Shown one piece after another: positions 1-64,000 of a stretch of DNA of 64,000 nt. The notes below the pieces were generated by a model. It was not told where the DNA came from, ran no database searches, and saw only the letters and a list, made by a program, of their open reading frames with translations. Numbering within the stretch: the first letter of the stretch is position 1; every line of letters begins with the position of its first letter. The stretch is from NCBI GenBank assembly GCA_963666205.1, contig OY762654.1, positions 1,952,001 through 2,016,000 of the forward strand, read 5' to 3'. Origin of the DNA: Synergistales bacterium (GTDB lineage Bacteria > Synergistota > Synergistia > Synergistales > JAFGMB01). Position numbers and translations under genes: made by a program.

Positions 1-177
1 AGACAGGAACTTAAATTCCTTGGTCCTGTAAGGTTCGGAGACACTGTCCGGGCTGAAGTGGAGATAAGGGAGATCATATTCCGGAAAGAACTTGTGATCC
101 TGGGGACGGTTGTTACTAACCAGGATGGAAAAAAGATCATCCAGGGTAAAGTGGTAGTAAAACCTCCCCGGAACTGA
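1..177 (+). CDS. MaoC/hotdog-fold dehydratase, 3' part (cut by the window edge)
   Basis: Frame 1 reads RQELKFLGPVRFGDTVRAEVEI...VTNQDGKKIIQGKVVV, which carries the typical MaoC 'F..PV..GDT' motif; TGA at 175-177. Confidence 0.75.
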   Translation, partial: RQELKFLGPVRFGDTVRAEVEIREIIFRKELVILGTVVTNQDGKKIIQGKVVVKPPRN

Positions 178-560
178 AGCAGAAGGTCAGATATAATTCT
201 TCAGGAAGAGCTTCCTCAGTTAAATGGGGAGGCCTTCCTGTTTTTTCAGGACTTACATCAGAACCATTGTTTACTGGATTATTGATTTTTCTCCGACTTG
301 AAAGGGGGCTTCTTTTAGTGAGATAATGCTTTCGCTCCTGCAATAGGGATAACTTAAATATATAATGAACTGACAGGAGTATATCCGGTATTTCCTTATA
401 CCATGATAGTTTTCCGGTAATGAGGTCTTTCCTGAAAACCGGAATTAACCGGGGACTGATCCGGAATGGTTTTTATATTTAAGAAGCTCTGACCATATTG
501 ATATAATATTGGACATCCTCAGGGAACCAGGATGTTCTTTTGAATGAGAGGATGGATCAC

Positions 561-1094
561 ATGATGGAACCGTTCGTTATAAGTGGAGATAAAATAAACC
601 TTCATATGCTGGGTGCAGGGGAATTGTCTTCCTGGCTTGATAATGAGGATGAGTTCTCGAAAAAATATGGTTTAACAATCGTAAAGGGGCTTGTAAACAA
701 GAGAGTCCAGGAAGTCTTCAGACTTAAACTTGAAAAGATCGAATCTGATCCGGGAAACGTACTCTGGTATACCTACTTTGCCATCGTGCTCAGGGATACT
801 GAAACCCTGATCGGTCTTATAGGATTCAAAGATATTCCTGACCAGGCTGGATTATCGGAAATAGGTTATGGGATAGGTGAATCATACAGGAACAGAGGAT
901 ATGCTACAGAGGCAGTCAGCCTTCTGGTGGACTGGGTTTTCTGTAATACAGATTTGAAAACTGTTTTTGCCCAGACAGATATCAATAACATACCCTCAGG
1001 GAAAGTCCTGGAAAAGGCTGGATTTTCCATGCAGAGGCAGGACGGGAATATGTTTGAGTGGAAGCAGGAGAGATCTCCATCGCCAGTTCTGTAA
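561..1094 (+). CDS. GNAT N-acetyltransferase, RimJ/RimL type
   Basis: Motifs EIGYGIGESYRNRGYATEA and N..S.KVLEKAGF. ATG at 561 follows a purine-rich RBS; the ORF track starts at 540. Confidence 0.85.
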   Translation: MMEPFVISGDKINLHMLGAGELSSWLDNEDEFSKKYGLTIVKGLVNKRVQEVFRLKLEKIESDPGNVLWYTYFAIVLRDTETLIGLIGFKDIPDQAGLSEIGYGIGESYRNRGYATEAVSLLVDWVFCNTDLKTVFAQTDINNIPSGKVLEKAGFSMQRQDGNMFEWKQERSPSPVL

Positions 1095-1160
1095 CAGAAG
1101 CAAGTAGAAATAATTAGATCTGTCTGTTGCTGTTTTAGCGTAGGAACACATTATTATCAG

Positions 1161-1204
1161 AAAACATTTCAAGGGGGGCACAATGCCCCCCTTGAAATGT
1201 TTTT
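1161..1204. terminator. Bidirectional intrinsic terminator
   Basis: Perfect inverted repeat aaaacatttcaaggggggca-caa-tgccccccttgaaatgtttt between convergent genes. Confidence 0.85.
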
Positions 1205-1219
1205 AAACTATAGGTAATT

Positions 1220-3286
1220 CTAAAGCTTGTTTTTTAAAAGGATCAGTAGCGGTGCTATCATCAGTACCATGGTATGGAGTCCGGAAATAGAAGAACATCC
1301 CCCTCCTCCGCCTCCTGACATGACCAGATCCGGATCACCGTCTTCTGCCTTTGTGGTAAAGTTTAGTATATCTCCCTCGATCGCCGAGGAAACAAGATCT
1401 CTTTCAGGATCCGAAAAATGTGTGACCACTCTCCAGTAATATGTTGTGTTATAGCCCAGATTTCTAACGTTTAAGGAAGAAAGTGACGTACCAGAAACAA
1501 TGAGGGCCCCAATGTCCATATCTGAAACTGAATTTTCGTCAGCGCTTAAATAGACATCAAAGGTCGATCCTTCCATGTCATAATTCCAGGAAAGAACAGT
1601 TTCAGAGTCTACGTTGACAGCATTATTGACAGGAGAATTATCATAGGCTTTCAGAGTCACTGTCTTCAGTCTCCATGTTGTTCCGATGGTAGATGTTTCC
1701 CCGCTGTGAAGGTTTACTCTCCAGAAATAACAGGTATCATAGGAAAGCTTGTAGCCAAGATCTTCTTCAATGTCCGGCAGTCCTGTCGAAGATGCGGCTG
1801 GATCTTTCGAAATTTTCACTAAGGTATCATCATCTGTCCCGAACCACAGGTCATATGAAACAGGATCCAGAGCGCTATCCCATGAAAGAACAGCATCAAA
1901 GGGGACGTGTTCCTCCCCGTTTTCCGGGTCGGGTCCATATGTCATATCAGCTATTACCGAGGGAGAAAGAGCCTTTCCAGCCATGACATTTACAGGTTCA
2001 TCTTCATAGGTTGAGGATACCAGATCAGATAAAGGCAGTAGAAGGTAGTCATCTTCTGATCCCCTATAGTCGGACAGGAAGGAAGTTGTAACATTTACTC
2101 CGCCAATGGCATTGATAAGAAGATTTCTCACTTCCCAGTATTCCAGATTCGGTTCAATAGCCCATATCAGGCCTGCAATACCTGCAGTGAATGGACTGGC
2201 AAAGGAAGTTCCATCCACAGTTACGTATGATCCGGTTCGATCTGTGGTTAAGATGGAAGATCCGGGAGATGCTACTTCAACCTTGAGATCTCCATAATTG
2301 GAAAATCCTGAAAGGACCCCGTTGCTTCCTGCAGAGGCTGCAGCGACATAATTATTTGACTCGTTCCATGTGGGATAGACATATCTCACATCTGTATCGA
2401 TGCCGTTATTGCCTGCAGAACCAACAAAGAGGATTTCATGATCTTTAAGATTTGCGAAGAGAACATCAAAAAAATCTGCCAGTTCATTATCAGAAGTCGA
2501 AGATGGGTCGGAATTATAACTCAGGTTGATGATGATATTAGTTCCAGTCAGTTCTCCTTCTTTCAGTCCCATGATATAGTCACATGCCGCTGTAAGGCAG
2601 GTGATTGAAAGACCGCCTCTGTTCGTCGCGGATCTTATGGGAACCACCTTGAGGGATGGTGTTACCCCAGTTGTAGAACCCACGATGGTTCCCGTTACTT
2701 CAGAACCATGGCCCTGGTAGTCAGTGACTAAATCATCGGAGGCAACTCCGTCAAGATATGTGTCGTAGAAATGTCTGGCATAGGTCATATCAAGATTATC
2801 AGTCAGGTCCGGATGGTCCGTATCTACTCCTGTATCCAGTACAAAGATCAGGACAGAGGAGAAATCTGCACCCATTTCAATGGCATATTCCTGCAGAGGC
2901 TGTGCCTTTAGAACGTGCCAGGGAGTTTCGGATAATGACTGTTCTGACAGATCTGTTCCCTCTGTTGAATGGTATAGCTTCACATCGGCTTTTATTATCA
3001 CAAGATCCGGTCTTTCACTTCTCAGTTTTGCGGCTGTTCCCGCCTCCAGATCTGTCATGGCAGCTCCGAGGAAAGGATAGGTCTGCTTTATTTTTTCAGG
3101 AGCTATGCCAGCTTTTATAAGCTTGTTGAAAGCACTCTTTTCAAGAGCCGTTCTACCTGAAAGCCCATCCAGCGGTCGGGAAAGAACAAGATAGCTCTCA
3201 GCCCATGATGGAAGTGTAAAAAAGATCAGGATAAGAATAATCAGAATTGAACGGGTAAGGGTAGATCTTTCCTTCAATGCACTCAC
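1220..3286 (-). CDS. S8 (subtilisin-like) serine peptidase with Synerg-CTERM sorting signal
   Basis: Signal peptide; catalytic motifs VLDTG, GHGS and GTSFASP; FN3-like repeats (Y.WRV); C-terminus GGGGGGCSSISGLHTMVLMIAPLLILLKNKL. Confidence 0.9.
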   Translation of the reverse strand: MSALKERSTLTRSILIILILIFFTLPSWAESYLVLSRPLDGLSGRTALEKSAFNKLIKAGIAPEKIKQTYPFLGAAMTDLEAGTAAKLRSERPDLVIIKADVKLYHSTEGTDLSEQSLSETPWHVLKAQPLQEYAIEMGADFSSVLIFVLDTGVDTDHPDLTDNLDMTYARHFYDTYLDGVASDDLVTDYQGHGSEVTGTIVGSTTGVTPSLKVVPIRSATNRGGLSITCLTAACDYIMGLKEGELTGTNIIINLSYNSDPSSTSDNELADFFDVLFANLKDHEILFVGSAGNNGIDTDVRYVYPTWNESNNYVAAASAGSNGVLSGFSNYGDLKVEVASPGSSILTTDRTGSYVTVDGTSFASPFTAGIAGLIWAIEPNLEYWEVRNLLINAIGGVNVTTSFLSDYRGSEDDYLLLPLSDLVSSTYEDEPVNVMAGKALSPSVIADMTYGPDPENGEEHVPFDAVLSWDSALDPVSYDLWFGTDDDTLVKISKDPAASSTGLPDIEEDLGYKLSYDTCYFWRVNLHSGETSTIGTTWRLKTVTLKAYDNSPVNNAVNVDSETVLSWNYDMEGSTFDVYLSADENSVSDMDIGALIVSGTSLSSLNVRNLGYNTTYYWRVVTHFSDPERDLVSSAIEGDILNFTTKAEDGDPDLVMSGGGGGGCSSISGLHTMVLMIAPLLILLKNKL

Positions 3287-3415
3287 TCTCCAGTTTTAAA
3301 TTAATGGCATAGTCTTCTGAACGATCTCTTCAGACTGGTTAAATCTTTTCTTTTTTAATTCTAATTGAAAAAAATTATAAAGCCATGATCTTCATAAAAA
3401 ATATTCATTGAATAT

Positions 3416-3443
3416 AAAAAGGAAGGGGCTTAAAGCCCCTTCC
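3416..3443 (-). terminator. Intrinsic terminator
   Basis: ggaaggggct-taa-agccccttcc hairpin followed by a T run on the minus strand, just after the 3466 stop. Confidence 0.75.
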
Positions 3444-3465
3444 AGATGTGTTTTTTTAAACCAGG

Positions 3466-6168
3466 TTATTTCTTTCCGATCATCAGTGCAAGAGGAGCAA
3501 GGATCAGCAGCAGGGAAGGAGTGAATGTAGCAACCCCGCAAAAACCTCCGCCGGAGGATCTTGACGTGCCTGAATTGACTGCAAAGGGCTCAACTGCCCA
3601 ATCGCTGAATCTGATGGTATTTTCCTGTTCAAGGAAAAGGACGGTAACTTCCGCGGGAAGTAATGGTTCTGTGATGGTGAAGGGATAATAGGTTCCATCA
3701 ACTCCCACCAGGAAGCTTCCGAGGGAATCTCCATTCCCGTCTGCAGGATCTCCGTTTACCGGATCGAGGAAGAATGTCTCTTCATCTGTGGCAAGTGTCA
3801 TGCTCTCTGGTAATGCATAGGAAGCCGGGCCGCTGTCGTCACCCCACCAGTTATTGCTGGCGTCGAGAATATAGTTATCATCGAGGGTGAGCACCTGGTC
3901 AGTAAGTTCATGAACAGCTCTTGCCGTAGCAAGAACACCGAAATTACCGTTTTCTTCGATGTTGTTCTCGCTAAGAGTTATTCCCTGGGCTGCATCGATA
4001 ACCAGTACTCCTCCGCAGAGGAAATCGGCAGCTGTAATGCCTTCAAATATATATTCATCGAAGATAGCTGGTCTGTCTTCCTGGTTCGTTCCATTCCCCG
4101 TGATACTGTTGAGATAGATATCAAGTTCGGGGTATATGTCGCCGGAAACAACTTCATAGATCGGAGTCATTGCAAGGAGCCAGTCTCCCACTCCAATATG
4201 AGCCATTCCCAAAAGAGCGTTGTCATCAAACAGGTTATGGTGGATCTCTCCCTTTACGGAAAGAGCGGAGATCATGCCTATGTGGTTGCTGATGAAGGAG
4301 TTTCCAGACACATCGCCGAGTTCGAGCTTGTTTTCAGCGCTCATAAAATCTTCACGCCACAGGTAGTCCTCGACAATAGGAACGATCACTTTGCCAGCCC
4401 CTACGAGGGTCATACCGCAGATGTTGCCTTCAACTGTGTTGTTGGTGATGTCTATGTTCTGTATATCTTCGATTATTCCCGTATCGATGGCAGTGATTCC
4501 CAGAAGTGTTCCGGTCACTGAATTATCATCGATACTGATGTTCCTTGCACCGTCAAGAAGGACTATGCCCGCAAGGGAAATGTCGTCAAGATCAGGTCCA
4601 TCTCCCGAGGGAAGGATGGCAAGGGGTCCATTGTCGACAGTGCGCTGTCCAAGGGCAATTGCCAGTCCTGCTACTGGCTCAGGGCCGAACAGGAATTCAT
4701 GGGCACCTTCGATGGGACCGCTGCCAGTTATGGTGTTTCCGGAAACGTTAAGGATTCCCAGCTGGTCGATAAGGAATGGGTCTTCATCATCCTCATCATC
4801 TCCGGCATAAAGAGGGGCACCCATTATTGTAGAGATTGCGGAACCGATATCAAATTTCTGAAGGGCGAAGAGCATGGATACTCCCGTTATGCCGTTGAAT
4901 TCGTTATCAGTGATATAACTGTCTGAGAAGTCCCCAAGACATACGAGACCGGCTATAAGGTCCCCGCTCAGGACGTTTTCAGAGAAAGTCATGTCCACTT
5001 TCCCTGCGAGAAGGGCGCCTATCATGTTGTTATTGATATTCTGTTCAGATACGTGAAGCTTGACAGGGGTATCGTTCAGTGATATCTGTCCAGAATCTAC
5101 ATAAACTACTGGGACTTCCGGGAACAGGTCTGCTGAAACAAGCAGAAGAGCATCGAGTCCGCCCACTGCGGTAATACCCACTACGTTATCAGTGATATTA
5201 TTGACCCCTTCAAGGCTGAGTCCGCTTCCGGCTTCAACTGCTGATGGTCTGAAATCCAGTTCTTCCAATTGAGAAAGATCCAGATTGATGTTCTTGGCAG
5301 TGATAACCCCGAAGAAGTTAGTGGATACAGTATTGTCATAGATCCTTACCTGGTCATCCACTCCGTTGGCAACCACTATTCCTGTGAATGGCCCCGGGAA
5401 TCCCAGAAGGCTCCTTTGATCATATGAGCCAGTGAGGGATGCAGGGTTCGTAAGGGATGTCAGGAAATCGTAAAGGGTGGTGTTAATAGCCTGGCTGCTC
5501 AGAGCTTCTCCGGCAAGTTCTGATGAGATCATGGAAAATTCCGGATTACCCACCAGTTGGTTATCGTGGATATCCGCAGTGATCCCCTGCCCCAGAAGGG
5601 CGACACCGGCATACCAGTAGCTGTTCATGGAACAATCGTTCATTGTCAGATGGGTGGGAAGAGGTTCCTCATCAATCATGCCAAAGAAGTCCGAATTTAT
5701 TTCTCCAAGGTGTTTGAATATCTCATCCCAGTTTGTAGCCACTACTCCGGCTATAAAATCTCCGCTGATCACGCAGCCGGTAAGAGTAAGATCTACGTTT
5801 CCACCAGCTATGACTGCAATGGAAGTATAGTCATTTGCCGGGTTGTTATTGAACTCGATATTAGAAATGGATACTTCGGGCGCGTTATCGCCATCGCTGT
5901 GAACAGTAATTATTGGTACATCTTCTTCATAATAAGCATCATTACTGGAAACAAGGATGACTCCCTCCTGGCCCAGAAGGCTTACGCTGTAGTCAATATC
6001 AAGATTGCCGTAATAAGTTCCTGCTGTAAGTGTTATTTCGGTATCTCCTTCGGCCAGTGCATTTTGGAGCTCTTCCATGTCATTAACTGTTCTGGCATTG
6101 GCAATGGAAGCAAAAGAAATAAGCAAAATACATAACAGGCATATTCCAAGATATCTGGATCTTCTCAT
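3466..6168 (-). CDS. Large acidic surface protein, probable parallel beta-helix repeats, Synerg-CTERM
   Basis: RBS aaggagag before ATG 6168; signal peptide; repeated I..N.I..N..GI pattern; DASNNWWGDDSGP motif; C-terminus SSGGGFCGVATFTPSLLLILAPLALMIGKK. Confidence 0.8.
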   Translation of the reverse strand: MRRSRYLGICLLCILLISFASIANARTVNDMEELQNALAEGDTEITLTAGTYYGNLDIDYSVSLLGQEGVILVSSNDAYYEEDVPIITVHSDGDNAPEVSISNIEFNNNPANDYTSIAVIAGGNVDLTLTGCVISGDFIAGVVATNWDEIFKHLGEINSDFFGMIDEEPLPTHLTMNDCSMNSYWYAGVALLGQGITADIHDNQLVGNPEFSMISSELAGEALSSQAINTTLYDFLTSLTNPASLTGSYDQRSLLGFPGPFTGIVVANGVDDQVRIYDNTVSTNFFGVITAKNINLDLSQLEELDFRPSAVEAGSGLSLEGVNNITDNVVGITAVGGLDALLLVSADLFPEVPVVYVDSGQISLNDTPVKLHVSEQNINNNMIGALLAGKVDMTFSENVLSGDLIAGLVCLGDFSDSYITDNEFNGITGVSMLFALQKFDIGSAISTIMGAPLYAGDDEDDEDPFLIDQLGILNVSGNTITGSGPIEGAHEFLFGPEPVAGLAIALGQRTVDNGPLAILPSGDGPDLDDISLAGIVLLDGARNISIDDNSVTGTLLGITAIDTGIIEDIQNIDITNNTVEGNICGMTLVGAGKVIVPIVEDYLWREDFMSAENKLELGDVSGNSFISNHIGMISALSVKGEIHHNLFDDNALLGMAHIGVGDWLLAMTPIYEVVSGDIYPELDIYLNSITGNGTNQEDRPAIFDEYIFEGITAADFLCGGVLVIDAAQGITLSENNIEENGNFGVLATARAVHELTDQVLTLDDNYILDASNNWWGDDSGPASYALPESMTLATDEETFFLDPVNGDPADGNGDSLGSFLVGVDGTYYPFTITEPLLPAEVTVLFLEQENTIRFSDWAVEPFAVNSGTSRSSGGGFCGVATFTPSLLLILAPLALMIGKK

Positions 6169-6401
6169 CAAATTCACTCTCCTTAGCTGCAAAAAAAGAA
6201 TAGTAACGGGGGTAATAGAGCCACGATTCCAACTCTTATGTCTGGTGAGGTTACGACCTCCTTTCGGATTACCTTGATAATTGGGGACATAATACGATCA
6301 TTTATTCACAACAACCTGACCAGGTCTCTTCCAGGAAACCTGCACAGGCATGCCATAAACAAAGCACATTTCGATTCGACTAATATAACTAATAAAAGGA
6401 A

Positions 6402-6476
6402 GGATCCGGTTGTGCTAAGGGCTCAACCGGTCCCAAGCGCCCATACAGGTGGCAGTTTTCATAGCCTGTCCGACCG
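6402..6476 (-). ncRNA. Cyclic-di-GMP-II-like riboswitch aptamer
   Basis: Minus strand reads GGUCGGACAGGCUAUGAAAACUG...UGGGCGCUUGG..CCGGUUGAGCCCUUAGCACAACCGG. It shows P1, GGCU/AGCC P2, a GA kink-turn, P3, and the UGGGCRCUU ... UAGYRCAACC landmarks. It lies in the 5' leader of the 3466-6168 gene. Confidence 0.7.
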
Positions 6477-7537
6477 AGTTTGACCATTTTTTGAAATAAA
6501 AAGAGCCGGTAATTCTTAACTATATATTAATCAAGGAAGGTGAAACATGAAAATGATAACAAAATTGACTTGTTACAGATTCTTAAACCTATTCTCCATG
6601 AAAATTCAGACGCTATATATGACTATTATATTAACATGGTTGGGTCTTTAGACTCATTTTTATTTATTGATATTGTCAGAATAGCAGATAAATTAACATA
6701 ATACTATTGACTCTGGGTAAAACCTTATAATGTTAATGATAATATAATATTACGAAAAAATATTCTGAAGAGAGCCATAATAAAGAATCTGGATATCCCT
6801 TTTTGATCTATGTTTTTAATATCTATCTAATATGAGTCCTTGCCCAAAATAGATCTCAGGAAAAATTATCCCCCGATCAGTGGAATATCATTAGAAAACC
6901 AGGATGCAACAATATCAAGCGAGAAGGAATATGGCCAAAGGAATGCTCAAGGTGCAAATATCCTTTCATCGACTCTTGGAGAAACTTTCTGTACGTACTT
7001 TGAAAAAGAGTGTTCAAATGAAGGGTATAGCCATATGTCAAAGGCTTTCGATCCTGTAGGAAGTGTGTGGCAATTTTTTTGCCGTCTGAAACATGCACAT
7101 TTCTGGAGAGTGCCATGGATCTTGTAGACGTAATAACACAATCTTGTTTTCCAGGAATCAATGTGTTGCCAGAAAAACCCATTCTTTCCTGAGTCAACGA
7201 ACACCGACTTTGCGAGTTTTACTGTGATTTGTTCTTGTGTGTCCTGCAGCATTATGAGTCCGGACAAAGTATTTCCTGCAGAAGAATGCGCAATAACGTT
7301 AATAAATCGTTCCATATTCTCTGTGATGTTTTAATAAATACTTTCACTAAACTATTGTCTTGACAGCATAAGTCAGCTAAAATAGAACAAATATATCTTT
7401 CTGAATTCTGCTTTAGTATTATCCCCCTTGAGTTATTCCTGTTATTCTCTTTCTCCAGGCCTGTTTTAACAACATTTACCCATCCAGTCCCCCAAACGTT
7501 TCAGTATTTTGAAGCAGTTGAGTTTGATAAAAAAGAG

Positions 7538-9097
7538 GTGGAGAGGATGAAATGGTCTGGTAGAAGAGAAGGCTCATTTGTGCTGTTTCTGGCGGTTTGT
7601 ATTCTATTTTCCCCTTTTCCTGCAGTTTCTTTTCCCGCAAATCCAGTTCTGACAGACTCTTTTAATGATTGGAGCAATGCAGGGGAGGAAAACTTTTCAG
7701 GTGGTATTCCGGTAGCCTCTCAAGTTTTCCCGATTTGCTTTGAACCGGCAGATCTGGAGATAGTGCAGAAATTTAATATAAGCCAAGGTGGGGAAATGCT
7801 GGAGGAAAGTGCCGTTCTTCCTGATACGGCAGATCTGCTGAAATATATGCCACCCGTTTCATCCCAGCTGTACCAGGACTGTACAACATTTGCTCTAGCC
7901 TATTACTGTACTTCCTACTGGAATTTCAGGAGTAGAGGTTTATCTCCCGGGAAGGATAACCGTTACCTGGGATCATCGTTATATCTGTTTAACCAGTGTA
8001 ACGGAGGCAGCAATGTTCCCATATCTTTTGCCACTCCCTATTATTTAACGCAGCTTAACGGGTGCTCGCCTCTCAGTACCTTTTCTCCGGGCAATTATTC
8101 ATCATTGCCCGGAATAGAAATTCAGATACAATCTTTGCAGCAGAGAACTTCAGATCTGGAATATATTTATATCTCAAGGAATTACGCCGGAAAGGAGCAA
8201 TATGATCCGGGTGGGGAGCCTTTGTCCTTGTCAGACATCCACAATATCAAATATTATCTCTCTAAAGGTATTCCGGTAATTGTCTCGATCTATATTTACC
8301 CTTCCTTCTTCGATGCCTCGGGCCTCTCCTCAGCATCTGTCTATTATGGTCCCTCCAGACCCTATCCTGAACCTTCAAGTATCCATTCCATAACCATCGC
8401 AGGTTATATGGATGATCCGGAAGCTCCTGGCGGGGGATTTTTCTATCTTCGTAATTCATGGGGCTCTGGTTGGGGATCAGCGGGAGACTGCTGGGTTACT
8501 TATGATTTCATGAAAGAGCATTCCATTGAAGCTTATCCAGTCAAGGGGCTTCAGATCTATAGCCCTGCATTTTTCCTTGTTCTTCAGGTGGAGCATCTTC
8601 ACAGGGGTGATCTTGAAGTTGAAGTTCTTGTAGATGGGGAAAATATTCATACCTATAGTCCCTATGATATGGATCCTGGGGATTCAAGGGAAGATCTTGA
8701 TCTCGTAATTGATCTTACGGATCACATTACAAACAGCACTGATGTAATTGATCTGAAAGTTTCGGATCTTTCAAAGGAAAAAACGGGCATAATCAGGGAA
8801 GCCTTGCTGGTCCATATATTGCCGGAAGGACATATCTCTGCTTCAGACACGGATCCTCCAAAGATGACTGCGGTGGAATTCGAGATCGAAAACCCCGAAA
8901 TTTCAGATGAGGGTTCTGTTCATGGAACTGTTATATTAGATGAAGTCTATTTTGTCGAGATAGAACCCATCCCTGAGCCTGATCAGGTTAAAGTTAACAA
9001 TGGAGGAGGTTCGGGTGGAGGTTGCGATGTTACTGTCAGAACCATTTTCATGGTATTCCTTCTTGTTCCCGCATTTATTCTATATCGCAAAGGATAA
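7538..9097 (+). CDS. C1 (papain-like) cysteine peptidase with Synerg-CTERM
   Basis: Q....C active-site segment (SQLYQDCTTFA), HSITIAGY and LRNSWGSGWG; C-terminus GSGGGCDVTVRTIFMVFLLVPAFILYRKG. Confidence 0.85.
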   Translation: MERMKWSGRREGSFVLFLAVCILFSPFPAVSFPANPVLTDSFNDWSNAGEENFSGGIPVASQVFPICFEPADLEIVQKFNISQGGEMLEESAVLPDTADLLKYMPPVSSQLYQDCTTFALAYYCTSYWNFRSRGLSPGKDNRYLGSSLYLFNQCNGGSNVPISFATPYYLTQLNGCSPLSTFSPGNYSSLPGIEIQIQSLQQRTSDLEYIYISRNYAGKEQYDPGGEPLSLSDIHNIKYYLSKGIPVIVSIYIYPSFFDASGLSSASVYYGPSRPYPEPSSIHSITIAGYMDDPEAPGGGFFYLRNSWGSGWGSAGDCWVTYDFMKEHSIEAYPVKGLQIYSPAFFLVLQVEHLHRGDLEVEVLVDGENIHTYSPYDMDPGDSREDLDLVIDLTDHITNSTDVIDLKVSDLSKEKTGIIREALLVHILPEGHISASDTDPPKMTAVEFEIENPEISDEGSVHGTVILDEVYFVEIEPIPEPDQVKVNNGGGSGGGCDVTVRTIFMVFLLVPAFILYRKG

Positions 9098-9109
9098 CAT
9101 GTTCTTTCC

Positions 9110-9161
9110 CCTGATAACATTTAAAGGCGAGTCTTCAGACTCGCCTTTAAATGTTATCAGG
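9110..9161. terminator. Bidirectional terminator
   Basis: Long perfect inverted repeat cctgataacatttaaaggcgagtc-ttca-gactcgcctttaaatgttatcagg between convergent genes. Confidence 0.85.
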
Positions 9162-10157
9162 TTATTGAAGTTTTTCTTCGATAGTTTTTATCTTCTCGGG
9201 GTCTCCCACCCATTCCTTCCACTGTTCCATGTTTTCTTTCAGGAACCAGAGGGCTGCTTTTTCTGCTGAATTATCGTGGTCTTTCATCCATGCTAAAGCC
9301 TGGTTGGTCTGATCCAGGGTCATGTGGTATCTCTCAAGAAGCCCCTTGATTTCCTGGTTCCTGGAAAGCCATTCTGCGTTTATGGCTTTGGCTACGGTGT
9401 ATGAAGGAGAGGCGCAACCGTGGTTCTTTTCCCATATTTCAGGGTTATGGGGAGGTTCACCGATCATTACCATATCCAGCTGGCCAAGCAGGGGAGTGGG
9501 TTCCCAGTAGTAGGCTATAACTGGTTCTCCCTTGTCATAGGCGGCTTTTATGGCTGTTGCAAGGGCAGTTGCAGAACCTGGATCAAAGGGTTCCATAAAT
9601 TCTTTGAGTCCATATGCCTCTATCTTGTCTATGTTAATAGTGTGGGCAGACCATCCTGTCGGAGCATTGTAGAATCGTCCTTTGTTCGGGTTTTCCCGGT
9701 TCTTGAAGATATTCCAGTATTGCTTGAGGTCTTCTACATCTTTCAAGTCAGGGGCTATGGCCTCTATATTTCGTGCCTTATCTCCGTTCATTACATATCG
9801 GGGTACATACCACCCGGATGCGGCATTGGGAAAAACTGTGCCGGCATTGAAAACCTTTCCTGTTGATGTGGCCTTTTCCCACCATTCCTTCTGGGCTTCG
9901 GTCCAGACTTCCATGATAATGTCCAGGTCACCTCGCTCCAGTCCCAGGTAACCGGGCATGGTCTCTGAAAAGGTGTATTCTGCTTTATAATCCCAGCCCT
10001 TTTCAAGCAGAAAAGCCATTACCCTGTTATGGAACTGGATGCTGTCCCAGGACAGGTCTCCGAATACTATACTCTTATCCCCTGCAGCCAGGGATGGTGC
10101 TGTGATACCGGATACTATAAAAAGGCACAGAAATACCACAAGCAGTGAACGTTTCAT
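9162..10157 (-). CDS. Glycine betaine/proline ABC transporter substrate-binding protein (ProX/OpuAC family)
   Basis: Signal peptide; LSWDS, GDLDIIMEVW, GWYVPRY, P.GW and YYWEPT motifs. Confidence 0.85.
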   Translation of the reverse strand: MKRSLLVVFLCLFIVSGITAPSLAAGDKSIVFGDLSWDSIQFHNRVMAFLLEKGWDYKAEYTFSETMPGYLGLERGDLDIIMEVWTEAQKEWWEKATSTGKVFNAGTVFPNAASGWYVPRYVMNGDKARNIEAIAPDLKDVEDLKQYWNIFKNRENPNKGRFYNAPTGWSAHTINIDKIEAYGLKEFMEPFDPGSATALATAIKAAYDKGEPVIAYYWEPTPLLGQLDMVMIGEPPHNPEIWEKNHGCASPSYTVAKAINAEWLSRNQEIKGLLERYHMTLDQTNQALAWMKDHDNSAEKAALWFLKENMEQWKEWVGDPEKIKTIEEKLQ

Positions 10158-10423
10158 CTCTTATTTCCTCCTTATATTCATATTGAGATATCTATGACGC
10201 AAAAGATTACCTCTATCTGGTAATGTCAAGAGAGTGTGATTGCATATGTTGGAGTTTTTCAGAATATTCATTAACAGGGTGCAGGTGTTTAGCGATACAA
10301 GGGCAAGGTGTTAAATGTCTTTCAAGTATATCATATGCCCTTTGCAGGGGTCTTTATTCAATATCAGATGTTGATCGGTATATTTAAAGTGATAGTCTTA
10401 ATGTGAAAAACTTTTTGCAGGCA

Positions 10424-10450
10424 TGTCATGATCCAGGGTCTTTTGCCGTT
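10424..10450 (+). promoter_or_regulatory. Candidate ECF-sigma autoregulatory promoter
   Basis: TGTCATG-N16-CGTT about 40 bp upstream of the ECF gene, resembling TGTCACA-N16-CGTC ECF promoters. Confidence 0.35.
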
Positions 10451-10490
10451 TAGCTTTATGTAAGGCCCTTGAACAGAAGGAGAGCAGATT

Positions 10491-11018
10491 TTGAATGATG
10501 AAGAACTGATGGAACTTATACAAAATGATGACGAAACTGCATTCAGGATCCTTTATGCTCGATGGTCCAGGCGGATAATGTCCTATGCCTCAAGAGCGCT
10601 ACAGGACAGACGGGAGGCAGAGGATATTGTCCAGGAGACATTTATGGCTCTTTTCAAGTCCCGAAAACGTTACGAGGCCAGAGACCGTTTTCCGTCTTTC
10701 CTCTTCAGGATCGCCGGAAATGCAGTGAGAAACCGATTCCGTACCCGTAGGCCCATCCCGGTTGAAGATCCTGGCGAATTTTGTGAAGAATCTCCTTATA
10801 GCCGGGATATAGAGGCAAAACTGGATATGGAAGAAGCTCTGAGCCGATTGTCCTTTGAACAGAGAGAGGCCCTCCTTCTGGCAGTAATGGGGGGTATGAA
10901 TTACAGGGAGATAGGAGTTATGACCGGAAGTTCCGAATCGGCAGTAGCACAGAGAATATGCAGAGCCCGGCGGAGGCTTTACGACATAATGGTTCCACCG
11001 GAGGAGGTGGCGAAATAA
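10491..11018 (+). CDS. ECF RNA polymerase sigma-70 factor
   Basis: Region 2 (AEDIVQETF...FLFRIAGN) and region 4 (LS.EQREALLL...YREIG...V..RI.RARRRL). Confidence 0.9.
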   Translation: MNDEELMELIQNDDETAFRILYARWSRRIMSYASRALQDRREAEDIVQETFMALFKSRKRYEARDRFPSFLFRIAGNAVRNRFRTRRPIPVEDPGEFCEESPYSRDIEAKLDMEEALSRLSFEQREALLLAVMGGMNYREIGVMTGSSESAVAQRICRARRRLYDIMVPPEEVAK

Positions 11019-11666
11019 ATGAATAATATATGCAGGGAAATGGAAATGCTCGTATCTTCAATGCTTGATGGGGAGATCTCTTCCAGTGAAAAGGAAGTCC
11101 TTTTCCTCCACCTGGGGGAGTGTTTACACTGCAGGAGATTTTATGAAGAACAGCGGAAATATCATGAATTTATGGGGCGAACCCGGGATGATCTTGATGT
11201 GCCGGCCTGTCCTTCTCTTTCAGAACAGCATGCAAAGATTATTCGGATGCCCCGCTATCTGCAGATCGGTGCAGCGGTCATCCTTCTGGCACTATCTTTT
11301 TATGGAGGTTTCTTATCAGGGGATAAAAAGGCTCTGGAAAGGATCCCAACCTATGCGAGGGTGGGAGCCCCTGCCGTATGGGCCAGAAATTCTTCTCTCC
11401 CTATGGAGATGGATAGAAAACAGTTATCCCCCCTTCAGGACCTTATCTCGGAATACCAGTTCCAGATAGGCAACGAGCTTGGCAGGGATGAAGTCAACTG
11501 GCAAAAGGTAAGAACCATGCTTGATACCCTCGGTTCATTGAGGACGGATCTTGAGCTGCTTTCCCTTCAGATGGGTTTCATGGACGGAGCTCTTCAGAAC
11601 AGAAATTCTCCCCGGAACACATGGTTGCAGTTGCTGGGAGTTAATAGAAAGGAAGAGTCCCTTTAG
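11019..11666 (+). CDS. Zinc-binding anti-sigma factor (zf-HC2/ZAS) with one TM helix
   Basis: C....LVS.MLDGE...HLGECLHC motif, one TM segment, immediately after the ECF gene. Confidence 0.85.
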   Translation: MNNICREMEMLVSSMLDGEISSSEKEVLFLHLGECLHCRRFYEEQRKYHEFMGRTRDDLDVPACPSLSEQHAKIIRMPRYLQIGAAVILLALSFYGGFLSGDKKALERIPTYARVGAPAVWARNSSLPMEMDRKQLSPLQDLISEYQFQIGNELGRDEVNWQKVRTMLDTLGSLRTDLELLSLQMGFMDGALQNRNSPRNTWLQLLGVNRKEESL

Positions 11667-11691
11667 AGGACTTTCCAGGAGGTGGATGTCA

Positions 11692-12411
11692 ATGTCAGAT
11701 AAAAGAGTGAAAGGTATCCTGATCGCATTACTGGCCGCGGTAGTAGTATTCGGCAGTTTTCCTGCCCTGGCTGAAGAAGAACAGTCAGTTATGTTCAGGA
11801 GCATGGTCCAGACAATGATGGGACAAGGTTTGAGAGAAGAGGTCGCAAATAGAATTGCAAATAATAACAGATTTATGGTTCAGATGTGTGTTGACCAGAT
11901 AGAAAAGGACCAGCTGCAGACCAGGGATCAGATACAGACAAAAGACCAGTTACAGATCCGGGATAACGTAAGTGAAAGGGTCGGTTCAGCCTTTGGTCTT
12001 GCCCTTGCTGCCAGTTATCGGAATCAGGGAGAAGAGAAAACCTTCCAGACAGGCATGGCAGTGTTTTCTTCAATAAGAAGAGGGTTATCCCCTGAAGGAG
12101 CAGCTTCTTCTGTAGAAGTTCTTGCAGAGAACGATTATGAAGTGGAGCAGATGTACAGGGTGATGATGAGGCTCACTGAACAGTTGAGAAATTCCGTCAA
12201 TTGTGATGAAGAGTGCCTTATGACCCAGTTGCGAACCATGGCCCAGGAAAGGCTTTCTGTAGGTGCTATGGAGGATAAAATAGCCGAAGAGGCAAGATCT
12301 GGCAATGGTGCAGGACAATCCGGGTCATCGGAAAATGCCCCTCAGACCGGGAAAAATCAGGGCCAGGGCAGTTCCGGATCTTCCGAAGGAGCCCATGGCA
12401 AAGGGAAATAG
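11692..12411 (+). CDS. Exported hypothetical protein with Q-x-R-D-Q repeats and a G/S/Q-rich tail
   Basis: RBS aggaggt, signal peptide (PALA), repeats DQLQTRDQIQTKDQLQIRD; third gene of the ECF operon. Confidence 0.65.
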   Translation: MSDKRVKGILIALLAAVVVFGSFPALAEEEQSVMFRSMVQTMMGQGLREEVANRIANNNRFMVQMCVDQIEKDQLQTRDQIQTKDQLQIRDNVSERVGSAFGLALAASYRNQGEEKTFQTGMAVFSSIRRGLSPEGAASSVEVLAENDYEVEQMYRVMMRLTEQLRNSVNCDEECLMTQLRTMAQERLSVGAMEDKIAEEARSGNGAGQSGSSENAPQTGKNQGQGSSGSSEGAHGKGK

Positions 12412-12570
12412 GCGGTTTTCTCTATAGCTTATAATTGACATTTCCGAAGGCCGGACCCCATGAAGGGACGGCCTTTTCTTTTTGCCGTAATGATACTCCA
12501 ATATGGTATAACATATTGGGCAATGATATAATGATTGGCATTAACAGATAAATAAAAGGAGGTATGAGCC

Positions 12571-13098
12571 TTGTCCCTTAACAATAAACAAAAACCCATG
12601 GATCCCTATCTTGCCGGGGCTTTTGCAGGATTGCTGGCTGTTATGTCAGTTGCTGTTGCAGGAAAATATCTTGGTGCTTCCACCACCTTTGCCCGACTTG
12701 GCGGTTCAGTTGAAGCTCTTGTTTTACCCCATCGAGTTGAAGGTCTCTCCTATTTCCAGAAATATCCTTTCAAAATTGACTGGCAGCTTCTTTTCGTTGC
12801 AGGAATTGTATTGGGGTCCTTTCTGTCATCCATGTTCTCAGGAACCTTCAAATTCCAGGCTGTGCCTGATATGTGGAATTCACATTTCGGGTCTTCGAAA
12901 ATCCAACGGATGATTGTAGCTTTTATTGGAGGTATGATAGCCATTTTCGGAGCAAGACTTGCAGGGGGATGTCCTTCCGGTCATGGGCTGAGTGGTCTCA
13001 TGCAGATGTCCTTAAGCGGTTTTGTATCACTTGCCTGTTTCTTCATCGGTGGGGCCATAGTGGCCCGGATGCTTTATGGAAGGAGGGCTGCCAGATGA
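12571..13098 (+). CDS. YeeE/YedE family sulfur-compound transporter subunit
   Basis: LGASTT and FGARLAGGCPSGHGLSG motifs. Confidence 0.85.
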   Translation: MSLNNKQKPMDPYLAGAFAGLLAVMSVAVAGKYLGASTTFARLGGSVEALVLPHRVEGLSYFQKYPFKIDWQLLFVAGIVLGSFLSSMFSGTFKFQAVPDMWNSHFGSSKIQRMIVAFIGGMIAIFGARLAGGCPSGHGLSGLMQMSLSGFVSLACFFIGGAIVARMLYGRRAAR

Positions 13099-13625
13099 AC
13101 ACACAGCTTGTCGCGGGTCTTGTAACAGGTATAGTATTCGGCATTCTCCTTCAGAGTTCCGAGGTTATCCGCTATGACCGTCAGGTGGGAGCGGTGAGGC
13201 TTATTGATATGACCATAGTCAAGTTCATGCTTTCCGCCATTATTGTAGGGATGGTTGGAATTTATCAGCTTTATACCCTGGATATTATCAAGCTCAGCGT
13301 TAAGGGGACTGTTCTTGGTTCGAATATAGCTGGGGGATTGATCTTCGGTGCAGGATGGGCTCTCCTTGGATATTGTCCAGGCACTGCAGCCGCTGCCTTG
13401 GGTGAGGGGAGAACAGATGCCCTTTTTGGCATGATGGGAATGGTATGTGGAGCAATGCTTTTTGCAGAATTCTATCCTTCGACCGGGACCGGTATTTTAG
13501 CCATGGGAAATCTGGGTAAGGTCACTATTCCCATGATGACGGGACTGGATCCCTGGCTGCTTATTCCCGTCTTTTCTGCTCTTTATTTCCTGTTCTTTGA
13601 TTTTTTCGAAAACAAGGGTTTATGA
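13095..13625 (+). CDS. YeeE/YedE family subunit 2
   Basis: ATG 13095 overlaps the upstream stop; GGLIFGAGWALLGYCPGT motif. Confidence 0.85.
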   Translation: MNTQLVAGLVTGIVFGILLQSSEVIRYDRQVGAVRLIDMTIVKFMLSAIIVGMVGIYQLYTLDIIKLSVKGTVLGSNIAGGLIFGAGWALLGYCPGTAAAALGEGRTDALFGMMGMVCGAMLFAEFYPSTGTGILAMGNLGKVTIPMMTGLDPWLLIPVFSALYFLFFDFFENKGL

Positions 13626-13660
13626 AACAGTATTTTTTTGGGATTTAACATTGGAAGTAC

Positions 13661-13690
13661 CAAGGGGATAGGTCAAAACCTATCCCCTTG
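13661..13690. terminator. Terminator hairpin between convergent genes
   Basis: caaggggataggt-caaa-acctatccccttg. Confidence 0.7.
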
Positions 13691-13757
13691 AAGTTGATTA
13701 AGTTAGGTAAGAAATAATCACCAGACCCACTTCTATATTATCAGTTATCCTGATGTC

Positions 13758-14924
13758 TTATTTGAAAAGAGAGAACAGGGGTAACAGGAGAAGTAAAGAA
13801 CCAGGAATGAACTCAACTGTTGCACATCCTCCGCTTGAACTGACTTCGTCCCAGGAAAATTCTAACGCTACCTCCTGAGGCTGAAATTGCTCTGGAACAT
13901 TCGGCTTTGTCTCTGTTACATAGACCGAGAAAGTACCATCAAGCTCATTTATCCTGTATTGGTTAGAATTAGCTGGTTCTCCAACGTTGCTAAAGGGAGT
14001 GACAATAACCGATACACCAGCTCCGAATACACTTGGATATTCAGGATTACCAATCAGTGCAAGCTGGGGCTCTCCCCCTTCTGGCCCAAGCCACCGATCA
14101 AAATTGTCTGAGATGAATTGCGCTTCGGGTGATTCGTCCAGGTCAAGTTCACTGGTACTCCAGTTCTGGATGACGATATAGAGGTATTCATCTGAATTGC
14201 GGTTCTTGGTGAAATGATATTCACCTTCAAGGGTTTCTGTTTCCCATACGCCAAGAACCTCGGAAAAGGGAGAACCGTCGTGGTGGGTAAATATATTATC
14301 AGTAGGTACCGTTCCCGAGAGGGCTATGATCTTATACCTGTTACCCTCATCGCTGAGTCTTGTAGCTCCCAGACCCATTTCAGCTCCACCATCATCGATA
14401 TTCCCTGCAATAAGATCAGAAACCAGCAGCCGTCTTTCGGGGTCCTCGCCAGCATAATCATTAAAATTCCAGATAATCGCAGATGGAATTGAATTATCTG
14501 TTGTGAGGGATGGCCATTCAATGCTATTTCCCTTAAAAAAGACTTCAGGGGCTGGATCATTTTCATAGCTCAAAGCATATTCATCTGTAGAAAGTGTAAT
14601 AGATAAGGAATTCCCCGAAAATTCATTAACAGGTAAAACTGTCCTGACCATAAGGAAATCGATTTCATCAGAAGTTGGATTCCATACAAAACTCGCCTCT
14701 TCCCCTGATTCTTCGAGGAGAATATCAAATGAATCAGAAGAATATAATATATCGAGAGTTGGAAATCCATCACCTTCAGTAATCTGGCCTACAAGTATGT
14801 CCGTATCTCCTGCCAGGAGCCCGATGTTAAAGGGTAAGGCAGCCGCCATTGAAAAAGAACATGATAATAGGATGAACATCGCCGCTGCAATTCCGGTTAA
14901 AAGAGCGCGTCTTTTCAATTTCAA
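13758..14924 (-). CDS. Acidic surface protein of unknown function, Synerg-CTERM
   Basis: Signal peptide; C-terminus SSSGGCATVEFIPGSLLLLLPLFSLFK. Confidence 0.8.
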   Translation of the reverse strand: MKLKRRALLTGIAAAMFILLSCSFSMAAALPFNIGLLAGDTDILVGQITEGDGFPTLDILYSSDSFDILLEESGEEASFVWNPTSDEIDFLMVRTVLPVNEFSGNSLSITLSTDEYALSYENDPAPEVFFKGNSIEWPSLTTDNSIPSAIIWNFNDYAGEDPERRLLVSDLIAGNIDDGGAEMGLGATRLSDEGNRYKIIALSGTVPTDNIFTHHDGSPFSEVLGVWETETLEGEYHFTKNRNSDEYLYIVIQNWSTSELDLDESPEAQFISDNFDRWLGPEGGEPQLALIGNPEYPSVFGAGVSVIVTPFSNVGEPANSNQYRINELDGTFSVYVTETKPNVPEQFQPQEVALEFSWDEVSSSGGCATVEFIPGSLLLLLPLFSLFK

Positions 14925-15609
14925 TCCCTCCTGTTCATGATCAATAAAATTTTGAGATCAGGTATTACGGCATCGCTTAGCTATAGAATGAAACATTGTA
15001 AAACTGAAAAACTGAAAGTAAACCAGGGAAAAACATGTTCTGACGTCGAATGCTTGAATATTGAGGAATTGTTGGAGGAGATACGGCGAAGTTAAGGAAG
15101 AAACAAAGTAGAAGAATGCGCAAATGTCTTTCCTTGTCTTTAATGTAACCAGATTCGGGATTTTTTCACCAGTGTCCTGAGAACTATTTTCAATTAGGCC
15201 GATCGTTACATATTGTATGATTTGTGTGTTGCAATAAGAAAAATAGGTTTGTGTTTTATCCATTGTCTCCAGTGAAAGCGGAAGAAATATTTTTAATGTT
15301 CTCGAAAAACAGGAGTTTTGGGAAGCAACAAAGGGAAGTCTATTATTTGCTGATTTGACAGTCCGTCTATCTGAATCTATTATTTACTGTGTTAATTGAA
15401 CGTAGTGAATATTATAATTGAAGTCTATTCTTATTATTCCCTTCTCATTATTTTCTCGGATAGATCTATCCTCATATTTGCCTCCATTAAATATACCTTT
15501 TACCCTCTTTGCTTATTTATTCCAGGCCTTTAGTTATCCAGATGTACAGTCATGCGATGTTAAGCAACTGATCTCAGATTTTACAGCTTTATCTCAGGGA
15601 GGGATCCTG

Positions 15610-16692
15610 ATGAAAAGATCATGGGACTCTATTTTCGCAGTTGTGCTGGCACTGCTCTTATTTGGGGCCGGAATGGTCCTTGCCCAGGAGCAGCTGGTTT
15701 CCCTATATGTGTTTGAAGAAGTGTCAAATTCAGATGTTGTCTGGACTGGAGTTGCTGTTTCGAAGGAAGGGAGGATATTTGTCAATTTCCCGAGATGGTC
15801 ACCTCTTCACGGAATATCAGTAGCAGAGATAACTGCCAGTGGAGATGTGATCCCTTACCCTGATGAGAACATGAATAAATGGGATCCTTCTATGAAACCC
15901 AATGGCCATTTTATATGTGTTCAGAGTGTTTACATTGATGATTCCAATGGTCTTTGGGTTTTAGACTCCGCAAGTCCCCTGATAGAGGGGACCATTGAAG
16001 GAGGTCCCAAACTTGTAAGGATCGATCTGGAAAAGAACAGAGTAGTCCAGAAGATCGTTTTTGGACCAGTTATTGCACCAAAGGAGAGTTATCTGAATGA
16101 TGTAAGAATAGATCCTAAAGAAAATTATGCCTATATCACAGATTCTGGTACGGGAGCTATTGTTGTTGTGGACCTTTCCACAGGAAAGAGCAGACGAGTC
16201 CTCTATGATCATTATTCAACCAAGGCCGAAGGTATAACCCTTGTGATCGAGGGTCGCGAATTTCAGCTGGATGTACATGCAGACGGGATAGCCCTGGATC
16301 CGCAGAGGGAATATCTCTATTTCCAGGCTCTTGCAGGGCGCAATCTTTACCGGATAGGGACCAGATGGCTCAGGGACGATTCCCTGAAGGAGGAAGACCT
16401 GGGAAAAATGGTTGAGTTTGTTGGAACCACAGGAGCGGCGGATGGTATAGCCTTCGGAAGGGACGGGAAGTTGTACCTTACTTCCATCGAATATAATGCT
16501 ATCCGGCGTTTTGATCCCGAAAGCGGGAATACAGAGGTAGTTCTGTGGGATGAAAAGATAAAATGGCCTGACAGTTTTTCTGTTACTCCCGATGGCACCA
16601 TATATTTCACTGTTTCTCAGCTTCATCTGGATGAACCTGGAGAGCCCTACAGGATATTCAGGTTTAAACCGGAAAGTCTTCAGAATAAATAA
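15610..16692 (+). CDS. Major royal jelly protein/yellow-like beta-propeller, exported
   Basis: GRIFVNFPRW, PYPD...N.W, LWVLDS, YLNDVRID, AYITDSG, DGIAL and WPDSF motifs; RBS before ATG 15610. Confidence 0.85.
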   Translation: MKRSWDSIFAVVLALLLFGAGMVLAQEQLVSLYVFEEVSNSDVVWTGVAVSKEGRIFVNFPRWSPLHGISVAEITASGDVIPYPDENMNKWDPSMKPNGHFICVQSVYIDDSNGLWVLDSASPLIEGTIEGGPKLVRIDLEKNRVVQKIVFGPVIAPKESYLNDVRIDPKENYAYITDSGTGAIVVVDLSTGKSRRVLYDHYSTKAEGITLVIEGREFQLDVHADGIALDPQREYLYFQALAGRNLYRIGTRWLRDDSLKEEDLGKMVEFVGTTGAADGIAFGRDGKLYLTSIEYNAIRRFDPESGNTEVVLWDEKIKWPDSFSVTPDGTIYFTVSQLHLDEPGEPYRIFRFKPESLQNK

Positions 16693-16790
16693 TGTCATGA
16701 AATCCCTTTCTTCAACGTTTAGCTTTATATCACTGATTCCCTTTGTCCAAAGGTCGAAGGGGGTACAACTTTTCCGGGAGGTTAAGATCC

Positions 16791-16931
16791 ATGAAAAAAC
16801 TTCTTCTTTTCATGAGTATTCTGCTTGTACTTTCTTTGTTGGCAGGATGTGCCATAGCTGGTGGTGGACAGAATTGTGGAACTATAGGGAAGGGAAATGT
16901 GAATCAGCAAGAGAATCGGGTGAATCAGTAA
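16791..16931 (+). CDS. Small exported peptide or lipoprotein (46 aa)
   Basis: RBS gggaggt; MKKLLLFMSILLVLSLLAGCAIA signal peptide with a LAGC lipobox-like sequence; terminator-like hairpin downstream near 16990-17020. Confidence 0.6.
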   Translation: MKKLLLFMSILLVLSLLAGCAIAGGGQNCGTIGKGNVNQQENRVNQ

Positions 16932-17031
16932 GCTGTAAGTCGGAGAACGGTTTCATTTATCGTGATTGCTGATAAGTGTGAATTCTTTCAGGGCCCCTCG
17001 CTTCTAATGAAGGGTCCTTTTCTTATTCATA

Positions 17032-17060
17032 TTGACAAAATTCAGGAATTCAGATACCCT
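17032..17060 (+). promoter_or_regulatory. Sigma-70 promoter of the trp operon
   Basis: TTGACA-17bp-TACCCT upstream of the leader peptide. Confidence 0.5.
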
Positions 17061-17094
17061 GTACCGTAATTTATATCAGAAAGAGGTATTTACC

Positions 17095-17142
17095 ATGTTG
17101 ATAATTACAACTACTCGCAACTGGTGGTGGCAGGCCTTCTAA
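17095..17142 (+). CDS. trpL: Tryptophan operon leader peptide MLIITTTRNWWWQAF
   Basis: RBS agaggt and three consecutive TGG codons, directly upstream of trpC-B-A. Confidence 0.9.
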   Translation: MLIITTTRNWWWQAF

Positions 17143-17281
17143 GTCTGCCGCCTTGACCCGCATAGATCTTATATGTTAGAGGGCTTGGAGGTAGACCCCT
17201 GAAAAGGGGTTTTAACCGCTGGGCCCTCTTTCTTTTCTCGGAAAGGGAGAGGAGCTTGTAAAAGTTCCCCTCCCTTTTTTT
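17123..17281 (+). promoter_or_regulatory. Transcription attenuator (alternative hairpins plus terminator)
   Basis: Hairpin ggtggcaggc/gtctgccgcc overlaps the Trp codons; terminator gggagaggagctt...aagttcccctccc-T7 at 17244-17281. Confidence 0.8.
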
Positions 17282-17301
17282 ATTGAAAGGAGTGGAGATA
17301 A

Positions 17302-18153
17302 ATGAGAACGGTTCCTCTGGATGAAGTGGAATTTTCGAAAAAAGGCAGGGTTATCCCTTTTCAGGGTGCCCCCTCCGAAGGGCATGAATTAATGGAGAGA
17401 TCCTTTCTTCATAGGGTACTGGAACAGAAGAGAACAGAGGTAGGGGAGATGAAGAAAAAAAAATTATCCCTGGAATACATACTCAGGCAGAATGAAATGA
17501 CTGTTATAGCAGAGGTGAAAAGGGCTTCACCAAGCCAGGGGATAATCCAGGATAATTTTGATCCGGAAGAACAGCTTCGGAAATATGTCATGGGTGGTGC
17601 AGGTGCTATATCCGTTCTGACTGATAGGCAGTTTTTCAAGGGAGGACAGGAAATTCTCCAAAGGATCAGGTCTATGACAGATCTTCCTGTATTACGAAAA
17701 GATTTTATTATCGACCCGCTTCAGGTCTATGAGAGCAAATTTCTTGGAGCGGATGTGATCCTCCTGATCCTGGCTATTCTTGACGATAAGAAACTACAGG
17801 AGCTTCTGGGTCTTGCCCATTCCCTGGGTCTCGAAGCCATACTCGAGGTTCACCATAAAGATGAACTCTGTCGAGCTCTACATACTGAAGGCAGGATCAT
17901 CGGGATCAACAACAGGAATCTGGATGATTTTTCAGTAGATCTTTCAACAACTGAAAGAATAATGGACGAGTACCGGCATCTTTCACCTGTTTCTGACAGG
18001 CTTTTCATTTCTGAAAGCGGCATAAGAACTGCAGAACAGGTTGCGGGTCTGGCCTCTACCGGAATAAAGGGCGTCCTGGTGGGAGAGACTCTCATGAGAT
18101 CAGACGAGCCCGATATTGTCATACGTAATTTCCTGGGGTCCATCAGATCCTGA
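17302..18153 (+). CDS. trpC: Indole-3-glycerol-phosphate synthase (with a ~30-aa N-terminal extension)
   Basis: IAEVKRASPSQG, ISVLTD, LRKDFII, GINNRNL and SESGI motifs. Confidence 0.95.
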   Translation: MRTVPLDEVEFSKKGRVIPFQGAPSEGHELMERSFLHRVLEQKRTEVGEMKKKKLSLEYILRQNEMTVIAEVKRASPSQGIIQDNFDPEEQLRKYVMGGAGAISVLTDRQFFKGGQEILQRIRSMTDLPVLRKDFIIDPLQVYESKFLGADVILLILAILDDKKLQELLGLAHSLGLEAILEVHHKDELCRALHTEGRIIGINNRNLDDFSVDLSTTERIMDEYRHLSPVSDRLFISESGIRTAEQVAGLASTGIKGVLVGETLMRSDEPDIVIRNFLGSIRS

Positions 18154-18200
18154 TAACGCCCAGATTTCAGGTAGTTATTTAAAGATTGGAGGAACATGAT

Positions 18201-19385
18201 ATGACGCGTAAAGGTTATTTTGGCCAATTCGGAGGCAGGTATGTACCGGAAACATTGATTCCTGTACTGGACGACCTCGAGGAGGCTTATCTTAAGTACA
18301 GCCGGGACAGAGATTTTAATACCGAACTGAAGCATCTTTTATCTAAATACAGTGGAAGACCTACTCCCCTGTATTTTTCAGAAAGACTTACTGAAGAGTT
18401 CGGAGGAGCAAAGGTCTATCTAAAAAGAGAGGATCTTAATCACACCGGGGCTCACAAGATAAACAATGCCCTGGGTCAGGCCCTTCTGGCCTCGAGAATG
18501 GGTAAGAAAAGGATAATTGCTGAGACAGGCGCGGGTCAGCATGGAGTGGCATCTGCTACTGCAGCAGCAAAATTCGGTCTTGAGTGTCATGTTTTCATGG
18601 GAGTGGAGGACATGGAACGCCAGGCTCTGAACGTGGAGAAGATGAGGATACTCGGGGCCGAGGTCATACCGGTAACATCGGGCAGTCAGACCCTCAAGGA
18701 TGCTACCAATGAAGCCATAAGAGACTGGGTTACCAATGCCGATACCACGTATTACATTATTGGTTCCGCTGTTGGTCCCCATCCCTATCCTTCCATGGTA
18801 AGGGATTTCCAGAGGGTGATAGGTGACGAGGTCCGTGAACAGATACTGGAGATGGAAGGAAGGCTGCCAGATCACCTCCTGGCCTGTGTGGGAGGAGGAA
18901 GTAATGCCATAGGCCTCTTTTATCCCTTCGTTGAAGAAGATCAGGTGAAAATGACAGGTGTAGAGGCTGCCGGCAAAGGCGTGGAAACTGGAGAACACGC
19001 TGCCACTCTTACAGCAGGTTCCCTTGGTGTACTCCATGGAAGCAGGTCTTATCTCCTCCAGGATGATTATGGACAGGTTATCCCTGCCTATTCCTTATCT
19101 GCCGGCCTGGATTACCCGGGTGTGGGTCCCCAGCACAGTTATTTCATGGAAACAGGAAGGATCGAATATGTTTCTGTTACGGATGAGGAAGCAGTTGAAG
19201 CATTCTTTCTCCTCTCCAGGCTGGAAGGTATAATCCCGGCGCTGGAAAGTTCCCACGCCCTTGCCCATGCGGCAAAACTGGCACCCTCTCTTTCGGCTGA
19301 TTCCCTGTTGGTGGTCAACCTTTCAGGAAGAGGGGACAAGGATATGTATTCAATAAATAGTTTCATGGAAAGGAGGGAAGGATAA
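18201..19385 (+). CDS. trpB: Tryptophan synthase beta chain
   Basis: [32 protein letters not shown] and GLDYPGVGP motifs. Confidence 0.97.
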
Positions 19386-20167
19386 TGGAGAAGATCCAGC
19401 AGATATTTGACAGCGGCAAAGTCCTCATTACCTTTGTTACAGCAGGAGACCCGGATCTTGATACAACAGCCCGGATAATTCATGCAATAGATGAAGCCGG
19501 AGCGGATATTATAGAAGTAGGGATGCCCTTCTCCGATCCCCAGGCTGATGGACCGGTTATTCAGGCTGCAGGTCAGAGGGCCCTGAAAAAAGGCACAGGT
19601 CCAGAAGGGATCCTCACCATGATATCCGGACTGAAGGGTTCTATTAAAGCCCCCTTGTTCCTTATGGGGTATTACAACCCGGTAATGTGCTATGGCAGGG
19701 ATAAGTTTATTAATGATGCCTTCGAGGCCGGAGTATCCGGATTGATAATCCCGGATCTGCCCTTCGATGAGGATGAAGAGTTCTATGCGAAGCTTAAAGA
19801 AAAAGAAATGGCCGGTATCCTCATGGTTGCACCGAATAGCCGGGAGGAAAGGCTTGAAGAAATAGGGAGGAACTGTTCAGGATTTGTCTACTGTGTTTCC
19901 CTTCTGGGTATTACTGGAGATAATCGAGGTCCTGCAGCAGGCATTGAGGAGTATATGGGCCGTGTAAGGAAATATGTGAAGGTTCCCCTTGCATTGGGTT
20001 TCGGAATTGATGGACCCGAAAAGGCAGCCCGGGCTGCTTCTGTTGCAGACGGAGTTGTAGTGGGAAGTGCCCTTGTAAAAATCGTAGAAAAGTTTGGAAA
20101 TACAGACAGGTTGATACCTGAGATCAGTTCTTTTGTTACAGGGCTCAAGAAAGCGATTTCTGAATAG
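19385..20167 (+). CDS. trpA: Tryptophan synthase alpha chain
   Basis: TAGDP, IEVGMPFSDPQADGPVIQ, GFGI and ADGVVVGSALV motifs. Confidence 0.97.
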   Translation: MEKIQQIFDSGKVLITFVTAGDPDLDTTARIIHAIDEAGADIIEVGMPFSDPQADGPVIQAAGQRALKKGTGPEGILTMISGLKGSIKAPLFLMGYYNPVMCYGRDKFINDAFEAGVSGLIIPDLPFDEDEEFYAKLKEKEMAGILMVAPNSREERLEEIGRNCSGFVYCVSLLGITGDNRGPAAGIEEYMGRVRKYVKVPLALGFGIDGPEKAARAASVADGVVVGSALVKIVEKFGNTDRLIPEISSFVTGLKKAISE

Positions 20168-20338
20168 TTACTTCCAGGATCTTCTGATATGGAATCTGTG
20201 TAAGTTATATCGGAAATAACAGAGCAGAAATTAATCGAACCGGAACCGGAGCTGGGAAGAAGTTATGAATCCTTGCGGGCAAAATATAACCATTTATACT
20301 GTATCCTTATGGATCTGTTTTAGATAGAGCATTTAAAG

Positions 20339-20383
20339 GGAAGACAAAAAAGTCAGGTATCATACCTGACTTTTTTGTCTTCC
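20339..20383. terminator. Intrinsic terminator after the trp operon
   Basis: Perfect inverted repeat ggaagacaaaaaagtcaggtat-c-atacctgacttttttgtcttcc. Confidence 0.8.
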
Positions 20384-20464
20384 AGGCAAGGCTTCTTGAG
20401 TTACAATTAACTGGAAGCAGATTTTACTCAGTGAAAGATTCCAGACAGAAAACGGGGTGTCCCT

Positions 20465-21781
20465 ATGAACAGCCATAAAGATGCATTAATTCTTTCCCTT
20501 GAAATATCCGATCCTTTAATCCAGGAATTTCTTCTTCAATTTCCGGAGGATGTCCGGGAACAGAAGGCCCTTGAGGCCCTGAAGGTTGGAGTGATAGCCA
20601 TACAGTCTGCTTCTCCTTCCCTGGATACAAGAATAGTCGAGGAAAAGTTCAGGGAAGTGGAAGGGGATATCAGGGAGAATGTGGATGCCTTCAAGGACGA
20701 ACTGAAAGTCAGGTTGGAGCAGTATTTCAAGACCGAGGGCGGTTCTGTCCCGGCGTTTATAGAGAGGCATTTCGGGGAGAACGGCCAGATCTCCCGCATA
20801 CTTGATGCATATTTCAGTTCCGAGAAGGGCAGGCTTGTGAATATCATGGAAGGCCAGGTGGGTCCAAACAGCTTTATTGGCCGTCAGATGGACCCCAACA
20901 ACAGGGAAGGACTTATAAGCCAGGTGGAAAAGGCGGTCGAAGAGATCCTCAAGGGCAGTTCCAGCCAGATCCTTTCGTCCTTTTCTCTCGATGATGAAAC
21001 AAGTGCCCTCAGCAGACTGAAAAGATCCGTGCGGGAGGAGATAGAAAAGCTCCAGAAGATAACCGTCGAACATTATTCCGAGATCAGGGGGATCCTGGAA
21101 AAAGAGAAAGGCCGGGCCGAAGAAGCGATCAAAGGGACCAGTAAAGGACGGGAATTTGAAGATTCTCTCTACGAATATCTTGCCCGGACTGCTGGTTCTA
21201 TGGAGGATATATCTGAAAACTGTGCTGGTGCCAAGGGTCTTGTTGCTTATGAAAAAGTGGGTGATTATACCGTAACCCTTGGAGAGACCAGCAGGGCTCC
21301 CGGTAAGAAGGTCGTCTTCGAGGCGAAAAAGGCCACCAATTACAATATGAAGAAAACCCTGGAAGAGCTTGATCGTGCAAAGAGAAACCGTGGCGCCGAA
21401 ATTGGGATATTTATATTCTGTAAGGGTTGTGAACCCGTTGAGGCTGGAGACTTCCATAGAACAGGAAATGATTTTATCGTTACTGTTGACGAGGAAAAAC
21501 TTGAGAGGAATGAAACTCTCCTTTTCCTCGAGGCTGCCTACAAGATCGCCAGGACCCTTATCGTTACAAGGGCGCGAGAAGAGGAAGAGGAAGCTATTGA
21601 TACCGAATATATCCGGGGTGAAATGGAGAACATAACCCTTGCTATGAAAAATGCCTCGGATATCTACATAAAGGCCAACACGATCAGGAACAGTGCCGAT
21701 TCCATAGAGAAAACCCTGAACAAGGTAATAGCGAAGATCGAGGAACATCTCGACAATATCCGGGACCATTTGCCGGACTAG
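20465..21781 (+). CDS. Coiled-coil protein with a putative PD-(D/E)xK nuclease-like C-terminal domain (RmuC/DUF2130-like architecture)
   Basis: Helical, charged N-terminal part; KGREFE...GDY...VFEAKK motif spacing. Confidence 0.55.
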   Translation: MNSHKDALILSLEISDPLIQEFLLQFPEDVREQKALEALKVGVIAIQSASPSLDTRIVEEKFREVEGDIRENVDAFKDELKVRLEQYFKTEGGSVPAFIERHFGENGQISRILDAYFSSEKGRLVNIMEGQVGPNSFIGRQMDPNNREGLISQVEKAVEEILKGSSSQILSSFSLDDETSALSRLKRSVREEIEKLQKITVEHYSEIRGILEKEKGRAEEAIKGTSKGREFEDSLYEYLARTAGSMEDISENCAGAKGLVAYEKVGDYTVTLGETSRAPGKKVVFEAKKATNYNMKKTLEELDRAKRNRGAEIGIFIFCKGCEPVEAGDFHRTGNDFIVTVDEEKLERNETLLFLEAAYKIARTLIVTRAREEEEEAIDTEYIRGEMENITLAMKNASDIYIKANTIRNSADSIEKTLNKVIAKIEEHLDNIRDHLPD

Positions 21782-22107
21782 AGATTTTCGATTAAACCCC
21801 GAACAAAAAACAGGATAATAATTATTGTATAAAAGCAATGCCTGGCTGTATTTAGCCTGGCATTTTTTATGTTTACTGAAATGCCGGATCAGCATCACCC
21901 CCTTAAATGTAAAAGGCGATTTTTATTGCTGTATCATTCAGAAACCGAATATCTCGATGAAAAGAGAATAATAGTATACATACGGGTAAAATCAAGGTCT
22001 GTTACCCCTTAATTGAGAGTTACCCATTTCTTTCAGTCTTAACAATTCTTTACACTTTACTATTGCAAAAAGCTTTATCAAGGTAATACAATTAGAGTTT
22101 GAAAAAA

Positions 22108-22121
22108 TGACCCTCTGGTCA
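22108..22121. promoter_or_regulatory. Putative TetR operator
   Basis: Palindrome TGACC-ctct-GGTCA just downstream of a TTGCAA-18bp-TACAAT promoter, upstream of the tetR gene. Confidence 0.55.
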
Positions 22122-22166
22122 ATTGAATGAATACACTCTTGTTTTCCCGTATTAAGGAGGGCTTCT

Positions 22167-22790
22167 ATGCCCAGGCTCAGCGAAAAAAAGAAAGAAATGA
22201 TAGAAGAAATGATGAAAGAGGCCCTCTACAGGGCTTCAGCTTCAGTTATATCCGATCATGGCTGGCCTGGTCTTACCATGGAGAGGGTCGCTGAAAGTGC
22301 AGGTGTTTCCAAGGGAACAGTCTATAACTATTTCAGAGACAAGAAGGATCTTGTCTGGTTTGTTATGACCAGTCTGGCACAGGAAGTTGAGGATCGTATA
22401 AACCAGATAATCGAAGGTAACGAAACTTCTGTAGATGCCCTTAAGGAGATCATCAGCCACGAACTGAGGGGTCGAAGACAAAATGCCCACATGGTTACGG
22501 CTTTTATTCAGGCCTTTCAGGAGGAGCCGGAATTGAGAGAGAGAATGTTCAGTTCCAACCATCCTTTTTCCAGGGTTGAACGGATGACCCGTGATCTGTT
22601 TACTAGAGGGATAGAAAGAGGAGAATTCAGGGCAGTAGATCCCGTAGCTATGGTTGCAGTCCTTAATTCAATTCTTATGGGAATATCTCGCCAGTGGGCC
22701 AGTGGCCAGCTGGATCTTTCTACTGATGTCATGACTGATTTTGTGATCTCTCTTCTTGGAGAGGGACTGATAAGGAAGGATAACCAATGA
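22167..22790 (+). CDS. TetR/AcrR family regulator
   Basis: HTH segment TMERVAESAGVSKGTVYNYFRDK. Confidence 0.92.
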   Translation: MPRLSEKKKEMIEEMMKEALYRASASVISDHGWPGLTMERVAESAGVSKGTVYNYFRDKKDLVWFVMTSLAQEVEDRINQIIEGNETSVDALKEIISHELRGRRQNAHMVTAFIQAFQEEPELRERMFSSNHPFSRVERMTRDLFTRGIERGEFRAVDPVAMVAVLNSILMGISRQWASGQLDLSTDVMTDFVISLLGEGLIRKDNQ

Positions 22791-25700
22791 AACTGACAAA
22801 CACTGCTCTCAAAAGGCCGGTTACGGTCCTTATCGGACTGATAGCGCTCATAGTTTTCGGCGTTATTTCCATAACAAGGATGGGAATGGAAAGAATGCCG
22901 AACATTGACTTTCCCATAGTCTCAGTGTCCACTACCATGACCGGAGCCAGTCCTTCCGTAATGGATAATGACGTTACAGATATTATTGAAGAACAGCTCA
23001 ATACCATTTCCGGTATCGAGAATATAAGCTCTACCAGTTATGACGGTCTTTCCGTCATAAGGGTGGAGTTCGAACTGGATCGTGATATAGATGCTGCTGC
23101 AGCTGATGTCCGGGATAAGGTCAACCGTGCAAGCAGGCGTCTTCCAGATGAAGCCGATGATCCCATAGTTCAGAAATTCTCCACCAGTGACAGGTCTGTT
23201 TTTGCCATTGCCATATTCGGAGAAGCTCCTTATTCCGAGATATCCCATTTTGCCGACAAGGTGGCAACTCTTAAACTTCAGACTGTTGAGGGAGTCGGAA
23301 GTGTCAGCACCTCAGGTCTCAGGGAAAGAGAGATCCGGGTCTGGCTTGATCCGGCCATGCTGGAGGCCCGGGGTCTTCTGGTGGATGATGTAAAGGATGC
23401 CATATCCCAGAAACATATAGAACTTCCTGCTGGAAGAGTTGAGACTGAGGAAAGCGAACTGACTATCCGCCTGGAGGGAGAATATTCCTCGGTGAAGGAG
23501 CTCAGTTCTCTGCCCATTACCACAAGAGGTGGAGCTATTGTACGCCTTTCAGATGTGGGTTCTGTGGAAGATGGCTATGAAGATCAGCGATCCATAGCGA
23601 CATTCAACGGCAAGCCTGTAATAATCCTCAAGATCAGGAAACAGAGAGGAATCAATGAGGTACAGCTTGGGGGAGAACTTGTCAAAGCAGTGGAGGAACT
23701 TCGAAAGGAACTTCCCCGCGGTCTGGATATGAAGATCCTCTCCAATTCTGCCACCTTTGTAAAGGCTTCCATGAAGGGTGTAGGTATAGACATCATTGTT
23801 GGTATTGTACTCTGTTCTCTGGTCATGCTGCTTTTCCTTCGGACCATGAGAGCCACCTTTGTTACTGTCATTACAATTCCAGCCTGTCTTCTCGGCAGTC
23901 TCATCGTCCTTCGCTTCAGTGGTATAACCATCAACAATATGACAATGATGGGACTTTCCCTGGCAGTCGGGATGGTCGTTGATGCTACCACTGTTGTTCT
24001 TGAGAATGTTCACAGGCATCAGGAACTTGGGGAAAAACCCTTCAACGCAGCCTCCATAGGTACCTCCGAGGTCGGATTTGCCGTCCTGGCTGGAGCTGCT
24101 ACAACAATTGCCGTTTTCGGCCCGGTTGCTACCATGGAAGGAATCATAGGCAGATTTTTCTTTGCCTTTGGCGTTACCGTAGTTACCACCATCGTTATTT
24201 CCCTTGTACTTTCACTTACCCTTACCCCCTTTCTATGCTCCAGACTTCTGCAGCATGATCATCCCGGTCCCATCGGCAGGGTTATTGAAAGATTCTTCAA
24301 GGGCCTTGAGAGAGCTTATAGTTCTGCCCTGCATTTTGCTGTTCATCACAGAATGGTCGTTATGGTCATTGCCATAGCATTTTTTGCAGGGGGTATGTTC
24401 CTGGCAGGCCAGTTGGGGCAGGGTTTCTTTCCCACGGAAGACCAGGGGGATTTTACTCTGGATATTGAGCTGCCCATGGGGTCCTCCCTTTGGAAGACCG
24501 AGAGGGTAATGCAGCAGATGGGGGAAATTGTAAGGGCAGTCCCGGAAGTTGATTACACATATTCGACGGTGGGTTCTGGAACTGGCGGAGAGGTCTACAA
24601 GGGTGACATGAACGTATACCTCATTCCCAGGAAGGAAAGGATCTCCATGTTCGAGGTTATGAAGAAGGTAAGACGTGAACTCTCGATCTTCAGGGATGTA
24701 AAGGTGACCCTTGGTCATCATGGAGGAGTAGGTGCAAGCCTGACTCTTCTGGGGCCGGATATGGAAAAACTGTTCGAGGTAGCGGAAAAGATGAAGGCTG
24801 ATCTTGCGGGAGATGCCAGGCTTGCCGATATAGATACAAATATACGGCTGAAAAAACCACGCCTTAATATGACCATAAACCGCGCAATGGCAGATGACAT
24901 GAACATCAACATCAAGAGCCTTTCCGAAGAAGTCCAGGCTTATTTCGGCGGTGTTAATGCAGGAGTATTCAAGGATGGAGGCTATCGCTACGATATAAGA
25001 CTTCGTGCGGCAGGCGATTTCAGAAGATCCCCCGCCGATATCGACAATATCGCTATTCGTAACGGAAGTGGCGAGATCCTTCGTATTCCGGGGATAATAA
25101 ATGTTGAAACAGGAACGGGACCGAACCAGATAAACCGTTATAACCGTCAGAGAGCATTGACAATTTCCGCAAGTAACGTCGATGTTTCCATGGGAGAGGC
25201 CATGGCACTGGTCAGACAGAGTTTTGAAAGGAACAGGCCTGCGGATGGAAGTGTAACAGCCCAGGTCACCGGAAGGTCGAAGCACATGGCTACTAATTTC
25301 GGTTATCTCCTGAATGCCATAATGATAGCTGTTGTTCTGGTCTACATGGTTATGGCAGTCCAGTTTGAGTCATTCCTTCATCCCCTTACGGTCATGTTCT
25401 CACTCCCCCTGATGACGGTGGGAGTTTTCGGAATGCTTCTGGTTACAGGAAAGGAAATAGATGTCATGAGCCTTATGGGGATCATCCTGCTAGTGGGTAT
25501 AGTAGTCAATAATGCCATACTCCTTGTTGATTTCACCAACCAGCAGAGGGCCCAGGGAGTAGATAAGGTAACTGCCGTCCTCCGGGCCGGCCCCTTGAGA
25601 TTGAGGCCCATACTGATGACAGCCATTTCCACTATGGTTGGCGCTCTTCCTATTGCCCTTGGCCTGAGTGAAGGATCCGAGGTAAGGCAGCCCATGTCAA

Positions 25701-25906
25701 TAGCAGTTATAGGAGGTCTTCTGACTTCGACTATACTGACCCTTCTCGTAATTCCTACGGTCTATCTGATAATTGATGATATGAAGGAGAAGGCGGGAGA
25801 TCTTGTTTTCGGTTCAGGAAAACGGAGAGCAATGGATAAAGAGAGAAAAAAAAGTGAACCGGCAGGGTCCGGACAGGATCTGGAGTATTCTGGAGGAAAT
25901 CAATGA
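22787..25906 (+). CDS. RND efflux permease (AcrB/MdtB-like)
   Basis: 1039 aa; GMVVDA, GIVVNNAILLVD and RLRPILMT motifs. Confidence 0.95.
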   Translation: MKLTNTALKRPVTVLIGLIALIVFGVISITRMGMERMPNIDFPIVSVSTTMTGASPSVMDNDVTDIIEEQLNTISGIENISSTSYDGLSVIRVEFELDRDIDAAAADVRDKVNRASRRLPDEADDPIVQKFSTSDRSVFAIAIFGEAPYSEISHFADKVATLKLQTVEGVGSVSTSGLREREIRVWLDPAMLEARGLLVDDVKDAISQKHIELPAGRVETEESELTIRLEGEYSSVKELSSLPITTRGGAIVRLSDVGSVEDGYEDQRSIATFNGKPVIILKIRKQRGINEVQLGGELVKAVEELRKELPRGLDMKILSNSATFVKASMKGVGIDIIVGIVLCSLVMLLFLRTMRATFVTVITIPACLLGSLIVLRFSGITINNMTMMGLSLAVGMVVDATTVVLENVHRHQELGEKPFNAASIGTSEVGFAVLAGAATTIAVFGPVATMEGIIGRFFFAFGVTVVTTIVISLVLSLTLTPFLCSRLLQHDHPGPIGRVIERFFKGLERAYSSALHFAVHHRMVVMVIAIAFFAGGMFLAGQLGQGFFPTEDQGDFTLDIELPMGSSLWKTERVMQQMGEIVRAVPEVDYTYSTVGSGTGGEVYKGDMNVYLIPRKERISMFEVMKKVRRELSIFRDVKVTLGHHGGVGASLTLLGPDMEKLFEVAEKMKADLAGDARLADIDTNIRLKKPRLNMTINRAMADDMNINIKSLSEEVQAYFGGVNAGVFKDGGYRYDIRLRAAGDFRRSPADIDNIAIRNGSGEILRIPGIINVETGTGPNQINRYNRQRALTISASNVDVSMGEAMALVRQSFERNRPADGSVTAQVTGRSKHMATNFGYLLNAIMIAVVLVYMVMAVQFESFLHPLTVMFSLPLMTVGVFGMLLVTGKEIDVMSLMGIILLVGIVVNNAILLVDFTNQQRAQGVDKVTAVLRAGPLRLRPILMTAISTMVGALPIALGLSEGSEVRQPMSIAVIGGLLTSTILTLLVIPTVYLIIDDMKEKAGDLVFGSGKRRAMDKERKKSEPAGSGQDLEYSGGNQ

Positions 25907-27207
25907 GAAAAATTTCACTGCTCATAATCTTTACTCTTTCAGTTACGTTATTTTTTGCTGCTGGAGTTTCAGCTGGTGAAGTGCTTACTCTTCAAAAGGC
26001 GATAGAGGTTGCCCTTGATCAGAATCCCGAGATCCTGTCAGCGAGACAGGAACAGGTTAAAGCGGCTGGAGCCATGTCGGTGGCAAAGGGAGCCTTTCTT
26101 CCATCCATAAGTCTTGGGGGTAGCTATACTGTAGAAGAAGAGACTTCTCCCACCTCGGAAACTGATACTTATGAAGCAAATGTAACCATGAGCCAGTCCA
26201 TCTATCAGGGTGGTAAGCTGAGGGCCTACAGGACCCAGGCTGAACTCGCCGTAGGAATAGCTGACAACAGGGTTGCGGATACGGAAGAAAGGATAATATA
26301 CGAGGTTTATAAACGGTTTTACAATGTTCTTCTCATTCGGGAGAATGTGGATACTGCAGAGGATGCCCTATCCTACGCCGAGAATTATTACCGCGAACTG
26401 GAAAAGAGATTTGAAGTTGGCCTTGTTACAGGCCTTGAAGTCACCAGGGCCGAAAAACTTCTTGTAACAAGCAGGAAAGACCTGGTAACAGCCAGGAACA
26501 ATCTTCAGATTTCACGGGTGAACCTCTTTGAGATCCTCAGGTCATCAGAAGAAAGATTTTCATCCATTGAAGGAAGTCTTGAGTACAAATCTTTTTCAGG
26601 TAATCCCCGTGATTCTCTGAAAAATGCTCTTGAGAACCGGCCGGATCTTGCAGGTCTGAGAGACCAGGTCAAGGTCCAGGAACAGGATATAACCATAGCT
26701 GGAAGCAGCCTGAAACCAAATGTCAACCTTTCTGCAGTCTGGGAATACAGTGATCCGGCAAAGGGCAGTTCCAATGGCGAACAAGATACATGGTCTGCAA
26801 AGATCAATGTCAATTTCCCCATCTTTGACAGCGGTATTACCAGAGGTAAGGTTATCCAGGAAGAAGCTATCCTTGAACAGGCCAGGGAATCTGTCGTCAC
26901 TCTGGAAGAATCAGTCAAGGCAGAGATCGCAAATGCATACCTCGCTCTTGATACTTTAGCTAACTCAGTAGCAGATGCAATAAAGAACCTGGAACTTGCT
27001 ACGGAATCTCTCCGTCTTGCGGAGGTGGGTTATCGGGAGGGAGTAGGCATTCAGCTTGATGTACTTAATGCCCGGGCTGAACTCACCGATGCCCGGAGAC
27101 TTTATTCTCTATCAGTGAGGGACTACAATCTGGCCCTGGCCAACCTTCGAAGGGCAGAAGGTACCCTAATAAGCTATTCCCTTGACAGGGATATAACCGG
27201 GGAGTGA
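25903..27207 (+). CDS. TolC family outer-membrane factor
   Basis: Signal peptide, LTLQKAIEVAL..NP, NRPDL and duplicated OEP helices. Confidence 0.9.
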   Translation: MRKISLLIIFTLSVTLFFAAGVSAGEVLTLQKAIEVALDQNPEILSARQEQVKAAGAMSVAKGAFLPSISLGGSYTVEEETSPTSETDTYEANVTMSQSIYQGGKLRAYRTQAELAVGIADNRVADTEERIIYEVYKRFYNVLLIRENVDTAEDALSYAENYYRELEKRFEVGLVTGLEVTRAEKLLVTSRKDLVTARNNLQISRVNLFEILRSSEERFSSIEGSLEYKSFSGNPRDSLKNALENRPDLAGLRDQVKVQEQDITIAGSSLKPNVNLSAVWEYSDPAKGSSNGEQDTWSAKINVNFPIFDSGITRGKVIQEEAILEQARESVVTLEESVKAEIANAYLALDTLANSVADAIKNLELATESLRLAEVGYREGVGIQLDVLNARAELTDARRLYSLSVRDYNLALANLRRAEGTLISYSLDRDITGE

Positions 27208-28358
27208 ATCAGTTGAACAAAAGGTTTTTTAAGATATTCTTTATCTTCGTTACTATCGGAGTGTTTCTGCTTGGAACAGATCATGTGCTGACGGCCCAGA
27301 CTCCTGAGAAAAGAACGTCACCGGGACTTCCCCCGGCAAGGGTAGAAGTGGTTGAGGTTGCAAGGATACCAGTCCTTTACAGGGGATATCGGGAAAGCAG
27401 TACCCTGGAAACGATGGAAGAGGTCATCATTTATCCCAGGGTAACGGGAAGATTGGAGAAGTTTTCTGCCAGGGAAGGAGATCTGGTTAAAAAGGGGCTG
27501 GTAATTGCTGAGCTCGATCACCGGGATGTCAATGCCCAGATAAACTCCATCAAAGCACAGATTGCCGTGGCTGAGGCCAGGCTGGCCAGTTCCAGAGCCA
27601 GTTTCGCCAACGCTAAAAACGAAAGGGATCGGTATCAGAAGCTTGTCAAGGAGGGATATGCCACCTCACAGCAGCTGGAGTCAAAAGAAACTTCCTACCT
27701 TCAGGCCCTTGCCGATATAGATCTGCAGAAAGCGTCTATCCAGCAGTACCGGGCAGAACTGGCAAAGCATGAGGTAAACCTCTCTGAATATTTTGTGAAA
27801 AGTCCTATCGATGGGAGGGTAATGGACGATTACTCCCATACAGTCGGAGAAATGATCAGTCCCTCCATTGCTATTGCAAAGATAGGTGTGACTGAAAGAC
27901 TGAAGGCAGTCATCAAGGCTCCTTCTGGAAGGGCTGTCCGTTTCAGGAAGGGTATGAAGGCTCTTGTGAGCGTGAGCAGCCTTCCTGAAGGTAATTTCTC
28001 TGGAAATATTGAAACCATTTCACCTTCCGTTGATGCCTCAACGAGGACCACTACGGTAGAAGTAACCCTAGTAAACGATAAGGATGAACTGAAGCCAGGA
28101 ATGTTTGCGGAGGTTTACATAATTGAGAAGGAATCCGAAAATGCTTTGGTCATTCCAAAGGAGGCCCTCTTCGAAAAAGACGGGGAAAGTTTTGTATTTA
28201 TAGTCAGGGAAGATTCTGCGGTGAAGGTTCCCGTAAGCATCGGTATAGAGAACGATATCCATTATGAGATCCTTGAAGGGCTTAAAATGGGAGACCTTGT
28301 CGTGGTCTCCGGTGGAAGCACTCTTAGAGATGGAGATAAAGTCACTTTAGTTCGGTAA
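27204..28358 (+). CDS. RND periplasmic adaptor (membrane fusion protein)
   Basis: GDLVKKG lipoyl half-motif, SPIDG, LKPGMFA and ALVIPKEAL. Confidence 0.92.
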   Translation: MNQLNKRFFKIFFIFVTIGVFLLGTDHVLTAQTPEKRTSPGLPPARVEVVEVARIPVLYRGYRESSTLETMEEVIIYPRVTGRLEKFSAREGDLVKKGLVIAELDHRDVNAQINSIKAQIAVAEARLASSRASFANAKNERDRYQKLVKEGYATSQQLESKETSYLQALADIDLQKASIQQYRAELAKHEVNLSEYFVKSPIDGRVMDDYSHTVGEMISPSIAIAKIGVTERLKAVIKAPSGRAVRFRKGMKALVSVSSLPEGNFSGNIETISPSVDASTRTTTVEVTLVNDKDELKPGMFAEVYIIEKESENALVIPKEALFEKDGESFVFIVREDSAVKVPVSIGIENDIHYEILEGLKMGDLVVVSGGSTLRDGDKVTLVR

Positions 28359-28887
28359 AAGAGAATAGGGACATTCAATAAACTGTCCTCTGACCTGGAA
28401 TACGTGAGCTGAAATAGTGGAAGCTCTCCGCGCCTCCACCATATGATAACGAGCAGTCAACAGAAAACATTCTTTTGACTGTTTTTTTATGAATCAACGA
28501 AAGCTTGCTTGTCAGCTCTGGGTAATAAGTTCCAGAAAACGGGTGGATCAGTATCCAGAGAGAGTTTGATAAATATCCTTTTTCCTATAATGAATACCCT
28601 GGTCATTCATGTTATCATCTTGAATGATCAATCCAGGTATTCTTTTTTCAAATGTTATATTTCCCAGTTGATGATTTCGTTTTATGAAAAGGAGTGAAAT
28701 AGTTATCAGAAAACATGGTTTTCTTACCTTCCTGCTATGCCTGCCTGCATGTTGAGAAACTCTTTGGATTTTCTGTTGATGAAGTTACGTCAGATTCCAT
28801 TTGAACATTATCAATAAGAGTTATTTGCATGAATGATTTGCAATAATAATCATTAACTTCAAACTTGAATTGAAGGGAGAGATATCA

Positions 28888-30474
28888 GTGAAAAAAAGCT
28901 TCTTTGTCCTTTTCGTGGTGATGTTTATGTTGATCTGTTCCGGTTACGGTTATGCAGCCGAATTCAATATTTCTACAGAGGAAAGTTTCCAGGATGCCCT
29001 TGATACAGCGCAGTCCAACGGAGAGGGTGACACTATTACCCTCCAAGCGGGGACATATCTGGTCAGTTCCAATGGAGGCACTTTTACCTATGATCCGAAA
29101 GTGACTAGTGAAGACAGTTTGACCATCAGAGGCAATGGAGAGGTGATCCTTAACGGGGAAGGATCCGACAACATCTTCCTTATTCTTAATGAAAGTCCAT
29201 ATCTGACCGAAATCACCCTTCAGGGCCTCACCATCCAGAACGGGAAAAACACAATGAGCGGTTGCGGTGCCTATATTGAGATCAATTCCGGGAATATTAA
29301 TATTATTGAATGTTCTTTTAAGGATAACGAATCTGATAATGAAGGTGGAGCAATCTATGCCTATATAGCCGATACTGGCAACGTAACCCTTCAGGAAAAC
29401 AGCTTCTCTGGCAATTCTTCTGAACGCAGAGGAGGTGCTGCAAACATCGAGGTTGGATCAGGGGATGTCACTATAACAGGTACCGTTTTTAACAGTAACA
29501 GTTCCGTGGATAATTCATCAGGGGCCCTGGATGTGCGTACCGAAGAAGGAAATATAACTTTGTTCGATACCGTATTTTCCAGTAACGAATCTTACCGCAA
29601 CACGGGGGCAGCATTCCTCAGCATATCAGGAAGTACAGGTTACATAGAGGTAGATTCCTGTGATTTTACAGGTAACAGGACATACAGTTACGAAGCAGGG
29701 GCCCTCTGGGTATCAAACTATGGTGAAGGTGTTCTGATCACCAATAGCAGGTTTGAAGATAATATCGCAGAAACCCGTGGGGGAGGGGCATACCTGTCCT
29801 GCGAGAACGGTTTTGTTTTAGTTCAGAACTGTCTTTTCTCTCATAATAGCTCTAGCAGAGATGGTGCGGGATTTTACTTATCTTCAGATGCGTATTCTCC
29901 TGAAAAACTGACCTCTGCTGACATAATCAATAACACGATCACCGGCAATGTAGTGTCCGGGGACAATTATGGCGGCGGTGTTTATGTTCGCTGCGGAGAC
30001 CCGGATACCGTCTATTCCTTTACTAATAATATTATCTGGGGTAACAGTGCTGATGCTGGTGCTGATGTGTATCTCAAAGACGAACGTAAGATCAACAGTT
30101 ATTCCTTTAATATTTCCAATAACGATATCTCTGTCATTTCCCATGACCTGTCTGAGGACAGTGAAATGTTGGGAAATGACAACATTAACGAAGACCCATT
30201 GTTTGTATCCCCAACGGATTATCGTCTTCAGAGCGTTTCCCCGGTGATAGACATGGGAGATAATAACGCACGCTCCTTGCCAGAGTTCGACCTCGATGGC
30301 AATGCAAGGATCTATGGGGACGCAGTGGATATGGGAGCCTATGAATATATTTCCGGTACGGTTGATGATGACGACGATGACGATGGCAGCGGAGGTTGTA
30401 ACATCTCTGCATTTTCAGCCATCGCTTTTCTCCTGCTTGTACCGCTCATGTTCCTTTCAGGGACTAGAAAGTAA
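28888..30474 (+). CDS. Beta-helix (GGA/GGG-repeat) surface protein with choice-of-anchor-Q-like C-domain, Synerg-CTERM
   Basis: F..N....GGAI repeats; DPLF...DYRL...SPVIDMG...DLDGNAR...VDMGAYE; C-terminus SGGCNISAFSAIAFLLLVPLMFLSGTRK. Confidence 0.85.
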   Translation: MKKSFFVLFVVMFMLICSGYGYAAEFNISTEESFQDALDTAQSNGEGDTITLQAGTYLVSSNGGTFTYDPKVTSEDSLTIRGNGEVILNGEGSDNIFLILNESPYLTEITLQGLTIQNGKNTMSGCGAYIEINSGNINIIECSFKDNESDNEGGAIYAYIADTGNVTLQENSFSGNSSERRGGAANIEVGSGDVTITGTVFNSNSSVDNSSGALDVRTEEGNITLFDTVFSSNESYRNTGAAFLSISGSTGYIEVDSCDFTGNRTYSYEAGALWVSNYGEGVLITNSRFEDNIAETRGGGAYLSCENGFVLVQNCLFSHNSSSRDGAGFYLSSDAYSPEKLTSADIINNTITGNVVSGDNYGGGVYVRCGDPDTVYSFTNNIIWGNSADAGADVYLKDERKINSYSFNISNNDISVISHDLSEDSEMLGNDNINEDPLFVSPTDYRLQSVSPVIDMGDNNARSLPEFDLDGNARIYGDAVDMGAYEYISGTVDDDDDDDGSGGCNISAFSAIAFLLLVPLMFLSGTRK

Positions 30475-30482
30475 CAGTAAAT

Positions 30483-30737
30483 CTTAGATAAAGCGATACA
30501 CCAGACAGAGTATAATAAAGCCAGGTCCATTTCCGGGCCTGGCTTTATTAATGCCCAGAAAGGAGGTCTACTGACCTGCTACCCGAAAAGTGTTCCAGAA
30601 GAAATACGAGAAATCTATTATATTCAAATATCAGCCAAGTCCATTTTCAGGCCTGGCTTTTTTCATGCCCAGAAAGGAGGTCTACCATGCCATCAGTCAC
30701 AAGTGTTAAAATCGGGAGGACGCCAACCTATCTATTC
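30483..30737 (+). repeat. Post-CTERM module (terminator hairpin + RBS + truncated ORF start); the terminator/RBS part is present twice here
   Basis: cttagataaag.gatacaccag...aaagccag...gcctggctttt...cccagaaagga recurs wholly or partly at about 33940 and 36028; the hairpin core also occurs near 32080. Confidence 0.75.
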
Positions 30738-30900
30738 CGCAAAGATTTTGCCAGCTATAAGCAAAAAAGGTGTGAAGGTATCGTTGGATCTGTCCTGTAT
30801 GAAATGGGAGTAGAGGAGCCTCGCAAGGTTGAGCAGTTCGATGTATACTCCCGTGAAGCCGTGATTAAATTCGTGAAGCCGTAAAGGGGAGAGTAAGAGC

Positions 30901-31749
30901 ATGTCGCCAACCACATCAGAGCGTGAAGCATTCCGAATATCGTTCCGTTCATTTGTGCCATTTCTCATTATTTCCTTCGGCTTGGCTTGGGGTATCCTCG
31001 CTTTGTACATTTTTCTCCCGGAGGGGATGGCATCAGTGTTTGGGCAACTCACAGGCAACCATCCCCTCTTCTTCTTGGCCGTGTATGCTCCTGCTATTGC
31101 GGCGTTCATTATTGTTGCCCGTACCGGTGGTGTCACAGGACTGAAGCGCTTCCTCGTACGGGTATTGCTATGGCGCTGCAGCTCAGCCTGGTATGCATTT
31201 CTGATTATCGGAGTTCCACTGATCTTTATCGTCGGTTCTCTTATGAGAGGAAATCTCTTTACGGAACCGTTTCCATTTATGTCTTTTCATAATTTGCTCG
31301 CAGCTTTGGCACTCGCAGCGATCAAGGGCCCGATCGAAGAATTCGGCTGGCGGGGGCTTGCTCTTCCACTTTTGCAGAGGAAGTTGGCTCCGGTCTGGGC
31401 CGGGCTCGTTCTTGGAGTCATCTGGGGGCTATGGCATTTTCCTGCTTTCCTCTTGAGCGGGACCCAGCAAAGCGAATGGTCATTCGCGGCGTTCTTTGCC
31501 GGGTGTCTGGCGATAAGCATTGTTGCAACTGCATTGTTCAATAGGTCGCGCGGCAGTATTCTGCTGTCGGCGTTCTTCCACTTCCAGTTGATGAACCCCA
31601 TCTTTCCGGATGCTCAACCCTACGACACATACCTGCTGGTCATTGCTGCTGCTGTTATCGTTTGGTGGAATCGCAAGGATATGTTCAAGAAGGAAGGTGC
31701 TGTCACCGAAGTCATTCCAAACCAAAGGAAAGTGACTAATGGCAGCTGA
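30901..31749 (+). CDS. CPBP (CAAX/Abi) intramembrane glutamic endopeptidase
   Basis: EEFGWRG, WGLWHFP and H...N motifs; multiple TM helices. Confidence 0.9.
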   Translation: MSPTTSEREAFRISFRSFVPFLIISFGLAWGILALYIFLPEGMASVFGQLTGNHPLFFLAVYAPAIAAFIIVARTGGVTGLKRFLVRVLLWRCSSAWYAFLIIGVPLIFIVGSLMRGNLFTEPFPFMSFHNLLAALALAAIKGPIEEFGWRGLALPLLQRKLAPVWAGLVLGVIWGLWHFPAFLLSGTQQSEWSFAAFFAGCLAISIVATALFNRSRGSILLSAFFHFQLMNPIFPDAQPYDTYLLVIAAAVIVWWNRKDMFKKEGAVTEVIPNQRKVTNGS

Positions 31750-31815
31750 CCATGTCCTGTACTCGGACGGGCATTCAGCTGAGCTCCATCGCCACCATTG
31801 ATGGCAACGTTATGT
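31744..31815 (+). mobile_element. Degenerate integron attC site
   Basis: 72 bp from AGCTGAC (decayed RYYYAAC, overlapping the stop codon) to GTTATGT (close to GTTRRRY), with an internal actcggacgg...gctgagctccat core resembling attC sites known to me. Confidence 0.55.
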
Positions 31816-31912
31816 TTCCAATTCTTGAAGGAGCAGCGTCAGATGTGTCGATAAGGAGAATAAATACTGAGACCAACTGAACAGGATACAGGAGATTGTT
31901 TGTTTTATCGAG

Positions 31913-32105
31913 GTGAACAAGGAGCTGCCGGAGAGGTATTGCTTTCTGCTGTTCGAGGTCAAGCGGGGCGGGTGTGACACTGGTGCCTTCGTAGCTTCAT
32001 TGATCCTGCTACTGGCACCTATGTTCCTTCTCAGCAGGAAACGTTTGATATCCCAAGTCAATATAGTCTTCTTTAAGGGGCCTGAATTCCGGGCCTGGCT
32101 TTTTT
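31913..32105 (+). pseudogene. Remnant 3' end of a Synerg-CTERM gene with its terminator
   Basis: Reads ...RGGCDTGAFVASLILLLAPMFLLSRKR, followed by the shared ccgggcctggcttttt hairpin; no N-terminal body. Confidence 0.65.
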
Positions 32106-32369
32106 CATTGGTATTTACCTTGTTCCATAAAATGATCGGATCAGTATCCAAAACCTTTCAAAATCCCTCGAACATGACAAAAGACTGCTTCTCATTTCAT
32201 TTGGTGAATTAACTTGACCAATAGATTCATAGTGCTAACATGAAAAAGTCTTTTCCGATTAACCCTGCATATTTTTCCGTTCCTTCTTATTTGCCATCAC
32301 ACAAAGATCACTTTTCCTTTTAGCCTGTGTTTTTTCATCACTATATTTCTTTTTATGGAGGTCTTTTAT

Positions 32370-33932
32370 ATGAAGAGCAGTTGCAGCTCAGTTTCTTTTC
32401 GACGTTCTACGGTCTGTATGTTGTTTGTATTTGTGTTGTTCGCATTTATTTCTTTTACGGGTATAGTGACAGCGGTTTATGCTGAAACCTTTATGGTTAC
32501 TTCAACCACTGATGATGTATCGGATACAGGTTCACTGCGTTACGCTATCCAAAATGGAACAAGCCAGGATGTAATAACCTTTGACCTTGAATACCCGGCA
32601 ACAATTACATTAGGCCAACAGCTTAGAATCGTTCATGGAATCACAATCCAGGGACCTGGAGCGCATCTGCTTGAAGTAAGTGGCAATGACGAATTCAGGG
32701 TCTTTGACATTGCTTGTTTGCAGGAACCCGTTACCATATCAGGTATTTCCATCGTTAGAGGTCGTGGTAAGGGCGGCGGAATATACAACATCAATCCCTA
32801 TCTTACTGTGACGAACTGCACCTTCAGTGGCAACGGAGAATCTAATGATGGCGGCGGAATATACAACGAAAGTTCCAGCCCTACCGTGACAAACTGCATA
32901 TTTACCATGAACAGTGCTCCTGGTGGCGGAGGGATGTACAACGACCATTCCAGCCCTACCGTAACGAACTGTACTTTCAGTGACAATAAAGGTGATGGTG
33001 GCGGAATGTACAACTATCGATCCAGTCCCACCGTTACGAACTGTACTTTCTCTTCGAACGGAGGAGGGCTTGCTGGCGGCGGAATGTACAACGATGAGTC
33101 TCATCCTGCTGTGACGAACTGCACCTTCAGTAAGAACAGCACTGGAGAGTTTAGTCTAGGCGGCGGGATGTACAACGAAAGTTCCAACCCTACCGTGACG
33201 AACTGTACTTTCTCTTCGAACTTTGCATCGTATGGCGGCGGAATGTACAACACAAACTGTTCCAGCCCTACGTTGAAGAACTGCATCTTTTGGGCTGACT
33301 GGGGCGAGATATTTAACGCTAATGGATGTGTTTCAGATCTCAGTTACTGTATTGTGGAGAACTGGGATGTTAGAGGACCAATTACACTTTCAGGTCCGAT
33401 CTATTCGTCAGATCCCAAACTTGGTCCATTGGCTGATAACGGAGGTCAAACGCAGACTTGTGCTCTTATGCCTGGAAGTTCAGCTATAGATCAAGGCTTA
33501 ACAATCCATTTTCTTTCAACAGATCAGCGAGGAGTAGATAGGCCTCAATGTGCCAGTTTTGATATCGGTGCCTATGAATTGAAATGTTACGCCCTTACCA
33601 CCACCTGCAATAGCGGAGGCTGCATTCTTCCTGAATCAGCAGATGTTTTTGAAGGTGCGAACATGGACTTTTACATCTATCCGGAATCGGATTATGGTAT
33701 ATCTGGAGTCTATGTCGACGGGAATCCCGTTTCTTATGATGAATTAAACTGCTGTTACACCTTCCAGAGTGTCTCTTCTGACCATGTACTCAGTGCTGAT
33801 TTTCAACCAGGCGGTGATGACGATGATAATAATGGAGGTGTCGGTGGAGGGGGCTGCAGCATCTCTGCATTGCCTGCCATTGGCTTGTTCTTGTTGATGC
33901 CCCTTATGTTCCTGTCAGGAAGAAGGAAGTAA
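32370..33932 (+). CDS. Beta-helix repeat surface protein (GGGMYN..S.PTVTNCTFS.N), Synerg-CTERM
   Basis: GSLRYAI N-domain, ~23-aa repeats, LGPLADNGG.T...GSSAID...DQRG..R...DIGAYE, C-terminus GGGCSISALPAIGLFLLMPLMFLSGRRK. Confidence 0.88.
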   Translation: MKSSCSSVSFRRSTVCMLFVFVLFAFISFTGIVTAVYAETFMVTSTTDDVSDTGSLRYAIQNGTSQDVITFDLEYPATITLGQQLRIVHGITIQGPGAHLLEVSGNDEFRVFDIACLQEPVTISGISIVRGRGKGGGIYNINPYLTVTNCTFSGNGESNDGGGIYNESSSPTVTNCIFTMNSAPGGGGMYNDHSSPTVTNCTFSDNKGDGGGMYNYRSSPTVTNCTFSSNGGGLAGGGMYNDESHPAVTNCTFSKNSTGEFSLGGGMYNESSNPTVTNCTFSSNFASYGGGMYNTNCSSPTLKNCIFWADWGEIFNANGCVSDLSYCIVENWDVRGPITLSGPIYSSDPKLGPLADNGGQTQTCALMPGSSAIDQGLTIHFLSTDQRGVDRPQCASFDIGAYELKCYALTTTCNSGGCILPESADVFEGANMDFYIYPESDYGISGVYVDGNPVSYDELNCCYTFQSVSSDHVLSADFQPGGDDDDNNGGVGGGGCSISALPAIGLFLLMPLMFLSGRRK

Positions 33933-34005
33933 CAGCCCAGCTTAGATAAAGAGATACACCAGCTAGATTATAAAAAAGCCAAGCTCGATCCGGGCCTGGC
34001 TTTTT
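33852..34005 (+). repeat. 154-bp direct repeat, copy 1 (CTERM coding end plus terminator)
   Basis: Matches 35939-36092 with one mismatch by eye. Confidence 0.9.
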
Positions 34006-34285
34006 TAATGGTCCTTGGAGAGTTCCATAAAATGATCGAATCAGTATCCAAAACCTGCCAGGAAGAATAATGCTTCGAGAACCCATTATATCAGACTGTT
34101 ACCCTTTCATTCGGTGAATTAACTTGACGTTTAAATCACTGGTGCTAAGATGACAATAGTCTTTTTCCCTGAACTGATTGATATTTTCCACCTTTCTTAT
34201 CTTTCCACCATAAACAAGGCAGATCCCCTCTTTCTTCGCTTTCCCGTTTTACGAACTGATATTCAATTTTAGGGAGGTACTTGAT

Positions 34286-36019
34286 ATGAAGGATTGCGGT
34301 AAGAGATATTTCCGGTATTCCGTTTCTTTAGCATTGCTTGTATTTCTGTTAGCTTTATTTATCAGTTTTTGGGGAACGGCAGGTTATGCTGTGACTTTTG
34401 CAGTTACCAACACGAATGATTCTGGGGAAGGTTCTTTGAGAGCAGCTATTGTGAGTGCTGATGTTTACGAGGATGTAATAAGTTTTGACTTTGCTACTTA
34501 CCCTCAAACCATAACCCTGGAGTCTGAACTGGAGATAAGCGGCGATAAGAGTTTGAAGATCCAGGGTCCTGGAGCGGATAAGCTTGTTATCAGCGGAAAC
34601 AAAAAATGCAGAGTCTTTTATATTGCTACCACGGCGTCCGTGGACATATCAGGCATTTCCATCGTGAGCGGGAGTGCAGATATGGGTGGTGGAATGTACA
34701 ACTATCGATCCAACCCAATTATAACTAACTGTATCTTCTCTGCTAACACTGCTTCTAACGATATTAATGCTACTGGCGGCGGAATGCTTAATCGGAATAG
34801 CAGTCCTATAGTTACCAACTGCACCTTCTCTGAAAACAGCTCGAGCGTTTATGGGGGTGGGATGGGCAACGATACAGGTTCCAGTCCCACAGTCAGTAAT
34901 TGTACCTTCAACTCGAACAGCGCTTCTATTGGAGGCGGGATGTGTAATTGGTATCTTTACACCTCACCATTTCTTAACTGCACCTTCTCTTCCAACACGG
35001 CAGGTCAGGGCGGAGGTATGTACAATTTCGAATCATTGCCCGAGTTAACCACTTGTACTTTCTCTGAAAACACCGCAACCCAGAGGGGTGGTGGAATGTA
35101 TAACTCAGTTTCAAGCCCAGATATGACGAACTGTACCTTCAACGGGAACACTGCAAATGATTATGGTGGAGGAATCTATAATTATTTATCTGATCCCACC
35201 GTGATTAAATGTACATTTTTTGAAAACCATGCGGCAAATCATGGCGGCGGAATGTGCAATTATGAATCCACTTTTCATGTTTCTGATTGCACCTTTGATA
35301 CCAACAGCGCAGACTATGGAGGCGGCATGTTTAACGATTTCAAGCCATCCTCTGCCGTTACAGTATCCACGGTAATCCAAGGCAGTACATTTACAAACAA
35401 CATCGGAGTTGAAAAAGGTGGAGCTATCTACAACGAATATGCAAAAACGGTTGAGATAATCAATTGCACCCTGATCTTGAATTCTGCTGAATATGGTGGA
35501 GGAATTTATAGTTATATTTCCAGCCCTGTCATTACTAACTGTACTTTGACTGGCAATACAGCAAATTCGGGAGTTTCCATGTACAGTAAAGAGTCTGAAC
35601 CTTTTGCAAGAAATTGCATTTTCTGGGAGGACAATGGAGTGGAGGTCGTAAACAGTCTCTCTAGTCCGGATATAGCTTTCTGTGTTGTGGAGAATCAGAT
35701 AACAGGAGCCACGAACATTTCAGATATTATTACTGCAGATCCAATGTTGGAAGCATTGGATGATAACGGAGGTCCAACATGGACCTGTGCCCTGGGAAGG
35801 GGCAGTTCTGCCATAGATGAGGGGACTGACTCAGGCAATATTCCTAATACTGACCAGAGAGGAATAGAAAGGCCCCAGGGTGCCGGTTATGACATTGGCG
35901 CCTTTGAAGTGGAACCATCTTCATCTGACACCAGTAGTGGCTGCAGCATCTCTGCATTGCCTGCCATTGGCTTGTTCTTGTTGATGCCCCTTATGTTCCT
36001 GTCAGGAAGAAGGAAGTAA
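34286..36019 (+). CDS. Paralogous beta-helix repeat surface protein, Synerg-CTERM
   Basis: VTNTNDSGEGSLRAAI, GGGMYN repeats, DIGAFE; same CTERM as the preceding gene. Confidence 0.88.
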   Translation: MKDCGKRYFRYSVSLALLVFLLALFISFWGTAGYAVTFAVTNTNDSGEGSLRAAIVSADVYEDVISFDFATYPQTITLESELEISGDKSLKIQGPGADKLVISGNKKCRVFYIATTASVDISGISIVSGSADMGGGMYNYRSNPIITNCIFSANTASNDINATGGGMLNRNSSPIVTNCTFSENSSSVYGGGMGNDTGSSPTVSNCTFNSNSASIGGGMCNWYLYTSPFLNCTFSSNTAGQGGGMYNFESLPELTTCTFSENTATQRGGGMYNSVSSPDMTNCTFNGNTANDYGGGIYNYLSDPTVIKCTFFENHAANHGGGMCNYESTFHVSDCTFDTNSADYGGGMFNDFKPSSAVTVSTVIQGSTFTNNIGVEKGGAIYNEYAKTVEIINCTLILNSAEYGGGIYSYISSPVITNCTLTGNTANSGVSMYSKESEPFARNCIFWEDNGVEVVNSLSSPDIAFCVVENQITGATNISDIITADPMLEALDDNGGPTWTCALGRGSSAIDEGTDSGNIPNTDQRGIERPQGAGYDIGAFEVEPSSSDTSSGCSISALPAIGLFLLMPLMFLSGRRK

Positions 36020-36092
36020 CAGCCCAGCTTAGATAAAGAGATACACCAGCTAGATTATGAAAAAGCCAAGCTCGATCCGGGCCTGGCTTTTT
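35939..36092 (+). repeat. 154-bp direct repeat, copy 2
   Basis: See 33852-34005. Confidence 0.9.
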
Positions 36093-36164
36093 CATTGTCC
36101 AGAAAGGACGCTGCCATCCCCACAGTCACAAGTATTAAAATCGGAAGGACACCTTCCTTTCTAT

Positions 36165-36453
36165 TTTGCACAGCGTTCTCAGACCATAGAACGGGTATTT
36201 GCGTATGTCGGGGAAAGGCACGGTCTGAGATATCCCATGTTGAAAGGCAGGGCCAGAATAAAAATGGAGGTTCTGCTTACCTTTACATGTATGAATCTGA
36301 AAAAACTGGCTAAGTGGAAGGTCAAAGATCCAGGGTTGGGGGAGATTAAATCCTATGGTTCTTCAAATTCTACTCATTTTGTTTCAGCCAGGATTTAGAA
36401 AAATATAAAAGTCCCTTGGAACAGTATCTCCAAGGGACTTTGTCTGCAATCTG
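36165..36453 (+). mobile_element. IS1182-family transposase C-terminal remnant with probable right end
   Basis: RSQTIERVFAYVGERHGLRY...LTFTCMNLKKLAKW; hairpin aaagtcccttgga..tccaagggacttt followed by gtctgcaatctg, resembling IS1182 termini. Confidence 0.7.
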
Positions 36454-36476
36454 GACTCTCTGAAAGGAGTGCATAA

Positions 36477-37046
36477 TTATTTTTGTCTTTCAAAGATCAT
36501 TAATCGTCCCCGCTGTTCTGAGAAGGAAAAGCCCATTCTGTTAAACAGGTTTAAAGTGTTTTCTGATTTTCCATGGCCTTTTTCAAATGCAACGGTTCCT
36601 GCCGGTCTGATGATCCTTTTCATTTCCAGTATAAGGTCTTCAAGTCCTCCCGATATGTGTCCCAGGCCAAAGAGAAAGGCCAGATCCATGCTTTTCTCTG
36701 GGAATGCAGTCTCTGAAGCATTACCCTCAATGGCAGTGATATTGGATAACTTAGCCTTTTCAGCTTTTTTCTCTACCCTTTCAATAAATCCCGGGTGAAG
36801 GTCCATGGCATATATCTGTCCCGTTCTTCCCACTATCTTCGCAGCCGGGATAGTGTAAAATCCTGGTCCGCACCCCACTTCGATAACTTTCTGTCCTTTC
36901 TTCAGACCCGCTGCTCTCAATTTTGAAAAGGGGTCTTTCAACAGCTTAAGTAGCGGATTGTCATGTATAAGTGTTATTGTCCAGTAAGCAAGTATTGATC
37001 TGTGTTCAATTTTCTTTCCCATTGTTTTGCTTCTCATGCAACTCAT
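36477..37046 (-). CDS. Class I SAM-dependent methyltransferase
   Basis: VIEVGCGPGFYT motif I; ATG overlaps the upstream TetR stop; start uncertain. Confidence 0.85.
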   Translation of the reverse strand: MSCMRSKTMGKKIEHRSILAYWTITLIHDNPLLKLLKDPFSKLRAAGLKKGQKVIEVGCGPGFYTIPAAKIVGRTGQIYAMDLHPGFIERVEKKAEKAKLSNITAIEGNASETAFPEKSMDLAFLFGLGHISGGLEDLILEMKRIIRPAGTVAFEKGHGKSENTLNLFNRMGFSFSEQRGRLMIFERQK

Positions 37047-37681
37047 TCTGCAGTCCTTCCTTTCCCGTTTCCATTTGATCCGGTAATACCTTTCCATCCC
37101 CATGTTCTGAATAGGGCCAACTCTTGCGCAAATTTTTCAAGTTCTTTCTCCGATACAGGGTGTAAGGATGCTTCCCGAATAGTGCTAACGTAAAATGAGG
37201 CCATGTTGTGTATGAAGAACTCAGAAACAGTAGTCGTAAGTGTTTCTGATCTTTTAAGTATCTCAATAATTTTTTTTGTCAGTATTTCATACTGGTCCAC
37301 CAGCCGGTCGAAATAGTTTTCCAGGGAGGACCCCCCCGCACAGGCAAAAAGCAGTCTAAATTCATCCCTGTGGTTACCAATAAACTTCATGTGAGTTCCG
37401 TATTCTGCTTTCCTCTGTTCAATTCCCCAGGTTTTTGCAAGTTCAACCGGGTCTGTTTCTTCCACTGTTTTTTTCTTTTCTACAAAGTAACTTGTAACAG
37501 GTTCAACAAGGTGTATAAAAAGGTCTTCCTTATTCCTGAAATAACAGTAGATTGTAGGTGCAGATATTCCTGCCCCCTCAGCAATACTTTTCATGGATGT
37601 TTTCTGAAATCCGCTTTCGAGGAATTTTGCCTTTGCCACCTGAATTATCTTCTCTCTGATCTCTTCCTTTAGCACCTGCAT
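37043..37681 (-). CDS. TetR/AcrR family regulator
   Basis: HTH segment SMKSIAEGAGISAPTIYCYFRNKEDLF. Confidence 0.92.
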   Translation of the reverse strand: MQVLKEEIREKIIQVAKAKFLESGFQKTSMKSIAEGAGISAPTIYCYFRNKEDLFIHLVEPVTSYFVEKKKTVEETDPVELAKTWGIEQRKAEYGTHMKFIGNHRDEFRLLFACAGGSSLENYFDRLVDQYEILTKKIIEILKRSETLTTTVSEFFIHNMASFYVSTIREASLHPVSEKELEKFAQELALFRTWGWKGITGSNGNGKGRTAE

Positions 37682-37787
37682 CCAGGATCACCCGCTTAAT
37701 AATGAATTATGTTCGCTATTAAGAATATACGCGAAATTTGCCATTTGTCAATACCTATCGACATTAGTTATTATTGTTAGAGAAATC

Positions 37788-37833
37788 AGTTGTATCTACA
37801 ACTAATTTATGGTATATAGTTGTAGATACAACT
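37788..37833. promoter_or_regulatory. Twin palindromic operators (probable MarR sites)
   Basis: AGTTGTATCTACAACT (37788-37803) and AGTTGTAGATACAACT (37818-37833), 30 bp apart, overlapping the MATE promoter. Confidence 0.7.
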
Positions 37834-37857
37834 ATATGAGAAAGGGAGTAATATGCC

Positions 37858-39222
37858 TTGAACCCTGAACGAGAACACATGCTTGCGAATGAACCTGTTT
37901 CAAGCCTTATATGGAAGCTTTCCCTTCCAGCTACGGTAGGGATGCTGGTTCAAGCCCTTTATAACCTTGTTGACACCATATATATCGGTCACAGTGTGGG
38001 TGCTCTTGGAATAGCAGGGCTCTCCATCTCTTTTCCGCTGCAGATGATAATAGGTGGGACGGGGGCAATGCTGGGTATGGGTGCAGCCTCAGTCATATCA
38101 AGAAACCTGGGTGCAAAGAATTACAAGAGGGCAGAGGTGGCCTTTGGGAATAACCTTCTTGCCATTCTGATCTTTGGGGGGGGCATTGCCTTTGTCGGTA
38201 AGTTTCTGACTGTTCCGATCCTTCAGGCCTTCGGCGCCACCGAGGCCATATTGCCCTATGCTCTCGACTATATGAGCGTGATCTTTCTTGGGACGCCCCT
38301 TATTGTATTCTGTATGTCCATGAACAATGTTATCCGTTCAGAAGGAGCGGCAAAGGTCGCCATGTATTCAATGGTTATTGGTGCGATTGCTAACATAATA
38401 CTTGATCCGGTATTTATCTTTGTATTGGATATGGGTGTTCGTGGTGCAGCAATTGCAACAGTTATGGCACGACTGGTTGTTATTGGCTGGATTACCTATT
38501 ACTATTCCACGGGACAAAGCTTTTTAAAATTTTCCATCAAATATATGAAGCCCCAGCTGGATATTATGGTTGAGATCATCGCCATAGGCTTCCCTGCACT
38601 GGTCAGGCATGCTGCGTCAAGTTTCGTATTTGGAATGGTCAATCAACTGGCTGCCTTTTATGGGGGGGATATGGCAGTTGCTCTCTTCGGTGTCAACAAC
38701 CGGGTCATTATATTCTCCTTTATGCCTGCAATAGGAATAGCACAGGGAATGCAGCCCATCCTCGGCTACAGCTACGGGGCCGGTTCCTATCACAGGGCCA
38801 GGGAGGTCATACTGAAATCAGCTTTAATAGCTACTGTCTTTTCATCACTTCTGGCCTTAGTTTTTTTTATTTTCCCCAAGACGGTAATATCCATATTTAC
38901 CCATGATCCTGCCCTTCTTGAAATGGGACCCCATGCTTTGAGGCTAATGACCTTCGCTTTGTGTGTAATCGGTTTTCAGATGATAGGGGGAACCCTTTTC
39001 CAGGCTATAGGGAAGGCACTCCCGTCATTCATCCTCAATACATCCAGGCAGATCCTGATACTGATACCTGTCCTGTATTTTCTTCCGAAGTACATAGGTA
39101 TTGATGGTGTATGGCTTGCTTTTCCCATCGCAGACATCCTTTCAACCTTCATAACTGTTCTTGTAGTCATACCACAGATGAAAAGCCTGAAACGGGCTGA
39201 ACTTGCCATGGAAGGAGAGTGA
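37858..39222 (+). CDS. MATE efflux transporter (MepA-like)
   Basis: LYNLVDTIYIG and NIILDPVFIF...GVRGAAIAT; about 12 TM helices. Confidence 0.92.
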   Translation: MNPEREHMLANEPVSSLIWKLSLPATVGMLVQALYNLVDTIYIGHSVGALGIAGLSISFPLQMIIGGTGAMLGMGAASVISRNLGAKNYKRAEVAFGNNLLAILIFGGGIAFVGKFLTVPILQAFGATEAILPYALDYMSVIFLGTPLIVFCMSMNNVIRSEGAAKVAMYSMVIGAIANIILDPVFIFVLDMGVRGAAIATVMARLVVIGWITYYYSTGQSFLKFSIKYMKPQLDIMVEIIAIGFPALVRHAASSFVFGMVNQLAAFYGGDMAVALFGVNNRVIIFSFMPAIGIAQGMQPILGYSYGAGSYHRAREVILKSALIATVFSSLLALVFFIFPKTVISIFTHDPALLEMGPHALRLMTFALCVIGFQMIGGTLFQAIGKALPSFILNTSRQILILIPVLYFLPKYIGIDGVWLAFPIADILSTFITVLVVIPQMKSLKRAELAMEGE

Positions 39223-39710
39223 CTTCCCTAATGACATCTCCGAAATCTATCGGGAAAATGGTGTCCGTTATCCACAGGTACGGTCACAGCTATTTTGATC
39301 ATGAATTTTCTGATCTTGATATAGGGCATGGACCGAGAAATTTTCTTGCAGCTCTTTTCTGTCGGGAGGGTATGACACAGGATGAGCTGAGTGAGTCCCT
39401 TATGATGGACAAGACAACAACTGCCAGGGCGGTGAAACAGCTTGTCCAGGCAGGATATGTGATCCGTAAAAGGGATGAAGATGACCATAGATACTATCAT
39501 CTTTATCTTACTGATAAGGCCAGAGACCTGGCTCCCCGTATATGGGATGCAAGGTCAAAATGGACTGAAGTATTATCGAAGGGATTCACCGAAGAGGAAA
39601 AAGAGCTAATCTATATTTTTCTTGAAAGGGCAGCAGATAATGCAGCTGGATTCAGGGAAGAAGGTTTTCTGTTACAGGTAGAAACAGGTCAGGATAGCGA
39701 TTCGAAATAG
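39219..39710 (+). CDS. MarR family regulator
   Basis: TQDELSE.L.MDKTTTARAVKQL...GYV.R...DHR. Confidence 0.92.
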   Translation: MTSLMTSPKSIGKMVSVIHRYGHSYFDHEFSDLDIGHGPRNFLAALFCREGMTQDELSESLMMDKTTTARAVKQLVQAGYVIRKRDEDDHRYYHLYLTDKARDLAPRIWDARSKWTEVLSKGFTEEEKELIYIFLERAADNAAGFREEGFLLQVETGQDSDSK

Positions 39711-39788
39711 ACAAGTTAACAGGCAGGGAAGATATTATGATCACCTGCCTTTTAACGATGATCCCTGTGTGAGAGAAAGATTCTCTAT

Positions 39789-40184
39789 TCAGTTGCAGTC
39801 CCCTGAAGATACGTTCTGCTGAATCCAGTTCCTGGCTATGATAAGAGAGATTCCACTGGACTCGGTTTTTTCGATGATCATGGTGTCATTAATAAAACGA
39901 AGAAAATCCGGAACATAGAGGGTCATCTCATCGATCTTTATCGCAAAGTAGTTTATATTATCTCTCCTTCTGTCGCGCTCAACCAGAGCGCTCTGTTCCT
40001 CTCCTCAGTAACCCTTGTATATACCCATACGAATGTAGAGATCTGGGCCTTTTTCCCGCATTAGTTCTTTTACGGATTCCGATGCCACCACTGTTATGTG
40101 ATCAGATTGTCCCGATAATGCAGCTGGTACGGAAACATATAAGAATACAATGAATATGGCTGTTAAAGCTGAAGATCTCTTCAT
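39789..40184 (-). CDS. Putative exported selenoprotein (131 aa, Sec at codon 60), HesB/CC-Se-motif-like
   Basis: RBS gggagga; signal peptide; in-frame TGA at 40007-40005 (KGY-U-GEE); the frame stays open for 71 more codons; hairpin GCGCUC-UGGUU-GAGCGC whose loop starts 19 nt after the UGA. Confidence 0.65.
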
Positions 40185-40458
40185 GTCTTTTCCTCCCTGT
40201 CATAACTGCTCATCTATTGTAACTTCGATACCATATTAAATACCGAGCTGTACGTGTGGCCGGAACTTAAGACACCACTGAAAAAAGTGTTTACTATTGT
40301 TCGATGAAAATATGTGCGCAGGTCTTTTAAAAAGTATGTCTGAAAGTAGCTTTTGAGTTGAAGAGGTGCTGGAACTATTTAACTTCTTATAGTATGATAT
40401 CACTAAAACAGGATGAATAGATGAAATACTATAACAAGAAAGAAAGGAGGGAGACGAA

Positions 40459-40893
40459 GTGAGAAAAGCTTTAGTTCCCATTGATACCAGTGCCATAAGC
40501 AGATCTCTTATCAGTTATGCTTTTGGATATGCCAGGAAAGAAGGTATTGAGAAGATCGACTTTCTCCATGTGATATCCAAACATGAACAGAGCTGGGATT
40601 ACAGGCTTGCAGAACTTGATGAAAGATTCCTGGCTGACTCCAGGGAACGTTTCATGTCCATGATCAAGGAGCAGATCGATAAAGGAGCAGATGGAGTGGA
40701 CTATGAGCTTGTGATAGCTTCTGGAGTGCCCTATAGCCAGATAGTTGAAAAGGCAGAGGAAGGCTACGACATAATTCTGATAGGTCACAGAGGCCTTAGC
40801 GATGTTGAGCGGTTCTTTATAGGAAGCGTTGCTGCAAAGGTGGTTCGTCATTCCCCATGTACTGTACTTGTCTATCATCCAAGGGAGGATTAA
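40459..40893 (+). CDS. Universal stress protein (UspA family)
   Basis: LVPID and DIILIGHRG...FFIGSVAAKVVRHSPCTVLV. Confidence 0.92.
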   Translation: MRKALVPIDTSAISRSLISYAFGYARKEGIEKIDFLHVISKHEQSWDYRLAELDERFLADSRERFMSMIKEQIDKGADGVDYELVIASGVPYSQIVEKAEEGYDIILIGHRGLSDVERFFIGSVAAKVVRHSPCTVLVYHPRED

Positions 40894-41043
40894 TGGTGCT
40901 GGATTCGATCTTAAGAGAAAGATTTCAGATTTTACCCTGAAGGGACCGGAACAGGAATAAAGTTAGAGCCGGTCCCTTCTTACTGGATTCTATCCAGATC
41001 TTTTCAGCCAGTATTACACCCTCTGTTTTATATTCTCGCCAAG

Positions 41044-41097
41044 TTGACCCCATTTTCGGACTGAGATATAATATCGGATATCGTATCCGATATCCGA
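41044..41097 (+). promoter_or_regulatory. Sigma-70 promoter with overlapping palindromic operator (probable GntR site)
   Basis: TTGACC-17bp-TATAAT, then ATATCGGATA-tcg-TATCCGATAT (41071-41093). Confidence 0.7.
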
Positions 41098-41163
41098 AAA
41101 ATGAAAAATTCCTCATCAACACGTTTTGAATAATCACTGTGCATGTTAAAGGAGAGGGTAGAT

Positions 41164-41817
41164 ATGAAAAAGATCCCTACAATGGCAGAGGTTGTAATGA
41201 GAGATATCGAGAACAGGATAATGGAGGGTTCCTATTCACCTGGTCAGAAACTGAATGTGGATGAGTTGTCAAGGGAGCTCAACGTGAGCAAGACTCCTGT
41301 CAGGGAGGCCCTTGGAAGACTTGCCAGACAGGGCCTTGTTGAATCTCAGCCCAGGGTTGGATGGAGAGTTTCTCTTTTATCGGGGGAGGAATTCTTTCAG
41401 TTCCAGGAGATAAAACACCTTATCCGGTACTACCTTGCCAGTCATATCGCTCCCTACGTGTCAAAGATAAACTTCCAGAAGATCGAGGCCATGAACAGCA
41501 ATATGCACCATTTTACTAAAACGAGGCAGTTCGGCCGGCTTCTTGAGGAGAATGATAAATTCCATATGGAGATATTCGGAGTATACCCCAACAAAGTTCT
41601 CCTGGAATATCTCGATGAAGTAAGCAGTGCCATAAGATTACAGCGAATTTATATGCTGGAACAGAAACATCTTGACGAAGAGAGTCCCCTTATCGTTCAC
41701 GCGGCAAGAGAGCATGAGGATATTATCGAAGCTTTGAGAAAAGGTGACCAGGATGAAATACTGAGATCCTTTGAAAAACACCAGAGAACTATAAGGGAGT
41801 CATCTCACAACGAGTAG
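41164..41817 (+). CDS. GntR family regulator (FCD domain)
   Basis: PGQKL...LSRELNVSKTPVREAL, NDKFH and EHEDII. Confidence 0.92.
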   Translation: MKKIPTMAEVVMRDIENRIMEGSYSPGQKLNVDELSRELNVSKTPVREALGRLARQGLVESQPRVGWRVSLLSGEEFFQFQEIKHLIRYYLASHIAPYVSKINFQKIEAMNSNMHHFTKTRQFGRLLEENDKFHMEIFGVYPNKVLLEYLDEVSSAIRLQRIYMLEQKHLDEESPLIVHAAREHEDIIEALRKGDQDEILRSFEKHQRTIRESSHNE

Positions 41818-41845
41818 ATGATCCAGGAAGAAAAGGAGTGTTCAA

Positions 41846-44695
41846 ATGATCAGACCTGTATATGATCCAATGAAGGGAAGAATGAGGGTTGCAGCCCTCG
41901 CCTCCGGGTCAGGGAATACCCTGTGGAAAGTACATGATCTTCAACTGGAACTTGAAAAGACCTTTGAAGGCAGTACCTTTGAGGTAGTAGCCCTTTTTTC
42001 GGATAACCCAGGTTCAAAAGCGATTGAAACAGCAGGAGAAAGAGGTATTCCGGTCACTTCAATAGATATAAGGCAGTTCTATGCCGACAGGGAAAAACCT
42101 CTCAGGGACAGAGAAGTGAGAGCTGAGTTCGATAACCGCATAATGGATTTCTTCGAGCAGTATGATCCGGATGTGATCCTTCTGGCAGGTTATGTCTGGG
42201 CTACCACATCGGTAATTACAGGAAGTCTGCCGGTTATAAATGTACATCCTGCAGATCTTTCTGTTAAGGATAGCGATGGAGGAAGGGCATATGCAGGCGC
42301 TAACGGCGTTGGTGCTGCCCTTGCAGACAATGCACAGGAACTCCGGTCCAGTTCTCATCTGGCCACAGATGAGCTGGATGGAGGACCCATAATCCTTATA
42401 AGCCCGCCTGTTCCTGTCGATCAGGATCCTGGTATGGAAGAAAAGGAAAGATTCCGTAAATATCTGAAACTGGTGAATGAACAATCAAGGTCTACAGGGG
42501 CCAGAACGATCCTTGAAATATCACTTGGAAATTTTGGAAGAGATGAAAATGGTCTTCTTCACTATAAGGGAGATCCTGTTCCTGATGGAGTTAAATTGGA
42601 AAGCTGGAGTTCTTTTAAACCTCTCCATGAGAGGGATACTGAAAAACTTCTCAATCCCGGGAGTATTGCCGTTATTGGTGCTTCAGCCAAACCCGGGCTG
42701 GGTAATGCTGTTCTGAGGAACATCGTTGACTATGAATTCAATGGAAGTGTTTTTGCAGTAAATCGAAAAGGCGAAGATGTTCTGGGGGTCAGGGGATACA
42801 GAAGTGTAAAAGAGATCGAAGAGACTGTAGACCTGGCCCTTGTTACTGTACCTGCAAGTTTCGCTGTGGATGTCATAAAAGAGTGCGGAGAAAAGGGAGT
42901 AAGGGCAGTAGCGACCCTGACGGCCGGTTTCAGGGAAATGGGAGAAGAAGGGGCCAGAGCTGAATCTGAAATAATGGAGATCATTAACAGATACAATATG
43001 AGACTCCTTGGTCCCAACTGTATGGGCCTTCTTAATACCGACCCGCAGGTCAGACTTCATTCCAATATGCTTCAGAACATCCCTGCCAGGGGTCCCATAG
43101 GACTCATTACACAGAGTGGGGCCATCGGAGCGGCCATGCTTGACTGGGCCGAAGAGCTAGGTCTCGGATTTTCCATGATCACTTCCACGGGAAATCAGCC
43201 CGATCTCAACATCTGTGACCTTTTACCCCTCTATGCCCTGGACCCCGGAACGAAGGTCATTCTTGCATATCTTGAAATGATCCCTGAACCTGCGAGATTT
43301 GCAAGGATTCTTTCCAGGGTGAATAAAATTAAACCGGTCATTATCCTCAAGTCTGGAAGGACAGAGGCTGGTGCCGCCGCCGCAAGGTCTCACACGGGAA
43401 GTATGGCCGGAAATGAACAGATCGCTGAAGCACTTATCCAGAAGACAGGGGCTCTCAGGGTGAACACTCTGGAAGAAGCCTTTCTCCTGGCTTCGGCCCT
43501 CGGACGGATGCCGAAAGTGAGAGGCAACCGGGTGGGAATCATAAGCAATGCGGGTGGGCCAGGTACCCTTGTGGCCGACGCCCTCCATGATCTGGGTTTT
43601 GAACTCCCGGTTCTTTCCGATGAACTGAGAGACAGTCTGGCAAAGGACATTCTTCCCCAGGCTTCGACTGCGAATCCCCTTGATCTTGTTGCCACTGCTG
43701 CGCCTGAACATTATGGCAAAGCTTCCGGACTTATGGCGGAAAGCGGCATATACGATGCGCTTATAGTTATAATGGTACCCCCCGTAACTGTAGAGACAGG
43801 TTCCGTGGCCCAGGCCATGATCGATTCTCTCAAGGATATCGATATTCCTGTCCTTACTTGTTTCTTCGGCCCTAAAATGGGTAGAGCCGGGCGTAATGTC
43901 ATGCTTGAAGGTAAGATACCCTCTTTCCCCTTTCCTGAACAGACTGCTCAGGTCCTCAACCTCATGAGAGAGACAGAAACACCGGAAAAAGATGCAGCAG
44001 CTTACCCCTCCGCGGTTCCAGCTAGAGAACTAAAGAATACCAGGTCCCTTTTCAAAGGGACTGCCGGTACTTTTCTCCCCCCGGAAAAGTGCCAGACCCT
44101 GCTCATGTCATATGGATTCAAGGTAGCAAGATCCATTCTGGTGTTATCCCCTCAGGAGGTTGATGGCCTGGACTTGAAATTTCCTGTAGTTGCGAAGATA
44201 GATCACAGCGATATTATTCATAAATCCGATAGCGGGGGGGTTATTCTTGACATTGCCGATAAAGGCTCTCTTAAAAAGGTAGTAACCGAAATGTTTTCAA
44301 AGTTTCCCGGGGCAAGGGGTGTGCTGGTACAGGAACAGGTTTGCGGAAATGTGGAGGTGATACTTGGAGCGAAAAGTGACCCGGCCCTTGGTCATGTCGT
44401 TCTGGCTGGCTATGGTGGAGTTGGGGTTGAGGTATTTAAGGATGTGTCACTGGGTCACGTTCCCTTCGACGGGGTAAGTGCCCGGAAGATGCTGAAAGAC
44501 CTGAAGTGTTACCGGATCCTGGAAGGATACAGGGGAAAGCCGGGAGTGGACCTTGAAAACCTAGAAGACCTCATAATGAAAATGCAGGGTCTTCTTATCA
44601 GTAATCCCGAAATAGAAGAGATGGACCTGAATCCCCTTATCTTTGACGGTAAGGAATTTATCGTAGCCGATTACAGGATAAAGATAGCAGGTTAA
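41846..44695 (+). CDS. Fusion of a PurN-like folate-dependent formyltransferase and an ADP-forming acyl-CoA ligase (alpha + beta)
   Basis: N-terminal ~250 aa: SGSGN, LAGY, INVHPAD, LDGGPI. Remainder: IAVIGAS, GPNCMG, QSGA, SHTGSMAG, NAGG, NPLD, HKSDSGGV, DLNP. Confidence 0.85.
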   Translation: MIRPVYDPMKGRMRVAALASGSGNTLWKVHDLQLELEKTFEGSTFEVVALFSDNPGSKAIETAGERGIPVTSIDIRQFYADREKPLRDREVRAEFDNRIMDFFEQYDPDVILLAGYVWATTSVITGSLPVINVHPADLSVKDSDGGRAYAGANGVGAALADNAQELRSSSHLATDELDGGPIILISPPVPVDQDPGMEEKERFRKYLKLVNEQSRSTGARTILEISLGNFGRDENGLLHYKGDPVPDGVKLESWSSFKPLHERDTEKLLNPGSIAVIGASAKPGLGNAVLRNIVDYEFNGSVFAVNRKGEDVLGVRGYRSVKEIEETVDLALVTVPASFAVDVIKECGEKGVRAVATLTAGFREMGEEGARAESEIMEIINRYNMRLLGPNCMGLLNTDPQVRLHSNMLQNIPARGPIGLITQSGAIGAAMLDWAEELGLGFSMITSTGNQPDLNICDLLPLYALDPGTKVILAYLEMIPEPARFARILSRVNKIKPVIILKSGRTEAGAAAARSHTGSMAGNEQIAEALIQKTGALRVNTLEEAFLLASALGRMPKVRGNRVGIISNAGGPGTLVADALHDLGFELPVLSDELRDSLAKDILPQASTANPLDLVATAAPEHYGKASGLMAESGIYDALIVIMVPPVTVETGSVAQAMIDSLKDIDIPVLTCFFGPKMGRAGRNVMLEGKIPSFPFPEQTAQVLNLMRETETPEKDAAAYPSAVPARELKNTRSLFKGTAGTFLPPEKCQTLLMSYGFKVARSILVLSPQEVDGLDLKFPVVAKIDHSDIIHKSDSGGVILDIADKGSLKKVVTEMFSKFPGARGVLVQEQVCGNVEVILGAKSDPALGHVVLAGYGGVGVEVFKDVSLGHVPFDGVSARKMLKDLKCYRILEGYRGKPGVDLENLEDLIMKMQGLLISNPEIEEMDLNPLIFDGKEFIVADYRIKIAG

Positions 44696-44760
44696 TACAA
44701 CGAACATGTACTCTCAAGACCAGCAGTTCAGAATAAATTATTTTGCCAGGAGGTAATTCG

Positions 44761-45978
44761 ATGGGATACAGAGAAGATGGTAAATGGTGGGTTTCACCGG
44801 CTAATTATACGGAAGAAGTTACAGGTAATTACAACTTCGCTGAAAAGATCGAGATTCTTGATACGACCCTGAGGGATGGAGAGCAGCAGCCCGGGATCAT
44901 TTTTACCAGGGACGAAAAGGTCTCTATTGCCAGGAAACTGTCGGAGGTCGGAGTTCACAGGATAGAAGCAGGAACACCCGCGGCATCCCAGGAAGATGCA
45001 GATGCCATAAAGGCGATCGTTGACGAGGGGCTTGATTCGAAGATATTCTGTTTTTCCCGCAATATGGTAAAGGACATGGAACTGGCAAAATCCCTTGGAG
45101 TACATGGGGTTCTTGCCGAGATGATCGGAAGCGAGCAGATGCTCAGATACGGGAAAAAATGGACCCCGGAACAGGCCATTGAAGCATGTGTTGAGGCTAC
45201 CCGGGCTGCTCATGAAATGGGTATGTATGTCACCTTTTTCCCTGCAGATGGCTCGAGAGCAGAATTGAATTATCTTCTTGACTTTGTACAGGCAGTAGCT
45301 GAGGGCGGACACATCGATTCACTCGCACTGGTGGATACCTTCGGAACTTTCTCTCCGGAAGGTGCAGCCTTCATGGTAAGAAAACTCAAGGAGAGATTCG
45401 ATTTTCCGATAGAGGCACATTTCCACAGTGATTACGATCTTGGTGTCGCAACTACTCTTGCCGCCCTTGTGGCTGGAGCAGAAGTGGCTCATGTAACTGT
45501 CAACGGGATAGGCGAACGGGCAGGAAGTGCACCTCTTGGCGCTGTAGCCCTTTCCCTGGAGGCTCTTTACGGTCAGAAAACCGGGATCAGACTTGAAAAA
45601 CTGAAGGAACTTTCAGAAATGGTGGTTGAATACTCAAGGTTCCCGGTATGGCCCATTAAAGCAGTTGACGGAGATCGTCTATTCGGATGGGAAACAGGAC
45701 TTCCATCAAGTCTTTGGGTAAATGCAAAGGAAACCAATCCCCTTATAATGCTGCCCTATCACTATACTCTGACGGGTCAGCAGGAGCCTGTCCTTTATCT
45801 TGGAAAGAAAAGCGGTAAGGATAATCTGAAATACTGGCTGGATAAGGCTGGTGTGGAAATAGACGATAACCAGCAGAAGGAACTTCTGCAGATGGTGAAG
45901 GCAAGGTCTATAGAGATGAAGAGGGATCTTGACATGGATGATTTTAAATCCCTGCTGAGTGCCCTTGGATCAAGGTAG
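44761..45978 (+). CDS. DRE-TIM metallolyase (homocitrate/isopropylmalate synthase-like, no regulatory domain)
   Basis: DTTLRDGEQ, DTFG, HFHSDY.LG and NGIGERAG motifs. Confidence 0.85.
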   Translation: MGYREDGKWWVSPANYTEEVTGNYNFAEKIEILDTTLRDGEQQPGIIFTRDEKVSIARKLSEVGVHRIEAGTPAASQEDADAIKAIVDEGLDSKIFCFSRNMVKDMELAKSLGVHGVLAEMIGSEQMLRYGKKWTPEQAIEACVEATRAAHEMGMYVTFFPADGSRAELNYLLDFVQAVAEGGHIDSLALVDTFGTFSPEGAAFMVRKLKERFDFPIEAHFHSDYDLGVATTLAALVAGAEVAHVTVNGIGERAGSAPLGAVALSLEALYGQKTGIRLEKLKELSEMVVEYSRFPVWPIKAVDGDRLFGWETGLPSSLWVNAKETNPLIMLPYHYTLTGQQEPVLYLGKKSGKDNLKYWLDKAGVEIDDNQQKELLQMVKARSIEMKRDLDMDDFKSLLSALGSR

Positions 45979-45987
45979 ATCAGAGCC

Positions 45988-47148
45988 ATGTCGGCTGTGA
46001 AGATAGCAGAAAGATTTTCAGATCTGCAGCCTTCTCTGATGGTCAAGGTCTTTCGCGCTGCTGCCCAGGTGGAGGATCTCTCGAATCTTGGAATTGGAGA
46101 GCCGGACTTCAATACTGAACCCGACATAGTGGATGCTGCTGCAAGGGCTGGTAAAGAGGGTTTTACCCATTATCCGCCCCTCCCCGGTTTTCTTGATCTG
46201 AGGCAGGAAATATGTTCCTGGTGGGATAAAAAATACGGACTGAAATCGGTCCCGGATGAGGTATTTGTCACCACAGGAGGCATCCAGTCACCATTTCTTC
46301 TTTTCCAGGCCATACTGGATCCGGGAGATGAGGTTATTGTGACTGAACCTTGTTTTGTCGCCTACTTTCAACAGGTTGAATATAACGGAGGCAGAGTGGT
46401 TACGGTTCCATGTTTCGAGGAGAACGGCTTCAAGCCCATGGCAGAGGATATAGAAAAGGCAATCACTCCCAGGACCAGGGCCATCATGCTGAATTCCCCC
46501 TGTAATCCGACAGGAGCTGTAATTGACCGCGTGGAGCTGGAAAAGATCGCTGCAGTGGTGAAGAAACATGATCTCTTTGTCGTATCTGATGAAATCTATG
46601 AGTCTATCCTTTTCGAGGGAGAACATGTTCCCTTTGCGACCCTTCCGGGAATGAAGGAAAGAACCATGACTGTAGGAGGTTTTTCCAAGTCCCATGCCAT
46701 GACTGGATGGCGTATAGGTTATGCCATTGCTCCTCGTGAGATCCTCAGCCTGATGCAGGTCCTGAGCATTGTTCAATCTTTTGGAGTTAATTCTCTTGCC
46801 CAGAAAGCAGCCCTTTATGCCTTGAAAACACAGGAGAAAAAGGTCATGGAGAGAAGGGACATCTTCAGGGAGAGGGTTGACTATACGCTGGGGCGTCTTA
46901 ATGCAATACCTGGGATCAGCTGTCTGAAACCGGGAGGATCCTTCTATCTCTTCCCCAATATAAGCGGAACAGGAATGAATTCAGAAGAATTCACATTCTG
47001 GCTTCTCGAGAAGGCTAAGGTTGCAGTTATACCCGGTATCTCATTCGGAAAGAGTGGTGAAGGTTATGTAAGGATATCCTGCGCCATGTCCCTGAAAGAT
47101 CTGGAGAAGGCCATGGACAGGATGGAGAATGCTCTGAAAAACAGGTAA
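45988..47148 (+). CDS. PLP-dependent class I/II aminotransferase
   Basis: GEPDF, NSPCNPTG, SDEIY and SKSHAMTGWRIG. Confidence 0.93.
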   Translation: MSAVKIAERFSDLQPSLMVKVFRAAAQVEDLSNLGIGEPDFNTEPDIVDAAARAGKEGFTHYPPLPGFLDLRQEICSWWDKKYGLKSVPDEVFVTTGGIQSPFLLFQAILDPGDEVIVTEPCFVAYFQQVEYNGGRVVTVPCFEENGFKPMAEDIEKAITPRTRAIMLNSPCNPTGAVIDRVELEKIAAVVKKHDLFVVSDEIYESILFEGEHVPFATLPGMKERTMTVGGFSKSHAMTGWRIGYAIAPREILSLMQVLSIVQSFGVNSLAQKAALYALKTQEKKVMERRDIFRERVDYTLGRLNAIPGISCLKPGGSFYLFPNISGTGMNSEEFTFWLLEKAKVAVIPGISFGKSGEGYVRISCAMSLKDLEKAMDRMENALKNR

Positions 47149-47208
47149 CAGAGTGGAATGCAGGATATTATAATATTCATTTTTTTATCACGATAAGGAG
47201 GGAAACTA

Positions 47209-48561
47209 ATGGATAATAAGGGTAAGAGAGATCAGTTCACTTCCGGTTTTGGATTTGTTCTGGCCTCAGCTGGTTCTGCGATCGGTCTGGGAAATATATG
47301 GCGCTTCCCCTATATGACGGGGACTAATGGTGGAGGAGCTTTCGTACTCCTGTACCTTGCAATAGTTCTTCTGGTGGGTGCGACCCTGCTTCTTGTCGAG
47401 TTCACCATTGGCCGCCATGGTCAGGCAAATGCTGTTGCCAGTTATGGCAAAATAAGTAAACCCTTCAAGTGGATAGGTTATCTCGGGGTCTTTACATCCT
47501 TTCCCCTTCTCGCCTATTACGCAGTCGTAGGCGGATGGACCATCTATTACTCCGTGCAGTCAGCTCTGGGTAAGTTGACCAGCGTTCCTGCAGATCAGAT
47601 GGGAGCATTCTTTGGAGGGTTCATAGGTTTAGTTACATCACCGATCATTTACCTGGCCATTTTTCTTATCTTCACCCTTCTCATTGTGGCAAAGGGTATC
47701 TCTGGAGGTATCGAAAAATGGAGCAAGATCCTTATGCCAGCCATGTTCGTGCTTCTTGTCATTCTTCTGGTAAGGTCTGTCACCCTTCCGGGAGCCATGG
47801 AAGGTGTCAAATGGTACCTTAAACCTGATTTCTCCAAGATCAACGGGTCAGTCGTTGTAGCAGCCCTTGGTCAGGCCTTTTTCTCCCTGAGTGTGGGATT
47901 GTCCGGAATGGTTACCTATGGTTCCTACCTGTCAAAGAAAGAGAACCTCACCACCAACACCCTTACCGTTGTTGGTTTCGATACTCTCATAGCTATCCTT
48001 GCCGGTTTTGTAGTATTCCCTGCCGTATTTGCCTTCTCCATGGAGCCCGGCGGTGGACCCGGTCTTGTGTTTATAACCCTTCCCCAGGTTTTCAGTAAAA
48101 TGCCTATGGGGGCCTTTTTCTCCGCATCTTTCTTCCTTCTCCTGCTCTTTGCTGCCCTTACCTCATCCATTTCTATCATGGAAGTTTCCATATCCTACTT
48201 TACTGAAAGCTTCGAGGTATCCCGCAGGCAGATGTCATGGGTATACGGAATAATCGTATTTGCCCTTGCCATACCTGTTTCTCTCAGTTTTGGTATATGG
48301 GGAGATGTCTCTATCCTCGGAAAGGGCATTTTTGACCTTTACGATTACTTCTGCGCCAATCTGGCCCTTCCCTTCTGTGCCTTCATGTGTGCCATTCTCG
48401 TTGGCTGGGTATGGGGCAGGGATAAAGCAATGGCAGAACTTACCAACAATGGAACCATCGATAACTGGTATATACGGATATGGTTCCCCCTTGTAAAGTA
48501 TGTTTCACCCCTTGTCGTAGGACTTATTCTGCTTAACGCTATAGGGGTTCTGAAATTCTAG
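47209..48561 (+). CDS. Sodium-dependent amino-acid transporter (NSS/SNF family)
   Basis: GSAIGLGNIWRFPY, NGGGAF and QAFFSLS. Confidence 0.93.
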   Translation: MDNKGKRDQFTSGFGFVLASAGSAIGLGNIWRFPYMTGTNGGGAFVLLYLAIVLLVGATLLLVEFTIGRHGQANAVASYGKISKPFKWIGYLGVFTSFPLLAYYAVVGGWTIYYSVQSALGKLTSVPADQMGAFFGGFIGLVTSPIIYLAIFLIFTLLIVAKGISGGIEKWSKILMPAMFVLLVILLVRSVTLPGAMEGVKWYLKPDFSKINGSVVVAALGQAFFSLSVGLSGMVTYGSYLSKKENLTTNTLTVVGFDTLIAILAGFVVFPAVFAFSMEPGGGPGLVFITLPQVFSKMPMGAFFSASFFLLLLFAALTSSISIMEVSISYFTESFEVSRRQMSWVYGIIVFALAIPVSLSFGIWGDVSILGKGIFDLYDYFCANLALPFCAFMCAILVGWVWGRDKAMAELTNNGTIDNWYIRIWFPLVKYVSPLVVGLILLNAIGVLKF

Positions 48562-48589
48562 CAGGATAATCCTGACTGGAATCCGGTTA

Positions 48590-48639
48590 AAATATAAAAG
48601 GCCTCCTGCCGGTTTTTACCGGGGAGGCCTTTTATATTT
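48590..48639. terminator. Bidirectional terminator
   Basis: aaatataaaaggcctcc...ggaggccttttatattt inverted repeat between convergent operons. Confidence 0.8.
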
Positions 48640-48643
48640 CCCT

Positions 48644-49726
48644 TTAGATATCTTCGAGGGGATGAAGGGTGTCTGTCGGAAAAGATAGACCGACATGTTC
48701 TCCGGGGTTGAAGATCCTTCCAGTTACAGGATTTGTCGTGTGGATGGTAAGGTTGGGAAGTCCTTCAGATCTGACCTCGTATTCCACTATATTTCCAAGG
48801 AAAGTCGTCCTTTCTATCTCTGCTGTGAAATCCCCGGTTTTCCCATCTTCTCCTTCTGATAAGGCTATTGCTTCCGGTCTTATGGTAATACGTACCTTAT
48901 CGCCCGGGTGGAATCTGTCCATTCTGCCTTCAAGATCAAAAGTTTTGTTTTTTATTCTGACCACACTGTTCTCCAGAGCTTCTCCCTGAAGAAAGTTTAC
49001 CTTGCCTATGAAGGCTGCCACAAAACTGTTCCTCGGCCGGGCATAAAGTTCTCTCGGAGTTCCTGTCTGTTCTATTTTTCCCCGGTTCATTACAACGACC
49101 CTGTCTGAGATACTCATAGCCTCCGACTGATCATGGGTCACATATACGCTTGTTATGCCAAGCCTTTTCTGCAGAGCCCGTATTTCGATCCGCATCTGTT
49201 CCCTAAGTTTGGCATCAAGATTGGATAGGGGTTCATCGAAAAGAAGAAGTTCCGGTTCCATTATAATGGCTCTTGCCAGGGCGACTCTCTGCTGCTGTCC
49301 GCCGGAAAGCTGGCTTGGCTGACGGTTCTCCAGTCCCTTAAGTCCCACAAGTTCAAGGGAGAGTTCCATCTTTTCACGGATGGTTTTCTGAGGAAGTTTT
49401 TTCAATCTTAACCCGAAGGCTATATTTTCATATACATTAAGATGGGGGAATATGGCATAGGACTGGAAGACCAGAGTGGTATTCCTTTTATTGGGTCCCA
49501 GGTCGTTTACACGTTTTTTCCCAAAGAAAATATCTCCTGAAGTCGGATCTTCAAAACCGGCGATCATTCTCAGCAGTGTGGTTTTACCGCAACCGCTCGG
49601 ACCGAGGAGAGTTACAAGTTCTCCTTCGCCGACATGCAGGTCCACATTGTTAACGGCTATAACTCCAGAATCCTCCTGGTCAAAACTCTGAAATGTCTTT
49701 GTAAGTCCCTTTATCCGAAGTTCCAT
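48644..49726 (-). CDS. ABC transporter ATP-binding subunit (FbpC/PotA-like)
   Basis: GPSGCGKT, LSGGQQQR and LLFDEP; TOBE-like C-terminus. Confidence 0.93.
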   Translation of the reverse strand: MELRIKGLTKTFQSFDQEDSGVIAVNNVDLHVGEGELVTLLGPSGCGKTTLLRMIAGFEDPTSGDIFFGKKRVNDLGPNKRNTTLVFQSYAIFPHLNVYENIAFGLRLKKLPQKTIREKMELSLELVGLKGLENRQPSQLSGGQQQRVALARAIIMEPELLLFDEPLSNLDAKLREQMRIEIRALQKRLGITSVYVTHDQSEAMSISDRVVVMNRGKIEQTGTPRELYARPRNSFVAAFIGKVNFLQGEALENSVVRIKNKTFDLEGRMDRFHPGDKVRITIRPEAIALSEGEDGKTGDFTAEIERTTFLGNIVEYEVRSEGLPNLTIHTTNPVTGRIFNPGEHVGLSFPTDTLHPLEDI

Positions 49727-49727
49727 C

Positions 49728-51425
49728 TCATATTTCCTCCTGAATCTGGATTGCACTTATTCCGCCGGCCCTTCCTGGAACCAGCCTGCTGATAACTACA
49801 ATTGCAAAAAGAACTATCCCTACAAGAATAACGCTGAAGGCGGCAGCAACTCCAAGTCTTCCTGAGCCCACCTGGCTGAGTATCTGGACTGTAAGTAGAT
49901 TCCAATGAGCGGACACCAGGAAAATGGCCGCGCTTATTGCCGTCATTGCCCGCACAAAGGCAAAAACCAGGCCCGAGAAGAAAGCAGGGGCTATGAGGGG
50001 AAGGGTGATCTTTCGGAAAGTCGTAACGCCATCGGCTCCAAGGTTGCGGGCTGCCTCTTCGATGGATGGATCTATCTGTCTGAGTACGGCAATACCTGAC
50101 TGTATTCCTACAGGGATGTACCTGAAAACGAAATTCAGTACAAGAATTGATAATGTGCCGATGAGAATAAGGGGCGGTTTGTTGAAGGCCAGAATGTAGC
50201 CTATACCAACAACAGTACCGGGGACAGCAAAGTTCAGGATAGATGTGAATTCAAGAGAGGCTTTGCCAGGAAAGGAAAGCCTGACCACCATAAAAGCTAT
50301 CAGCATGCCCAACAGGCCAGATACAGGAGTGGATAGCAGGGCTATTATCAGGGTGTCCTTTATGGTATCAAGGCCAACGCTGAAAGCATATATGAAATGT
50401 TTCAGGGTAAGGGTGAAATCATATCCCCAGACTGAAGTGAAAGCGCCCACTGTTATGGTTCCATAGAACATGATCACCAGCATGGCAAAGATCGTTACAC
50501 AAAAATAGAGGACCCTTCCTGCTCTCCTGCTGACCAGTTTTGATGATGAAGCCACTGGTTTGCCTGTAATGGTGGTGTACTGTTTTTTCTGGAGGTAATA
50601 TCTCTGGATCACAAATGCTGTTACTGAAGGTAGAAGAAGTACAACTGCAAGGGCGGCACCCAGGGGCAGATTGAAGGATCCGGTTATTTCGAGATATGCC
50701 TGGGTGGCGAGCATGGGGAAACGGCTTCCTGCCAGAACCAGGGGATTACCGAAATCTGCAAGGGATTCTATCATGACTACCAGGAAGGCGCTGGCTATTC
50801 CAGGCAGGCTCAGGGGCAGGGTTACTTTCATAAATGTCTGCATTCTTGTTGCTCCTACATTCATGGCAGCATCTTCCAGAGTAGGGTTGAGGGAATCCAG
50901 GACTCCCCTTAATGTCAGATATGCTACGGGAGCAAAGGTGAAGATCTGTGACAGAACTACCCCCTTGAATCCATAGATCGAAAAATTCCTGATCCCAAGG
51001 ACCCCCCGTGTTATAAGGCCGTGTGACCCAAAGAGCATAAGTATGGAGAGGGCGCTTGTAAAGGGAGGAGAAATGATAGGTAAAATAAAAAGTACATGGA
51101 GAAACCTTTTACAGGGTATGTTGGTCCTTACAATTGTAAAGGCAGCCAGATATCCTGTTACAACACCTGTAAAACCGGTTATAATGCCTACAAAAAGGCT
51201 GTTCCAGAGGGCATTACGCAGGTATCTGAAACGGATGAACCTGTTATAGTTGGCCAGTGAAAACCCTCCATCCATGGTCTGGAAGCTTTTTACCAGAACG
51301 GACAGCAGGGGATATATCACAAATATTATCAGAGACAGGGCTGTAAACCCTGTTAATAATGCAATGAAAGGGTCTCGCTTGAGTAATTGAAGGTCCCTCA
51401 TCCCTTTTCTTATCTTCTGATGCAT
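49728..51425 (-). CDS. ABC permease (FbpB/AfuB-like, duplicated domains)
   Basis: Two EAA motifs (LEDAAMNVGA, IEEAARNLGA). Confidence 0.9.
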   Translation of the reverse strand: MHQKIRKGMRDLQLLKRDPFIALLTGFTALSLIIFVIYPLLSVLVKSFQTMDGGFSLANYNRFIRFRYLRNALWNSLFVGIITGFTGVVTGYLAAFTIVRTNIPCKRFLHVLFILPIISPPFTSALSILMLFGSHGLITRGVLGIRNFSIYGFKGVVLSQIFTFAPVAYLTLRGVLDSLNPTLEDAAMNVGATRMQTFMKVTLPLSLPGIASAFLVVMIESLADFGNPLVLAGSRFPMLATQAYLEITGSFNLPLGAALAVVLLLPSVTAFVIQRYYLQKKQYTTITGKPVASSSKLVSRRAGRVLYFCVTIFAMLVIMFYGTITVGAFTSVWGYDFTLTLKHFIYAFSVGLDTIKDTLIIALLSTPVSGLLGMLIAFMVVRLSFPGKASLEFTSILNFAVPGTVVGIGYILAFNKPPLILIGTLSILVLNFVFRYIPVGIQSGIAVLRQIDPSIEEAARNLGADGVTTFRKITLPLIAPAFFSGLVFAFVRAMTAISAAIFLVSAHWNLLTVQILSQVGSGRLGVAAAFSVILVGIVLFAIVVISRLVPGRAGGISAIQIQEEI

Positions 51426-51499
51426 TTAATCCTCCGCAATAAATATTGCCCGGGCCTGAAAAGATCTTTTCAGGCCCGGGCATGGCTTGAATGATTTAT

Positions 51500-52513
51500 T
51501 TACTGTCCAAGCACTTCTGTTACCCAACGGTCAACGATACGACCCTTATCAGCCGCCGCTTTTTCCCTGTCATAGTCTATCAGTTGGATTTCAGCAAGGG
51601 ATGGAACCCCCTCTCCTGCTGATACATCTTTTCTTACGGGGAAAAAGTATGTCTTGACCTGACTGAGAGTGGTCTGGCCTTCCTTTGAAAGAATCCAGTC
51701 CACAAGGGCCCTGGCTTCATCCATATTCTTTGCACCCTTGAGAATGGATACTGCTGCTGCCTCATATCCCACACCCTCGGCAGGGAACACCACTTTGGCC
51801 GGGAAGCCCTGGTCCACTAATTTCAGGAATGCAGGGGTGAACTGAATGGCCAGAGATGTTTCTCTGATGGCCAGGTTCTTGCTGGGGCCAGTTCCGCTCT
51901 GGGTATAGGTCTGGACATTCGGGTTCATTTTTTTCATGAATGTGAAGGCTTCATCTTCCCCGAAAATGCTTATAAGGGTCTGGATCACGGCATAAGCTGT
52001 TCCGGAAGACTGTGGAGAAGGCATCTGTATCATACCTTTATAGGAAGGATCGGTTAGATCTGCCCATGCAGCAGGTTCCTTTACCCCTGCACCCTTGAGT
52101 TCTTCAGGAAGGATCCCGAAACCAAGGGGATTCATATAAAAGGCGTGCCAGTAGCCTTCCTTATCCTTGAAATTGTCGAGAAGTTCCTTAGCGGAAGGGG
52201 ATGCATAGGGTTGAGTAAGACCCCGGTCCCTGGCTACAATGTGGTTTTCGTTTGGAGCTCCGAACCATACATCAGCCTGGGGATTGTTCTTTTCAGCCTC
52301 TATCCGGCTCAAAGCCGGACCTGAAGAAAGAAATACCATATTTACTTTTATACCGGTAGTTTCAGAAAAAACATTTAGAATGTTTGTTGCGTTTTCCTCA
52401 TCGACGCTCGAATAAATAACAAGATTTCTGTCCGCTGCGATTGAGCATGCAGCAAAAGAAACAACCATTACCGCCAGGGTCAGAACTACTGTGAGCCTGG
52501 AAATTCTGAACAT
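51500..52513 (-). CDS. ABC substrate-binding protein (AfuA/FbpA-like family, substrate unknown)
   Basis: AEKNNPQADVWFG, W.DL.DP.YKG.I.MP.P.SSGTAY and FPAEG. Confidence 0.88.
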   Translation of the reverse strand: MFRISRLTVVLTLAVMVVSFAACSIAADRNLVIYSSVDEENATNILNVFSETTGIKVNMVFLSSGPALSRIEAEKNNPQADVWFGAPNENHIVARDRGLTQPYASPSAKELLDNFKDKEGYWHAFYMNPLGFGILPEELKGAGVKEPAAWADLTDPSYKGMIQMPSPQSSGTAYAVIQTLISIFGEDEAFTFMKKMNPNVQTYTQSGTGPSKNLAIRETSLAIQFTPAFLKLVDQGFPAKVVFPAEGVGYEAAAVSILKGAKNMDEARALVDWILSKEGQTTLSQVKTYFFPVRKDVSAGEGVPSLAEIQLIDYDREKAAADKGRIVDRWVTEVLGQ

Positions 52514-52792
52514 GAAATTACCCCCCTTACTTTTTTTAAAAAATGTTGTGACCTTTAATGGAATATATCACAAAGGTAGCAATGGAACAATCTGTTGCAT
52601 CTATTCATATTATGTAAGGGAACATAAATAGTATCCATATCGGAGGAAAAGGAGATAATTTTATTTAGGGAAGGAGATCTGCACCTTCCTGTTGCATATG
52701 TTGAGTTTCTTATACAATATGGGGTTTACAAATTTGTCATTAAAGGGTAACAATCAATATCAGTTAATTATCAGAAAAGGCTGGTGATATGG

Positions 52793-53143
52793 ATGTTTGT
52801 CAAAGATGAAAATGCAACTGTTACTAAGGTATTTGAAGCAAGAGGCGGAGAAGGGTTTGTAAATGGAAGAAACTATATAAGTCCCGAAAATGCTCCTGAA
52901 GGAAGTGTTTTCAGGATGGTTGCCATCATGACCCTTGAACCTGGTGCATCAGTGGGATACCATGTCCACGAGAATAATGAGGAAGTTTACAGCATCCTTT
53001 CCGGCAGTGGTATATATAGTGATAACGGCAAGGAGATAGAAGTGGGACCTGGCGATACCACCCTTGCTCCGAGAGGAACTGGCCACGGAATAAAAAACAG
53101 CGGTGATGCTCCTCTTGTTTTCTTTGCAGTTATAGCTGAATAG
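52793..53143 (+). CDS. Cupin domain protein
   Basis: GYHVHENNEEVY.ILSG.G...GD.....GTGHGIKN; start may be 52784. Confidence 0.88.
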   Translation: MFVKDENATVTKVFEARGGEGFVNGRNYISPENAPEGSVFRMVAIMTLEPGASVGYHVHENNEEVYSILSGSGIYSDNGKEIEVGPGDTTLAPRGTGHGIKNSGDAPLVFFAVIAE

Positions 53144-53198
53144 ATAAAAGGCTTAACATATAGACAGGGACTCTCCGAAAGGGAGAGCCCCTGTTTCA

Positions 53199-54179
53199 TC
53201 AGGTCTTTTTCTTGAGTTTTAAAAATCCCTTCTGCATTTTTCCCTGAAAGGATATATTTTCAAGAGAAAGAAGTATTACTGCCATAACTATCAGAATTCC
53301 GCCCTTGAAGGCGTTAGCAGAGGGTATCTCGTTGAGAAATATCCATGACCAGAACATGGCGAAGGGTATCTCAGTCATTGAAACGATTGCTGCGACCCCT
53401 CCAGAAACGACCCGAAGAGAAAGCATAAGTATGCCGAATGCACCTATCCCGGGGAAAATGGTGAGATAAAGGACGGATAACCAGGCTTCCCAGTCAGTTA
53501 CCAGGAGCATGTTTAATTGCCCCGTAGCGAAAAAAATCATCCAGAGGCAAAGTGCTCCCCATAGAAACATCTGGACGTAAGCTTTAAGTGGGTCATCCTT
53601 CCCCATTCCATGTTTGCCATTGAGCACATAAACAGCATATCCAAATCCAGCTCCAAGGGCTGCAATCAACCCCATTACGTTGTAGGGCTGGAACTTTATC
53701 CCCCCAACTGCCAGCCAGACTCCAGATATTCCCACTAAAAGAGTTAGTACCTGGAACCAGGTTACTTTTTCTTTCCAGAATACCCTTGCCATTACCATCA
53801 CCCAGAAAGGGGCAGTGTTAATGAGTAGAAAGGTCAGGCCTATTGGTATTCGTCCCATAGCAAAGGCTGCTGAAGTATGGCCTATAGCTACTCCGAAAAG
53901 CCCGCTTATCAAACATGGGAATATATCCATTCTTTGCAATATAAATACATCTTTTCTCCTTGTGTAGAGTGCATATATAACCATAATTATAGCTGCGAAG
54001 GTTGTCCTGAAGAGAGCCAGTGTTAAAGGAGTCATGCCATGGGAGTAACTTATTCTTACCGGAGCTCCTTCGGAACCCCAGAGTGCCCCGGAAACAACCA
54101 GGGATAATACCCCGATAACATAAAGGAGATTTGAACTTGAGTGTAAGGGGTTTCCCATTGGTTTTCTTTTGAACGCCAT
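53199..54179 (-). CDS. DMT/EamA family transporter
   Basis: About 10 TM helices; LWG, TAPFWV and TEIPFA. Confidence 0.88.
   Translation of the reverse strand: MAFKRKPMGNPLHSSSNLLYVIGVLSLVVSGALWGSEGAPVRISYSHGMTPLTLALFRTTFAAIIMVIYALYTRRKDVFILQRMDIFPCLISGLFGVAIGHTSAAFAMGRIPIGLTFLLINTAPFWVMVMARVFWKEKVTWFQVLTLLVGISGVWLAVGGIKFQPYNVMGLIAALGAGFGYAVYVLNGKHGMGKDDPLKAYVQMFLWGALCLWMIFFATGQLNMLLVTDWEAWLSVLYLTIFPGIGAFGILMLSLRVVSGGVAAIVSMTEIPFAMFWSWIFLNEIPSANAFKGGILIVMAVILLSLENISFQGKMQKGFLKLKKKT
53290..53426. repeat. 137-bp exact repeat shared with 61800-61936
   Basis: Identical block inside two otherwise clearly diverged DMT paralogs. Confidence 0.9.
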
Positions 54180-54278
54180 TTATTAAACCTCGTAATCTTC
54201 AGATGACTGAAATATGAATGACAGGGGATGGCCATAATGGCCATCCCCACTAATGTCATATTATCCGTAAAAAAGATG

Positions 54279-55403
54279 CTAGAACCAGTGTGGCTCGTCC
54301 CAGAGCTTAAGTTCCTGGCCTATACCTTTTTTGAGGGCATTCTGATAAACACTATATCCCCATGCCACATCTTCAACAGGCATTCCACCAGTTATAAATA
54401 CTATCTTTTCCTTGTCATCTTTTCTGCCCGGGACTTTACCGCATGCTATATCCCCAAGGCTTCTTATGTCTTCGTGCTTCATTTTTTGATCAAGTATCAG
54501 TTGAATAACAGGAGCCGAAGGGGCCCAGGTTAGAATACTTTCGATTCCCTGGGGATGTTCTTCTCCTTCAGTCATCCATGCCTGGTGCATTTTCCAGTTA
54601 TCAGCTATTACTGTATTGTCCAGGTAGCAGTCGTCGCTCAATTCCGCGGTCCCTGTGAGGGTAAGGAGAGCACCTTCCTTGAGCCATTCTGTGGGAATAG
54701 TGGCCTTTTTTGCACCGGCAGTGGCAATGCTTATAACGTCTGCTTTTCTTATGCATTCTTCAAGAGAGTCTACCGGAGTTACCTTGAGCCCAGTGACCTT
54801 CTCCATTTCTTCTTTAAATGCAATTGATTTCTCCGGGAAAATATCGTAAATCAGGGCTTCTTCAAGAGAAGGAGTTCCTTCGGCAATGGCCATGAGACAG
54901 GCCCTGCTTATTACTCCAGCTCCGACTACACCACATACCTTGGAATCCTTGCGGGCTAGATATTTAGCAGCTACTCCCGGCACGGAACCTGTTCTCATCG
55001 CACTGATAAGGTTGCCGGACATTATGGCCAGAGGTTCTGAAGTGACGGCATCGTTTAGCATTACTGTAAGAATAGATCTTGGCAGGCCGGATTTTGGATT
55101 TTCAATATTTGAACCATACCATTTTTCACCGCATACGTTGAATCTTCCTCCAAGATAGGTAACCATTGCCATGAACCTTCTATCCGGACCATTGACGGGC
55201 ATATTGGGAAAACGTTTTTCTTCAGGGAACCATATCATCAGGCCATGTTCATTTTCCCTGGGGCCGCCCATCAAATAGTCACCCTCGCCAAGGAGATGAA
55301 AAGCTTCATCTATTACCTTGACGCACTCTTTCATATCCAAGACCCCGGCTTCTATCATTTCAGGTTCTGAAAGATATAAAAACTTTACTTCTTTTCCCTT
55401 CAT
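54279..55403 (-). CDS. Ornithine cyclodeaminase/mu-crystallin family protein, copy 2
   Basis: GEKWYGSN, SAMRTG, VGAGVI and GGMPVEDVAW. Confidence 0.88.
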   Translation of the reverse strand: MKGKEVKFLYLSEPEMIEAGVLDMKECVKVIDEAFHLLGEGDYLMGGPRENEHGLMIWFPEEKRFPNMPVNGPDRRFMAMVTYLGGRFNVCGEKWYGSNIENPKSGLPRSILTVMLNDAVTSEPLAIMSGNLISAMRTGSVPGVAAKYLARKDSKVCGVVGAGVISRACLMAIAEGTPSLEEALIYDIFPEKSIAFKEEMEKVTGLKVTPVDSLEECIRKADVISIATAGAKKATIPTEWLKEGALLTLTGTAELSDDCYLDNTVIADNWKMHQAWMTEGEEHPQGIESILTWAPSAPVIQLILDQKMKHEDIRSLGDIACGKVPGRKDDKEKIVFITGGMPVEDVAWGYSVYQNALKKGIGQELKLWDEPHWF

Positions 55404-55465
55404 AATAAAAACCTCCTTTATGAAATAATTATCCAGAATCAGTTGCTGAAATTGAGTTGTTTATT

Positions 55466-56590
55466 TTAGAACCAGTGAGGTTCGTTCCAGAGTTTAAGCT
55501 CTTGTCCGATGCCTTTCTTCAAGGCATTCTGATATACGGTGAAACTCCATGCCAGATCCTCGGTCGGCAGGCCCCCGGTTATACATACGGTTCTTTCCCT
55601 GCTGTTTTCCCTACCAGGTTTTTTGCCGGAAATAATATCGCCAAGGCTTACCACGTCGTCGTCTTTCATCTTTCCATCCTTAATATATTTAAAGAGGTAT
55701 TTGCTAGCCAGACCAAAATGTTTTTCAATGTCAAGGCCTTTAAGTTCTTCTCTGAAAGCCATATGCATTTTCCAATGGTCTACCACGACTTTTTCCGGTA
55801 CATTCAATAGATAATCGGGTTCAAATGATACACCAGCAGGAAGGGCCAGGTATGCCCCTTCTTTTACCCATTCCGGTTTGATATGTGGTGAAGCCTTTCC
55901 TGAAGCTGCCACATTTATTACATCTGATCCCACCACACACTCTTCAAGAGAGCCGACGGGGTGGACATTAAGGCCAAGTTCTTTAGACATCTCTTCACAG
56001 AAAGAAGCAGCCCTTTCCTGGTTAAGATCAAAGACTTTGACCTCTTCCAGATCTTTAAGGACATATGCGAGGGACATGAGAGAAGCTTTACTGATTACAC
56101 CTGCAGCGACAATACCTGCAACTTTAGAGTCAGGTCTTGCAAGGTATCTTGCACCTACTCCCGGGATGGCTCCTGTTCTCATTGCGCTGACAAGATTTCC
56201 CGACATGAAAGCAAGGGGTTCTGAGGTATCGGGGTCGTTCAAAATGATGTTGAGGATAGATCGGGGTAGTCCTCTTGAAGGGTTGATTATATGTGAGCCG
56301 TACCATTTTTCTCCGCACACATTGAATTTTCCCCCCAGATAGCCAACCATGGCCATGAATCTTCTGTCAGGTCCAAGCACTGGCATATTAGGGAATTCAG
56401 ATGTTTCCGGGAACTCAATTTTGATCCCATGAGAATTCCGGGAAGCTCCTCCAAGAAGATAGTCGCCTTTTCCCATAAGATCGAACATCTCTACCATCGT
56501 TTCTACACATTGGCCCATATCAAGGACACCTGCTTCGATCATATCTTCCTCTGAGAGGAAAAGAAACTTGACACTTTTACCTTTTACCAT
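55466..56590 (-). CDS. Ornithine cyclodeaminase/mu-crystallin family protein, copy 1
   Basis: GEKWYGSH, SAMRTG and GGLPTEDLAW; paralog of the adjacent gene. Confidence 0.88.
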   Translation of the reverse strand: MVKGKSVKFLFLSEEDMIEAGVLDMGQCVETMVEMFDLMGKGDYLLGGASRNSHGIKIEFPETSEFPNMPVLGPDRRFMAMVGYLGGKFNVCGEKWYGSHIINPSRGLPRSILNIILNDPDTSEPLAFMSGNLVSAMRTGAIPGVGARYLARPDSKVAGIVAAGVISKASLMSLAYVLKDLEEVKVFDLNQERAASFCEEMSKELGLNVHPVGSLEECVVGSDVINVAASGKASPHIKPEWVKEGAYLALPAGVSFEPDYLLNVPEKVVVDHWKMHMAFREELKGLDIEKHFGLASKYLFKYIKDGKMKDDDVVSLGDIISGKKPGRENSRERTVCITGGLPTEDLAWSFTVYQNALKKGIGQELKLWNEPHWF

Positions 56591-56687
56591 GAATAAACCC
56601 CCCTTGGTTTAACTTCGAAATACAGGGGGAGTATGAACTCCCCCGTAAATGTCAATAACGAATTAAAAACAGACCGCTTAAATCTGG

Positions 56688-58094
56688 CTATTCAGCCCCA
56701 GCTTCTTCAGGTAAGACCTTAGAAGGTCTGGCAATTGGCAGTTTTGAATACCACCATTTCATTACCATCGGCGCCACGAGGAAAAATGCCAGGTATGCTC
56801 CTGCCGGACCTAACAAAGTCCAGAACTTGCCAGTTGACAGAAGGATCGGGCCAACGGATACCATGAGAATGTCTGTGATAACGACTATAGGAGTGATAAT
56901 TGCAGTATCATCAAGAGTTTTGGATCTCATGTCAGGATCTACTATACGGAGAAGAGCAAAACCGATGGCAAAAACTCCAGTGCAATATCCGTAAACGAAG
57001 ATTCCTCTCTCGAACCAGTCCTGCCTGTTCATCCTGGGGGCAAGGAATAAGAAGCCTCCTACCACGACAAAGATTCCCAGGATCATGAGCATGGAGAAGG
57101 GGGCCCAATACTTTAAAACAACGGGCAACTTGATAGAGGCTACTCCAAAGAAGACAAGGTAATCTGTAAAGGCGCTTCCCATCCTTCCAACCAGTTTCCG
57201 ATCCACGTATTTATAGGCTCCGCAGGGCTTCAGCAGATAGTAGAAGGCCACTGCAACTATGAAAGCCATGGAGAATGTCGGGACATGAAGACCAAACTGG
57301 GAATTTATCAATTGAGCCGCTATACGACCGATACCTGCCGGGAAAAATATTAATGCCAGATGCCAGGCTAGGGGGTCAATAGATATTGGAGATACTGTTT
57401 CTGAGCCAATAGAAACTCTCTTTTCGAGAGGGATAAGACCAGTTTGAAGTTCTTCCGGAAGGCTGCCAAAATCTTTAACGTAAGATGTGATTCCACGTTT
57501 AGTAGCCCACTTGATCAGAATAACTCCGCCAAATATACCTGCCATAATTCCTATGGTTGCCGACGTCATGGCGAGGTCTGTTGCGTCAGCCCATCCGTAG
57601 GCAGCGAACGTTTTTCCTACTGCTGCAGCTGTTCCGTGTCCACCTACAAAACCAGCGCCAAGAAGCATCCCGAATCCTGGGTGAATAGTTGGGAAAATCC
57701 TGTTAAGTACATAAATTCCGAAAACGATGGGGACGAAATATTGAAGCATATATGAAACTTCTTTGAAGCACATATAACTTCCTATGCGCTCAACATCTTT
57801 CTTGAAACCTCCCTTTGATATTTCAAAACCGCGAAGTCCGATGGAAACGAAGACAAGAACTATTAGCATTCCTGAATATCTTCCCATCTGATCTGAGAAT
57901 GGTATAAAACCGAATCCTCTGGGACCAAGGGCAAGACCGACAAAACCGGCGATAAGACTTGCAGGGACGAAAAAACTCTGGAAAAACTTCACTTTAGCTC
58001 TTAATAACTGTCCGACAAGGATAAATCCACTGGCAAAGGCCAGATCAAGTAAAAAACTGTAAACATCAAAAGTTTCGGCAAAGATTGACAACAT
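56688..58094 (-). CDS. Sodium:glutamate symporter (GltS/ESS family)
   Basis: GFVGGHGTAAAVG and G..TG....G.ALLRIVDP. Confidence 0.88.
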   Translation of the reverse strand: MLSIFAETFDVYSFLLDLAFASGFILVGQLLRAKVKFFQSFFVPASLIAGFVGLALGPRGFGFIPFSDQMGRYSGMLIVLVFVSIGLRGFEISKGGFKKDVERIGSYMCFKEVSYMLQYFVPIVFGIYVLNRIFPTIHPGFGMLLGAGFVGGHGTAAAVGKTFAAYGWADATDLAMTSATIGIMAGIFGGVILIKWATKRGITSYVKDFGSLPEELQTGLIPLEKRVSIGSETVSPISIDPLAWHLALIFFPAGIGRIAAQLINSQFGLHVPTFSMAFIVAVAFYYLLKPCGAYKYVDRKLVGRMGSAFTDYLVFFGVASIKLPVVLKYWAPFSMLMILGIFVVVGGFLFLAPRMNRQDWFERGIFVYGYCTGVFAIGFALLRIVDPDMRSKTLDDTAIITPIVVITDILMVSVGPILLSTGKFWTLLGPAGAYLAFFLVAPMVMKWWYSKLPIARPSKVLPEEAGAE

Positions 58095-58221
58095 TCACTC
58101 CCCCTTATCTGGAAAATAATGGCTATGTTTCCAATCCGGCAATACTGGAAAGATTGTACTTTCTATTACCAATACCAAACCTCCTTTTTTGTAGTAAATT
58201 GATAGAGCTGGGTAAATATGA

Positions 58222-58275
58222 TAAGAAAGATCCATTTCTTAAACTACTATAAAATAGAAAGAAATGTTTCTTTCT
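58222..58275. promoter_or_regulatory. Two GAAA...TTTC palindromes (probable RpiR operators)
   Basis: TAAGAAA-gatcca-TTTCTTA (58222-58241) and AGAAAGAAA-tg-TTTCTTTCT (58256-58275) in the divergent gltS/rpiR spacer. Confidence 0.55.
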
Positions 58276-58368
58276 TAGTAAAGATAGTAGAAGAAATAAA
58301 ACATGTCAAGTATAATAATCTGTATTGGTGTTCTTATCCATGTTTCCGAAGAGAGGAAAGAGAAAATA

Positions 58369-59337
58369 ATGTCTAAAGCTTCTTTTTTACATATAGGTGA
58401 AAGAATGGAAAAATTTCCGACTCAACAGAAAAATGTCTGTAAGTATATTCAGGATCATTACGATAAAGTAGCCTTTATGACAGTGGAACAGCTTGCTGAA
58501 AATGTCGGGGTGAGCCCTGCCACAATAGTAAGGACTGTTGACCGGATGGGATATCCAAACTACCAGGCACTTAAGGATGAAATAGTCAGTGTCATCCTTT
58601 CAACAAAATCTCCCTCTACCAGCCAGTTGGAAGAGTATTGGGATGCACTTCTATCTGCCAAGCTCCCAACCCGTCATCAGTTGGAAGATTCCTGGAATGA
58701 GCCCCTCAACGAAAACAAGCTTATTGCTATTGCCAGGAAGAATGCAGCTGGAATCCAGACGATGCTGACGCCCCATCTTATTGATAACTTCGGCAAAGCA
58801 GTTTCGATTCTTGGCGGTTCAAAAAGAATAATGATAATGGGACAGAGATCCAGCAGGAGTGCCGCACTGTATTTTTATCTTCTGCTCAGGGAGTTCCTTC
58901 CTGCTGTACAACTGGTAGGAACTTACGGGACAGATGGTATGTATGAAGAATTATTTGATCTTAATGCCAATGATTCGTTATTCGCTATTTCTTATGGTAG
59001 CCCACTGTATGCAAAAAGAACCATTGATGCAGTTCGATTTATGTCAGAAAGAGAAATTCCCGTAGTGCTTCTCACGGATAGCCTTAAAAATCCTGCAGTT
59101 CCCCTTGCCTCACAGGTTCTGCTCGTACCGTCAATTGCAGATCACTACAGTCTTGTTCCGGTTATTACAGTTCTGGATGCACTCATTGCCGAGGTGGGAA
59201 GGAACAATCTTAACCCGGCAAAACGGAGATTAAGGAATCTCTGGAAAGTGTTATCTGAATCGGATATAACTGTTTCTACTCCAGAACTTCAGGAAGAAAT
59301 GGAGCGGAGGGTTTCTGATGGATGGTCTGCAAAATAG
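58369..59337 (+). CDS. MurR/RpiR family regulator (HTH + SIS)
   Basis: TVEQLAENVGVSPATIVR...GY; SIS domain G.RSS and LTD...P. Confidence 0.9.
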   Translation: MSKASFLHIGERMEKFPTQQKNVCKYIQDHYDKVAFMTVEQLAENVGVSPATIVRTVDRMGYPNYQALKDEIVSVILSTKSPSTSQLEEYWDALLSAKLPTRHQLEDSWNEPLNENKLIAIARKNAAGIQTMLTPHLIDNFGKAVSILGGSKRIMIMGQRSSRSAALYFYLLLREFLPAVQLVGTYGTDGMYEELFDLNANDSLFAISYGSPLYAKRTIDAVRFMSEREIPVVLLTDSLKNPAVPLASQVLLVPSIADHYSLVPVITVLDALIAEVGRNNLNPAKRRLRNLWKVLSESDITVSTPELQEEMERRVSDGWSAK

Positions 59338-59370
59338 AGAACAAAATTATACAGGGAGGTAATTAGATCT

Positions 59371-60174
59371 ATGTCTGGAATCACTTCATTGTTGAAAGAA
59401 AAAAAGACTATTATAGGAATGGTACATTTTCCTCCTTTGCCTGGAACTCCTTTATATCGTGAAGAATGCGGCATGGACTGCATTCTGGACAGGGTGTCCA
59501 ACGATCTTAAGGCCCTTCAGGATGGCGGTATAGATGCGGTTATGTTCTGTAATGAAAATGATCGGCCTTATTCATTAAGTGCAGATTTTTCTACTGTATC
59601 TTCCATGAGTTTTATTATTGGACAGATCTCTCGCGAAATCTCGGTTCCCTTTGGTGTTGATGTTCTTTGGGATCCTAAAGCAGCTATTGCTATTGCCAAG
59701 GCCACCGGCGCATCCTTTATAAGAGAGGTTATTACAGGAAATTATTCTTCAGACATGGGATATTGGAATACGAACGTTGGTGATCTCTACCGCTATCGCA
59801 AATTGATAGATGCAGATAATGTTGAGGTACTCTTCAATATCTCAGCTGAATTTGCAAGTAGCACAGACAGACGGCCACTGGAGGAAATCGCAAGAAGCGT
59901 TGTGTTTTCCTCTCTTGCTGATGGGATCCTTGTTTCAGGTCCCATGACGGGCCTTCCCACATCTCGGGAGCAGCTTTGCAAAGTAAAACAAGCAGTCGGA
60001 GATGTTCCTGTCCTTGCCAACACAGGAGTCAAGCAGGCCAATGTCTCAGAATTGCTGGAAATGGCAGATGGTGCCATTGTCGGAACTTCTCTCAAAAAGG
60101 ATGGTGTAACCTGGAATCCCGTAGATTCAGCTAGAGTCATAAACCTTATGCAGCAAGTGAACAGCCTGAAATGA
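59371..60174 (+). CDS. BtpA/SgcQ family TIM-barrel protein
   Basis: IIGMVH.PPLPGTP, NENDRPY, VSGPMTG and ADGAIVGT. Confidence 0.9.
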   Translation: MSGITSLLKEKKTIIGMVHFPPLPGTPLYREECGMDCILDRVSNDLKALQDGGIDAVMFCNENDRPYSLSADFSTVSSMSFIIGQISREISVPFGVDVLWDPKAAIAIAKATGASFIREVITGNYSSDMGYWNTNVGDLYRYRKLIDADNVEVLFNISAEFASSTDRRPLEEIARSVVFSSLADGILVSGPMTGLPTSREQLCKVKQAVGDVPVLANTGVKQANVSELLEMADGAIVGTSLKKDGVTWNPVDSARVINLMQQVNSLK

Positions 60175-61666
60175 CCATGGATTATGTCATTGGTCTGGAT
60201 ATAGGAACTACAGGTGTAAAATGTGCAGCCATTGATAGATTTGGGAACCTTCTTTTCGAAGGATTAAGAACACATGATGCCATTAATCTTTTCCCCGGGT
60301 TTGCTGAAGGGGATCCTGACATATGGTGGGATGAAAGTCTCGAACTTCTCAGTGAAGTAGTAGCGACCCTGGGTAAGGAAGGGGTAAGTGGGATCGGTGT
60401 ATCTGGAATGGTCCCCACTCTGATCCTTATTGACAGCAATGGGAAAGCTATCAGGCCATCCATACAGATGAATGATTGCAGAGCAGTTCGCGAAATTGAG
60501 GAATTGAAAGATCTGATCGACGAGGATGAGTATTTTCAGCGATCAGGAAATATGATCAACCAGCAGGTTATTTTCCCCAAATATCTTTGGTTACAAAGAA
60601 ATGAACCTGAAAACCTGAGCAGGGCAAAATATATCATGGGCTCCTACAACTACATTACCTTCAAGCTCACCGGAGTTCCCGGTCTTGAACTGAACTGGGC
60701 TCTTGAGAGTGGGATGTGGTCCCTGCAGGATGATCAATGGATCCCTGAGATTCTTGACAGTGTCGGTTTTGAAGATTCCCTGTTATCTCCTGTTTACTCC
60801 CCCACGGATATTGTTGGAAGAGTGACCGGGGAGGTTTCGAATATTACGGGACTTCCAAAGGGAACTCCTGTAATTGCCGGTTCTGCCGACCATATTGCTT
60901 CAGCTCTTGCTGCCGGAATGAACAGGGTGGGGGATCTGCTCCTCAAATTTGGAGGGGGAGCGGATATACTTGTCGTTTCGGACAGGCCGGTCACTGATAA
61001 ACGGCTTTTCATCGATTACCACGATGTCCCGGGCATGTATATAGTGAACGGCTGTATGGCCTCAAGCGGTTCTGTTATTAAGTGGTTCTCTGAAGATATT
61101 TCTGGAACAGACTATTCTGTCCTGAGCAGAATGGCCGAGAAGTCCCCTCCGGGATCTAAAGGTCTTATTACTCTTCCATATTTTCTGGGAGAGAAGACCC
61201 CCATTTTCGATATCAGGGCCAGGGTACTATCCTGGGGTTGACCCTGTCCCACAACAAGGGGGATATTTTCAGGTCCCTCCTCGAATCTGTAGCATTCGGC
61301 TTCAGACATCATCTTGAAGTTATGGAAGAAATGGGAATAGTTCCGGGGAGAGTGTTCATGACGAACGGCGGTTCCAGGAATAAGCTATGGAGGTCGATAA
61401 CGGCGGACGTGGTCGGTCATGATGCGGTCTATCTTGAAAAACATACCGGTTCATCTCTGGGGGCGGCCTTCCTGGCGGGCATCGCTACAGGTGTTTATCA
61501 TTCGTGGGATCAGATCGGATCATTTATGCAGGATAAGGTTATTGTAAAAAGTGATCCGATGAATCATCGGCTTTATTCCAGGTATTTTCAGATCTATAAG
61601 GATCTTTATAGAAATAACAGGAAATCATTTTCTGATCTCTTTGAACTTGAAAACCAGATCTCCTGA
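60171..61666 (+). pseudogene. FGGY carbohydrate kinase (xylulokinase-like), split by a one-base frameshift
   Basis: LDIGTTGVK and LPYFLGEKTP in one frame, LESVAF...NGGS in the next; adding one G to the run at 61222-61224 restores ARGTILGLTLSH. Confidence 0.85.
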
Positions 61667-61717
61667 GTCAGCTATTACAGATCGGAATAGAAATAAGGCC
61701 TATCAATAGTGGCTTAT

Positions 61718-62686
61718 CTATTCGCGTGTTCGGATAAGGCGCTTGATCTTTTTGCTGATATCGGCATTTTCCAGGGATAGAACGATAACAGCTAAAAAGA
61801 TCAGAATTCCGCCCTTGAAGGCGTTAGCAGAGGGTATCTCGTTGAGAAATATCCATGACCAGAACATGGCGAAGGGTATCTCAGTCATTGAAACGATTGC
61901 TGCGACCCCTCCAGAAACGACCCGAAGAGAAAGCATCAGGATGGCGTATGCTCCCATGGCAGGGAATAGGGTTAGGTACAGAACGGATAACCAGGCTTGC
62001 CAATCCTTTATTAATATTCCCTTTATCTGCCCTGTGGCCATAACGCATATCCACAGACAGCCAGCTCCCCAAAGAAACATCTGGACGTAAGCCTTGAAGG
62101 GGTCAGTTTTTCCCATTACATGTCTGCCGTTAAGTACATAAACTGCATAACCCAGACCTGATCCCAATGCACCCATGAATCCCAGGATATTATATGGTTG
62201 AAGCCTGATCCCTCCAACGGCAACCCACACTCCCCATATTCCTATAATAAGGGCCAGTATCCTGAACCGGGTCACCTGTTCTTTCCAGAAGATCTTTCCA
62301 AGGACTATGACCCATAATGGTGCTGTATTGATAAGAAGGAATGTCAACCCTATGGGTATGCGGCCCATTGCAAAAGCAGAAGCGCTGGTGCAGACCGCTA
62401 CTCCGAAAAGCCCGCTTACAAGGCAGGGAATTCTTTCTTTTCTGTTTACCAGGAGAGCATCTTTGCGGCCCCTTGAAAGTGATACAGCCACCATGATCAG
62501 AGAAGCTAAGGTAGCTCTTAAAGTTGCAAGAACAAGGGGTGTCATGCCGTGGGAATAACTTGTTCTTACCGGAATTCCTGCAGATCCCCATATTGCTCCG
62601 GAAATTATCAGGGATAAAACTCCAATAACGTAACTTAAATCCCGATGTGAATAATTATCGGTGCCTGTTGAACTTCGTGTCATCAT
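61718..62686 (-). CDS. DMT/EamA family transporter
   Basis: Paralog of 53199-54179. Confidence 0.88.
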   Translation of the reverse strand: MMTRSSTGTDNYSHRDLSYVIGVLSLIISGAIWGSAGIPVRTSYSHGMTPLVLATLRATLASLIMVAVSLSRGRKDALLVNRKERIPCLVSGLFGVAVCTSASAFAMGRIPIGLTFLLINTAPLWVIVLGKIFWKEQVTRFRILALIIGIWGVWVAVGGIRLQPYNILGFMGALGSGLGYAVYVLNGRHVMGKTDPFKAYVQMFLWGAGCLWICVMATGQIKGILIKDWQAWLSVLYLTLFPAMGAYAILMLSLRVVSGGVAAIVSMTEIPFAMFWSWIFLNEIPSANAFKGGILIFLAVIVLSLENADISKKIKRLIRTRE

Positions 62687-63663
62687 TTGTATTTGCCCCT
62701 TGCTTTTATAAGATCTTGTAATGTTTTCTTCAGTGAGATGTTTTCCAGCGAAAGAAGAACAACTGAGCCAATTATAAGCATTCCGCCTGTGATAGCAGTG
62801 GGTAACGGTACCTCACCCAGGAATATCCATGTCAATAACATGGAGAAGGGTATCTCTGTCATGGATACTATCGCCGCCACTCCGCCCGGAATTACCCTCA
62901 ATGCCAGCATGAGAATGGCATAGCCTCCGATATCGGAGAAAAGGGTGATGTAGATAACTGACAGCCAGGCCACCCTATCCCTTATGAAAAGAAACCTTAT
63001 CTGCCCTGTCAGGATCGTTGCTATCCAGAGACAGAGAGCTCCCCAGAAAAACATCTGAATATAGGCTTTTAAAGGATCTTTTTTCCCCATTGCATGTTTG
63101 CCGTTAAGAACATAAACAGCGTATCCGAATCCTGCACCCATGGCTGCTGTTACTCCCCAGAGATTGTAAGACTGGAAACCAACTCCGCCTGCGGCTACCC
63201 AGATACCGAAGATGCCAACCATAAGGGATATCAGCTGGATCCTTGTAACTCTTTCTTTCCAGAAGATCCTTGCCAGTACAATGACCCAGAATGGTGCCGT
63301 GTTTATCAGAACAAAAGTAAGTCCGACAGGTATTCGCCCCATTGCCAGGGCTGCAGCTGTGTTGCAGACCGCCACTCCGAAAAACCCGCTTACCAGGCAT
63401 GGCAGTATCTCTTTTTTTTGAATAATGAACGCATCTTTTCGCCCTTTGCGGAATGTGAATATCCCCATGATAATTGAAGCAATTGTTGCTCTGAACAGGG
63501 CCAGGGTAAGAGGTGTCATTCCATGGGAATAACTTATTCTTACTGGAATTCCTCCTGATCCCCAGAGAGCACCGGATATTACAACAGCGCTAATACCTGT
63601 AACATAGCGAACCCCGGGGTATGAACGGTACATGTCCTTTAACGGCAATACTCTGAAATTCAT
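62683..63663 (-). CDS. DMT/EamA family transporter
   Basis: Third paralog; its stop overlaps the start of the next gene. Confidence 0.88.
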   Translation of the reverse strand: MNFRVLPLKDMYRSYPGVRYVTGISAVVISGALWGSGGIPVRISYSHGMTPLTLALFRATIASIIMGIFTFRKGRKDAFIIQKKEILPCLVSGFFGVAVCNTAAALAMGRIPVGLTFVLINTAPFWVIVLARIFWKERVTRIQLISLMVGIFGIWVAAGGVGFQSYNLWGVTAAMGAGFGYAVYVLNGKHAMGKKDPLKAYIQMFFWGALCLWIATILTGQIRFLFIRDRVAWLSVIYITLFSDIGGYAILMLALRVIPGGVAAIVSMTEIPFSMLLTWIFLGEVPLPTAITGGMLIIGSVVLLSLENISLKKTLQDLIKARGKYK

Positions 63664-63863
63664 GTGAAATATCCCTTTTTTAGTTATGAAAAGCCTGGAA
63701 GCTGCTGTTCCTGCTTAATATAACATTCTAAAGGATCATTCTTCTAATCTGTGGCGATAGATCTTTCAGAAAACGGGTTTTTAAGGTCATTAAAGATTAT
63801 GGAAATTTTATCTACGCTGACGTTATAATAGGATTGCTATCTAAAGCATAAGGAGGGGCGAAA

Positions 63864-64000
63864 ATGGAATCTGGACTCAAAAATAAAGTAGTCCTGGTCA
63901 TGGCTTCAAGTTCCGGGCTTGGTAAGGCCATCTCAAGGCAATTCATCCTGGAAGGGGCCAGGGTGATGATGGCAAGCCGGAGCTGGAAAAAACTGGAGAA
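63864..64000 (+). CDS. SDR oxidoreductase, 5' part (cut by the window edge)
   Basis: RBS aggagg; MESGLKNKVVLVMASSSGLGKAISRQFILEGARV Rossmann motif. Confidence 0.85.
   Translation, partial: MESGLKNKVVLVMASSSGLGKAISRQFILEGARVMMASRSWKKLE

Follow-up and report, generated by a model that had tools for sequence, protein, structure and literature searches.

A widely conserved operon in anaerobic bacteria links a PurN-fold formyltransferase to an acyl-CoA synthetase and an atypical DRE-TIM enzyme

Which pathway would call for a formyltransferase and an acyl-CoA synthetase on a single polypeptide? The question is raised by a five-gene operon on the + strand of the 64,000-nucleotide stretch of DNA analysed here (the window), whose second gene encodes a 949-residue protein, FUS (41846-44695), in which a PurN-like formyltransferase (FT) is joined to an ADP-forming acyl-CoA synthetase (ACD). 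The initial annotation, which recognised the fusion from no characterised pathway, proposed an amino acid route that channels a formyl unit between folate and CoA, with substrate-level phosphorylation. Operon and fusion are indeed real and uncharacterised. Far from being unique to this assembly, FUS has at least 120 full-length homologues and its junction is spanned by independent contigs, which together rule out an assembly artefact; the operon is widely conserved in anaerobic bacteria, and our literature search found no published description of it. Its genes appear to encode an undescribed route for processing either an amino acid or a hydroxy acid taken up by the cell. The initial interpretation is partly supported and withstood all three of the refutations it proposed for itself; the channelling is unproven, and HypX and 10-formyl-THF dehydrogenase (FDH) offer it a structural precedent.

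Organisation and control of the operon

The layout first described was borne out, with gntR, FUS, a DRE-TIM enzyme, a class-I aminotransferase and an NSS transporter following one promoter and palindromic operator, at intergenic gaps of 28, 65, 9 and 60 nt. The strong sigma-70-type promoter (TTGACC-17 nt-TATAAT, 41044-41072, + strand) matches at 11/12 positions and is the top of 11 promoter-like sites in the region, a total not in excess of the 9.6 in shuffles. Overlapping its -10 hexamer is the operator (41071-41097, assigned to neither strand), made of two overlapping perfect 10-nt inverted repeats, one at 41071-41093 and the other at 41074-41097, with arms ATATCGGATA/TATCCGATAT and TCGGATATCG/CGATATCCGA; this is the presumed GntR site. 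Palindromes built from this half-site, GATATCG/CGATATC, also lie 5' of gntR in distant orthologous loci, where the regulator is only 38-42% identical, and their recurrence in these upstream sequences exceeds chance. The regulator (224 residues, 41143-41817, + strand; GntR 6e-20) has an FCD effector domain (3.4e-9) and its gene precedes FUS in 11/11 Synergistota loci. From its sequence the operon reads as a GntR-controlled unit, catabolic or assimilatory in role. Downstream, a GC-rich hairpin with A- and T-runs at its sides (48590-48639, likewise without strand), read from the sequence and not listed by the scan that gave the promoter sites, is likely to be a bidirectional terminator between this operon and a convergent ABC-transporter operon.

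The fusion protein and its conserved partners

Residues 1-262 of FUS (41846-42631, + strand) form a PurN-fold FT domain of 'HPADL' subtype, where this genome's own PurN has HPSxL. The AF2 model of this half (pLDDT 95.3) has E. coli PurN as its best Foldseek match (1cde, TM 0.87), and like PurN the domain (Formyl_trans_N, 13-186) keeps the phosphate-loop motif SGxG (SGSG, 20-23) and the N-x-H...D set, with N132 and H134 in INVHP (131-135), D137, and D178 in LDGGP (177-181). H134, P135, D137, L138 and D178 are invariant in 78/78 orthologues, but the Asn, present here, is replaced by Gly in 11 of the 78. The claim that both halves retain their catalytic residues stands, with this correction for the Asn among orthologues. 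Unlike PurN, FUS scores 65 bits on the curated NCBIfam PurN model (cut-off 150) and has no pur context, no pur genes lying near the operon, as first noted, and the genome's intact purM-purN-purH operon being ~0.86 Mb distant. The FT half is thus not the only GAR transformylase of this genome, and with purM-purN-purH and two FTHFS genes elsewhere the FUS operon is not housekeeping. The FT half has relatives that match the same profile at 1e-39 to 1e-58 and carry a fused PurD (P0136) or 5-formyl-THF cyclo-ligase (5/5 such cyclo-ligase fusions tested), and FTHFS is found within the cluster at L104, L091 and L058, which makes folate dependence plausible.

The remainder of the chain (residues 263-949, 42632-44695, + strand) is a complete ACD with its alpha and beta parts in series: CoA_binding (271-397), Succ_CoA_lig (415-552), Ligase_CoA_2 (563-697) and ATP-grasp_5 (742-947). 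The entire ACD domain set recurs in the acetate-, 4-hydroxybutyrate- and 3-hydroxypropionate-CoA ligases, Pat and DddX, as do both phosphohistidines, here His516 (SHTG, 515-518) and His792 (HKSD, 792-795), which are kept in 50/50 sequences of the fusion and its orthologues; among solved structures the closest is 4-hydroxybutyrate-CoA ligase [ADP-forming] (8wzu, 382 bits). No characterised ACD, however, is described with an N-terminal PurN-like domain, and FUS misses all equivalog cut-offs, including that for acetate-CoA ligase alpha (460 against 567). Multi-domain relatives do exist, namely a protein acetyltransferase (chains of 877-886 residues) and a DMSP lyase, which we take to be Pat, with its GNAT domain, and DddX; a domain search found no GNAT domain in FUS.

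A CoA enzyme accompanies FT in every architecture seen, and four unrelated enzyme types fill this place. FT and ACD are fused in 46 aligned loci and split yet adjacent in three (L090, L105, L106), while elsewhere FT adjoins a family-III CoA-transferase (L070, L079, L082, L084) that scores highest with CaiB, not Frc (247 vs 115-120 bits), a family-I CoA-transferase (L092) or an AMP-forming enzyme of the benzoate-CoA-ligase family (the L109-L126 group).

The third component is an HMGL-like DRE-TIM enzyme resembling isopropylmalate synthase (IPMS) and homocitrate synthase (HCS), for which the ORF list gives a TTG start at 44743; an AGGAGG followed by ATG at 44761 yields 405 residues (44761-45978, + strand), in agreement with the gene-called product. 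By eye from alignments it is ~30-35% identical to the IPMS, homocitrate and citramalate synthases, and it keeps their R-D-G-E-Q motif and H-x-H metal ligands (both in 45/45 orthologues), as well as subdomain II. Unlike them it has no LeuA_dimer domain in a domain search, falls short of the IPMS subfamily model (306 against 517), is accompanied by an importer and either an aminotransferase or a dehydrogenase instead of isomerase and dehydrogenase partners, and differs at three conserved positions in FFPADG, which replaces S-x-E-D, and WETGLP, which replaces H-x-x-G-I-H: where the synthases have the Glu and the two His, 45/45 orthologues have Ala or Ser, Trp/Tyr and Pro, respectively. The Glu and His are presumably the residues that enolise acetyl-CoA in canonical IPMS/HCS enzymes, and their absence makes a textbook acetyl-CoA Claisen condensation doubtful; the metal/2-oxoacid site is kept. 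The genome also has three paralogous DRE-TIM modules that operate with no FT at all, and for two of these the 10-kb stretch read contains no CoA ligase either, so the DRE-TIM step may need no special CoA ester. One paralogue, a neighbour of genes for 2-oxoacid:ferredoxin oxidoreductase and SucCD, is a candidate Re-citrate synthase; if it is one, loss of the Glu and His would not be enough to exclude acetyl-CoA chemistry.

Among metagenome loci flanked by 4 kb or more on each side, 24 of 25 have a DRE-TIM gene no more than 7 kb from FT; where the flanks total 6 kb or more the figure is 42/49, and the gene is present in all nine Synergistota loci where the contig runs on beyond FUS. This neighbour is therefore strongly conserved, whereas the aminotransferase and NSS transporter are replaced in many loci by a D-2-hydroxyacid dehydrogenase and a TRAP transporter. 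As these neighbourhoods define it, the invariant core is a PurN-fold FT, an enzyme predicted to make or use a CoA thioester (here the complete ACD fused to FT) and the atypical IPMS-like DRE-TIM enzyme.

Feeding modules and a proposed pathway

The genes that feed this core are interchangeable. Here they encode a class-I PLP aminotransferase (386 residues, 45988-47148, + strand), nearest the Pyrococcus AspAT/aromatic aminotransferase (1gd9, 313 bits; 1dju, 311 bits), and a Na+-coupled NSS/SNF amino acid transporter (450 residues, 47209-48561, + strand), whose nearest solved relative is 4us3, presumably MhsT (379 bits, against ~175 bits for LeuT). The pair is found in L036 and L042, the aminotransferase is present in L043 and L045, and L041 has NSS only; a BCAA-type ABC system is found in L080 and L101, an APC permease-like ORF in L104, and a TRAP importer with a D-2-hydroxyacid dehydrogenase in L037, L040, L044 and others. 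Since either an aminotransferase with an amino acid importer or the dehydrogenase with TRAP can serve, a 2-oxo acid is the likely common node of the variant loci, and the amino acid pathway first suggested would be better called a 2-oxo acid pathway.

We propose that the NSS transporter takes up a probably hydrophobic or aromatic amino acid, which the aminotransferase would convert to a 2-oxo acid, as TRAP and D-2-hydroxyacid dehydrogenase would a 2-hydroxy acid in the sister loci. The DRE-TIM enzyme would make or break a C-C bond next to the metal-bound 2-oxo-carboxylate; the carbanion would be the 2-oxoacid enolate, and its partner a CoA thioester. The halves of FUS would work in succession on one shared CoA-bound molecule, the ACD half interconverting acid, ATP and CoA with acyl-CoA, ADP and Pi via His516 and His792, and the PurN-like half moving a formyl group between 10-formyl-THF and the CoA-bound species. 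In the version we favour an amino group on the acyl-CoA would be the formyl acceptor or donor, giving an N-formyl-acyl-CoA; in a slightly less likely one the formyl group would go to the CoA thiol itself, forming formyl-CoA as has been suggested for HypX and FDH. We consider the general frame of this pathway probable. The shared formyl step between THF and a CoA-bound intermediate, drawn by analogy, is more tentative, and our preference between its two versions is slight.

The favoured version follows the logic of PurD→PurN, in which an ATP-grasp ligase joins the carboxyl of an amino acid to a carrier and a PurN-fold enzyme formylates the free amine from 10-formyl-THF; a PurD fusion among the FT relatives recalls it, although the carrier would be CoA in place of phosphoribosylamine. 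In HypX the FT fold is joined to a CoA-binding domain and is proposed to formylate CoA from 10-formyl-THF, and FDH passes the formyl group to 4'-phosphopantetheine; HypX also has an Asp80 near its His (PMC6802093). The invariant D137 of FUS might share the role of this Asp. Like HypX, which makes CO for the maturation of [NiFe]-hydrogenase, and like the FDH hydrolase domain, FUS joins an FT fold to a module using CoA or phosphopantetheine and keeps the His/Asp pair, but its partner is an ATP-coupled ACD rather than a crotonase or ALDH domain, and the FUS operon has no hydrogenase context. The operon also resembles the peptide fermentation route of archaea and Synergistota (aromatic aminotransferase, 2-oxoacid:ferredoxin oxidoreductase, ACD) in its ArAT-like aminotransferase, its ACD with intact ATP-forming machinery and its amino acid importer; no oxidoreductase is encoded in the operon, however, where the DRE-TIM enzyme and formyltransferase occupy its place.

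As a whole this proposal is the best explanation we can offer, and we hold it tentatively. Conservation of the core, the alternative feeding modules, the constant CoA-enzyme partner of FT, the invariant catalytic residues, the residue pattern of the DRE-TIM enzyme, the folate link, the HypX/FDH precedent and the housekeeping purine and FTHFS genes found elsewhere in the genome all argue for it. Against it, the FT is of PurN type, lacking the OB subdomain of the Fmt-type domains in HypX, FDH and Fmt; the catalytic Asn is not invariant; the hydroxyacid/TRAP variants have no gene to supply the amine of an N-formyl-acyl-CoA; and passing a formyl group from an alkyl formamide on to THF would be uphill. 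These genomes already have FTHFS, sometimes in the same cluster, and a formyl-CoA shuttle that yields ATP would be redundant with it, the DRE-TIM paralogues, possibly including a Re-citrate synthase, manage without FT, and gene fusion indicates a shared pathway but not necessarily consecutive steps.

Competing readings

The alternative that survives best, though unlikely, keeps the pathway but dispenses with a shared intermediate, the DRE-TIM enzyme being a CoA-independent lyase or aldolase on a 4-hydroxy-2-oxo acid. This substrate could be derived from an amino acid with a gamma-hydroxy group or from one of the 2,4-dihydroxy acids, for example pantoate or erythronate, and would yield a smaller 2-oxo acid and a C1 or aldehyde unit, the C1 being caught by the folate-binding domain while the ACD half simply harvested ATP from acyl-CoA made downstream by a 2-oxoacid:ferredoxin oxidoreductase. 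A single enzyme, aminotransferase or dehydrogenase, would then suffice before the DRE-TIM step in both variants, the absence of residues aligned to the synthase Glu and His and the FT-free paralogues (two without CoA ligase) would be explained, and oxidoreductase genes do lie close to some loci (L038). In the variant loci the TRAP binding protein is nearest 4p47, 4nq8 and 4p9k. Ligand-bound members of the 4P47 homologue set are described with pantoate or erythronate, in a source that does not name 4NQ8 (0 occurrences; PMC11668362). We take 4NQ8 and 4P9K to belong to that set. But the invariant PurN-type His and Asp suit formyl, not methylene, chemistry, no dehydrogenase is present to lift formaldehyde to the formyl level, and a CoA enzyme, of one or another of four unrelated types, accompanies FT in all the architectures seen.

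Rather unlikely, too, is the strict formyl-CoA shuttle of the initial annotation, in which the FT half would convert 10-formyl-THF and CoA to formyl-CoA, the ACD half would turn formyl-CoA, ADP and Pi into formate and ATP, both perhaps running backwards, and the DRE-TIM enzyme would release formyl-CoA from, or add it to, a 2-oxo acid. Beyond the HypX/FDH precedent and the two retained ACD histidines, it would account for the exchange of ACD for CoA-transferases, and formyl-CoA has no alpha-proton, so that loss of the acetyl-CoA-enolising pair would make sense. Its net reaction, however, is that of FTHFS, the family-III transferase is nearer CaiB than Frc, a benzoate-CoA-ligase-family partner would be odd if the acid were formate, and simple transamination of common amino acids would yield no 3-formyl or 4-oxo 2-oxo acid.

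Less probable still is an anabolic operon making an N-formylated non-standard amino or hydroxy-dicarboxylic acid, with the ACD half spending ATP to activate an amino acid, FT formylating it with FTHFS-supplied 10-formyl-THF, and the DRE-TIM enzyme condensing the product with a 2-oxo acid. Amines are formylated by PurN-type enzymes, the relatives include a PurD::FT fusion, FTHFS lies inside some clusters, and the AMP-forming ligases that partner FT in one clade are unidirectional towards the CoA ester; yet the clusters have importers (NSS, TRAP, ABC, APC) and no exporter, are under substrate-type regulators, show no conserved downstream tailoring genes, and belong to ATP-poor fermenters.

Ordinary biosynthesis, with a normal citramalate, isopropylmalate or Re-citrate synthase and an acetyl-CoA synthetase whose FT domain is either a surplus GAR transformylase or a folate-binding module, inert or regulatory, is very improbable: database labels of the neighbours ('isopropylmalate/homocitrate/citramalate synthase', 'acetate--CoA ligase family protein') would fit, and PurD-fused relatives suggest true GAR transformylases in the wider family, but no LeuCD, LeuB, aconitase or isocitrate dehydrogenase genes lie near the operon, the genome already encodes canonical PurN and LeuA, no curated NCBIfam cut-off is reached, those given above included, the synthase Glu and His positions are changed in all 45 DRE-TIM orthologues, and the cluster-linked FTs form a separate clade (26/117 tips, support 0.90).

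Operon layout and reality of the fusion

The operon (41044-48561) consists of five genes, all on the + strand and bounded by a promoter and a terminator. A promoter scan places a near-consensus TTGACC-17-TATAAT promoter (+) at 41044-41072, and two perfect 10-nt inverted repeats overlapping its -10 hexamer (41071-41097) make up a putative operator. The ORF list and domain matches give gntR/FCD (41143-41817) and the 949-residue fusion (41846-44695), followed by an HMGL-like gene (44761-45978, its start being the ATG at 44761 behind AGGAGG), a class-I aminotransferase gene (45988-47148) and an NSS transporter gene (47209-48561). Beyond the NSS gene, a GC-rich hairpin between A- and T-runs (48590-48639) marks the boundary with a convergent ABC-transporter operon. 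The gntR product pairs a GntR winged helix-turn-helix with an FCD domain and has a palindromic putative operator at its own promoter, as expected of a GntR/FadR-type regulator. Palindromes with the half-sites GATATCG/CGATATC are found upstream of gntR in loci L085, L042, L041, L059, L061, L093, L060, L112 and L037, whose GntR proteins are only 38-42% identical; the group of loci with 58-62% identical GntR lacks them.

Strain variation around the operator and the fusion gene is confined to intergenic regions and leaves coding frames intact: in related strains from two other runs, the gap between gntR and the fusion gene is lengthened by 5 nt (AAGAA inserted at 41827; X5, X9), and 1 nt is missing at the operator edge (41097; X5, X11). 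A contig from the organism's own run (depth 7.4 vs ~20) misses 558 nt of the NSS gene (47313-47872), which may reflect either a deletion variant at minority frequency or a joint made in assembly. Upstream, a MATE efflux gene, a MarR-family gene overlapping it by 4 nt and a universal stress protein gene (37858-40893) form a unit ended by a perfect 11-bp hairpin (40939-40979) just before the fusion promoter. The convergent ABC-transporter operon downstream (48644-52513, - strand) has as its nearest models the 'putative 2-aminoethylphosphonate' PhnT2/PhnU2/PhnS2, all below cut-offs, and is kept beside the fusion only in the same-genus locus L036. A link of the fusion to phosphonoalanine or phosphonopyruvate was dropped, because this operon is convergent and the sister loci, L036 apart, gave no more than a single weak and partial match to an ABC ATPase (L037).

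The INVHP, LDGGP, SHTG and HKSD motifs quoted in the initial annotation are all present in the fusion, in which Pfam identifies a Formyl_trans_N domain (hereafter the FT half) followed by a full ADP-forming acyl-CoA synthetase set (the ACD half). A protein search recovers at least 120 full-length homologues of 897-973 residues (48-95% identity, at least 95% query coverage) from sources including Synergistaceae, Oscillospiraceae and Thermovirga lienii, annotated there merely as 'acetate--CoA ligase family' or 'CoA-binding domain' proteins. Among 151 Synergistota genomes, 13, the source genome included, encode an N-domain orthologue at E <= 1e-85; a further 39 match more weakly (E >= 1e-10). Contigs assembled from the organism's own run and from an independent activated-sludge run span the junction, which overlapping contigs from a metatranscriptome library also cover; RNA-library contigs span parts of the operon, though as contigs they cannot show transcription. 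The bridging contigs and the homologues together rule out an assembly artefact or a one-off. Separately, locus L045 (G128:C111, 8783-11613) has its fusion matched in two overlapping frames, as is the FTHFS gene after the fusion in L091 (11956-13720), pointing to frameshift or sequencing error in those assemblies.

The source genome is 100% complete and has an intact purM-purN-purH operon (PurN 191 bits), Fmt and two FTHFS genes. The N-domain is therefore not the sole GAR transformylase, in line with the initial reading, and since the genome has its own purM-purN-purH and two FTHFS copies the fusion is neither a housekeeping GAR transformylase nor a replacement for a missing FTHFS. Likewise rejected is replacement of a missing PanB in an alternative ketopantoate route, as the genome encodes PanC and has two PanB genes. 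The FTHFS genes (G000:C1:846360-848018 and 1116685-1118343) score identically and may be a recent duplication or a repeat; one PanB gene (C1:1114728-1115486) has an FTHFS copy 1.2 kb away.

The two halves of the fusion protein and their CoA-enzyme partners

The FT half is a complete PurN-type Formyl_trans_N fold (AF2 pLDDT 95.3), with 1cde as top Foldseek match (TM 0.87 to target) and GAR transformylases as the best-ranked entries. Neither the OB subdomain of Fmt, FDH and HypX in the FT model nor an ECH (crotonase) domain in the fusion was found. The catalytic N-x-H...D set corresponds to N132, H134 and D178. Across 78 orthologues H and D are invariant, while N132 is kept in 67 and is Gly in 11, H171 being Tyr in an equal number; also invariant are G21-S22-G23, GYVWAxT, H134-P135-x-D137-L138, D178-x-G-P, N211 and R215, with S20 and R220 nearly so (76/78 each). 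The PurN equivalog TIGR00639 gives the fusion 65.4 bits, below its cut-off of 150.1, vs 191 for the genome's real PurN.

Searching 1.84 billion representatives with a profile gave 153 FT relatives at E <= 1e-30, and 86 of the 100 near-complete matches listed are free-standing proteins of under 310 residues. H134 is conserved in 116 and D137 in 104 of 117 aligned family sequences, and the 11 motifs printed (nine fusion forms, the window protein and the genome's own PurN) all read HP(A/G)DL save the HPSIL of PurN. A FastTree phylogeny rooted on the source genome's PurN places the cluster-linked FTs in a separate clade of 26 of the 117 tips (support 0.90). In the ESM Atlas the search matched just generic 'formyl transferase domain' clusters, all with scores below 0.9. 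One FT relative is fused to PurD and 5/5 tested others to 5-formyl-THF cyclo-ligase, and an FTHFS gene occurs in-cluster directly after the fusion in L104 and L091 and after the NSS gene in L058. Fold, motifs, PurD and cyclo-ligase fusions and in-cluster FTHFS together make folate dependence of the FT half likely.

The ACD domain set is likewise complete (CoA_binding, Succ_CoA_lig, Ligase_CoA_2 and ATP-grasp_5). H516 (SHTG, alpha part) and H792 (HKSD, beta part), which from the ACD literature we take to be the phosphohistidines, are kept in 50/50 fused or split orthologues. The closest solved relative is 8wzu, an ADP-forming 4-hydroxybutyrate-CoA ligase, and the equivalogs with named substrates (acetate, 4-hydroxybutyrate, 3-hydroxypropionate) are all missed (467/1300, 460/567, 409/1200 and 368/1300, score/cut-off). 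No Pfam match to the GNAT domain of Pat-type protein acetyltransferases occurs in the fusion, and solved protein acetyltransferases are only distant relatives of its ACD part.

FT and ACD are fused in 46 of the aligned loci and split but adjacent in L090, L105 and L106. A lone FT stands with a CaiB-like family-III CoA-transferase in L070, L079, L082 and L084, with a family-I CoA-transferase in L092 and, in the 45% identical L109-L126 clade, with an AMP-forming enzyme of the benzoate-CoA-ligase family and a creatininase-family hydrolase. In every one of these arrangements the FT is accompanied by a CoA enzyme. The family-III enzyme is not supported as a formyl-CoA transferase (CaiB 247 bits vs Frc 115-120). 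The L109-L126 clade has the HMGL-like gene and a TRAP importer a few kb upstream where the contig reaches (L117, L122, L124), and the clade of L121, L124 and L117 may represent another use of the same FT and DRE-TIM pair. Within ~10 kb around the FT these three loci carry benzoate-CoA-ligase-family, creatininase-family, C_GCAxxG_C_C and AIR-synthase-related (not PurM) genes; a purMN pair was rejected for the L109-L126 FTs, the AIRS-like neighbour not being PurM and weakly matching HypE, ThiL and SelD. Human-gut-type loci have a second, unfused ACD of 695 residues beside the HMGL-like gene. Free-standing in the Synergistota genome G056 (L044; G056:C81, 10441-11214), an FT of 257 residues has as its neighbours a BD-FAE-type esterase, a further DctP and the TRAP/dehydrogenase/HMGL set, and no ACD was found on the 14.5-kb stretch covered.

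Modular neighbourhoods and the DRE-TIM enzyme

We compared 11 Synergistota loci, from the 151 genomes sampled, and 80 metagenome loci found with the N-domain alignment and derived from gut, sludge and sediment. In Synergistota gntR precedes the fusion in 11/11, and the HMGL-like gene is present in all nine loci whose contig runs past it; an aminotransferase follows in four and an NSS transporter in three. L037, L040 and L044 instead have DctQ-DctM, a D-2-hydroxyacid dehydrogenase and DctP between the fusion and the HMGL-like gene, and L038 has ORFs of the same sizes, with DctP confirmed. Among the 25 metagenome loci flanked by 4 kb or more on each side, 24 have the HMGL-like gene within 7 kb (the exception is L066), 23 an importer (NSS, TRAP or BCAA-type ABC) and 19 an aminotransferase, D-2-hydroxyacid dehydrogenase or SDR. 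In loci from outside Synergistota a MerR-HTH_3-cupin protein takes the place of GntR as regulator. Of the neighbours first described, the HMGL-like gene is strongly conserved (24/25 and 9/9), and the aminotransferase and NSS genes are not obligatory (4 and 3 of 11 Synergistota loci).

The DRE-TIM enzyme encoded by the HMGL-like gene aligns full-length with homocitrate and isopropylmalate synthases, and is found in Spirochaetaceae, Negativicutes and Deltaproteobacteria records as well. It misses every curated cut-off (best 306.5 vs 517, NF002085; nifV 275 vs 463), and its source names are 'pyruvate carboxyltransferase', 'LeuA family protein' and 'hypothetical protein'. The metal and 2-oxoacid site is kept in 45/45 orthologues (LRDGEQ, R-D(E); HFH, H-x-H). 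In contrast, as alignment to 6ktq, 3rmj, 6e1j, 3eeg and 3ivs indicates, in the enzyme and all 45 orthologues the canonical S-x-E-D is replaced by F-F-P-(A/S)-D and H-x-x-G-I-H by (W/Y)-E-T-G-(L/M)-P, so that Ala/Ser occupies the place of the synthase Glu, and Trp/Tyr and Pro those of the His residues (45/45 each). Presumably it is this Glu and one His of H-x-x-G-I-H that enolise acetyl-CoA in isopropylmalate and homocitrate synthases.

Four enzymes of this FFPxD type are encoded in the source genome; each is accompanied by an importer of its own, and three also by a 2-oxoacid-forming enzyme of their own. The paralogues lie with GntR, an NhaC-type transporter, an aminotransferase and DUF169 (L128, G000:C1:1886524), with a 2-oxoacid:ferredoxin oxidoreductase, SucCD and TAXI-TRAP (L129, G000:C1:1579360), and with GntR, a D-2-hydroxyacid dehydrogenase and DctPQM (L130, G000:C1:2303159). 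As each sits in its own importer module, the family has the look of a general '2-oxo-acid processing' enzyme, and probably stands for a general type of reaction on 2-oxo acids that has gone unrecognised. The oxidoreductase/SucCD paralogue could be a Re-citrate synthase, in which case the missing Glu and His would be no bar to acetyl-CoA chemistry.

Proposed reaction and candidate substrates

From the observed architecture, conserved residues and modular neighbourhoods we infer a route in which an imported amino acid (in sister loci a 2-hydroxy acid) would be turned into a 2-oxo acid. The DRE-TIM enzyme would bring this metal-bound 2-oxo acid, probably as its enolate, together with a CoA thioester, and the fusion would act on that same thioester, its PurN-like half adding or removing a formyl group with THF and its ACD half coupling the thioester to ATP. 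We think that the two halves work one after the other on a single CoA-bound molecule, as they are fused or adjacent in every lineage and FTHFS is at times added to them, not replaced. The intermediate may be an N-formyl-acyl-CoA, analogous to the PurD-to-PurN logic; this version is favoured by the fold being of PurN type, by the relatives fused to PurD and by the redundancy with FTHFS. A formyl-CoA intermediate, following the logic proposed for HypX and FDH (PMC6802093), would also fit; in its favour is that the DRE-TIM enzyme has lost the synthase Glu and His positions. Like HypX, the fusion joins an FT-fold domain to a CoA-binding catalytic domain, but the likeness is one of analogy only since the partner fold differs: HypX has an Fmt/FDH-type N-domain with OB and a crotonase C-domain, whereas the fusion is of PurN type and neither was found.

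The foremost rival to action on a shared thioester is a CoA-independent aldolase with an unrelated ATP harvest downstream; the lost Glu and His speak for it, the CoA enzyme that accompanies the FT throughout against it. Next comes an anabolic route to an N-formylated acid, against which stand the importers in 23/25 well-flanked loci. Ordinary biosynthesis, in a genome already holding purM-purN-purH, is the least likely.

If the FT does use a CoA-bound substrate, it would connect the folate C1 pool of fermenters to their CoA-thioester energy metabolism in a new way, and would be a second, independent case of the chemistry proposed for HypX. The initial annotation did not recognise the fusion from any characterised pathway, and the literature searched, which included few subscription journals, contains no description of fusion or operon. 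Every part is of a known superfamily, yet to our knowledge no pathway explains the combination; the operon recombines known superfamilies, with a real chance of new chemistry. Cultured carriers (Acetomicrobium, Thermovirga lienii, Acidaminobacter hydrogenoformans) make direct testing feasible.

It is a rather improbable extension of the shared-thioester scheme that these strict anaerobes have a previously undescribed redox-neutral, energy-conserving 2-oxo-acid cleavage. The IPMS-derived enzyme would then be a 'thiolase' that splits a 2,4-dioxo-type acid with CoA, yielding a simple 2-oxo acid together with an N-formylated (or formyl) acyl-CoA. Both activated groups would be cashed by the fusion, the formyl passing to THF and then to ATP via the FTHFS of some clusters, and the thioester yielding ATP via the ACD half. 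Concretely, N-formylkynurenine/kynurenine-type substrates would give N-formyl-anthraniloyl-CoA, for which formyl exchange with THF N10 would be near thermoneutral, N10 itself being an aryl amine. Hints of this kynurenine version are a kynureninase in the L104 cluster and near the fusion in four mutually related loci, an ArAT-like aminotransferase, an NSS transporter nearest 4us3, an APC-type permease-like ORF, and the benzoate/aminobenzoate-CoA-ligase-family partner of the distant clade.

Several features hint at the substrate, none of them decisively. The NSS transporter scores 379 bits to 4us3, which we take to be MhsT, a transporter of hydrophobic and aromatic amino acids, and 175 bits to LeuT; BCAA-type ABC systems or the APC permease-like ORF replace it in some loci. 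The aminotransferase is nearest the Pyrococcus AspAT and aromatic aminotransferase. In the variant loci the TRAP binding protein is nearest 4p47, 4nq8 and 4p9k, the latter two of which we presume to belong to the pantoate/erythronate-bound 4P47 set. The ligand-bound members of the 4P47 homologue set are described as carrying pantoate or erythronate in a source that does not name 4NQ8 (PMC11668362).

A bona fide kynureninase (397 bits vs a cut-off of 246) is part of the L104 operon, in the order fusion-FTHFS-kynureninase-aminotransferase. In the closely related L039, L052, L055 and L056 it lies ~6.5 kb from the fusion, with Hsp20 and flavin-reductase genes between. Across the phylum 36 of 151 Synergistota genomes encode kynureninase, 8/13 of the fusion-positive and 28/138 of the fusion-negative, a weak association among kin that are not independent. 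Kynureninase is not supported as an obligate partner, being operonic only in L104 and distant elsewhere. Tryptophan conversion to kynurenine requires O2, and the source organism is a strict anaerobe. The source-genome copy (388 bits vs 246; G000:C1:1938840-1940051, L133:1471-2760) is 55 kb from the fusion, with a MarR-family regulator gene before it and a YitT-family membrane protein gene after.
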